Source of the DNA: Catajapyx aquilonaris
Lineage: Eukaryota
Assembly: GCA_000934665.2 (NCBI GenBank)
Contig: JYFJ02002398.1
Location: 1 to 57,780 of the forward strand
Direction: 5' to 3'
DNA: 57,780 bases
Position 1 is the stretch's first letter. Each line of letters starts with the position of its first letter. A program made the translations under genes and the position numbers. Below, one piece after another: positions 1 to 57,780 of this stretch. The notes under the pieces are model-generated. The model was given only the letters and a program-made list of their open reading frames with translations. It made no database searches and had not been told where the DNA came from.

Positions 1-245
1 TATAATAATATAAAATAATGGCGACTAGACATACAGTTTTGGCGACCATGCTATACATATCAGGTGCCACTGGCGACCTGCCTATGTATCCCAATTTTGA
101 ACACTGATCTGGACGCGTGAAGCTGCCCCACATCCACCCACATTGCACCCAATATTGCCAATGTGGCGCCGATATATCCACTATATTGGCTAAATAGTGG
201 CAATATTGCCAATGTGTCGCCAATAATCCACTATATTGGCTAAAT

Positions 246-540
246 TGTAACCGAAGCAGGTTGGCATAGTGGATAAGGCATCCGCCTGCTAATCGGGAGG
301 TCCTGGGTTCGAATCCCGGGGCCGGCAACTCTGACCGTGGTTTTCTGTGGTTTCCCACGGTCCTTCCAGGAAAATTCCGGAGTTGCTTCCGTAATTAATG
401 GGCCACAGCCGCTTCCTTCCGTCCCTATCCTATCCCAAAAAGCACAGTAAAAATGAAAAGCAAAGAGTTCCAGGCAAAACAAACTTCCCCCCTAAAGAGG
501 CGATGGCTGATAACGGGGTATGAATTATTATTATTATTGC

Positions 541-594
<54 letters not shown>

Positions 595-626
595 TATTAT
601 TATTATTGTTATTATTGTTATTGTTA

Positions 627-699
<73 letters not shown>
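246..699 (+). mobile_element. tRNA-derived SINE (family 1) with (TAT)n tail
   Basis: A-box TGGCATAGTGG and B-box GGTTCGAATCC; tRNA-like head; 3' (TAT)n tail 524-699; flanked by direct repeat TATTGGCTAAAT (234-245 and 700-711); second copy at 3538-3703. Confidence 0.85.

Positions 700-702
<3 letters not shown>
524..702. repeat. (TAT)n microsatellite (SINE tail)
   Basis: Direct reading; it explains the poly-N and poly-L ORFs. Confidence 0.95.
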
Positions 703-703
<1 letters not shown>

Positions 704-811
704 GGCTAAATAGTGGCAATATCCATGCAACCATGCAAGAGCTGCTCAAACACAAAACTCGGCCGGCCATATAATGCAACCTTATCTGTCGGTCTCTCCA
801 CAGTTGGCAGA

Positions 812-1126
812 TATGTATTGGCGGGAAAGGAAATAGGTCGCGGTTAGGACATTTGGCGGTAAATGGAATTGGCGGGAAGGACTTTCGGCGGCAAAGGAAA
901 TGGGCACTCAGGAGTTTAGGCGGGAAAGGGAATTGGCGGTAAGGCAGGCGACCCCAGCCACTACTCCACCCGGCCTGATGATTTAGTGCCGTGATGAGAA
1001 GTTGGCAGCACTCACCAGGGGCCTGTATTGGCGGGAAGGGAAATAGGTGGCGGTTAGGACTTTTGGCGGGAAGGGAAAGTGGAGGCCTGATGAATTTTAG
1101 TGCCGTGACCAAAAGGTGGCAGCACT
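812..1126. repeat. Imperfect direct duplication rich in TTGGCGGGAA motifs
   Basis: TGTATTGGCGGGAA(A/G)GGAAATAGGT.GCGGTTAGGAC occurs at ~814 and ~1024; GCCTGATGA..TTTAGTGCCGTGA at ~973 and ~1086. Confidence 0.7.
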
Positions 1127-3537
1127 AATTGTTCAAGCCGCCACATCATCTGGAGCGTTCCGGAGGCGAAAAAAATAAGGCTATTATTATAGCGGGGGGA
1201 TGGCAGACGCATTTTGTCTGCGCCTACAATCTTGCGTATAGGGGGAACTAAGCTGAACTTTGAACATTCGTATAACTTACCAAATGTTTTTCAAATTCTT
1301 TTACATTTAAAATTATCGATTTTTAAAAAGAATGTGTTATTGAAAAGGCGATAATTTGCCTAAAAATAAACAGTTTGTGGGGGTTATTTTGTTATAATTA
1401 TAAAATTATGTTCACATGCTTAACCTTGAGGAAATGACCACTGTCACAAAGTCACCCATCAATGAGGGTAAATATTTCTGTAAACTATAGAGTAGGCCTA
1501 ATCGTTATTATCTGCACACGGATATAATACGCTGATGAGGGTATAAACTCAATAAGACATTTTTGTGGGGAATGCAACCGATTCTGTTGATATTAATTTT
1601 TAAAAAAACTGCCCATCATGCTCGTATGAGTATGACCAATTTGGTATGACCAGCACAACTGACGTACTGATCATCTGGTGACCGGTCAGGTCATGTAGAA
1701 GAGGATATAAAATTGTTTTAAAAATAGTTTACAAATGGCTTAAGCTGATGAAAAGGGAATCAGATTCGCTCCTGTAGTGGTTGAGGATGTGCTGACTAGT
1801 CGTTGGCGGCAATACTGGCGAATCATATTTTATACACCACGAGGTTTCAATGATCATTACTGGCCTGCCTACGTACAATAATTACAATTTAAAGACGATT
1901 AGGGAAAGGCACAATCGTATTGTTAAAAACAATTGGTTCCAAAATTATTCTCCAACATCACCACATTCAATGGATACGGTAGGGGTAGCATGTTTACAGG
2001 GAGAAATTTTTCAGTGTAATTTATTCGTGAAAATCATTTTATTTTTGACAGGTTGAATCAAGTGAGTGTTTTTTTTTAAATGTTTCCTTTGTTTTTATCA
2101 CCTGATGTTGCTGTATGTTAATACCTGCTACAATATTTCCGGAATATTGTCACATGTCAACAAATTATCGCAGACACACGTCTCAATTGCCAATATGCCA
2201 TTATGGTTGTATAGCACATTATTTTATGCTTCCAAATAGCTGCTTATTAACACCTTTTATCAATGCAAACTTTTAGTTTGTTACTTTTAAATGAGATTCT
2301 GACCTCAAATCCTGCCATTTTCCCTGTGCTTCTCAGGAATTTGAACTATAGATAGACCATCGCATGCATTGTCACCAGTGTTTCGCCAGACTCTAACTTG
2401 CTGTTCGGACTATTTGATTTTTTTGCTTTAATTTTTTTTTTGTCTCCCCAGATGCTTTTGTACAACAATGAGTTTTACAGGTTGCGTTTCTCGGCAACAT
2501 CCACCATATTATGTGTCCCACAACGTTACTGCACTGTGTATGACACAATGTGAGGTCACTTGAACTTTACCGTGAGGCCGTGACCCCCAAAAATGTCGCC
2601 AACTTATTTCGCCCACCACAAACTCAGCTTGTGAATGGCCAATGTCTCCCATAATACGTATATATATTTTTGAAATGTGACTCGGTTGGCATGGCTGGGT
2701 AGGATATTGAAACTGGAGAGCTGATAAATCCGGTGACCTTTGGGTCAGGTATGGACACGAGCGGATTTCCCGATTGCCTCAAGGCTGCAAGCCCCATTGG
2801 TCAATTCAATGCTCCTGACTCCCTCATACAAATAATATCATTCAGAGTCATCAGTCAGTGAATATTCCTTCCGCCGCTGTTTGAAGCGCCACTGATACTT
2901 TGCCATCTACCGGAGAGAAGTGCCACTACTAATGTTCATGCGGAGGGATTTAATCAGACATTACCCTTTGGTGTCTGATTATTCCGCCACGTGCGAGCTG
3001 GTCAGACGCATTCAGAGTTGGGCACGTGGTTGGGCAGTAGGTGATGGAGGAAGCAGTTTGGGAGGACATACCATGGACCAAGGAGTCTGTGTGTCTGTCG
3101 TACCAAGGCAATGTGAGTTATTAACTGATTGTTGGACGAAATGTGTGGAGGGGCGAACTCTTTCAAGGCCAAGATAGGTGTCAAGGTCAAATAACACTGC
3201 CATGAAAATCAACTACCTCTCCATATATAGGACCAGATAGGACTGGGCCGATTTTAATGTTACACTAGAAAAACCCTCGCTATAAGAGAATGATGTGTCC
3301 TCGTTGACGTCCAGCAAGAGACTGTGGCGTTCTTCCACCCATTGCGCATGCTCGGAACAGGGGGCCAATCGGAGGCGTCATGGTAACAATACGCCCAGGT
3401 AACAATGGGCGGGGGCCAATCGGAACGTGGTGGTAACAACAATGGGCGGCTGACCAATCAGAGCGAGCCTTATACAAACACCGCAAGGATTTTAATATTA
3501 TAGATGGTGCGGGTAACAACTCCTGTCACCAAATGTA

Positions 3538-3703
3538 GCTGTGGCCTATTGTTCACGGAAGCGACCCCGGAATTTCCTGGGAGGACCGACCGTGGGAAAC
3601 CACAGAAAATAACCACGTTCAGGATCGCCGGCCCCGAGACTCGAACCCAGGACCTCCCGATTAGCAGTCGGACGCCTTATCCACTCCACCAACCTGCTTC
3701 GGT
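3538..3703 (-). mobile_element. tRNA-derived SINE family 1, 3'-truncated copy
   Basis: The reverse complement closely matches 250-410 (CCGAAGCAGGTTGG...GGATAAGGC.TCCG.CTGCTAATCGGGAGGTCCTGGGTTCGA...TTTTCTGTGGTTTCCCACGG...GGCCACAGC). Confidence 0.85.
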
Positions 3704-4307
3704 TGTTGTCAATCACTGTTGTTCATATTGACGTCAGTGATAGTGTAAGACTGACCGCATTTTACAGGTTTTTATTGCCCAGTTTTTTCCGAATATATTG
3801 AGAATAAATTGTCTGAATCACTCTAAAGGAGCACTCAATATGAGGATATACAAATACTTTAATCATCACAATGGTCATGATCTTATACTGTGGTAGCTAC
3901 TACAATATACAATAACGTATAGCCTACATTTCGATATATATTTTTTTGTATTTAAAATTTACGTTACAGCGGATATGTAAGCTTTATTTTCCTGCCTAAA
4001 TTTTTTTGACCACTTTTATCCTCATAGTCAAAAAACTCTATGATAGGCTACTATGCCACAAAATTATTCACCATTATAACAAGCTAGGCAGTATATTCAA
4101 AAATTTATGACCCTAATTATATGGTCTATTTTATTTAAAGTTGTCTGTTCAGGTCCATGACTGGGGAAATACCGTACCACTGGTACCAGTGTAGAATATT
4201 TTTCATAATTCTGGTAAAAAGTATATTCCGTAAATAGTGATGAATAATGTCAAGAATGGTGCCAATATAACGGCTATTGACATTTCAGTAAGCGCACAGA
4301 TGAGTTT

Positions 4308-4605
4308 TAATAATAATAATAATAATAATAATAATGATGATGATGATGATGATGATGATGGATACCCCGTGATAGGCCCCTTGGGTCTCTTAGGTCATCT
4401 TTTGAATAACCGACTTTAATCATTGCCTGCTCTGTGACGGATTTAGATTGTGGGAGGAAACGGGAGAACCCCGAGAAAATCCACGCGAACACGGAGAGAA
4501 CCCATCAAATCTCTATCCACATAAGCATACTCTGTCAGATCCGGGGATCGAACTCGGGATCTTAGAGGTGGAAGGCTGTGGCGCTAACAACTCGGCCGCT
4601 GCCCT
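4308..4605 (-). mobile_element. tRNA-derived SINE family 2 with V-domain-like core
   Basis: B-box GAGTTCGATCCC; core TTCTCTCCGTGTTCGCGTGGATTTTCTCGGGGTTCTCCCGTTTCCTCCCACA; (ATC)n/(ATT)n tail; target-site duplication AGATGAGTTT at 4298-4307 and 4606-4615. Confidence 0.8.
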
Positions 4606-5137
4606 AGATGAGTTTAAAAAATAATGTCAAGAGATCTACCAAAAAATTAAGGTCAGAGAGTAGAGAATAAACCTTTAAAAAACGTAAACTGTGTGACGTA
4701 ATAAAGGTGATTTAGAAAGTATCGGTTATGTAAAATGTCTAGAATGATATTGCACAATAACGTACTTTGTGACAGGTCCAAAGTAATTTTGTGCTCTCGA
4801 GAGGCGAGGATAACAGTTATATTTCCGTCACCCGCCATCATTTTGCAATCTGAATTGTTGAACCTTCAGATAATCCAGCTAGGCTTCCCCATTTAATATT
4901 CAGCAAAGAAATAAGTTCGCCATAACCGATAATTTGTAGCTACATGTAGTTATCGCAGTAATTAACAGCTCGCTTTGTTAATATATTTTATGGTACGTGT
5001 GTAAAAAAAATTGAGTGTCCATTCTTGTAGCTGTTTTACACCATTATTTTCTAGCAACAAATGCTACGATCGCCAAATCTGGATAATATTCTCATATAAA
5101 AAGGAGCAAATCGATTGGAATAGATCAGTTTTCCAAC

Positions 5138-7050
5138 ATGGAAGCGATGCGTGTAGCAGTTGTTGCTCTTTGCTTCCTGGCAGCATTTACATCTGGTCAC
5201 GTTCAGACATTGACATCTGTTGGGTCGGAAGAGGAAGAGCTAGTGTCCTCCCTGGTTCAAGATGTCCGTGGTTCGAGACCCGAGTGTCTCCTGGTGCTGT
5301 GCTGCGACTGGTTGGTGTTCCCCTCTTCGTTTAACCGGCTGATCAACAATGGATCGGAGGAAGTGGCGGTGGTGAGGTGGGACGGGACACCAGTGGACGC
5401 CAGTGGACAGTACTGGTTCTCCTGGCTGCACAGACCGGAGGCCAGGAGACTGGACCCCTGCGCCACCTTCCTCTTCGCCTTCGGGACACTGGACACCTTG
5501 TCTCCTCTGGTGGTCCACGCGGCCACTCTTCACCTCATGGACACCGGAAGGGACAGGTTCCTCTTCTGGCCCAGGGACGGAGGTCTGGACACAGTCTTGA
5601 TGCATCCCATCGCCCAACTCATGCTCTTTCAGGTCGGGATCCAGTTCGACCAGGACTCCAGCTCGCTCAAGGTGATGGCGAACTGCCACTATTGCGATCA
5701 GGGACGCCCGAAAGTTGTTCAAGTAAGTAAATATAAGGGTTTTGGCACGGCAAATGAATTGTTCCCAGACTACTCCACCAATCTGCATGGAACTTTTGTA
5801 AATGCTACAGGACAGTTAGATCTCACGAAACAAGATTTGAAGCATTTGTACGATAACAAGCTTCCAATGTACAGTGCAGTTAATTTTATGCTGTTTGTAA
5901 GTGAGGCTCTAAATTTCGATTGGGCCACTGAAGCGTGCAATTTCGAAGAAGGTGAAATTGCTGACTCTCCTTTGCCTGATGGAAATTACACAGGTCAAAC
6001 TGGTCAGATCATACACAGAAATGCAGAGTTAGGCGTAACCATGTTGTCAAGCGAAATGTGCCAAGTTGTTGATGTTATATTCCCTCATTATTATGGCTAT
6101 TTGTCATTTACCACCAGAAGACATAGACACAGTTACCAGTGGAATTCGGCCATCATGCCATACACTTTGGACATGTGGGTTTGCACCTTTATTGTGACTA
6201 TATTTGGCAGTTTATTCCTATTCGCTATGTTAAAAATGCAGAAGAAATTCAGCGATCCTTTTCCAGGCAAAGACCCTTCATCCTTCCTCCTCTATTCATT
6301 ACGGTACTCATTTTCCACACTGATTGAGGAAAATCCCAACAGTGTACCTGAAGGTGATGCTCCTCGAGTGTTCATATCCTTCTGGTGGATTGGTTCATTA
6401 GTTTTAATATGTGGATACGAAGCCAGATATTTTGGGTTCCTGGCATCCCCATTGCTGGAAGATTTGCCCAAGACATTTCAAGATCTGGATGCAAGAAGTG
6501 ACCACTGGGAATGGGGGACTTTGGAAATTGCCAAACCATACTACTCGCGAATTTTTATGAATAATGAGTTGGAATACTTCAAACCCATTGTTGCTAAAAT
6601 GATATCCGAGTTTGACTTCAACACATGCATACGTAAACAATAGAGACCAATTACGCCTGCATTACAGCCTCTGACCTACTGTGGGCTCTAGGGGCTCAAT
6701 TTATAGACAAAGCTGGACGAATCCCCATTGTTGTGACAAAAGAGGCGGAAGTTTTGGTGCTTCTGGGTACTATAATGGACAAACACAGCTTGCTGAATTC
6801 GAGAATCAACAAGATATCACTACGTTACATCGACTCTGGTTTCATGACCAAGTACAACCAGCTGTTTCTAGACGCCTGCATGGTCATGGGAATCAGAGAT
6901 GCGAGAAAGAAGAATCGATTGTTCCAACAATCGATGGCCTTGAACCTGGAACAAATGAGAGGCCTGCTTTATTTCCTGGCAATTTTCTGCTGGTGTTTGA
7001 GTGTACTTGTATTCATTGTTGAACTTGTAATTGGGGTTGAATCGCTCTAA
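5138..7050 (+). CDS. Divergent ionotropic receptor (IR/iGluR-like), intronless, one frameshift near 6635-6640 (assembly error or young pseudogene)
   Basis: Signal peptide; S1 lobe (DGNYTGQTGQIIHRNAELG..FP); pre-M1/M1 (IMPYTLDMW...); pore region (LIEE..VP..RVFISFWW...ICGYEARYFGFL). After the shift the frame reads IETNYACI...KHSLL..RINK...YIDSGF and the last TM (LNLEQMRGLLYFLAIFCWCLSVLVFIVEL), stop at 7050. Confidence 0.85.
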
Positions 7051-8033
7051 TAAATAATCTGGGATACCCTTCAATAATTATAGTCTATGTATGCAGGGTG
7101 CAGAAATTTGACCTACCGTCGCTTTGGGGGATGATATATAGAGGGCTTCCAGGCGAAAATTTTAACTATAGGAATTGTGGATCTCCACAGCAAATTACCG
7201 AGATAATTTGCATTAAATAAAAAAATGCATTAGACTTTAATACCAGCTCATAGGTTTCGTTTCAGATTACTGCTTACGATACTTCCATCGTCTAGGTCCT
7301 AAATATGATCGTAAATTAAAATTAAATTACATAACACCTAACATTTAAATGAAAAATGGTAAGGTCCCATTGTAGGGACACATTTATCCAGAGTATTTTA
7401 TATTTCATATTTTCATATTAATTTTTATGGACTTACGGCTATTGCAATTTCCACAATTGCGTACCAGTTTGTACACAATGATGTCAAAATAAATTAATGC
7501 AATCAAAATCATGTACTGGCTTTGTAAGTCAATGGAGTCATGACATTCTACATTTTAAGCTTGGTACACTAATTGGACTGTGCTTTGCAATAATGGGTTA
7601 ACACACAATTTATATATTACTATTAAAATTCTACAAATTTTGAGGATGGCCGATTGTACTGTTGCATTCAACAATAAAATCAAAGCAATCACATGACACA
7701 AATTCCGGAAGATGTTCAGCAGATATGGATTGCCCAGGGCACGTCGCAGTAGAGTGTGCATGCAGATAAGTGGCGTATTGTAAACACATCGATCCTAATG
7801 CAGCCAGTTCCTGTCTACACTTATTGTCAGCACGCAAAATGGGGCTCGGTTTGTGGCTCTCTGATGTCATTTTCAAAGCAAAGTTCTCAAGTGGGGACGG
7901 AAATAAAGATAATGTCTAGTTAATAAGGTCAGGAATTATTTCACCAATCAATCAGGATGGTAATGAGCTCTTTATTTCCTTATATTTACAGTCCGTCAAA
8001 TGCTATGAAGCGCTAAGTCCGTTTCCGTCTTCT

Positions 8034-8708
8034 TCATTTACTGTTAGTTGTGTTCTGGGACAATTCGACGAAGTACTGGGTGACAGCATCCTTCCACATC
8101 TGAGGGTAGTCCTCCTGAAGGACTCCCAAAGGAGGTGGTTCGGTCGTGGTCTGGGGACAGTCATCACACTCGGCTGACCTTCCAGACGGGATAACCTCTT
8201 GAGATTCCTCTGGAAGATAAAATATTTAATGAGTGATTGATTGTTCAAGATATTAATTTTTTAGCGAGCTATTGAAAGAATCATCCACATCATACTGCAG
8301 AGGCAAAATGCAATTAATTCGGGCTCTATTGTCGAAAATAATTACGGTTAATTAGAGTAATGCCCACAACTCAGCAATACCGGGTTTTCTGTGTAATATT
8401 TCATTTTTTTCCGAATTCATTTTACTTAATTGGAAAAAAATTGCTATGTACTACTAGGCACATAATTTATGGCCTGCTGTACCACGTGCAAAAAGTAATG
8501 TTGTAAACCAATCCCGTTGTAACTCACCAAACTGGTCCTGCAACGACTTCCCCACGTGCGGACAAGGAAGCCCGTAGACGAAACACTTGATCTGGAGTAT
8601 GAACCAACTGTCGGACAAGGATTGTTCCGATGGCTCCTCTTCCTCCTGGACAATAGTGGCGCCGCTGCAGAGCGCCACCGTCGCCAACACCAGCGCTAAG
8701 CGGCGCAT
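8034..8708 (-). CDS. Chemosensory protein-like CSP-A (atypical, ~118 aa)
   Basis: Exons 8708-8528 and 8209-8034, GT..AG, phase 1. Signal peptide; QIKCFVYGLPC...ECDDC...QEDYPQMW (C-X6-C-X25-C-X2-C). Confidence 0.75.
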
Positions 8709-9176
8709 CCCAAAATACTAAATTCGGGTTTAAATATATGGACCACCCAAAATATTGCGTCTGGATCGACCTGTAGACCGGCTTCGAATGGAATCTTTCC
8801 TTTGTCCACTAAAAGCTAAGGATGAGTACCGGGGGGGCTACAAACTAACAAGATGGGGTTGGGGGGATGAGGGTAGGAGGGGGGGGGAGGGGTAAAAGAA
8901 AAATGGGCAGGTTTAAAGGGCGCCTTCGGGCTCCAAAAACGTGTTTTTTGGGGGCATCGGATATTGACCTGGACACTCCAAGGACTTGCCATTTTTTTGT
9001 GTGAGTTGGGCCTTCAACAGTTATGCGCTGAGCTTCTGATTGACCAACATTCCTGCAAAATTTGCGATATTTTGCACACAAAAAAATGTGTGCGATTTAC
9101 TGCGTCACTAGTTATTGTCATAATGGGGCAAGTTAAATGCAATATTTTTTTGTGTGACATTTTATTACGGGTCAAA

Positions 9177-10664
9177 TCATGGGGTGACTGGGGTTGTGGT
9201 GAGTCCCAAGGGTTGGACCAGATATTTGTCTATTGCGTCTCTCCATTCTTGGGGGTAGTTTTCCTGTACGTGTAGTGCTATCTTCTCAATCCTCTTCTTT
9301 CTGAACTCGTTGCAAAACTCTTCGGTTTTACACTCGGTCTTTAGGAACAGGAGCACATTGGCTGGAAATGGTAAAGAGAGCTTAAATTTAATATTCAATA
9401 TTATTCTTTTTGATTATTATTATTATCCTAAGGTGCATGCAACCCACAATGGCCGTGCTGCAAACAGACTTGTTTCAATGCCACGGTGTTCATGACCGCG
9501 ATTTTGCGGAGAGGGAAAAAGGCAACGTGAGAAAGTGACGCCTTGAAACAAAAATCTACTTAGATGGTAGATTAATGAGCATTGCGCTGGGGATTGGGAG
9601 CACACTATTTGTTATGTGGTGAGTCATACCTAGTAGTCAAAACGAAATGGGTCTCCAGGTCATTAATGTTATTAAATTAAAATTAATGTAAATTTTAAAT
9701 TAATAATAATTAATAATTACATAAATAAACTATAAATCAGCAAATATTAATAACGCTTTAATCCTAATGTTATATAATTTTAATAAATAGTAATAAATAT
9801 TAAATAATATTAACCATATAACAAATAAATAATAATCAGCAAAAATATATAAATATAATTGGTGGTAATAAAAAATAAAATAATGGCATAAAATAATGAA
9901 TAAGAAATGATATAAAATAATAATTTTATTACAAAGTAATAATATTAATTTAACTAACAACTAATAATCAAAGTATATAAATCAATAATTACAATTGACG
10001 ATAATAATAAATGACATTAATAGTAGACCTAATAGTGTAGGCCTAATAAATAAAATGAAAATAAAAATAACATAAATTAAAAATAAAAATAACAAATAAA
10101 TTGAAAATAAAAATAACAAATATGGTACCTAACAAATAAATTGAAAATAAAAATAGCAAACAAATTGAAAATAAAAATAACAAATAAATCGAAAATAATA
10201 ATAACAAATAAATTGAAAATAAAAAATAACAATAGTGATGGTAGGCTATAACTAATAATAAACTAAACAATATTGCTTAAAAATAACAAATAGTAACAGA
10301 GATAATAGTAAACCGGTTGCCATGGAAACAAAACCTGGACAAACAAACAAACAATTTTAGCATTTTAAAATATTCGAAATTTACTTTCAAAATATACTGT
10401 GTAATGGAGTATTTTAAAAATGGGAAAATAAAATGGGCATGCTGTGACCTCACCTTTCAAGAAACTTCCAATGATGTCACATGGCTTGTCATACACCACG
10501 CAGTCCAAGGTGAGCTTGACGCTCCTCTTGTTGCCCAAGTAGTCCTCAATGTTGACCCGATCGGCCTGGTCCCACGTGAACTGCCTCTTGACCCTGACTG
10601 ACCCCAAGGAGAGCTGACCAACAACGATCAGCAGCACAGCACAGAGCAGCTTGAACCCAGCCAT
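9177..10664 (-). CDS. Chemosensory protein CSP-B (~131 aa)
   Basis: Exons 10664-10454 and 9361-9177. DRVNIEDYLGNKR..CVVYDKPCDIIGSFLK | ANVLLFLKTECKTEEFC...QENYPQEW. TATA-like element at ~10709-10718. Confidence 0.88.
9670..10310. repeat. AT-rich low-complexity tract with ~24-bp tandem units in the CSP-B intron
   Basis: Repeated AAATAAATTGAAAATAAAAATAAC units. Confidence 0.7.
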
Positions 10665-11849
10665 GATCAGAGAAGGAATAAGCAGTACAAACCATACCGT
10701 GCCAAGCTTTTATATATACTAAAAGGAGAAGGTCTTGGACCTGAACCACTTTTTTAGCCATGTGGGACACGAAGATTGTTGTTTTGAGTCGGACAAAAAA
10801 ATTAGCAAAAAAAAAAAAGCCCATGGAGGAAACGCTCCCATCGAGACGACCTTGCAATTCGCAACGAAACAATCGCCCCTCTCTTTCAGTGGGAAGATTT
10901 TTTCGCGTGGATTTTTATATTTTTGTGCATTGTTTTTTAGCAATTGGCGGTCTTGTCAGGCACGAACACTTATTTCTGCCATGCTAATTTTTGCAAATTT
11001 TAATTAATATTGAGGCTAATCTTGTGAGTTGCATGGTGTACAACTCTGAGCACGTGCCTACTTAAAAATGTATTTTTATTCGCCAATTTTTAGAGTGGCA
11101 CACACTCCAAAATCAGACAGGAAATGAGGTAGAAAAGTGTGTTGTTGACTCCAGCAACCAGTTTGATGATAAGCAACATGTGGCACTGATTGTTGCAAAA
11201 ACATTGCTGAACCTGTGCATATCAATATATTTGTGTGCAATAGTGCTTAATAATTTAATTACACGGCGAAAATAATGTGCATTAATTTTAACTGTATTTA
11301 AATATATTTCATGGAATTTGTTTAAATATATACGGTACCGTATTTAACAAAACAACAGAAAAACAAATCAAATCGCAACAGATGATGTCTGTACCTGTGC
11401 ATTTCATTTTGTGCAATATTTAAATGGCTTATTAATTGAATTTTACTATATTTTATATTTAAATATATCTATGAAATTTTAATTAAATTATATATATATT
11501 TAAAAAAATATGCAGGAATTTTCTCTACGCCAATGGCGACAAGTGAGTTCAAGTGAATGGGATAGGTTCAAAATGTGCAAAAATGTATGTTACACAGCAC
11601 TTGCAAAATGTACGAGTCTAACTATCATTTAAGTGTTCAATGACCTGTGCCGTTTAATGTGTCAAGGAAATCAGGGTAAGGGTGTGGAATTTGACTTAAA
11701 AAGGAACTAGGCCACTATTTACATTCCGTATGTATATATATATATATATATTTTTTATTTTGCACGATCTTGTTACAACTGGTCAAAACTATGTACATAT
11801 TTTATGGCTTAATTTTTGTACTATTATTTTTTTCGAAAAATTTTGGGCG

Positions 11850-12651
11850 TTAGCTGGACGATGTGTTTTTAAAAAGAGATTCCGCCAGTTTTGGCTCCAG
11901 TTGGAGATACTTGGCTATTCCGTCTTTCCAAGCCTGAGGATAGTTCTCCTGTATGTGTTCCGCAACTTTAGTACCGATGGCCACCAACTTCTCGTCTTTG
12001 CAGGCTGGACAATCCCCATCTAGTGCTTTCTTGATGCTCTCTGTATGAATTGATGAAAAATGTTGAAAATAATTAGGCTGATCTTTACTACGCGACGAAG
12101 TCTACACTCTTAACCATTTACCTTCTCTGGAGAGGGTAAGAAAGTAGCCATTTTTACCTTACATTGTAGGGTAAATATTCTTGGGTAAATTGATTCTAAG
12201 GTAAATTTTGCATGTATTACCTTAGAAAATAGAGGGTAAAAAAAGAGGCCCTTTTTACCCTCTATTTTCTAAGGTAATACATGCAAAATTTACCTTCGAA
12301 TCAATTTACCCAAGAATATTTACCCTACAATGTAAGGTAAAAAATGGCCACTTTCTTACCCTCTCTAGAGAAGGTAAATGGTTAAGAGTGTGGGCCTCCC
12401 GCCTCTTCGTCGAGTAGTAAAGATCAGCATATTTCCATAAATATTACATGAACCTACTTACGTGTAATGTACTTTCCCACAGGATCACATGGTCCATTGT
12501 ATACCACACACTTGATCTGCAACTCAACAAACCTCTTGTTGGACAGAAACGCGTCGATGTTGATGTTGTCCATACTGAATGGAAGACTGTCCTGCTGACC
12601 TGTTGACCAGCACACAACACCCAACAGAACCAGAAGAGTGATTCTTGCCAT
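11850..12651 (-). CDS. Chemosensory protein CSP-C (~126 aa)
   Basis: Exons 12651-12462 and 12040-11850. DNINIDAFLSNKR..CVVYNGPCDPVGKYIT | QSIKKALDGDCPAC...QENYPQAW. Confidence 0.92.
12077..12428. mobile_element. Fold-back/MITE (near-perfect hairpin ~12104-12391) inside a second inverted-repeat pair
   Basis: ACACTCTTAACCATTTACC...GGTAAATGGTTAAGAGTGT with arms of ~140 bp; outer pair GCTGATCTTTACTACGCGACGAAG / CTTCGTCGAGTAGTAAAGATCAGC. Confidence 0.85.
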
Positions 12652-13419
12652 CTTTCAAACTCAGAGACTGAGGAGATGATCCTGAGATCCTGATGCAAAG
12701 GATATTTATAGTGAGGATTTTGTACAAGGTAATATTTTTATGAGGTAATATGAATAAGAAATGAACTTCCTGTGTAGACATGAAAGGTCTGCGGAAGTTC
12801 CATTGCCAAGTTGTTTGGCAGTAAAAAGAGGAAGTAGACTTTAATTATTCCAGACATTGTGTAAATGTAAAGGGTAAAGATAATGTAAGGGTAAAGGGTA
12901 AATGGAAGTTGCTAGGAAGTAAACTGCACAAAAAAATATGTGCCAACTGTTCCAAGTGACTTACAGCCATCGTACCTAATGTCATATGTAGGCTACTCTA
13001 ATAATGGAATAATACAGAATGAGCAACCTGGATAACTACTTAGCCATGATCGTTTCATAGTACTGACCAAGGGCAATAATTATTCCAGCGTATCCAGGTC
13101 ATTCATTTCCACAAGCATGAGAATAAACAATTTTCCGTATCATATGGAGAAATATATTTAAACGTTACAGGCTAGCACGTGCCTTATCATGAAGCAATCA
13201 ACCTTTTCAGGTCACCCAAAAAACAGTTCCCACAGACAATCCACAAAACGCGAGAAAAACCACTGCAACAATGAAAGTAACACATCTATTTATTTTCTCT
13301 TCTGAAGGCCTCGGCGGATGCGAACACTTTTTATGTACAATAATTAAAAAGGTGACTATATTTTTAAACACCTTTTTGTTGATGGAAGATGTTGCGAATT
13401 GTGAGACGACGAAGGTTGT

Positions 13420-14520
13420 TTATACGCGCAGATTTGACGCTCTTTGCAGTCTTCGAAGGCCGTCCATCCATGCCTGAGGATACCGGAGTTGAATATGGGA
13501 CGCGATCTTCCTCATCTTCAGGATCTGTTCCGGGCTGCAACCTCCGCAGCGACCTCCCAAGATGACCTCGACGGCCATACCTGAATATTACATGGGGGGA
13601 GAAAAAAAAATTATAAATGAGCAAAAGATGGTCAGGGACGATGCAATTTCCGAGGTCAACGTGAGGAACTACTGGTTCGTAAAATTACGGGTTTACTGCC
13701 CCCAGAATATATGAATTTATTATTTAAAATATTAAGCGAGTCAACGGAAGCAGGTTGACATGGTGATCAAATTGCTACGGAAACATGTTGCCATGTCAAT
13801 CAAGTTGCTATGAAAACATGTTGACATGGTGATCAAATTGCTATGGAAACATGTTGGCATGGCAATCAAGTTGCTATGGAAACTTGTTGACATGGTGATC
13901 AAATTGCTATGGAAACATGTTGGCATGGCAATCAAGTTGCCATAAAACAGGTCATGGCAACCTGTTTCCATGTGTGGACTCTCTTATCATTTTTATTAAT
14001 AAATTAATATATGAAACAATTAAGCAAAAAATATCAATATAAATATATAAAGACAGGCTGCCATGTCAATCAAGTTGCTATGAACACAGGTGGCTATGGA
14101 AAGCAAGTTGCTATAAAACATGTCATGGCAATCGAATGACTATGAACACAGATCGTCATGGCAACCAAGTTGCTATGAAACATGGGATGACAATCAAGTT
14201 GCTATGGAAGCAGGTAGTCATGGCAACCAAACCTGGACCAAACAAACAAAATTTGCCTTGTATACTATAATTATGATTGTAATAAATTATGGAATAAAAA
14301 TATCGGATGTCTTACGTTTTAAAGTTTTTCCCACGTTGTCGCAAGGTCCGTCGTACACGAGGCAGTTGATTTGGAGTCGTACACGAGCATCGCTTTTCAA
14401 GTACTGGTCGACGTCGATGGCGTCTAAGGGCGTCTTGAACACTGAGACTTGCTGTTTGCACTGTCCAAGTCCCAGAAGGGTCAGAGCTAGGGCCAACACA
14501 CAGGTCAAAAATCGTGTCAT
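13420..14520 (-). CDS. Chemosensory protein CSP-D (~121 aa)
   Basis: Exons 14520-14316 and 13580-13420. DAIDVDQYL..QINCLVYDGPCDNVGKTLK | RMAVEVILGGRCGGCSPEQ...YPQAW. Confidence 0.92.
13745..14250. repeat. 33-bp minisatellite (CATGTTG.CATGG..ATCAA.TTGCTATGGAAA) in the CSP-D intron
   Basis: Tandem units visible at 13745-13970 and 14055-14250; ends in CCAAACCTGGACCAAACAAAC. Confidence 0.85.
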
Positions 14521-16583
14521 CCTTAAAAAGGGAAAGTATTTTGCTGTGGCCAGCGGTTTATATAGCTTCGTTCTCATATGAAGATGTGTGGAAACACACA
14601 TTTCCATACGATCATCATTTTGGATTTTGTACAGAATAATTTCAATGAGACGAATAGGCGGAACAGAAACTTTCATTTTTTATTTTGCCAACTGCACTGT
14701 TAAGTAACGAGAAACTTGGTAACGAAACGGAGAAAGTGTACGCGCATATTTATTCCAAGTAGCGGGATTTTTTTCTTCTTCCTTTGACAGAATGCTTTAC
14801 AATGATGAACGTCTTAATTGAAGAGTGAAGCGATAATTACCTTGGAAATTGGGTATGAGTCATTCAAATTATATAAAATAATATTAGCTGAATTTTCCTC
14901 GTTTCATTAACTCATCAGTTTTGGATAGAATTTTTGCGGATAATATTTTAATGAAAAGTGGAATGTAGAACAAGAGGTCAAGACTATACTTCATGACCTT
15001 CTGTTTAATTTTCCTCTCTCTACATACTACATTTACCGAAGCAGTTGCAAGAACTATCTCAGAGAGCAGCACTAGTCATGGGCAACAACAAATCTCCATC
15101 TTCAATTCAAACTATGAACTAACTCTATAGGTTTGTCTTATTGTTGCCATATAACCACATTATGAATTGTGGGCATCTCGCTTAATTGGTGGTGTTAATT
15201 ATTTTAAGAAAGCCTGGCAAAACCTGAGCACGAACTAGCGATTCTGGTTTTTTTAAAAATTTCATTGAACATCGACCTCTAAGATCCGGTTGTAAAAATT
15301 ATATCCTGCGGAAAATATTTGCATGCACGACTTATTAAATGAGGACAATAGGGCTAAAGTGGATTAATTTTGAAATAAAAATTTAATACTGCACCTAGGA
15401 TGATACAATGGGGATGGATGTTCTTGGATTGATTACCTCAGCAACCAGCTTGCCACAATCGTTTGCTTCTTAAGTAGTTGCTGGGTTCAATAATAATATT
15501 CATATGGACCTGCGGAGATACTGAAAAATTCGCCACCCTGTACAATACATTCGAATTTAAAATTAAGAGGAATGCATTTGAATATAATCATTATAATAAT
15601 ATAATGAAATATCTAAAAAATATATATATTTCTATACTTGTACATCACGTTCAGCAAATTAGAAGACGGGATTAGTCAAATGGGTTTGAAAGCAACTATA
15701 ATTCGAAAAATTAAAACATCATAATTAATATTAAATGAATTTGAAAAATTATACTTAAAATATCCCCCCCCCCTCACAAATCCCTATCCTGACCCCTGCA
15801 CCGGAGAGAAAAACGCGAAGAATATTTCGTAAGAAAAAAAGGTGGTAGTCCACCCCCCCCCCCCCCCTAAAAGGGCTCGATGATCCCTCTAATTGGGTAA
15901 AGCTTAAAAATGTAAAAAAATTACATTTGAAATAATATTTACTATTTTTCAGGTATTGATGTCAAGGTGCGCCCTATACCTGCACAATATTAGACTTGAA
16001 ATTAGAGGAATATATTTAAATATTATTATAGTAAAATAATAATTTTTGTCTCCTTAACATAGATATTCAGCAATCAGTAATAGGCTTGAAAACAACCATA
16101 ATTATAATTAAAAATGCACAGCCCTATTTTTGTATTATTATATTAAATTATTGGTATATGTCAGGTATTGATGTCAAGGTGCACCTTATAAGTATAAATT
16201 AATCAAAAAAATTTCCATCACCTTGCACCCCACAACAACATTGCTGAAGATGTGGCAACACAATGAAGTGTGTCCTTGACAGAGCTTCATCTTCGAAACA
16301 TGCAACTCATAAGGGAAGAACCAAAAAAAATATATATGCACGTAAAAATAATGACGGTTTCTCAAGGATGCCAACACGAGCCCCTCTTTTGCGCAATTGG
16401 TTGCATCCTTCGAAGCGATATAATTGCATGAACAGCAAATAAACTTGACACGTACGTACAAAAGTTACGTAAACAACATATTTTTTTATTATTATTCATT
16501 TTCACACATGTCAAAAAAATGGGTGGGCAGCAAAAGATTTCTTAAAATGACGAGATTTTTTTTTTTCCGTTGGTTCCTGTAGT

Positions 16584-18077
16584 TTAGAGGGCCTCCAACT
16601 CTGGTGGTTCCTCTCCGTCGTTGAACTTTTCGATCAGCTTCTTGTATCGGTCAGGATGATTGTACTTGATGCTCTTGGCCATCTTGATCATCTTGCCTCG
16701 TTGCTGGGAAGTGCAGCTCTCGCATTGGTCCACCAGCATGTATGGGATGATGTCTAGAGAAGATTTTTAAAAAATGCACATTAGTGACGCTCAGTTAGCA
16801 CTTAGTGAGAAGTAGGCCTACTTAGTGAGTTAGTACGAGTAATAACACTGTGCACATTAGCGTTTGCTAAAAATGGACAGATGTCAATGAGTGGAATTTT
16901 CGTCGTACTACTAGTTTCGGTACTTCTAACTTAGCAGTACCAGTGTAGTCCAATGGTACTGCTAAGTTAGCAGTAACTAGTAGCACTACGAAAATTCCAC
17001 CCCAAATCTTAGAAATTAATAAATACTGGTGAAGCAATATCGTTAATAATGTTAGCGCTGACAGTTACTAAAGCCTAGTGACGCTCACTAACTCTTGCTA
17101 TATATTTAATGGCACTTAGCAATGTTTATTAGTGCTTTATGATGCATATAGTGAAGCTTAATGCAATCGTGCTTACTAACACTCTAGTCTAGTACAGATT
17201 GGCATATTTTAATAAAACTTAGTAGCGCTTCATAGTGCTTTAGGTCACTTAGACACAACTAATATTAATATAGCCAAATTACTTGTCCAGCTTACACTTA
17301 TAGTGAAGCTTAGCAGACTTTACTAGCACTTAGTGAAACTAGTAGACGTCACTAGCACTAAGTAAAGCTTAGCAGACTTTACTAGCACTTAGTGAAACTA
17401 GTAGACGTCACTAGCACTAAGTAAAGCTTAGCAGACTTTACTAGCACTTAGTGAAGCTTAGTAGATGTAACTAGCACTTAGTGAATGTTAGTTGCCGTCA
17501 TTAGTGTTTAGTGAAGCTCAGCAGACTTCACTAAGCACTAGTGACGTCTCCTAAGCTTCATTAAACACTAGTGAAGTCTGCTGAGCTTCACTAAACACTA
17601 GTGAAGTCTACTAAACTTCACTAGGGAAGTTTACAAAGCTAAGTTAGGTAAGCCCACTATTTTCCTAATGCTATTATCAATATATTTCTCTAATTATTGA
17701 CACAAAAGTGTCTCTCTGCCCCAAGATGGCCGCCACATTACGCCATCGCCATCTTTGGTATACTCACACTTGAGTCGCTTTCCGACAGCGTCGCAAGGGG
17801 CGTTGGGGGTGCCCAACACGCAGTCAATGTGGGCAGCTACCACCCTGGTCCTCTTAAGCAGATCCTCAACATTGATGCTGTCCAGATGACGCAAATCCTC
17901 CTGGATCTTATCCCTGGTGGCGTCGTCGATTTCCTGGTCCTCTAGAGCCACAGGCTCCTTGTCAATCTCTTCGTTGAGGTTGAACGTCGGTGGAGGAGGA
18001 TCGTCATCGACAGGCCTCGACAACACCACCGACGCCTGTAGGAAGACCACAGCTGCCAGAACCCAAAGTAACTTCAT
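16584..18077 (-). CDS. Chemosensory protein CSP-E (~159 aa, acidic N-terminal extension)
   Basis: Exons 18077-17768 and 16753-16584. LDSINVEDLL..CVLGTPNAPCDAVGKRLK | YIIPYMLVDQCESCTSQQR...FNDGEEPPELEAL*. Confidence 0.92.
16891..17000. mobile_element. Short hairpin MITE-like element
   Basis: GTGGAATTTTCGT.GTACTACTAGTT...CTAACTTAGCAGTACC / GGTACTGCTAAGTTAG...AACTAGTAGCACTACGAAAATTCCAC. Confidence 0.65.
17300..17640. repeat. ~30/61-bp tandem repeat with inverted terminal copies in the CSP-E intron
   Basis: AGTGAAGCTTAGCAGACTTTACTAGCACTT units; inverted copies after ~17530. Confidence 0.8.
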
Positions 18078-18532
18078 GGTCGATGCTTGCCTTGGCTCTG
18101 AAGACACTCCCAGGCTGCACTGCCGCTTTTATATTCTGAGCCCCCATGGTACAACGAGTCACATGACCTCGGTGATGCCTGCCGGGGTTTTACCCAACTG
18201 AAGATGGTTGTGACGCGCAAGAAAATTTGTAGCATACACTTAGCTTGTTTTTTGGAATGAGATGGGGGGTGAGGAGGGGTGGAGGGAGGAGGGTTCGAGA
18301 ATTTTCCAATGCAATGACTCAGGGTCATCAACTTGTCGATGTAGCTTATTTGCGTACGTAGGCATGTATTGCGTGTGGGTAACAATAAGGTGGGTTTCGT
18401 CTTAAGTGAGGTGGTCCTATTGTTGTGAAGTATTTTTGGAGCAGTTTTGTGTGGCTAACAACGTTGTCAGACTTGATGGTTGGATATGGTTATGTAATGC
18501 AGATTATAAATTAAATCATACAAAATAATAAT

Positions 18533-18737
18533 TATAAGGTAATATAAGGTAAATATAAGGTAATATAAGGTAAATATAAGGTAATATAAGGTAAATATAA
18601 GGTAAATTAGGCCTGGTAAAATTATTTTACCAGACCTAATTTACCTTATATTTACCTTATATTATGGTACCTTATATTTACCTTATATTATGGTACCTTA
18701 TATTTACCTTATATTTACCTTATATTTACCCTATATT
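18533..18737. repeat. Palindromic minisatellite (ATAAGGTAAAT)n / (ATTTACCTTAT)n
   Basis: Tandem units invert around the centre AGGCCTGGTAAAATTATTTTACCAGACCT at ~18610-18638. Confidence 0.8.
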
Positions 18738-20641
18738 AAAAATTATTTTAAACAATATTTTGTTGGCATTTGCATAACGTAACACCAGTAGTGACGCAAA
18801 CGACACTAATTTACAGCACATTTGCACGTACAGCCGTAAATTAAAACCTACTAACATACGTCACATGTACAGATGATACTTCCTTCATTTCGTAAAAAAA
18901 ATTAATTGTCAGCATTGAAGAAAAAAAAAAGATGAGATAGGAATGACCTTTTCCAAAAACTTTCCAACCGGGGTCGTGAGAAAAGAAGCATTCATAATAA
19001 TAATAATAATGACACTCCAAAAAAACCATGTTTTTTGTTTCAGTTCAGTGCCAAAACACAATGGATACTTTGTCCTCAAAAAATACACATGCTTTTCATA
19101 TATTCCTGTTTTGCATAACTTAAATCTCTCTCTGTTTTTTTTATTTAAAAAAACAGAATCACTTTCATAGGATGCTGTGTTATTAAAGTGACGTAATTTT
19201 TCCCATTGACGTACAGTAGCAATAAGAAATTTTCGTATCATTTCATGCCTTTGATTTTCAAGGTAAATAGAGGGTTACGATTTCTTAGAAGTCAAGCCAC
19301 GTACGTACCTGTAAGTAGCACCTTTTTTTGCATCCTCGTGATGTTTACCAAATCGTAAGCATAAAAAATATTGCTTCAGGGCATAATTAATAATTCAGAG
19401 GATGGGGGCTTCTAAGAAAAGATTAGTTTGCCAACTCACATGTTTAATTAGAGCAATATATTATTGGAGGCTAAGGTACTCTAGGAGACCTTTTTTCACC
19501 TTGTTGGATTTAACAATTTGGCCACTTTTTATGGACGTTCACCTTGACCACTGGATTATTTTTGTGGGTGTGTTTGAAGGACATGGCCAAGCCGGTTCAA
19601 AATATCGTCTAGACATAGCTGTCTGTGTGAAAATTTTATGCAAATTTAAATAAAATATTGCAAACTATTTTTATGCTTCGTCATTGAAATCTGCATAATG
19701 ATTTTGATATATTTTAAACATGAAGTTGAATCGTCTCATGAAGTCATATATGCATAATTCAAAACACAAATGTTATGATTGACAAATTTCGCAAGTGAAT
19801 GTTTAAATAATGTGTTATAAATATTACTTAAAAATAAGTGGTTTTTATTACAGTACAAGACAATGCAGCTGCTCATTACATATTTAATTTTTCAGATTAA
19901 TATTATGTTAAAATTAATATACAAACGTGTGATGTACATCGCACTTTCTTGTGTCCTATAGACGGAAATTACTAGACAAAATATTGGTTTAACCTTGGAA
20001 ACATTTCTATTGCCAGCCTGTTATCACACCATGAAAAAAACTAGGAAAAGCAAATTAGTTCTATAGAATCTTCAGCATTTGACGAGCTCTTGCGTATTTC
20101 CTTAAAAGTAGTGATTCATAGAGCATAGATCTGCAATGCAATAAACATGCGATTTTTCATATGACTGTGCAAAAGAAGGTGAATCATTCGGGGGGAGAAA
20201 CGCAGTTCATCTCTTGTGATTCCAAACAAGTGCAATCAAAATGTTGCGACACAAATATTCGTGACGCTCATCTTTATTGAGCATGTTTACAAAAGACATT
20301 GAGCAATAACAGACAATAAAGAACAACATATTATACGTATATACAGGATGACTCAGTGGGATCCTGTCAAAATTAATAACAGACACTCAAAATTAGTGAC
20401 AATCATTCTGGCGTATATAATGCTAGATTTGACATTTGGTTGAGCAGTAAATATTTTTGCAATTAAGCAAACTGTTAAAATTGAGCATAGATGGCAGTAT
20501 GGTGAGATTAAAATGTGACTGTCAGACAAGCAGCATGTTTTCATTATATGCCAATTACTATAATAGAGCTTTTCTTTCACTAACCAATATTAACAAAATC
20601 GCAATTACTACAACTATTGTAACTTCCCACTGTAATGTCAC

Positions 20642-22532
20642 CTAAAATGCTTCCAACTCAATGGGTTCTACTCCACCTTCGTACTTGTCCAGCAATTGCT
20701 TGTACCTATGGGGCAGTTGATGCTTGACCACCAAGATGCCCTTATACAAATCTCCTCTATTTTCAGAAGTGCAGGATTCGCATCTGTCCTCTTGCAAAAA
20801 GTCAATTATTCCTGCAAAAAAATAATTCAAAATAAAATATGACATTTCAACTTCTCCATAAAAAAAATCATTGACCTTTGACCCCTTCTCCTATTTCATC
20901 ACATGGTCCATCATCCACTGCACATGCGACCCTATGTTCCACCAATGTTAAGTTCTTGACATCTACGTCGAAGTTGATGCTATTGAGAAGTGCTAGGGCT
21001 TTCTTGTTAGCTTCGGATAGTTCTTTTGGTTCATCGTCATAGTCTTCGTAATCGTCATACTCTCCTTCTCCTGCTTCTTCCGCTTCTTCGACTATATTAT
21101 GTATTCATTGTCACATTATGTGTTACCAGATTTTATGAAGTTGTGTAATTTGGATCATGGCACTCACCTTTCTTAGTTGTGACCTCCGGCTTTTTAGTGG
21201 TGACCTCCGCTTTCTTGGTAGTAGTTTCCTTGACATCGGCCTTTCTGCTGGTGTCTTCTGTCACTCTCTGTAGCGGCGTATCATCCAAAGCCTGAGGAAA
21301 CTGCAAGAATAAAAAAGGTTCACAAGTGTGAACAAAACAGTGGCCTTTTGTCCAAAAATATCATTTTTTATTTTTAAAAAAAGTCACGCGATTATATAAA
21401 AATTGGTAGGGTACAAAAGTAGGTCTCTTTGATCGCACTTTCAGATTATGCTGCTCACAACCCTTGACCCACCTTTGTCTGTGCGTGTTACTGTACCATA
21501 ATTTTCGAGAGGAGCATGCCTGCACACACAAATTAACGCCTCTTGACACTATAGCTCGTGATAATATTTATTATTAAATAAAGATGTATTAAAAATATTT
21601 TTTTGAATATAGGTGACACAATAATGTCTTTTATGGCTTATTGTCACGCACTAAATTATTGAAATCTCACTTTTTCTTAGAAGACAACATTACGTTGAAT
21701 GAATTAAAGTTTCCTGAAACATTACGTAATGTTACTTAATGAGAACGGCTGTATTATGCAATGTGACTACCTGTTATCGATTCAGATTGCACAACAACAT
21801 AATCAAACCTTCACAAAATATTTGGCAAGTTCACACATGAACAATAATTTTATGTAGGCTACTATTATCAAGTTAGTGAACTGCATCAGTTAACTACAGT
21901 GTGTATGAAATATTTAAATTTAATAAACAGTCATAAACGTAAATGTACAATGGGCCTACTATAACACAAATTGTAATCATATAAAATTTAATAATGAGTA
22001 CCTTCTGATGCTATACAATGCATCAAAATGTTCAATCTCATAAAACTATTTGACAATGCGATAATTTTTTTTCATCAAATCCCCCACCTTTTTAAGTACC
22101 TTTACAGTCACCTAAACCAGTGAGAGCAAGATCTGTCCAACGTCATGACCAGATTCTCAGAATAATAACCTCCCAATCACATTTGCATACAAACTAGTTC
22201 AGTGGGCTTAATCATTTCTGAGAACTGACCGGTCAACTTGGGGTTTTTACATACGTACTCAACAAAAAAATAGTGTATGTATACTTCACCTGGAAATTAG
22301 GGCTGAATATGACTCCTTTCATATCTCCAAACTGGTCCTTAAATTGCGATGCTGGCATGAACTCTATTCTGGATGCTGTGACCACTATGACCTTTTGCTC
22401 TTCAACTGCTCTTCCAGTAGCAGGATCAATCACCCTTGGTCTCAGATAATAATGGAATGGACATGCGCCAAAAGCAAGTCCTAACCACAAACCTAAAACA
22501 AGCGAGGAGATGGCCCTAGACATGGCTGCCAT
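20642..22532 (-). CDS. Chimeric 4-exon CSP-F (~253 aa): signal peptide, unrecognised region, Thr/Lys linker, acidic tract, CSP domain
   Basis: Exons 22532-22290 (phase 0), 21300-21168 (phase 1), 21091-20876 (phase 1) and 20811-20642; all GT..AG, frame open throughout. CSP domain NSINFD..VACAVDDGPCDEIGEGVK | GIIDFLQEDRCESC...YEGGVEPIELEAF*. Joining exon 1 is an inference. Confidence 0.78.
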
Positions 22533-22879
22533 TTAACCCAACTAAAGCCTTCTGTAGTCTCCTTTCAACTGCTTGGTAATTGTATATTCGAAGGTCCTCC
22601 AATCATGTTTTTCTTTCTGCAAAAAAATATTCATATTTTAGGCCAAATTCTGAATTGTTTTTAACATGTGGACTTAGGCCTAGTTGGATATCCAATATGG
22701 CGGATGGACTGGGTTGTAGTTATTAAAATTAAAATGGTTTTTTTTAAAAATAATTTTTATTTGTGACGTAGCTACACTTCGAAGGCCACTTGCGTAACAG
22801 TGGATTATATGGAGGACGTCCTTGGTTTTTGCAGAATTGAGTTGATGCGAAATCAGGATATATAAAATGGCGGCAATTA

Positions 22880-24171
22880 TCAGAGAGCTTCAAGGGCTGG
22901 AGGTTCCACACCGGATAAATATTTATCCAGAATCTTCTTGTATTCTTGAGGAAATTCTTTTTTCACCCTTTTGGCCAACTTGATGAACTTGCCCCTCTGA
23001 ACTCGGGTACAGAACTTGCACTCTTCTTGTAACATCCGGCCCATGATGGCTGTAACGTACAAAAAAAATTGTACATATATTTTTTGTCAAAGTGTAATTG
23101 TGCAAATTGGGGTGATGTGCGCAGGTGATCCGAATTGTGTGTCATTATCACCCTGTTAGGTCATGTGTGTTGCTGACGTGAATGGAAATGGGTAATGAGT
23201 GTTTTTATTACACTTTTTTTGTTCGGGAGAGAATATCAATGATTTCCGTAACAATTTAAAAAAAATGACAATGCAAAAAAATACTTGTGGTGTCATTGAT
23301 GTGGTAAGAGGAATCCATGTACGTAAACCGTCAAACTGTAATTTCTATGGCAGGTGCTTTCAGATTGTTGGTTTTATAACCATCTTTCTTTGTTTCTGGT
23401 GCAATATTGCGTAATATCTATTAGAAAAATATGTATTACAATATTTTAGATTCATCTAGAAACCAGTCATACACAGTTGAATGTATATGGTCAGTAAGAT
23501 TCAATATTTTGGTTCGAACAAATACATTTTAATATAATTTCAACTCACATTTGTTATAGCCTGTTGAATCAACACGAAATATGAAAATTTTTTATTAGCA
23601 TAAAAATATTTTTGCAAATTTGAACTTTTCGTTTGAATGAAACTGAGCCTTATTGAGATTCCGTACTGAAATTTTTGTAACGAGCAGAATTTTTTGATTC
23701 ACAATTCACACCTTTACGAGTAAGTTCATTTAATTTTTTATTAATTTGGGTGAAAATGCATTCTTGTAATATTTTCCTTATACAGTACTTTTTGATAAAG
23801 TCAAGAGATGCGACTGGTTTTGAAGGCCATGTTAGATCCTTGTCCTTGCGATTCTAATCCGGTTTCTATCTTTTTTTTCTAAATTTCACACCATGCACCT
23901 AAATCCCCCTGCCAGGAATACGACTTCTCTCATCCGAATCCTTACTTGCAACAGCCGCGGCAGTCTTATCCTCGCAACTATCGTCCTTCAAAACGCATTC
24001 GACTTGAAACTTGAGTTCCTCTTCCTTCAGAGCTAGAGGATCGTATGAATCCAGATGAACCAACGAATCTTTTTCTTCCTGAGTAAGATGACTAGCTGGA
24101 TCCTTGGCTGATGTGCACACCGACACCAGCGCACACAAAGCAATAGGCAACAACCATCCGGAGAGCCTCAT
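22880..24171 (-). CDS. Chemosensory protein CSP-G (~131 aa)
   Basis: Exons 24171-23946 and 23049-22880. FQVECVLKDDSCEDKTAAAVA | TIMGRMLQEECKFC...YLSGVEPPALEAL*. Confidence 0.88.
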
Positions 24172-24455
24172 TCTCGACCACTTACGTCTCAGCTTGAACT
24201 CAATAAACTTTCTAATGGACCTGTATTTATACAAGAAAACACCCTACTTTTCGTGTATGCCCATCTAAATATTTTTTTTTGTAACATTCGAGACGACAAT
24301 CATGGAAATGATTTATGTCCTTGGATAATCGAGCAAGGAGAACTAGGGAGAGTGAAAGGAAATTGAGACACTGCATAATGTTAATACTGCTTCAGCCCAT
24401 TTATTTTGTCAGTTAGTAATACTGGCACGTGTGACTTTTGTTTAGTTGATTTTTT

Positions 24456-25274
24456 TTACAAGGCTTCCAGTTCAGGTGGCTCAACACCGTCGTTAAACTT
24501 CTGGAGAAGCTGTAGGTACAGGTCACGCATCTCATACTTGATGGTCTTCGTCAGCTTGATCAACTTTCCACGCTGCTTGGAGGTGCAGCTGCGACATTCA
24601 TCCTCAATTGCCAGATCCATCAAAACTGAAAGAACAAACAAATAATTGTAATACACATCAAGTATACAGGATATGTCGTGTTGTGGCAACAGGTCAAAGT
24701 AGGCCTAGCTCCAATGTGCTAACCCTTGGTAATCTATGAGAGCTCGTCTTGTTTAAAAACATTAATTGTAACGCGCTCTATCTGTACAACCAAAAGGTAC
24801 CAAATTTGCCCCCTTTTTGACGACAGGTCAAGGTGTTGCTATTTGACCCCATTAGGCCTAGCTCTGGTGCTAACTGTAGTTCGTTTCTGACATCGCCTTT
24901 TGTTTAAAAACAGCGTAATTGTAATGTCCTGTCTCTGTACAACCCGAAGGTGCAAATTTGATCCCTTTTTTGATAACAAGTCAAGATATTGCCATTTGAC
25001 CCCACAAGGCCTAGCTTCTGTACTCACCCTTGATGCTCTTTGAGACCTCATCGTCTTCGCAGGGGTGATCATCTTCCTCCAAGAAGCATTGGGCATGCTT
25101 TCTGATGGCCTCTTTGTCCTTGATCAGTTCGTTGATATCCAGGCCATCCAAATAATCAGCCGCTTTCTGCTGCTCTTCGGTCAGCTTGACCCGGACCCTA
25201 TTTCTTCTCTGAGGGGCAGCCACGGCCAACCCAACCAGTACCACCAACCCCAGAATAAGCACAGCCTTCATCAT
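24456..25274 (-). CDS. Chemosensory protein CSP-H (~138 aa)
   Basis: Exons 25274-25028 and 24625-24456. LDGLDINELIKD..CFLEEDDHPC.. | VLMDLAIEDECRSC...FNDGVEPPELEAL*. Confidence 0.9.
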
Positions 25275-25680
25275 GTTTCCTTGACTAACTTTAGACTGCA
25301 GATGATTCGATGATGCTCAGCCATCCCCTTTTATAAAGCGGATTCTCCAACCTGTTGTCTCTATTTTTTGTGTCCATTTTTTAAAGCTTTATCAAGGAGG
25401 AGAATTATGACTAAGAGTTTTCCCCCGAAGGAGCTGGATTGTTCTTAGGAAAGAACCAGATTCATGACGCAAGGTCCGCGCGTCATTAAACCTGCTGCCT
25501 CGTTTAACAACCTTGCTCAACGAGATGAAGGTGACGATAATGATCCTTGGTTTGGTCTAAAGCGGAATTGTTGTGTAGGAAGTGTAAATTTTTTTTAAAC
25601 TTAAAATTTATTGTCATCTTTTGTTCACATTTTGTAACGATGACCTATAGAAAACACTCATATGGTCACATATGATTTGT

Positions 25681-26810
25681 TTATAAAGCTTCTAGTTCTG
25701 GAGGTTCGACGCCGTCGTTGTATTGTTGAAGAAGCTGTGTGTATTGCTCGGGCATCTTGTACTTCATAGTCTTGGCTAATTTTATTACTTTGCCACGTTG
25801 CTTTGAAGTGCAGCTTCTACATTGGTCCGTCAGACCAACCTCGACCAGAGCTGAAAAATTTGCGATTTTTTTTAAAATACACGTGATGAAAATTCAGCAC
25901 TTGCACTGAATTGCATGCATAAATTTTTAACAAATATAAATGATGACAGACTTAATTTGAGTAATTTCTATTGCAAATATTTCTGCATTTAAAGGCTATG
26001 TATGACGAAGCGTTTAATAAACGCCTCGTCATACACAGCCTAACGCAAAACCATACAGTGTAATTATTTTTTAAAAACTTATATAAGCTCAAAAGTTTCC
26101 ACAGTGTATACGGTTTCTTTTTTAAAAAACTGCAAATGTTACAAATATCAGCGGAAGAAAAAATAACTATAAAAATTGATATTGAGCATAAAATATTTAA
26201 GTGCATTTTCAGCATATGTGCCTTAATATTTTTCGTATATAAAATATTTGCACTTTCATAAAACATGTGCAAAAGTACGTGTCATGCATGCATGTCGTTT
26301 TGATTATTTTTTTGCCATACAAAAAAAATTTATTCACATGCTGTAGTGACCTTCCTGGAATTAAAAAAGGTCGGGAAAATTTCACATTCTAACTTGAAAT
26401 TGCTTACTTAATATTTCGCAACGTTCATTAAATTGTTAATTTTAAAAAAAATGTTCTCGATGGCTTACCATCTGTTGCATTATGTTTTCGATTAATTTTT
26501 AATTTATTTTAGTGTTTAGAAATATTTTTAAGTGTTAGTAGCCTACTTGAACAATCAGCAACTTACCATGGATTTTCTCAGCAATCTCATCATCTTGGCA
26601 AGGATCCGTTTCATACCTCAGGAAGCACTCGACATGCTTCTTAAGTCCTTCCACGTCCTTGATCATTTCGTTGACGTCAAGTGTGTCCAAATAGTCCGCC
26701 GCCTGCTGCTGCTCAGGGGTCAGCTCGACCTTGACCCTTGCTTTCCTCTGACCCAACACGACTGTACATCCCAACAAGACAATACCGAACAAGAGAGCAG
26801 ACCTCATCAT
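25681..26810 (-). CDS. Chemosensory protein CSP-I (~137 aa; close paralogue of CSP-H)
   Basis: Exons 26810-26567 and 25850-25681. LDTLDVNEMIKD..CFLRYETDPC.. | ALVEVGLTDQCRSCTSKQRGK...YNDGVEPPELEAL*. Confidence 0.9.
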
Positions 26811-28847
26811 CTCGTTTCGTTTCCTCAACACAGTTTGTAGGGGCTTCATATACTCCTTATAAAGGCAGGAAAGCGTGGTCAGGTAACTGCAATTTTACTC
26901 TCTACGCCATAACCGTGAGAATAACAAATTTTAGAATCACACCAAATAAGTGAAAAGTGGTGTTATGAAGGGGTCATAAAAGTACCCTTGGTGGGCCAGG
27001 GTTGTAGAACTTTACATTTTTGCAATCATCCACGTCAAAGAAGTTGACCATTTTTGAGATGACGTCTTTCAGAGGAAACTATTCATTACAAGGCTAAGAT
27101 GGTGCTCAACATGAAATATGGTGTACCTTACAACCCTGACAGAAAAAAAGCATGTCAATCGAAAGAAAAAGGTGTCGTGTCCAAGGATCTGCTCTTGACC
27201 TTGTGATGTGATCGGAAAGTACCAAACTCTCATGATATCATATGAACATGCTATAGTGTTTGTAGTCCCACACATGATCATTACATGTATAATTTATTCT
27301 GACTTACACTTGTGTACACTCGCCCTAACGTGTTTTTTCCGGGAAGGATATAGCTTCTGAGAATGTGTCGTTTTATTGTTCCCACATTTTTTTTCATGTA
27401 TTTGCATTATATTTTTTAGGGTGTAAGGGAAAACCCGCATATAGGGTTGATTTATGATTATTATAGTGAATGTGACTTAACTACATGGAGTAAAACATAC
27501 TGAAGGCCATGCCATGTGAATATTGAGAAATTGTGTGACATAATACGTAAGCAAAAGTACTGGTAATGGCTGTAATTTTTGCACGGATGAGGATGCAATA
27601 ATAATGTGAGATATTGGTTTATCATGAATAAGCAACTTTTAAAAAATCGGTTAAAATCGGTTAAAAAATCGGTTACTAACTGAATATCCAATAGTTAATT
27701 GACATTTTTATACATGACAGTATAGTGAAAGCCCACGTAGCTAATATTTTCAGTTATCAGCAATAATTAGTTGAAGTTAACAAATATTTCATATTAGTCA
27801 GGTTACAAATAATTATTCATTGCTTATTATTGCTATGAAATTTTGACAATGATGAATAGCATTCTGGTTGCTGACGTAGCCCGAGATGTAAAACTGAGCC
27901 TTAAATTTTCTTGGAATGTTCATTGGTATTGCCATACAAACAAGGTGCAAAAAAATTGGAAATTTACAACTTACTGAATTATTTATTATATAATATCCAT
28001 TTGAAATATTTTAAAGCGCACCTAAATACGCGATTTTATGAACTGGTCGTATAACTACATACAAAAGTGGTACAGATCTATACTGGGCCGATTAATAGCC
28101 ATAAACGTGACAATCATAACTCATGATTATCCTGGAAGCGGCAGTGCAATTTGTAGCTCATAATCATATTCCGTATAGGACCGGATTCAGCGAAAGTGGG
28201 AAGTGAGAGTGAGGTTAAGACCGGGAAATGATTAAGTCCAGTTAGTTTACTTCTGAAAACTAGCTTTAACTCTGAGAGTCTTATCTTGATCGTCTAACGT
28301 TGTGCTACTTCACAGGTCATGTTTTCACAACATTAAAAAAAATAGTTTAAACCGTATCTGGGTAATGGATTGGAGAGATGCAGGAACGATATGTCATTTA
28401 CTGTATATGACTAGTATATAGTGTTATCAAAAAATATATATAAAAAATTGAGCTCCCTCTACCATCAGGATACATTGTGGTGTCACATCGAAGATCAGTT
28501 TGTTGCTAATGAGGAGATGGAAGATGTTGTAATGTCACTTATTCTGGAGGCGGATATGGGTGTGGTGATGATCAATCCTCTCATGTTGTGTAAATACCAG
28601 GAGGAAAATAAATGCTACTTAGGGCTGAAATAAAATTGACATATTGTCATTGTGAATGTCACTCGATTTGTCTGGAGATAGTAATGAAGTTTTTGCGAGT
28701 TATGGTACATAGTTTTTCACGTTTATGATATTGGCAAAAAAAGTTGCATCACGAAGTGATTACTTTTGAGTGACCTGATTTGGACAATATTTTCCAAAGT
28801 GATCTATAGCCTGCTTATATGTTGACAAAACTACATTACATATCTCA

Positions 28848-29582
28848 CAAGGGAAGTGTAAGTGTTGTCAGTGGAGTTTCTGAATGAAACTTGGCACAAT
28901 AATATAGGCAGGTAAGTTATTAAAGAAAATGCGAACCAGTTTGGCGGATGCCCACAAGGTCAAATGTTATGACCTGTCGAACTCACAAGGGACACTTTCC
29001 AAGATCTCACCGATTTTCTTGAAATTCGGTACATTGGTAAGCCACCCCAAGGGATGAAAAATGCACCTAACGTGACCTGCTCAAAATGACCAGGTGGCCC
29101 CTTTTTGGGGGGAAGAGGTCAACTCTTAAATGCCGAAAGCTCACCCATTTTCTTGAAATTTGGTTCATTGGTAGGCCACCCCAAGGGATGAAAAGTGCAC
29201 CTAACGTGACCTGCTCAAAATGACACGGTGACCCCTTTTTGGAGGCTACCAATGCACCGAATTTCAGGAAAATTGTTGAGTTTTTGGCATTTAAGAGTTG
29301 ACCTCTGCCTCCCAAAAAGGGGTCAACCGGGTCATTTTTGAGCAGGTCACTTTAGGTGCGTTTTTCATCCCTTGGGGTGACCTACCAATGTATACCGAAT
29401 TTCAAGAAAATCGGTAAGACCTTGGAAAGTGTCCCTTGTGAGTTCGAGAGGTCATAACTTTTGACCTTGTGAGCATTCGCCTAAATTGTTTGCATTTTCT
29501 TTAATAACTTACCTGCCTATATTATTGTGCCAAGTTTCATTCAGAAACTCAACTGACAACACTTACGCCTACACTTCCCTTG
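28848..29582. mobile_element. Non-autonomous DNA transposon (MITE/fold-back) with ~300-bp TIRs and 3-bp TSD
   Basis: Begins CAAGGGAAGTGTA and ends TACACTTCCCTTG; the arms are complementary over several hundred bp; internal ~130-bp direct duplication; TCA on both flanks (28845-28847, 29583-29585). Confidence 0.88.
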
Positions 29583-29996
29583 TCAGTATAAATTGCAGAT
29601 GTCCTATCACAATTTTTTCTGTTAAATAATAATGCTCCATTAACGCCAATCATTAATAGTGTTATCAACTGGTATCTTGGCATGATTTTGATTAATATTA
29701 CAGAAGTTCTGTGTGGACCAAGCAGCTTTAAATAAACAAGTTTCGAAATATAAACTATGACGCGGTGAAAATATTAAGCAAATTTGCATCCTGTTTTAAT
29801 ATTTCGCTATTGAGAGATGGATGTTTCAGCCATATGCACAACTGGTCATAACCCCCTAGTTAGGCTCAACACAAAAAATGACTTTATTTTTATCAGCTCA
29901 ACTATAAAATAAAAAGGACATGTTCACACAAAGCAATCACCATTCCGAAAGACCCGCACGTTGATTTGGGTATACCACGTGGACAAGTTCCATCAT

Positions 29997-30646
29997 TTAA
30001 AGGGCAGCCAACTCTGGAGGCTCCACACCACCCTCGTAGATATCAATGATCTTCTTGTATTGTTCTGGCAGGTTCCTCTTCACATAGACTGCAATTCGGA
30101 TCAGATCAGCCCTCTGCTTCCTTGGGCATCTTCGACACAGTTTCTCCAGGGCATAGGGCAAGATCGCTGTAAAATAATTAATCTATCAGTGGGAGTCAAC
30201 AAACTAATATCTGAACAAAATCATATCATTAGCGTTATTATCATAATGGTGATGCTGATCATCATCAGCAAACATCAGCATTAGATTTCTGATGATGATG
30301 AGTACAAAATGGCTGCCTTGTAAAATTTGCTGAGCAATAAAATTGCGTAACTTCTTCCAGCTGCCTGAGGCCAACAATACACCATTTTAAGTACTACCCT
30401 GTACATACTCTTAAGATGTTCAAGAATGGGTTCGTCGCACTCGATGTCTCCGACCCAGCATGACACCAAGAAGGTGGCCCTCTCCTTGTCCTTAAGCACC
30501 TCCTTGAAATCCACTTTTCCAAGCTCCTCCAAAGCTGCCCTTTGCTCAGGGGTCAAAGGGTCAGGTCTCCTCCTTCGAGACTTCTGTGCCATACCAGAAA
30601 TGGCGGCCAGAAGCACCAAACAAACGATAACTAAAGTGTACTTCAT
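29997..30646 (-). CDS. Chemosensory protein CSP-J (~135 aa)
   Basis: Exons 30646-30409 and 30166-29997. VSCWVGDIECDEPILEHLK | TILPYALEKLCRRC...YEGGVEPPELAAL*. Confidence 0.9.
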
Positions 30647-31247
30647 GATTACTATTGTCGCTTTTTGTTCCACCCCATACCCTTCTTATAGACCCAAGCT
30701 GGAATGTCGTAACGTCACGTGATACCTTCCAAACACCACCGGATTGGTTCAAAGATTGTTACCATTGAACCTACAGATATATTAACATCGCAAAAAGGTT
30801 ATTACGAAGGCTGCATGCAAAAAGTGATCTTGGAAATCAATCAGTTGGAGAAGCCAGCAGGTTTTTGTTGTTTGAAGGTTATGTAGCCTGGAGGCAACAA
30901 GGGTAACTGGTCTTATAGACAACGCAAATGGTCATGTAACATTAGTGACCTGCGTGTTAAATATGTTATTAAAAATTAATATCGTGATGTCCAACAAGAG
31001 TGTCTATCATGATAATTCTAGGAAAAATTCATGTGATATTTAGTACAGCATACTGTACTAAATATCGCATTACATCCATTACATTACATCAGGTAAGATG
31101 CAGCCTACAATAAGACATTTCATTCAAGATTAATTAAGTATGTACGATTATATATAATGCTTCTATTATTTATTATAACATATATTCATTTTAACAGAAA
31201 TCTTATTTTTGTCACAAGTTCTCAGTGCTTTTCTTATGGCTTTTCTT

Positions 31248-33195
31248 TTACAGAGCTTCCAACTCTGGTGGTTCCTCTCCATTGTTGTATTTGTCCAAGA
31301 GCTGTTGGTATCTCTCAGGGTGTTGGTACTTGATGTTCTTCGCTGTTTTCAGCAGCTTTCCACGCTCCTGGCTGGTGCAACTGCGACATCCGTCTGACTG
31401 CATGCCCACAGGGATCAGCACTAGTGAAGATGAAAAAATTTTGGTAAAGAAAACAAAAGAAGGAAAACATCAAAATATGCATGCAAATTTTGCTACTAGC
31501 TTGATGTAATCAGGCATAAATTAGTGTTGTAATTTCTCGCGAAAAATGAGATTAGGAGATGAGGCACACATACACGAAGAGCATGAACATGGTGTAATTT
31601 CTACGAAGTTGAGATTGTTTGAAGGTCAATGTAGTCTACAGCAGAAGGAGGTATAAAGACATGCAAGGATTTTTTTTTGGTATGCTAAGTACGCCAGAGG
31701 ACAGCACATGATGGAAATGTTGGCTGTAATGTAGATCAGATGCAATGTGTTTTTAAATAATCGCAAATTCGCAAAATTTGATATCAATAATGAATATGGT
31801 GTAATATCAATAGTAGGATCGAATTAATTGCTGCAAAGAAAACAGAATTCGACAAGTGATATTTGATTAATTAATATTTAAAATTGAATGATTTTATAAT
31901 AAATGTGAAAGGCTCCTCGTGGATTTTGCAAATATCTGTGATTTTCAAGAAATGCTGATTGATGTTATGGGGCAGTAGGGCTTTATCAAAAAAATTGAAC
32001 TGTGATGACATATTGTTAACAACTTATGGAAATTTCTACTTGCTAAAAACTGAGATGACTTCCAAAATTGACTCAAAATGGCAATATTATAATTTTCAAC
32101 CAAAATTTTTGGACTGACATTATGGTGTGCATAAGAGTAGTTCGAAAATATAGTATTTAACAATACTGATTCTTTTGTGGCTGTAGCACAGTGCAACAAG
32201 GTTTAATATCAAATATTTTAATATCAAATATTCCAGGCTTCCAGCCAATATTTCTGGCTTTAAACCCATTTTTACTCGTACTATCCATTGTACTGTGAAA
32301 ATCCACATTAGAAGATAATGAATGAAAAGCAGTTGTTGAAAGCTCAACATAATTATCAATAAATTTAAATTGTTGGGGTTGTTTTCTTGCATGAAACAAT
32401 CTGGGCTGCATTCATTACTCCTAATTGTTGCTTTTTGCTGGTGTTAACAGTCATACTGTCCATAACTTTTTTCTGTTCCTTCTCTTGCACCATGGACTTG
32501 TGAAGCAATGGAAATAAACATTATACTGTAGGAGACTACAGGAAATGCCAACTATTGCACAAGGATCCGTTCTTGTCCACCAGTACAGTACTGCATGTTT
32601 CCCCGTATTGTGTAAAACAATTGCATTATACCTGTATTATACCATATCCTGTACGCATATCGTACGTGTAGCAATATGTTCATTAGATGCAAAGGGTGCT
32701 TCATTCACTAAATAATTCTGTATGTGGACAAGAAATGTGCCACTGAAAATCTGTGAGGCTAACAGCACCATAGCAACTGGTTATCATGGCACAACCTGGC
32801 TACCATGGCACAACATGATTAACATGGCAGAACCTGGCCATCATGGCACAACATGATTAACATGGCACAACCAAACCTGGACAAACAAATCCTAGGTCCT
32901 ACTGGACCTGCAGCATAGATTGTTCCGAAACCTCTCTCCCAAATAACGAGTGTTCCTCACCTCTTATGGCAGCCACGACATCATCTCCTTCGCAAGTGAC
33001 TTCGTCCAGCACACATGCAATGCGACGCTCGACAATCTCCTTGTCCTTCAGCTCCTCGTTGATATCAATGTCGTCCAGTTTGGCCAAAGCATCCTTCTGC
33101 TCCTGGGTAAGCTTAGACGGCTGCTGAGGTGCCCCTTGGACCATGGAGGATCCAACCATCAGCACCACCAAAAGAGAGGCGACGGTCATCTTCAT
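31248..33195 (-). CDS. Chemosensory protein CSP-K (~135 aa)
   Basis: Exons 33195-32961 and 31420-31248. LDDIDINEELKD..IACVLDEVTC.. | VLIPVGMQSDGCRSC...YNNGEEPPELEAL*. Confidence 0.9.
32770..32890. repeat. CATGGCACAAC tandem repeat ending in CCAAACCTGGACAAACAAA
   Basis: Same terminal motif as the repeats in the CSP-B, -D and -M introns. Confidence 0.7.
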
Positions 33196-34475
33196 CTTGG
33201 CTATCCTGCTGTACTATCCAAACTAACTGTTGTGAACACATTTCTAGTCCTTTTTAAAGGTGATCTAGGCGTGCGTTATGGAGGAATATCGCATGTCTGG
33301 ACCTTTTTTCTCACGGTTATGACTCATACTGTACGTAGAACACTATAGACGGGTATTTTCTTTCGCATTATTCTCATGAGAAGACATCAACTTTGTCGTG
33401 CTGCGAATCCCAAAATAAGGGCTTCATTGCTGCTAAAATGTTCCCATGGCTCTTTTTGTGCTTTTTGGAGGGGGGAGAAAATCCTTGGCATGATATTTAT
33501 TCACGAAATTTCTGTCTTTTTTAATTTGCGGTATTCCCAGATGAGTCTTGTGTTTGTTTTCAGACAGGTATCAACCACGAATAAGCGTTTGCGTGAGGTC
33601 AGGGAGGCCATCGCCAAGGACTTAATTACAAAGAGCGTGGTTAAATTTTTATTGCGAAAAGTGGCGAATGTATACAGTGCCAATTGGCGCTTTTACAAGG
33701 ATGTGGCTCTATAATGGGATGGCATCATAATTAGCCCACAACATGCAGGAACATAAATATAACCAACAATGGCAATTTCCTTCTTTAAGTCATAGCCATA
33801 GAGGAAAAGTTTCTTTAAAAAGTTTGTAAAATATACGTATACGTAGTGCAGTATAGTTACAGTGTGGTATAAAATTATTCGGAAGACACGAAACAGATAA
33901 TTATGCAATATAGAGTCGTATTAACCTTGTTTTTGCATTAATTCAAATTATGGCAAATAATTGGCCATCTTCAGGATAGGCCTTACTTAAATACGTCTAA
34001 TGTTCTTTTCTGAGGGTCATTTATTGCAATTATAGTAAACAAGGTAATGAACCATCTCATAAAAACATTACCTTGTCGTGTTCTGAGAATCGCATTAAAC
34101 TATATGGAAGGTGACTCAGTGGAGAGGTCAGTACTTTTTATAATTTATTAATTTCGAAATAACTATAGTGATCTAGACGAAGATAAAAATATCGCATGTT
34201 AATGCGTTCTATACACGTTCGCTTCAAGGTTGTAAGTTTCCACATTATAATTATGATCACAGAAAAATAATAATTTTGCAAGAAGCCAACAACCCTCATC
34301 AACTACGTTTTGCGAATTAATTTATTTATGGAAACATACTGCACATAGTTATATCTATATAAAAATGTATTTTGAAACACTATATCGGGACAAAACCATA
34401 AATATTCTAATAAAATTATGTACATATTTACATATTTAGGTATTTATTATTAATTTATTTACAGCTGACAATAAT

Positions 34476-34982
34476 TTACAATTTCGAAATGAATGGAGGC
34501 TCCTCTCCGTTGAAGTATTGATTGATAGCTGATTGGTAGTACTCCGGATACTTATACTTGAGGCCCGTGGCCATGACTATCAGATTCCTCTTCTGGTCAT
34601 TACTACATGCAGCGCAACCATGGGCTGAAACAATGGGGAATAGCACTGGAATGGGACAGAAAATTGTTCACTACATGTTCTCCTGCAAATATCACGTGAT
34701 ATTGTCGCACTTACGTTTGATTGCGCTTCCAAATTCGTCGCATGTTCCTTGTCCAAATGTGCATCTAAACACGTCCTGAACCTTCTCATTGCTACCCACC
34801 AATTCTTCCATGTTCATGGAATCCAGTGTTGCCAGAGCCTTAACCACCAACTCTCTGTCTGGTGTCTATAATGAATAAAAAAATAACATTTAACAAAGTC
34901 ATATACAGTATATAGGTACATATACCTGGGCCAAAGTTCCAAACACTGTTCCGAAGAGCAATACGACAATTTCGGCCTTCAT
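34476..34982 (-). CDS. Chemosensory protein CSP-L (3 exons, ~125 aa)
   Basis: Exons 34982-34926 (signal peptide, phase 0), 34865-34715 and 34645-34476. FRCTFGQGTCDEFGSAIK | LLFPIVSAHGCAAC...YFNGEEPPFISKL*. Not visible in the ORF track. Confidence 0.88.
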
Positions 34983-35996
34983 GATATTTCTATACTTTCC
35001 TCACAATAATAATACTAGCTCGTTTCTATTGCGACACGAACGTTGAATAGAGCAGGTCACTCATTCAGACTGATGGAAAAAAATAGTGTCACCTTCCTAT
35101 GATGACGTGAATGCAGCTCGTATATACACGTCTATAAGGAGAAAGGCTATTCAATTGCATTTTGTTCTATTAATAGAACAGATAAGATATCTAGAGTAGG
35201 AAGGAGTTGCCTGCTGTACTATCAATGTGCAGTGTTGCCAGACATGTAAATAGTGTAATTAAGAACCGTAATTCAGAGCCATTAAAGTAACAGTTGATTG
35301 ATTTTAAGATATGAGGATATGAATATTGTAAGCCGGATGTACAGTACTTGGAATGAATTTCTAGTACAAGACTGTACTCTATCATAAAAATGACTTGACG
35401 ATATTAGTTTAGGCCAGAAAATTATTTTTTCGCACTAAAATATCGTAAAGTAGTTATTTTTGTACAGCTACTTTTAGAGGTTTAAAACAAATTGGTTGAT
35501 AATAACAGGGTTTCAATACATCTCAGGTAACAGTAGCCTATAGACCAAGCAAGTCATGTGTAATGTTTTCAGTCCAAAATTCATCTGAATTCATGCATAA
35601 TATGTTAGGCTCAAACCCCAAACCTAGTTTTGGTCGTTTTCAAAACAGTCATGACTAGGTCTGGTCGTTCCTTCTTTTTATTTTTATTTATTTTTATTTA
35701 TATTTTTTTCCATACACCGCACCGGGATGAACCAATGCTGGATATGTAGGTGATGGGGTGATCGATGGAGCCATTTTTGTTGGTGTGGTTGTGGGGTTTA
35801 AGCGTGACTGCAACAGGCTTGTCCTTTGTTGTGGCCCTGCCGAGAACAGTTTGTCGCATTGCCCGGTAATATCCGTCTTTGTGCGCCGCAGGCCAACGTA
35901 TGTTATTGTGGCTTTGCCAAGCACATTCCAGCGATTGGCGATTGGCTAAGCCACAATAACGTTCGTTAGCCTGCAGCACCCAAAAACGGACAGTAC

Positions 35997-36062
35997 GGGC
36001 GGATACACAAGTTGCTTCACTCGCGTTGATCAACGCGAGTGAAGCAACTTGTGTATCCGCCC
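35997..36062. repeat. Perfect 66-bp palindrome with no spacer
   Basis: GGGCGGATACACAAGTTGCTTCACTCGCGTTGA|TCAACGCGAGTGAAGCAACTTGTGTATCCGCCC. Confidence 0.95.
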
Positions 36063-36248
36063 AACAATATTGGAATATTAAATTTAATATTTATTGGTGC
36101 ACATAGTAACAAGACAGTCGATTGGCTCGAAGCTTACGTCGTGCCAATAAGGGGCGAAACAATTGGCTGCATTTTATTGCAACATTTATTTTGAAACACG
36201 CATATTCATATGGCAATAATCACAATGTCGGTCGGTAGAACATTGTTT

Positions 36249-37568
36249 TTACAGGTTCTTGAGTATTTCAGGCTCGTTTCCGTTGAAGAAGTGGTTAAGA
36301 ACCGCGGTGTATTGCTCTGGATAATCATGCTTGAGGGAAGAGGCGATGTTGATCAACTTCTCCTTCTGCTCAGGGGTGCAGACGGGGCAACCAACGGTGG
36401 CAACAATGGGGAATAGAACTGGAAAAAAGAGGAAATGTTACAGTTGACATGTGACCCATCTTATGATCGTGTCCCCAGCAGTGACGACCCACCCTTGACT
36501 CCATTTCCGAATTCGTCGCATGGTCCTTGGTCCACGGCACATTTGTACACGGCCGCTGCTTTGTCCTTGTTGGCCAACACATCTGCTGGGTTGATAGTGT
36601 CCAGCTTCTCTAAGGCCTTCTGGACCAGCATTGGATTCGGAGGCTGGTGACGAAAAGAGATAGTTTAGTACAAGGATGTTTCATAACTCTTTAAGTATAG
36701 GGTGTATTTACCGCATATCTATTACTAATCTTGTAGTATAAAAGGACATGTTTGTTTGTTTGCTTGTGTGTCCTGGTTCGGTTGCCATGGCAACCAATAC
36801 TGGACAGACAAGTACTTGTAGTGTAAAAGGCAAACATTTGTTTGTTTGCTTGTGTGTCCTGGTTTGGTTGCCATGTCAACTCATTCCCATGTCAACCCGT
36901 CGCCATGTCAATAACCAATCCTGGACAAACAATATACTATTGCTTGTAGTGTGAAAGGCAAAGTTTGTTAGTTTGATTGTTTGTCCATGATTAGTTGCCA
37001 TGGCTACCCGTTGCCAGGTCAACCAATCCTGGACAAACAATATTACTTGTAGTGTAAAAGGCAAACATTAATTTTGTTTGTTTACTTGTGTGTCATTGTT
37101 TGGTTGCCATGTCAACTCATTGCCATGTCGACCCGTCGCCATGTCAACCAATCTTGGACAAACAATTACGTAGTAGTGTAAAAGGCAAAGTTTGTTTGTT
37201 TTCTTGTGTGTCCTGGTTTGGTTGCCAGGTCAACCCGTCGCCATGGCAACCAAACCTGGACAAACAAGCAACTACGGTGTACTGTCATGTACTATGGGGC
37301 TCATATTGTTTTATCCTGGTCTTGAAGCAACTCTTCGCACACAAACACCTGCTCAACGTGGGGCCTGTGGGAAGGGCTGCTTCAAGACCAGGATACAGTG
37401 GCAAAAAGCAATTTGAGCCCCATAGTACATTGTTGCATCATGCTTTTATATTATGAATGAGATGAACGGTAATAATCGAGACACTTTCTTGATCACATCA
37501 ACAATGTTACTTACATCAGCAATACATGCCACGACTCCTAGGATCAGAACAGCGAGGATGGTCTTCAT
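36249..37568 (-). CDS. Chemosensory protein CSP-M (3 exons, ~124 aa; paralogue of CSP-L)
   Basis: Exons 37568-37515, 36643-36493 and 36418-36249. LDTINPADVLANKD..YKCAVDQGPCDEFGNGVK | VLFPIVATVGCPVC...FFNGNEPEILKNL*. Confidence 0.9.
36730..37272. repeat. Tandem array of ~90-125-bp self-complementary units containing GTTGCCATGGCAAC
   Basis: Unit TAGTGTAAAAGGCAAAC..TTTGTTTG..TGTCCTGGTTTGGTTGCCATG...CCAATCCTGGACAAAC repeated about five times in CSP-M intron 1. Confidence 0.85.
37289..37430. mobile_element. Short MITE-like element
   Basis: Terminal inverted repeats ATGTACTATGGGGCTCA(T)ATTG / CAAT(T)TGAGCCCCATAGTACAT. Confidence 0.65.
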
Positions 37569-39153
37569 TGTGGTTTGTACCGGTACCTTATTAACTTCCG
37601 AAAGCAAATAAGAAGCGAGTGAGAATGAGTCTATGAAGCCTTAGCCCTTTTATAGAAGCTGCCAGCAAAGGAAGGACACGTCAGATTCCATACAAAAAAA
37701 AAGTGACCCATCACCTACTGCAAGAGGTTGTCATTCGTGCAGGAAATAATAGGAAAAATTATTTTTTTTGTGGGTGTGATGTAAAGGGTGCTGTATACAG
37801 TGTAATCACGCACACTTAACGATTGCATCAAAGGAAGACGGGATTAATTTTTATAACGAATGATTTTATTGGACATAGGATTCATTTCAATAGTATAAAT
37901 TGAACAATTTGTTGTACAATTGGAAACAATTTGTCAGAAGTCACATGTAGTTCAATTTGTCAAATTTTCGGATGTATAGTGACATTGAGGTCACTGTGTG
38001 CACATCGTTGCATAATGTACTGTACAGTGCTGTGTAATTAATTATGTGCATTGTCAGCATGACATCACACTTCACAATGCAGGTGACGTAATGACAGTAA
38101 TCAACATGGATTTTTTAAATTAATTTATTTTATATGCATTTGCTTATTTTTCTATCAGTATGGTACACAACTTCACTGCGTGTTCTTTATATACTTATTT
38201 TCATAAACATGTTTGCGTTGTTCGTTGACTACAACATCTCTCGGAAAATTCCCCCATGCTCAGACTTTGATAATTAGACGTAATTACAGTATAAAATCAT
38301 ATTCACTGTAAGATCATGATCGTGTCTGATGCACGCTGAGGGAGAACATAAAAATGCGCAGTGTACAGTACTTGTGAAAATTTTGCAACTGTATGAAAAT
38401 AACTGCACCAGTACATCATGGTATGTATTATAAGCAATATTGTTGCCTTGGAAAACAACAATAATCAGGTTTCTATTAACTGTTGTGGTATGCATATATG
38501 CAGAGTGTTATAGGCACACCCTGTACTTATGTTTTATAGGCTCAGTGACCCTTTGTTATGTCACTTGAGTTTTTGAAATTTATGCTGATTTATTGCATAA
38601 GTGGCCTTGAGGTACTGGTACAGCCTGAAGCATTTATTGTTTCAGACATTTGCCTTGTCATCAGATTATGATCTAACATGGATAATATGCAAATTGTTAT
38701 TCTGTAGATGTAAGGTAAATGTGACGTTTCGGTTTCATGCCGACAATGCAAATGTAGCCTACATGAACAATAATTGTGGGCCTGTTAAAAATCTAAACTT
38801 TATTATAAAATAACAATTGTCAAAAATTGGCGTAAATCGACGTTAGTTTGATGGCCAATTTGCCAAAAAAATTAATGCAATTATCCGGATATGACTTATT
38901 CGACTAAATCGACATTACGTAAATCGCCCATTTGCCAAAAAAATTTAATGCAATTATCCGGATGGGACTTATTCGATTATCCGTTATGCAATTAACCGAA
39001 TTTTCCTGTATTTGCATATTTTCAAGAAAAATTAAGCCTAGTAGCTTATTGTGACGATCTGGTGAGGCTTAAAATGAATCCAAATAATAAAATACTGTTC
39101 ACTATATTACATCTTCACGTATACAAATCGAACTCCATTCGATCTACAATTAT

Positions 39154-41075
39154 TTAAAGGACTGCGAACTCCTCCGGTTCCTCTCCTTTGTTGAACTTGG
39201 CCAAGACCCTCTTGTAATGCTCTGGATAATTGTGCTTCAAAGTCCTTGCGATCTTGAAGACTTTCTCTCTCTGCTCCTTAGTACAAGACTCACATCTGTC
39301 TTCGATTCCATATGGGATGAGATCTGGAATGAAAGTAACTTAAGTAATTATAAGGAAGTGGACCACAACTAATTTATTTCCTGTCACGTCAATCTCAATA
39401 GAAGAGTGCGTGTGCCTTGTTGTATGTTGGTGAGGTGCAATGCATTCCGTATTGCGTGTTCGACATTAGGATTATTGACTTCTCAACAACTTTCTAATCC
39501 AGCCTCGTTTTTTTTAAGCAATAGGCGAATCCCTTTTTCCTCTTTGTTGTGCGTGCCTCTTTTGTTGCTTTACAAGCTCGTGATCCGCTGGGTTTTTTTG
39601 GTGGGAATGGGCAATCTCATTGTTAAGCTGTTGTGTGACAATATATGTCTTCATGTGTGCTAGAATCATTTGAAATGAACATTAACTAACAAAATTATTG
39701 GCTTAAGTTAAAACGTGTGCAAAAATAATATTGCCCCAAAAAAATGTTAAACAAATCACATGGGCTTTTAAAGTCCAAATATTCGTTTCTAGTGAGGAAA
39801 TACAATAATTATGGCGTGATGCAATTTAGAAATTAGTTTGTCAAGGACAGGGTCACTCCCACACTTTTCACCAGCTCAAATGTGTGAGAAAAAGTGTCAA
39901 CCCTATTGTTACGTATGCAAATAACAGCTTGCTGTTGGGTGTCATCGTACCGAGTAATGTATGCAACACTTTTGCTTTTAAAAAGAAACTCCAGTTTCAA
40001 GTGTACCGTATGAGCTTTCGTATGAAGATTCCTTTTTTTGTGGAAAATCCAGTTTACACAGTAACTTTTGCCTGTTGACCCAGTTAAACGGGTCAGGTAC
40101 ACAAAACGTATGTTTCTCCTTACCTTACATATTTTTATTGTATGTTGGTATTCAAATTTGTGAGACATTAAAATATGTACTGGTATGTCTCTATGAAATA
40201 ATGCCAATTTAGCAATGATATTTAAGAAATCAAATTTATACTTTACAATCATAATTTGAACATTTTAGAGGTATGACCTCTAAACAACAATTTCGAAGGT
40301 AAAATGAAAAATATCCAAAAAAATATTATAATTTTTTAATCTGAAAAATGTAGGCTTAATAAAATTATTCTGAATATATTTTATATCAAATATTGCAGCT
40401 GTTTTTGAGAAAAAAGAAACTTGTATCATTCCAGATAAATGACCACATGTAAAGGGTGTTCAATTATTGCACATTTAAGCAAAAATTGCATTTTAAAAAT
40501 TATATTAAATAATAACATTTTTGACGTCTAAACTAATTCAAATTGCATTTAACAAGAGAAACGTTTCGGCAGCATATATTTTAATCGATAAATTTCCAAA
40601 ATAATATCCAAAAAGCCAAAGTTCATGTTGGAAATATGTATTTTAATAAATATACTTATTTTGCCATATTTAGAATAAGGAGGTTCATCAAAATAATAGT
40701 AAATATGTTTTTCTGATTAGAAAAATTAAAGCTAATTTTAAAGTAACAAACTGATCATTTATGATAATTATGTAATATATATTTTTGTCATTTGCTTACA
40801 AAAGTGATCCAACATAGATGCAAGATATCTGAGGCCATCAACCCAAAGGGCCTACCCCAACAAATAATACCTTTGATCTGCTTTCCAAGTCCATCGCATG
40901 GCCCTTCCTGGAGGGCACAGTTGACCAGAGAGTTGACCACCTGCTTCTTGCTCAGAAGAGGATCCAAGTTAATCTTCTCCAGTCGTTCCAGGGCCAGCTG
41001 CTCCCTGGATGACCTCTGACACCGCACCATAAGGAGCGGACAAACCACCAGAAGCAAGAGGAAGACTGACTTCAT
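39154..41075 (-). CDS. Chemosensory protein CSP-N (~124 aa)
   Basis: Exons 41075-40871 and 39323-39154. VNCALQEGPCDGLGKQIK | DLIPYGIEDRCESC...FNKGEEPEEFAVL*. Confidence 0.92.
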
Positions 41076-41794
41076 GACTGATCAAGACAAGAAAGGCAAG
41101 CCACGTGGGGGGCTTTCACCTTCTTATACCTCTTACAATACCCCCCCTCCTCTTCTACCAAAAAATGGTGCCACTTATTTGGCCAATGTGTGAACAGAGG
41201 GGCCTCCACCTTGAGAGTTTAACTTCTGTGACGAAACATTAGTGGTGGGTGCTATTTTTTGAACAGTGTTTTCACTTGACCTTTCCGCAGGGCAAGACAC
41301 GTGTGTGTGTTTTTTTCTTTTTTTGATGCAATTTATGCTGGACAGAAATGGGGTGAAAGTTTGGAAGGGGGACCAGTTGGCCATTGTTAAGAGACATGCA
41401 AATGAGCCTGTCAGCAGCCTTGCTTTTTCAATTTGCATGAGGCAAGTCACGGTGTGATTTTGCGGTATGGTAATGTGGTAGTGAAACAATGGAGTTGACC
41501 GTAAGGAGGCAGGCACTTTGATGACACATGCACTGCAAAAGTGGTTGACATTAGTCAGTCATGTCATGTCCTGTTGCTTCACTACATCAATGCCTGATGG
41601 GTGAAAGTGACATGCAAATATGTGGGGATAATTCGTCAAGAACTGACTGCAATAATAATGAACTATGACCTTGAAATTCTTGTCAATGAATGCAATAATT
41701 TTGTCATAATAATATTTTATGTCAAATTTGGAATATTTAAGCTTTTATGAACATAACCAGCGACGGCCAATTACGAATATTATTCATACCGTAA

Positions 41795-42625
41795 ATAATA
41801 AATTTAATAAACAAATAAATTTAATTAATGATTAAACAAAGTAAATAAATTTTATGAGAAAATAAAGTAAATAAATTTTATGAGCAAATAAATTAAATAA
41901 ATTTTATGAGAAAATAAATTAAACAAATTAAATGAATATATAAATTATATAGATTAAATAAATTAAATAAATCAAATAAATTACATAAATTAAATAAATG
42001 AATATATAAATTAAATAAATCAAATAAATTAAATAAACTAATATATAAATCAAATAAATTAAATAAACTAATATATAAATCAAATAAATTAAATAAACTA
42101 ATATATAAATCAAATAAATTAAATAAACTAATATATAAATTAAATAAATCAAATGAAATAAATGAATATAGGCTATAAATTAAATAAATTTATGAAAAAA
42201 TAAATTCATCAATTTCTTAGATTTCACGAATAAAGAATTTTCATGGATAAATAAATTTCACCAATAAATAAATCGTTAATAAGTAAATAAATAAATTTGG
42301 TAAATTTCATAAATATATAAGTAAATAAATTTTATAAATAAATAAGCCAATAAATTTTATAAATAAATGAGTCAATAAATTTTATAAATAAATAAGTCAA
42401 TAAATTTTATAAATAAATGAGTCAATAAATTTTATAAATAAATAAGTCAATAAATGTTATAAATAAATGAGTCAATAAATTTTATAAATAAATAAGTCAA
42501 TAAATTTTATAAATAAGTAATAAATTTGCTACAAATAAGTAAATATTTCATAAATGTTAAAAATTAATTCCATAAAAATCACTTTCATAAAGAAATTTTT
42601 CAAATAAATTAATAATAAATAATTT
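41795..42625. repeat. AT-rich minisatellites (30-bp and 26-bp units)
   Basis: AAATCAAATAAATTAAATAAACTAATATAT and AGTCAATAAATTTTATAAATAAAT(A/G)A units. Confidence 0.85.
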
Positions 42626-43796
42626 TATTATTTTTGGCAATTTGTTATACACGAAAAAAAATTAAAATTTTGAGAGGCATACGATTCCAAACAAATATTT
42701 GTGACTTTTCTCTTCTAAAATTTCACTTATCTGCAAAAATCAGCAGTAAATAAATAACAAGTTGTTTATCCCTAGTCACGCATTGTTGTCAGCACTAATA
42801 AAACAACGAGCTTTTTTATGTTTGCTATCACGCAAATCTTATAATAACCCAACCATAAAAACTGAACATTTTCTAACAGTTGTTAAAATTTTAACGACTA
42901 TACTTTTGCCAATCATTATGCAACATATTGACTCTTCATGACTCCTGATCAGATATCGACAAGTGAAAGGGAAAACAATAATTTTTACTTGAACGCACTG
43001 ATTTTCCGCGCTACATTCTAGAAAGTTACTCTCAATTTTTCCACCTTAATAAATAGGCCATTGCCTCAGTCCCTAACTGATAAGTGTCACCAACTTAACC
43101 AGTACGGTAAGTACCGTAATTACACTTGGTTTCTTCCTGTACATGTTTTTACCATGAAAATGCAATAGCACGTGACAACAGGTTGCAATGAGCCGGAAAG
43201 TGACTCAAGGGTATACACAGCTTCATTTCAACACCCAGGTCACACATCTTTTGAAGAACAAAAGGCAACCATATCGCGCAAGTTTTGAGGTGAAAGCTTG
43301 GTCTTCTGTCTGGCCAAGTTCCATCCTAGGCCACGGCTCATTGGACCATTTATGGCCGGAGGTCCATTGCAACATTAATGTTCTCGTGTGGCAACACTTC
43401 CTTTTTAGCTGTTCGAGGGCGTGGTTGGCTACTGGCATGTTGCGGCCCCAAATTCTTTCCGGGTGGTGGTTGAGTAACCACGGTTGATTTAACACGATAA
43501 ACCGGCCAGATTTTGTAGAAAAATTGGGTTATGTATATGAGGAACTTATTGGTGAAAAAATTTGGATCAAACATGGCTGAAAAATCTGGATTAAACATGG
43601 CTGCCTTCAGTAAATGTGGATTAAGCATTGCTCTAATAGCAGTAAATTTGGAGTAAACATGGCTGCCTGCAGTTTATCTGGATTAGATATGGCTACCTTC
43701 AATGAATGTGGATTAAACGTGGCTACCGGTACCTTCAGGAAAATTAAACTTGGCTACCTGCATAAAATTTATGCAGCAAAATTTATAAAATATACC

Positions 43797-43900
43797 ACTA
43801 CTACTATTACTACTACTACTACTACTACTTCTACTACTTCTACTACTACTACTACTACTGCTACTGCTACTGCTGCTACTACTACTACTACTACTACAAC

Positions 43901-43976
<76 letters not shown>

Positions 43977-43985
43977 AATATAAAT
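43797..43985. repeat. (CTA)n/(TAA)n compound microsatellite inside a degenerate CTGGATTAAACATGGCTG repeat
   Basis: Direct reading; flanking units at 43560-43760 and 44085-44165. Confidence 0.9.
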
Positions 43986-44296
43986 AAGTCAAATTAATCA
44001 ATTACTTAATTAATAATAAATAATAGTAAATAATAGTAAATAATAAATTTATAAATTTAGGCAGCAATGATTAATTCATGTTTAATATGAATTAAACATT
44101 GTTGCCTTCAGTGAATCTGGATTAAACATGGCTGGCAGCAGGAATCTGGATTAAACATGGCGGTCAGTCAAAAAATGTTGCGGACACTTGCACCTGACAA
44201 AAAGCAAAATGAACACTACTCATTAAGCTTCATATCTTATTTTATTTCTTTAAATGTCCGATATTGACATTGTTGGCCTCAATTATTGTTGATTGG

Positions 44297-44711
44297 TTAT
44301 CGGCCACCGAAGAGCAGGCTGGATTGTTGGTATCGGGCCAGAAGGTCTATCCATGCCTGAGGGTAGTTGGTCTTGATAAAGTTGATCATTCGAGTTGCTT
44401 TGGTGTGCTGATCTGTTGTGCAGATGGCGCAATTGTTGTTCAGCACCATTGGCAAAATGCCTGACGAAACAACAATACTTAATGATACAAAAATATCGCT
44501 ATAAATATTTTTCCCAATTAAAAATAAGACACTTACGTATGACCTCGTTTCCAATCCTGTCGCATGGTCCACCGTACACAATACAGTTGATCTGTCCCTC
44601 CACCATCTTCTTGTTTTTCAGGATAATGTCCACATTAACATTGTCCAGGACACTACTGAATCCCCAGCACAAGTCCAGCAAAAGCAATAGGAAAACGTGC
44701 GTCTTCTTCAT
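44297..44711 (-). CDS. Chemosensory protein CSP-O (~112 aa, most canonical member)
   Basis: Exons 44711-44537 and 44460-44297. LDNVNVDIILKNKK..QINCIVYGGPCDRIGNEVI | RILPMVLNNNCAICT..Q...FIKTNYPQAW. Confidence 0.93.
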
Positions 44712-44916
44712 CTTTCACCCCAAAAGTGGCTTATTTTTGGGGAATTTTGGCCAGGAAAGTGGCTAGGAGCCGGATTGTCTGAAGGATTTCACTAGCAGAC
44801 CCCGAAATAGATCATAGATAGTGTCGCGAGTTTCACTTGATGACACCCTGTAGGCTAGACTGGGATCATTAACATTCTAGCTATTTGGTATGTTCATAGT
44901 GTGTTGCTGGTGATGC

Positions 44917-44917
<1 letters not shown>

Positions 44918-44989
<72 letters not shown>
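44918..44989. repeat. (ATT)n microsatellite
   Basis: Direct reading. Confidence 0.95.
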
Positions 44990-45643
44990 GCCATCAATTG
45001 AGTGTCCTTGCAACCAACAAGCGACGTGTGAACTGTTTTCTGAGAAAACTTCCTCATTGCCACGAGATGCCCCTCATTTTGTTTCATAAGACTAATTAGG
45101 CCTATCATGTGGGTGGACAAAAAAATTCGTCTTATAACCTTGCTTATCAGCTTCTCAATTTTAAAAGTCGACGTTTCCAAGAAGTTCAGTACGTGACAAT
45201 ATCAAGGACGCTTGCGATGACGACGTAGTTGGCGTCGATGCAAGATTTGTTATTCATTGTTCAAGTTTATGAGCTATACTACCTGCACTTTATTTTTTTA
45301 TTGAAGATTAGTTTACCTGCTGTGAATTAGTAATAAATTAATTAATAATCTAAATAAATATTTATTAACTGTTTAGACTACTTACTTAAATAAATACAAA
45401 TACAGTAGTATAATATTTATTTACAAATCTATTTATGAATTAATTTAAATATGAATTTCTGAATTTTTCATTTGCGAAATTATTTAAATATGATTTTACA
45501 ATTTTTTTCATTTGTGAATTTATGCATTTATTTATGTATTCTACACTTATTTATAAATATCAATTAAGCTTACATCTATAATCGACACGTTTATTTAGGT
45601 CGTTTTTAAAATTGATTGGCTTATATACTAACTATACAGTATA

Positions 45644-45985
45644 ATAATAATAATTAATAATTGGGTGTAGGCGTACCCCTATTGGGGTTTTGCCGGACCT
45701 TTATTATTAATTGTCTGTTACAACTGGATCCTACTTATACAGCGCCCGGGCCCACGGGCAGGAAGGGATGACAGGAGGGGATGTGCAAGTGCAGTGCCTT
45801 GTCCGCATGTGGCCGTTTTGTGAGCTCCCCCGGGTGGATTAGTCTACGGATATTCCACCCGAGACGAAGTCAGAGACGACACTTTACTCTGCACGAGATG
45901 AAGGGGGTGTCCCCGGGCCGGGATCGAACCCGGGACCTTAACATCCGTGGGCGCGAACGTTACCGTTGCGCCACTTCGCCTCCCT
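45644..45985 (-). mobile_element. tRNA-derived SINE family 3
   Basis: A-box TGGCGCAACGG and B-box GGTTCGATCCC; GC-rich body; ATT-rich tail; 13-bp target-site duplication ACTATACAGTATA at 45631-45643 and 45986-45998. Confidence 0.85.
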
Positions 45986-46446
45986 ACTATACAGTATATA
46001 ATCATACGATATTAATTTCCCTGTTTATTTATTTATATTCATTATTATTTAAAATGTATTAAAATTCATTAAAGGTTAAGCTAAAATTGCGAGAAATGTT
46101 CATAGCAAGTATTTGCCTCAGCATATTGTTAAGTTAACTACCGTGTGCTTCATAATTTAGCTCACATCCGTATCGGTGGATATTTAGTGGACTTGAATAT
46201 TTCCAGTGTACTGCATAGAATCAGGCATACTGAGTGTGCTGTAAATAAAATAATTTCCAAGACAATCCATGGCACACTCTACGGTGACAATAATGAGTGT
46301 CCACGAAATTATTACCGATAAGAATGTGGGCTGAATTATGAACCACACGTTATAAACATGAATTAAACGCACATTGTTTTTTATGGAAAAAAGTGGTGTA
46401 TTTAAACGATAAACAACTGACAGAACATGAACAAAAAAAAAGATCT

Positions 46447-49246
46447 CTACGATGGCGGTAGTATCGTCGTTGCGTTGTCCGCTTCTCTGTCCGTGGCGCT
46501 GGCCGCGTTGTCCCTGGACGGCTCCCTGGACACAGGCGTGGTCTGTCCGAATCTTCTGACCCCTTCGTTCCACGCTTCAGGATGGTTCTGTTGTATGTGA
46601 GCAACTATCTTCCCTGCCTTTTTGCGCAGCTCAGGCGAACAGTGGTGGCAGCCATTTCTGATCAGCTCAGGAATCACTCCTAAAAATAGTTAGGTCAGGT
46701 CAGGTCAGGTGACCAATTAGTTTAAGCGGGTATATTACAATCTCTAATATAATTGTAATTATTAAACATGAATTTTTAAGAGAGCAAACAAGATGACTGT
46801 CCGTCTTGTGGCGCCACCAACGAACGTTATTGTGGCTTTGCCAGACCCATATATTGTTCCAACAACAATGTTGCCAGAGTTACTAGCTCCCATAGCCTGT
46901 TCTCGGCACGTCACAAACTTCGCCCCCCCCCCCCCCCCCCCNACGGGCAGCGTTGGAAATAAGTGCAGCGGAGTTCACCAACTATATAAATGAATTTTTA
47001 AATGACCGCAACTGAGTGCGCAGCACAGTTCACGCAAATCGTTCAGGAGGTAACAATATGGCCGACGTTTGCGACGTTGCCAAGGCTCTGGAACGAACCT
47101 TAGAGGCTACCTGAGAAGTAACTGTGGCAACGTTGTTGTCTGAACAATTGAGTGCGCGAGTTTGGGTGCGCACTCGGTTGCCTCTAAGAAGAGAGTCTCC
47201 AACTTGTGACGCCAGGTCGTCTCTGATTGGCTGGAGTAATTTTGGACAGTTTACGTGTCCTATATGGAGGCCGCCATCTTCCTTTGCTATGGACACGGTA
47301 TTCTAAAACCGTGGAAATAGTGGCTGGCTCTGACGTCATGGCCACTGTTTCCACTCTTTTAGAATATCGTCGTCAGGATGGCAGCCTCCATAGGACACGA
47401 ACATTCCAAAATGACTCCAACAAATCAGAGACAACGTGACGTCATAAGTTGGCGACTCTCTTATTAGATCCTCTCTAGGTTGCTCTCGTAAAAAAAATTA
47501 ATCCATAGCCATCATTGGTAATGCCAACCCTGCACGCTGCGCAAACTGCACTGCGCACTCGATTGCGTTCATTTAAAAATTCATATTTGGACGATTAATT
47601 TTTAAATATGCTCTTGGGGTGCCCGAATATCCCGTGGACATCCATGGAATATCGGGCTGGACATCCTCTAATTGCCAAGTTTCATCCATAGGATGTCCGT
47701 GGGAATGTTTGCAGGCATTCGATATACCTTCTGGCAAAACTGGTTTTTAACATCTTTCTAACTTTTCCCCCCGCAATTTTTTTTATATTAATTATAATTG
47801 TTGTTGCGCCGTGTGTGAGAGCAGTAAGGGAAAGTGGATTATGTAAGGTTCGTGCAGTCGTAACGTGCGAGGAAGTGAGTGTAAACAATCGGGGGTTCGG
47901 AGAATACCTAATGAGACTCGGAAGCTTCTGAGAGGGTGTCTTAGGACCGGTTGTACTGTAATAAATTATTACAACGGGGGGGAGATCGGCCCTATACCTG
48001 GAGGCAGAGAAATTGGGCAGTTTCACTGGAATTTCACCCTTCAAAATAAGGAAATAACTGCGTAACAGTTGCATTGCATATTGTTACGTCAAGTGACTTC
48101 AATTAACAAGTGTGACGTGGTCGTTTGGTGTTACAGTCAAACAAGTATGTAACGGACAGTTTCATTTACAAATAATAGGAAAGGTATTTGTCAATACTCA
48201 ATTTGTGAACAAGCAATAAGCGTTGAGGTATCGTTCACGTTATTGTTACCGTTTACGTATACGTTTATGTTCACGTTCCCATTACAATTCACGTCTTCGT
48301 TTACGTTTACCTTCACTTATAGTTCACGTTTAGCCTACGTTTACGTCTACGTTTACGTTCACATTATAGTTCACGTCTTCATTTACGTTTAGCCTGCGCT
48401 TACGTTCACGTTCACATTATAGTTCACGTCTACGTTTACGTTTAACCTACGTTCACGTTTACATAGTTCACGTCTACACACGTTTACGTTTAGCCTAGCT
48501 TTCAAGCTACAATTCACGTTCACATTCACGTGTACGTTTACGTTTAGGCTACGTTCACGTCTACGCTTACCTTCAAGTTACAGTTCACGTTTACGTTGAC
48601 GTTTAGACTACATTTACGTTCACGTTTAGCCAACGTTTACGTTCACGTTATAATTCACGTTATAATTCACATATACGTTCACGTTATAATTCACATATAC
48701 GTTCACATTATAATTCACATATTATACGTTCACGTTATAATTCACGTTTATGTTTAAGTTCGCATCATCATTTACGTTCTCGTAATCGTTCCCCTGGTGC
48801 TACTTACCAACCAAAAATCCGCCTACATCTCAGAACACCCGCACAGGCTGTCGCTTGGGCACCCCTGAATATTAATACCATAATCTTAATCAATCAGATC
48901 CGCCCCCGCCACCACCACCTCCCTATGTCACACTATGTCACTGACCTCTCAACCACTTGCCAATGGGATCGCAAAACTGCGTGGCTCCAGTGGCGGCCAG
49001 GACACACTTGATCTGGAAATGCACTGCCCTCGTGTTCTTCAGGTAGTCGTCCACGTCCACATTGCTCACAAACGACGGCAAGGTCTCGTCGTCCAGACTG
49101 CTCAAGTCGACCTCCTCGTCGTCGGACAGTGTCACACTTTCGTCGGACACAGGAGTGGTGGCAGGAACATCCTCGATGGACGCTCCCAATCCACTCCTGC
49201 AGGATAGGGACAGCAGGAGCAGCAGGAGCACAAGTCGGGACCACAT
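46447..49246 (-). CDS. Chemosensory protein CSP-P (~177 aa; N- and C-terminal extensions)
   Basis: Exons 49246-48946 and 46679-46447. NVDVDDYLKN..QIKCVLAATGATQFCDPIGKWLR | GVIPELIRNGCHHCSPE...NHPEAW. Confidence 0.88.
46989..47588. mobile_element. Inverted-repeat element(s) in the CSP-P intron
   Basis: Outer TIR ATGAATTTTTAAATGA.CGCAA..GAGTGCGCAG / CTGCGCACTC..TTGCG.TCATTTAAAAATTCAT; inner inverted arms ~47188-47280 and ~47377-47462. Confidence 0.7.
48230..48780. repeat. Degenerate 6-bp-based satellite (TTCACG/TTTACG)
   Basis: Direct reading. Confidence 0.85.
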
Positions 49247-49704
49247 CCTGAATGTTGATGGCTCCTGGTTAGAAGGGTCCAGGGCCTTTAAATGTCTGTC
49301 CGGAAACTGCTTTTCCATCGGGCCTGTGTCGAGACTGGCTGGGAAACCACTTTTCTCTTCGGAATGTAGGTCTCTCTCCAACAGGGGAAAACATACGGCC
49401 TTTTTCCCACATTCTTTGAAGGGAGCTGGTTTAGACGTGTCTTTTGCATACACACACGTGAAGATGTACGATGGGAAGCTTCTCGCACATGTAGTGTCAT
49501 ATGTGAAGTAATGTTATTTGTGGTGTTAATGCGAAACTTTAGGTGCGCTATCGTGGGATCTGTTCGTTTTAGGTGGAGGTGTCTCGTACGTGTTGTTTCC
49601 AAACCTGAGGAGAAGAATGGGTTGCAGGCACGCGATGGTGGCCAACAACACCCACAGAAAGTTCCTCTTTTAAAGAAATAAATAACTATAAAAGTGCCAC
49701 TCAA

Positions 49705-49763
49705 CGGCCCCGGCCACACTACAGCCGGCCCCGGCCACTCTACAGCCAGCCCCGGCCACTCTA
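49705..49763. repeat. 21-bp tandem repeat x3
   Basis: GCCCCGGCCAC(A/T)CTACAGCC units. Confidence 0.85.
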
Positions 49764-50883
49764 CCATATCATCCATAATAATAATAATTATTTCGTGTAA
49801 CCTGACCATAATGACGTAATACATTGCACAGTCTGTTACTTACCAATGTACGAGGAAATATAATTTTGCTGAATGTGATTACATGGCATTAATACAGTAC
49901 GTTATTGCAACCGGTATGAATAGCAGTGTGCAATTATTGCTTTCATTTTTCTTTCCAACCTTAGGAGAAACTGGGTTGGGTAACAGTGCAGGATATGGTC
50001 AAGGTCAGTCTTTGAGATTTCGGATGAATGATAAGCCTAGAGAGAATAAAGAGATTCTCGATTTCTAAACTCCTTGAGAGACGCCTTGAATTTTTCCCGA
50101 ATTTCAAATAAGCATTTGGACACCATTTTTTTGGGCACGTTTAGTTGTGCAGTGCTGCAAATTGCAGTGTTCATTACTTTTCATGCACATGTCAAGTGGA
50201 TCTTACTCATGATAAATGTGAAGAAACGCCTGCTAATGGTGCCCCATTTTAAAATAATTGGCATAATATCACAAGGGCCTACCTAATCAGTAATAACTAT
50301 TAGCAATAATAAATTAATGATCAGGGAGGGAGGGCCTGTAATTTTCCATTTAGCAACTTACTCATTTTGACAGTGTGTTTTCTGCAATATCTATATCTAC
50401 AAAAGGTTGCTTATGACTAACAAATAAGTCACACTGCTTCGGATCAGATTTATTTTATTCTATGGCTTGGGTATACAGTTTGTGAAAATGAAGAAAAAAA
50501 ATCAACTACAAAGACATCATACAGATTGGAAAATGACATGTTTGGATGGCTTATTATTCGCATATATGTAAGGCACTATCCAAAACTAAAATTTAAATTT
50601 AAAAATGAACATTCTACACAACTTGAACTATTTTCTATTGAAAGTTGATCTGAATACTAAGCATTTATTGTGAGTAATAATATTATTATTTTGGAATAAT
50701 AAACTCCACCAGAAATGCAGGTCTAGACAATAAAAGAAAACTCTCAGCAAATTAATAATAAAGATATACGGAGTCAACTTACAAGTGACATACCCCTGTA
50801 AAGTGAATGACAATGATTAACTATGTAATTATTGTAATAATTGCAGATATGCATATCTCAATAATGCATCCAGATTGCTAGGC

Positions 50884-51892
50884 CTATAGACAATAATCTG
50901 CAATGGCCTTCCAGACAGTAGTATCTTTACATTCCTCCCACGCCTGGCTCTCTTTGACCTTCTTATTGGACTTGATGAACAACAAGCATGCATGCTTTAG
51001 TTCTGGAAAGTCAAGCAAAATGGCATACCATAAAATGCGAAGTACATTTTCAACAGTAAAAAAACTGACGACAGGCTCTATCATTAGATGCAGAAGACTT
51101 AGGATCTGATACTTATAAGAAGCCATCAATATCCCCATGGCCAGCTCCCCCCCCCCCATCTATCGGAGGCTCATCTGTGTACATGAATTTCACTAGGCCA
51201 CTCAGGACATCTGATTTGAAGTTCTTAATGACAACCCTGTTTGTCTTCTTCTCCACAGTATCGTGATCAAACATGGCTTTAAACACAGGGCTTCGGGCAC
51301 ACAGAATGAACTTGTGCACTCGAAGTTCTGATCCATCACTTGCCACCAGAGCAACATCCTTGCCAATATCAGACTGCAGCATGTGGTTTAAATCCTCGAG
51401 CAATCCATTGCCACGAACTCTTTTCCACTCCATCCCCAACATGGCCTCTCCTTTGCAAATCAACGTCAGATTGCCATTTGGGAGAAGGTCAGAAGCTCTC
51501 TCTTTCAAGACTTTGGTTTCAATGAATTGAGGAGATCCAAAAGTCGTAGATTCATCAGAAAACCTGCAGATACCAAAGTTACGATTGTATGCAATTTTGT
51601 TATTGGCACCCTTAATGGCGAGGGAAAATTTGGTAGGGAAATTGAAATCATCTGTATCTGAAGAGCATTGAAGGTAAAGGGAGATGTAACCATCATTTTC
51701 ATCTCCGTCTCCATTGGTGTAAAGGAGCAGCTCCCATTTTGTAGACTCCAATCCACTGATGGTGAACGGATCAGGTGAACTTAATTCATCAGACATATCA
51801 TCGGGCTTGTAGTTTTCAATAGACCATTCAAAACAAAATTCCTCCACATCTGCTGTCGGGATGAATTTCCTTTTGGTAGCCATTTCTGCCAT
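50884..51892 (-). CDS. MATH-BTB (SPOP/roadkill-like) Cullin-3 adaptor paralogue; no coding introns; frameshift in an 11-nt G run
   Basis: MATH domain (FEWSIENY..KWELLLY.NG....GYISLYL..FG..QFI..LLPNGNLTLIC); BTB domain (DVALV..HKFILCARSPVFKAMF.H..E..FMYT). The BACK-like tail (ILMASYKYQI..L..TVENV..IL..A......LK.ACL.FI) continues in another frame after the C run at 51147-51157. Confidence 0.88.
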
Positions 51893-52544
51893 TCAACTGT
51901 GAAAAGGAAGAACAATAATTACTTTCTCAAAACAAAATATGTAGGCTATTGTTTCTACTGCATAAAAGTAATGCTACCATCGCAGTTTTGAACATGACTC
52001 TGTCTCAGTACTGGTCTCAGATAGGTAGGGTATAGGGTAGGCGGTAGGGTATAGGGTAGGGTAGGTTAGGTTAGGTTAGCTTCGAAAAGTTGAGTTTTAA
52101 ACGTCCCCATAGCTTATTAAGCGCAAGTCTGCATGTAAGTGTGTGTGTCGTGACTCTTCCTAAGGGCTTCCGTAGAATGGGCATAATTATCTTGTTTCTC
52201 ACTAATCAGATCTCACAAACGGAAACGTCGCGCGTCGTGTAGTCGTGAGCCAAAATAATCAGAGCCTTCATTGCACACTTCATTTATTTCTTCACTATAG
52301 TTAACTTACACAACACCAAGGTGTTATAAATGTTTTTAATCTGGCCAACACTTGTAGAGTGTAAATAAAATAAAATCACACATGAACTCAAAAATATTAT
52401 TTTAAATTAATTGCAAAGTATTTTTGGAAAAACCTGTCCAAGTACAGCGCATTGGTTTGACATGAATGTTGTAGGAAATGCAAATGCCAGTCATCATCAT
52501 GCTGACATAATAATTATGAAATAAATAGTCCTAATGCAAGAACT

Positions 52545-52650
52545 CTATTTAAAACAAAATGGCTTCACATCTGCTGTAGTGATGAATTTCCGTTTGGTAG
52601 TCATTTTTGCCAATCAATTGTAAAAAGCGAGAACAGAAATTACTTTCTTA
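52545..52650 (-). pseudogene. Degenerate duplicate of the 5' end of the MATH-BTB gene
   Basis: AAAACAAAAT...CACATCTGCTGT.G.GATGAATTTCC.TTTGGTAG.CATTT.TGCCA.TCAA.TGT.AAAAG..AGAACA..AATTACTTTCT aligns with 51826-51928. Confidence 0.7.
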
Positions 52651-54069
52651 ATATATTACATGTATTGAGGAATTATTATTTAGTATTTTGTCACAATTTC
52701 ACGTGTGTGATAAACATGACCGTACAAGTCCGTAAAACTACCATCCATTTCAAATATTTCAAATTAATTATCATTGTATATAGGTGACGTGCATCTTAAA
52801 CATATCATGCATTACTTACAATATTTTAGAGTGATAAAATGAGTTTTTAACACAAGAATGTGAGAAGTCAAATATTAACTCAATTGTACAGTATATATTT
52901 TTACCTGTCAGGGCAGGATGAAAGAATTTTTGGGATTCCAAGATGACATCTGAAATGAAGCGAAATTGTGGTTAGATATTGCATCATGGAGATATTGATC
53001 ACGACACACGCTATTGCTCTAAGTTAGTTATGAGGAACATTAAGGATATTTTATATATACTAATTATTTACTTACACATTATTTTATCAGGCATTTTTAT
53101 AATATTTATGTACAGTACTTGACATTAAAGATCATGCAGACTGCCCTGATTTTTCTCTCGAGTTTTCTCTACTTGCTTACCCAAACGGTAGTCCAAACAG
53201 AGATGTTGGCAGCTGGACAGTCTATGTCACAGATTTTAGTCGCCGCTTGGTCCGCTTCCCTTCACCTGTTATCTGTTTATCTGCTATCTTATCTGTTTTG
53301 GAATTTTCTTGGCTGTTGTGCAAACCTTATCAAGCAACTTACAAATCTTACATTAACTTACAACAAACTTATTGTACGAGTACATATTATTGTAGATATT
53401 CTTGTATGACATATATTGCACATATTTATTTATTGTATTATATTATTATTGTACATATTAATAGCACGTGAAAGATGTGACATAATGAATATGGCAATGC
53501 ACAGTGTTTACTCTGTTTTTCTTGCGGTAACAAACTCTCAGATAACTAACTAATTTTGTTTGAGATACACTATCTGAAAATTCTGTGAAGTCATAACAAA
53601 CGTCTGCTAGTGTATTTTCGGGCCAGAACATCACTTGCTTCTGCTACCTTTCCACAACGTCCTAAAATGACGGGACATTATCGATAGAAGTGAGTAGGCT
53701 ATATTTTTAATCATTGATTTGGATTTCCAGAAAGTGGGATAATTATTTAATTTCGCCGATTTGCGTGTGTAATTCATCACGTTGTAGCATTGCCCGCGAT
53801 TAGGTTGTCGATCGGTAATGAACGTGTAAAACCGGCCGTAAAACGTAATCCAAAAATAATTATACAAATAATGCCGGTGCACTAAAAGTCATATCGCAAC
53901 AGATAATCTGCTACCAAAATATGTGAGACTAAGAAATTTTTGAAGCATTTTTTGAAATGATATTAATGGCGTTTTTCAGCTGCTCCCAATTGCTATGCCA
54001 AATTGATTGTGGAATAACTGAATTTTTCAATCACCATCAAGCAATATTTCACTACTGATGAATAATTAA

Positions 54070-56027
54070 TTACAGAGGAACAGAATTGCTAGGCTCCTCT
54101 GGTGCATGTACCTGCTTCCGGATGCAAAATTCAGCCAAAAATATTAACGAAGCCAATGTGCTACCGAAAAATAAAATATCGAAAGGGCCCTCAACGTGGC
54201 GCCACGTGAAGAGTGTGTCCTTTGTTAACAAGAAGTAATCAAGATTGCCTTTTCTTTTTTGCTCAGCTGCACTGAATAACATTAGTTTATTCCTCGATAT
54301 GATATCTCGATGCTTCTATAATCCAATCCCATTATAAATCTGCAACCATTTATTAAAGTTATCTGCATATGGACTGCTTTTAATTACGATCACTGTTGTA
54401 AAGAGAACGAGAAAACTATCGGAGGAGATTAATGTTTTGGTCTCACAGTGATCCTCCGCTATACCAGCAAAATATCTCAACGTAGATTCAGATTGGAAGC
54501 ATACTGTGTCGGCAGTAAAAAGATCTTTAATGCAATAATTTGCAGGGGTGATCTTATATAGATATTAAATCCTCGTATTCGTCTAAGGCATCTGCATCCC
54601 CAGTATTAGGAAGATCCAAATACCCGGGAGTCGTTTTAATAGAGAAAGTGGAATTCCTTAGCTCGTCAATTAATGTCACGTGGAATTATTTTTTTAGGAG
54701 GAGACACTATAGTAAATCATAGAGCTTGCTTCAGTATCATGTGTCAATGACTATGCAGAAGTATATCCACATTAACACAAATGGTTTGCAAGTAGAAAAA
54801 TTAGGCAACGGCACACTTTGCTCCAGAGCTATTTTCGAGAGATATTAAAATATAGATAACACTGCTCTGCAAGTAGGATTTTTTTTTAGAGTGTCCTATC
54901 TGTATTTTTGAGAATAATGATAAAATTCCGACGGACATAATGAAAGCAACAATATAGAGACCCCAACCAGTGAGTGTGTAAGGCATGGCCATCATTATTA
55001 AAGGAGTGATTATCAAGTGTGGTAACCGAGCAAGAAATGTTACTCTATCAGTAGTATATGGTGCAGCAAAAGATGCTGCTTTGTAAAGAATATCGATTAC
55101 AGGAGAGTGCGGTATAAATGATAATTTTTCTGTCGTAAATTCATTAAGAATTTGCATCATTGCCCCTACATCCTTCGAAACGGCCTCAAAATCAATGTAA
55201 TTTACATTCCACTTGAAATTAAGGGCTTTCCCCAAGAAGCAAATATGAGCGTACCGCTCTTCAGAGGTGCCACACATTGTGGAATTGCCCTCCCACATAA
55301 AAATGCCTTTCAGAAACCTTCCATTCCGATTTTGAGCTGCATCCTTAAAAATCAATTCAGAATCAGGTATGTCATCTGACACTGAGAAGAATTCAATTTG
55401 TGGGCTTCCATCATTACAATAGAAGCAGACCGATTTGCAGAGGACAGTCCCATTTTGGTAAGGAGCTACCTCCACCTTGAACTTGATCTTGGACCATGGT
55501 CTCTGGAGGAGAGGGTCCTCCTCCTCATCTTCTTTTTTTGGAGGATCCCGAACCCACAACACGAATCTGTCCTTGGTCTTCCTCGCCTCCAGAAGGCCTT
55601 CCTCAGAGTGCAGGAGTTTGGCCATCATGTCCTCGTGGTTTTGGGTGCAGGTCACCACCAGAAACAATGCGCACTTGGCCACTCTGCGGTCCTCCTGGAA
55701 CGTGCTGGACACCCCGTCATCAGGTGTTGATGGTGGGTCACCACAGTTCCAGGCACTTCGGGACATGCTCGTGATCAGGAGAGGTCGTCCAGTAGAGGAC
55801 ATGTTTGAGAAGAAAGTCTTCAACACCCTCGGGATGTGTCCTCCAACGTCATGGGCCACCACCACCGGACACTCAATGTCTATTAGAATACGATTGTCTC
55901 GGAGGAGTCTAGTCATGAACGTTGGAATTATCCCATCAGTATCATCTCTGCCGTGGAACATACCGATGTCTGCAGAAATATGAACAAAGACAATAAGAAT
56001 AGTTGTAAGAACGAATAATTGTTTCAT
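54070..56027 (-). pseudogene. Divergent ionotropic receptor pseudogene (intronless)
   Basis: Shares motifs with 5138-7050 (CA.FL, DRF..W, C.YC..G.P, MPYTL..W). Frameshift at ~54830, then LEQSVPLP..W; stops at 54737-54739, 54731-54733 and 54316-54318 plus further shifts. The end is recognisable (KSSPYADNFNKWL...HVEGPFDILFFGSTLASLIFLAEF). Confidence 0.82.
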
Positions 56028-57780
56028 TGTGTTGTGATTCCGCTTGTAATTCGTAACAGTAATTCAGCTTCCGATATTGAGCGTAGTTGAGAAGACGGCG
56101 AATATGATTTTGATACCCCCAAGGAAAGTGCATACTGGTAATATCGAGGGCTTTGCTCAACTAAATCAATTCTAGCACCACCGACCACCACTTGTCTATA
56201 GCAATGACAAGTCTTGCATAATTTCTCATGAACACGGGCTTGGCGAATTCTTTCTTTAGGACAATAACTCGGTGACGAAATTATTGATAAGAAAGGTGTC
56301 CTAGAATTCGCGGTAAATGTAACAATGTGAGCCTCTAGAGTACTGCGTGGCATACAAAATCAGTTAAAAGAGTTGAGAGGCGAAAATATGAAATCTATTA
56401 AAAATCAAAATGGAATGGGATCATAGATTGAATCAACTATTTAAAAATTCGCCTCGATTATCATCATCATCATCATCAACAACATCACTACATTTCCCTA
56501 TGGGGGGTAGTCAGCGATGAAGGGAGACGCAAGCTAACCCAACATATGAACTAAATTAAAACTTGTGAACTACCCCCCACCCCTGCCCATCTCAGATGAC
56601 TCTCGATTATGAACGTGGCATAATTACCTCTCCACTTTTACCCGTTATAATATTACAATCATGTGAAAATGTGCATTAATCATTATTTGTAGAGACAAGA
56701 TTTTTGTGATTTAGATTGCATATTTCAATGTCGCCTCAAATAGACTATAGGGCTTGAACGAAATGTCAAGGACGACATACCGGTACTGTACCTATTGGAA
56801 AGCGATAATAAGCTTATTATTAATAACCTCTGCCTAAAACATGGGAATGCTACATCGTTTTGCATTATCCATGTAGGATTGGCCACATCATGATATTCTC
56901 AGTACAAGTGAATAAAGAAATACTCGATTGGAAGGCCTGTTGTTTTGACCCTTCTCTGGTAAAGCAGTGTTTGTGAAGGGCATAATTTCACACCATAAAC
57001 ATGATTCTTTCAACCACTGCCACTGTATAATTATACAAGTACAAGTAGGTATTATGATTATCCAATTGGACGGTGTTATGCAATAATGAGTCAACCCACA
57101 TGAGAGCAGTTTTGAGAAAAAGGGCTGTAAATGTCATACCTGTGAAATTCATTTAGTGTACTTTTCGGTCATTTATGGCAGAAGTATATGCAGATTTCAC
57201 AAGCGTGATATTAACTGAATGAAGTAGGATCCTTTAGTTATCTGTTCACGGGAGTAGCTCAATTTTGATATTTTTGTGGGCTGACCCATTATTGTACAAC
57301 ACAGTCCATTTTACCTAGAGAAATATTTTGTTTATATTTAAAAACCATTATTTTCCTAAGAATACAGGGTCTCACTTGATCTGTCTTGCAACGCAATACA
57401 GTAAAACTTCTATAAGTCGAATCTCTATGTGACCGGGAAAAAACTTCCAGTTATAGAATATTCGAGTTAGAGAAGTTTGGCTTTTTTAAAGCACAGAACT
57501 CTATAAGAAAGCCTACCTTTATATCCAGCGACAAAAGGTGTTCAAAACTTTAAAATAACTGTCACTATCACACTTACAATGTTTCTCATTGTTTTGTTGT
57601 AAAAAAACTCACTTATGGACATTTGCCTACTCTTAGATTCAAGGATTCAATTGTCACAATCGAGTCAAACACTATTTCTTTCGGTACTGTCGCGAGTAAT
57701 AAGATGGAGACGCCACGATGTAAAATTTTCATCCTGGCGAGGGTGCAACCGGTTGCACAGGTGTGTAGTGTACTCGCACA

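Follow-up and report, generated by a model that had tools for sequence, protein, structure and literature searches.

In the window, by which we mean the whole 57.8-kb contig that was analysed (the genome has 285.6 Mb), one gene of a tandem CSP array appears to place a long additional segment in front of its CSP core. This raises the question of whether so unusual a chain is encoded by a single spliced gene and, if it is, how the additional segment arose and what it might do. According to the excerpts of the papers cited here, CSPs have about 100-120 residues (PMC4145409) and four cysteines (PMC4145409, PMC3134979), and their genes mostly have two and sometimes three exons, where the additional introns often fall within the signal peptide (PMC12940638, PMC7230875).

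Gene structure and transcript evidence

The preliminary description had proposed four exons spliced in frame, and this structure holds: all three introns are GT..AG, the coding exons (243 + 133 + 216 + 170 = 762 bases) form a single open reading frame of 253 codons and a stop, and one transcript contig runs over all of the junctions (Table 1). A TAA lies in frame immediately 5' of the first ATG (22532). Retention of intron 1 or intron 2 would bring a premature stop at codon 100 or 137, respectively, and skipping of exon 2 would do so at codon 114; skipping of exon 3 would preserve the frame with the loss of half of the CSP core.

Table 1. Coordinates of the extended CSP gene, of its predicted elements and of the surrounding array
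Feature	Position	Strand	Description or basis
Tandem array	8034-49246	minus	16 co-oriented CSP genes; frames intact
Sister CSP genes	37568-36249, 34982-34476		Extra phase-0 intron directly after signal peptide; support as sisters 100/99
Exon 1	22532-22290	minus	243 bases, residues 1-81; ends in phase 0; joint 21300/22290
Predicted signal peptide	22532-22467	minus	Residues 1-22; Kyte-Doolittle hydropathy, cleavage by the -3,-1 rule
Orphan module	22466-22290	minus	Residues 23-81 (59 aa, pI 8.2); no homologue; AlphaFold2 model
Cys24 in GACPFH	22463-22461	minus	Fifth, unpaired cysteine; Cys count against paralogues
Intron 1	22289-21301	minus	989 bases, phase 0, GT..AG
Exon 2	21300-21168	minus	133 bases, residues 82-125; phase 0 in, phase 1 out
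Three 21-base units	21231-21169	minus	KETTTKK/AEVTTKK/PEVTTKK (xExTTKK), in exon 2
Intron 2	21167-21092	minus	76 bases, phase 1, GT..AG; acceptor without pyrimidine tract
Exon 3	21091-20876	minus	216 bases; acidic tract and first half of CSP core; phases 1-1
EYDDYEDYDDE	21062-21030	minus	Residues 136-146; candidate sulfation sites by acidic-context count
Intron 3	20875-20812	minus	64 bases, phase 1, GT..AG; between Cys2 and Cys3
Exon 4	20811-20642	minus	170 coding bases; second half of core, Cys208, Cys211, stop
3' UTR	20641-20263	minus	AATAAA at 20278; transcript contig ends at 20263, 15 bases beyond AATAAA

The transcript sequences are Logan contigs of the public run X1, whose kind is not on record, compared with positions 8000-27900; X1 was the only public run found to contain the stretch (35% of sampled words). 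We infer that X1 is RNA because it skips introns of five genes, shows a loose poly-T end at 24376, which is 29 bases beyond the AATAAA that belongs to the gene at 25274, and includes a contig that ends near an AATAAA. Nine joints were found in the compared region, seven of them with CT..AC ends. Those on the extended gene lie at 20810/20875 (20811/20876 when the cut is shifted by one base), 21091/21168 and 21300/22290, all at depth 25.7, and a single contig of 1,161 bases (record 4) spans all three where the preliminary description had placed them. This record aligns to 20263-20810, 20875-21091 and 22290-22552, and its in-between piece (record positions 766-898) has 133 bases, the same length as exon 2. 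The sole transcript difference in exon 1 is amino-acid-changing (Phe26 to Tyr). The transcript support consists of one contig from one run, which possibly shares its source with the assembly, and such contigs drop rare isoforms.

The first exon (22532-22290) is not part of a separate transcript, and no junction lacks support, as record 4 joins all of the exons. Exon 1 is also not the tail of the upstream gene, because that gene has a separate AATAAA, at 22761, and a joint of different depth (8.29 versus 25.7). We regard the spliced, four-exon gene as real with high confidence. An acceptor-like T-tract with CAG lies at 22630-22617 on the minus strand, 85 bases 5' of the ATG, and is followed by a 13-codon out-of-frame upstream ORF; a non-coding first exon may exist further upstream of the acceptor-like site at 22617, and the transcript contig stops at 22552. 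Elsewhere X1 has two non-canonical joints, one at 12938/13708 with TG..AA ends and a 769-base skip, and one at 12150/12243 on the opposite strand, with several differences around 12210-12391.

The CSP core and the tandem array

The core cysteines Cys182, Cys189, Cys208 and Cys211 form the canonical C-x6-C-x18-C-x2-C, and the excerpted family pattern is C1-x6-8-C2-x16-21-C3-x2-C4 (PMC5755795). The first two of these cysteines are in exon 3, which also carries an N-glycosylation sequon at Asn172. Scanned separately, exon 3 and exon 4 match the Pfam profile OS-D (PF03392) with 13.1 bits and with 18.9 bits (E 0.0016) over profile positions 6-39 and 49-86, each below the 25-bit cut-off, and the profile built from the clade matches solved CSPs with E 3e-4 and 8e-4. 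CSP cores are six-helix carriers of hydrophobic ligands, and by analogy we infer that this core folds in the ordinary way and binds such a ligand. It had been described as lacking a signal peptide of its own, and this is borne out, since no in-frame ATG occurs in exon 3 from the upstream stop up to the core. With 253 aa and a first core cysteine at residue 182, the protein lies outside the usual size of CSPs (about 100-130 aa). The earlier premise that CSPs are small, single-domain proteins stands for their typical size but not for the family as a whole, as long CSPs with C-terminal tails appear in the excerpts of two published studies (PMC5755795, PMC13607926).

All OS-D matches of our search of the gene's own genome fall on the contig with the array, where five places exceed the cut-off. 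Thirteen of the 16 genes have two exons, two have an extra phase-0 intron, and the extended gene has introns of phases 0, 1 and 1; the phase-1 intron between Cys2 and Cys3 is common to all 16 genes and is confirmed here by the joint 20811/20876. For the genes at 8708 and 24171 the donors come from RNA joints, and the rule-modelled donors of the genes at 25274 and 26810 agreed with X1 joints. The extended gene groups within a 10-gene local clade with support of 99/97 when all 16 rows are used and of 98/97 without the two long-branch rows. The module, the fifth cysteine, the Thr/Lys repeats and the acidic tri-Tyr tract are found in none of the 15 paralogues, in which the first core cysteine is at residues 42-86 as against residue 182 here.

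Two of these paralogues, the gene for 159 aa at 18077 and the gene for 177 aa at 49246, resemble the extended gene in having an acidic N-terminal extension before the core, so that lengthening in front of the core has occurred more than once in the array. They differ from it in having two exons and extensions of only 33 and 28 residues, respectively, each within the first exon, and in carrying no extra cysteine, Tyr tract or repeats. The gene at 49246-46447 also has a C-terminal tail rich in Thr, Ala and Ser. Two further genes, at 8708-8034 (spliced in X1) and 10664-9177, are divergent long-branch CSPs with altered spacing (x25 between Cys2 and Cys3; x5 between Cys3 and Cys4). The CSPs, together with divergent ionotropic receptors, suggest an arthropod host. 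If the host is not an insect, 16 CSP genes are many, given the one or two per non-insect species in the excerpt of PMC4145409.

Several other features of the contig were recorded. The array is flanked by two long, apparently intron-poor ionotropic-receptor-like frames, each split over two frames, one at 5087-7047 (plus strand; Lig_chan 35 bits) and one at 56063-54073 (minus strand) that is so classed by resemblance only, with no significant Pfam match. A MATH-BTB gene lies at 51892-51116 (minus strand), and its first codons are present once more near 52610, about 700 bases further upstream. A dispersed repeat of about 80-90 bases occurs in several copies at 37270-36750 (minus strand) in intron 1 of the gene at 37568, and a similar stretch sits downstream of exon 1 in the gene at 14520.

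A signal peptide and an orphan module in exon 1

Exon 1 had been described as encoding a signal peptide, an unpaired cysteine in GACPFH and about 55 residues without assignment, and each of these elements was recovered. The Kyte-Doolittle hydropathy (19-mer) is 1.79 at residue 8 and at most 0.94 beyond residue 25, so that the N-terminal signal peptide expected of a CSP corresponds to a single peak at residues 8-26, the sole hydrophobic stretch; the chain has no membrane segment by hydropathy besides the signal peptide. Signal peptidase sites follow the -3,-1 rule, by which cleavage after A-F-G is the most likely, predicting Ala23-Cys24 at the mature N-terminus. Beyond residue 22 the extended gene has five cysteines and all 15 paralogues have four, which makes Cys24 the unpaired one.

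The module of residues 23-81 matched nothing in Pfam, the protein collections, the PDB, phages or its own genome. Pfam scans of the exon 1 region were blank, as were searches of phages; a search against 5.8 billion proteins with lengths of 143-2000 gave 0 of 205 candidates at E<=1, which is weak evidence, a HMMER search over 1.84 billion representatives gave none at E<=0.001, and PDB sequences gave none at E<=10. The only match to exon 1 or exon 2 in the own genome, where a donor or paralogue was sought, was the gene itself (one candidate per search). For a query of 59 residues such blanks weigh little, because the same kind of search with the core alignment missed all CSPs: a 10-exon alignment used to look for core relatives yielded none in 8,000 scored candidates, despite CSPs being plentiful. 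Two candidate relationships were considered. Language-model Atlas features placed the module near the prealbumin-like sandwich (CarboxypepD_reg, PF13620; 0.78-0.86), and a profile of this family, built from 10 of its 13 matches in the own genome, gave residues 23-100 a score of -0.6 bits, a value reached by 346 of 2,000 shuffles, which lends the lead no support. A decayed or frameshifted CSP first exon was rejected, with no positive profile score at the protein or DNA level in any frame.

Single-sequence AlphaFold2 predicts a small beta-rich fold with one helix for the module (mean pLDDT 73 and pTM 0.48 for the best model; pLDDT 59.5 to 73.1 among the five models). With this single-sequence model as the query, Foldseek found no match at E<=0.001 in the PDB or BFVD, and the best VIA-align Z among 48,161 chains was 3.5; from these fold searches one can conclude neither that the fold is new nor that it differs. 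A homodimer prediction scored 0.01, which is uninformative either way. The codon use of the module (0.20 bits per codon, versus 0.26 for the core of the same gene) is coding-like: none of 1,387 stop-free, overlapping non-coding windows scored as high, and on synonymous choice alone 3.9% of them did. The codon test is nevertheless a weak one, as the windows overlap, the 15 paralogues all score above the module (0.30-0.83), and introns and paralogues were within the training set.

The linker and the acidic tyrosine tract

The description of exon 2 as mucin-like was overstated. In place of a long repeat domain rich in Pro, Thr and Ser there are only three 7-residue units, that is, a 21-residue repeat, and the 44 residues of the exon include 10 Thr, 1 Ser, 3 Pro and 10 Lys/Arg. 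Exon 2 reads as a short spacer rather than a mucin domain, and it could act like a short glycosylated spacer. Repeat units 2 and 3 differ by three synonymous changes and one amino-acid-changing one, and this mostly synonymous pattern, over few sites, suggests selection on TTKK. Dibasic pairs in the linker are RK at 100 and KK at 110, 117 and 124, with no KR or RR.

An acidic context around Tyr is the rule by which sulfation sites are recognised, and the claim that such a context precedes the core agrees with our counts. Residues 126-146 include 13 acidic residues and 3 Tyr, and each Tyr of the tract has 6-7 acidic residues within 5 positions; a Tyr with at least 4 such neighbours is absent from all 15 paralogues.

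Function and origin of the extension

The reading we prefer, at a probability of roughly 0.4, is that of a secreted CSP that was extended in place and that its module and linker keep tethered close to the secretion site. The 59-residue module would fold independently and bind a second copy or an extracellular partner through its surface or Cys24. The Thr/Lys repeats would form a flexible, probably O-glycosylated spacer that gives the core its reach; the acidic tract with its three Tyr, which may be sulfated, would add a second contact for a basic partner. The outcome would be a carrier or sink retained near the site of secretion and not freely diffusing. The layout of module, linker and domain, without a membrane segment, fits a two-part secreted protein. 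The compact single-sequence model of the module (pLDDT 73) and the extra cysteine and acidic Tyr residues, unique among the 16 genes, argue for this reading; the orphan status of the module, the spread of pLDDT among its five models, the amino-acid-changing transcript difference in exon 1 and the dibasic pairs of the linker, which are cleavable in principle, argue against it. The tether function taken by itself is a tentative proposal, drawn from these features of the predicted protein.

The extension itself is probably maintained by selection. No orthologue of the extended gene was found in the searches. If the addition were instead mostly inert or solubilising, the protein would be an ordinary diffusing CSP with a tolerated extension. 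The acidic extensions of 28 and 33 residues in two other genes of the array favour such tolerance, and the orphan module and the third-position GC of the extended gene (0.45, the lowest of the 16; 0.50-0.70 in the others) point in the same direction. We consider this unlikely, however, as 177 stop-free, coding-like bases of the module and the repeats have been preserved at the protein level, the single-sequence model of the module is compact, and three introns are correctly spliced.

With regard to origin, the sequence comparisons make it most likely that about 125 residues were gained in place, between the signal peptide and the core, and that no known gene was captured. Exon 1 would have lengthened, and the linker repeats and acidic tract would have expanded. 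The start position, spacing and orientation match the array (the ATG lies 347 bases after the stop of the upstream gene; the values for the neighbours are 284 and 406), no donor was found, and the array includes paralogues with a phase-0 intron behind the signal peptide (n = 2) and with acidic extensions (n = 2). The tree, on the other hand, does not group the extended gene with the phase-0-intron pair, and a tree constrained to do so is neither rejected nor shown (p-AU 0.295); the weak acceptor of intron 2 and the missing TATA-like motif also speak against an origin in place. The original suggestion of a chimera created by exon gain is not demonstrated: the own genome yielded no donor, exon 2 is asymmetric (phase 0-1), and two paralogues were lengthened within one exon.

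A true gene fusion, in which exons 1 and 2 came from an unrelated secreted gene and were fused, within the phase-1 intron 2, with a 5'-truncated CSP, concerns origin only and is compatible with the tether function. The weak acceptor just mentioned would fit such a join. In no frame does exon 1 resemble a CSP first exon (profile scores <0), which fits this origin, as does the symmetric (1-1) exon 3. The TATA-like motif found before 10 of the 16 genes is missing here, which may be taken in the same sense, but it is missing from five other genes of the array as well. A fusion nonetheless appears quite unlikely to us, given that the only candidate for exon 1 or exon 2 in each own-genome search was the gene itself and that start position and orientation are consistent with the tandem array.

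Returning to function, the linker could instead be a cleavage region. Combinations of dibasic and acidic Tyr contexts occur in peptide precursors, and here the RK and three KK pairs adjoin the acidic Tyr tract; cleavage would release an ordinary CSP that keeps an acidic leader, perhaps sulfated, along with a small second peptide that has a role of its own. This also seems quite unlikely, since KK is a weak convertase site, KR and RR pairs are absent from the linker, KK would be shielded by O-glycans on neighbouring Thr pairs, and the repeats resemble a spacer. It is improbable that this is the first eukaryotic CSP with a folded, new N-terminal anchoring domain that was born from non-coding sequence and that fixes a lipid-binding domain, through Cys24 and sulfotyrosines, to the cuticle or sensillar matrix; next to divergent ionotropic receptors, the diffusible carrier would there have become immobile and would take up or present ligand.

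Comparison with known systems

The comparisons below are with the excerpted parts of the papers cited. Like arthropod CSPs (OS-D/A10, PF03392), the extended gene has a signal peptide, the pattern C1-x6-C2-x18-C3-x2-C4, one intron in the core and a place in a tandem cluster (PMC5755795, PMC12940638, PMC3134979); unlike them, it encodes 253 rather than about 100-120 aa in four exons, with a fifth cysteine and some 125 additional residues in front of the core. Mosquito CSP5 reaches 187-331 aa through a C-terminal extension (PMC5755795), and the long insect 'N-4CSP' has an N-terminal CSP domain and mucin-annotated tails (PMC13607926). Both share with the extended gene a CSP domain plus a long extension, but their tails are C-terminal, whereas the extended gene has the reverse order and its extension begins with a putative folded module. 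In the 'C-4CSP' the OS-D domain lies at the C-terminus of a longer chain, as it does here; that type is described from bacterial records only, with 457-482 aa, and insects are said to have the N-terminal type (PMC13607926). The extended gene, compared with it by description only, is a spliced eukaryotic gene encoding 253 aa. Drosophila Obp59a offers a loose analogy as a long and localised carrier-family protein (PMC3134979, PMC7653356, PMC6191283): its sequence is unusually long (PMC3134979), and it is tightly localised, with a non-olfactory role in hygrosensory sensilla (PMC6191283). It differs in belonging to the OBP family and in being conserved across insect orders, and the excerpts do not tie its localisation to an extension.

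No N-terminally extended eukaryotic CSP was found in the literature searched; the supplements of PMC13607926 and PMC5755795 may contain some. Neither the length nor a Thr-rich appendage is new, but a position before the core, together with an orphan module and a free cysteine, was not found in that literature. The extended gene is a member of the CSP family with a new architectural variant. As a single gene in one genome its weight is limited. CSPs are seen as small carriers that diffuse, and the long forms in the excerpts consulted are tailed behind the domain. A transcript-supported extended CSP among 15 ordinary paralogues is a natural test case for the tethering of a carrier, and also for how a new domain joins an old gene.
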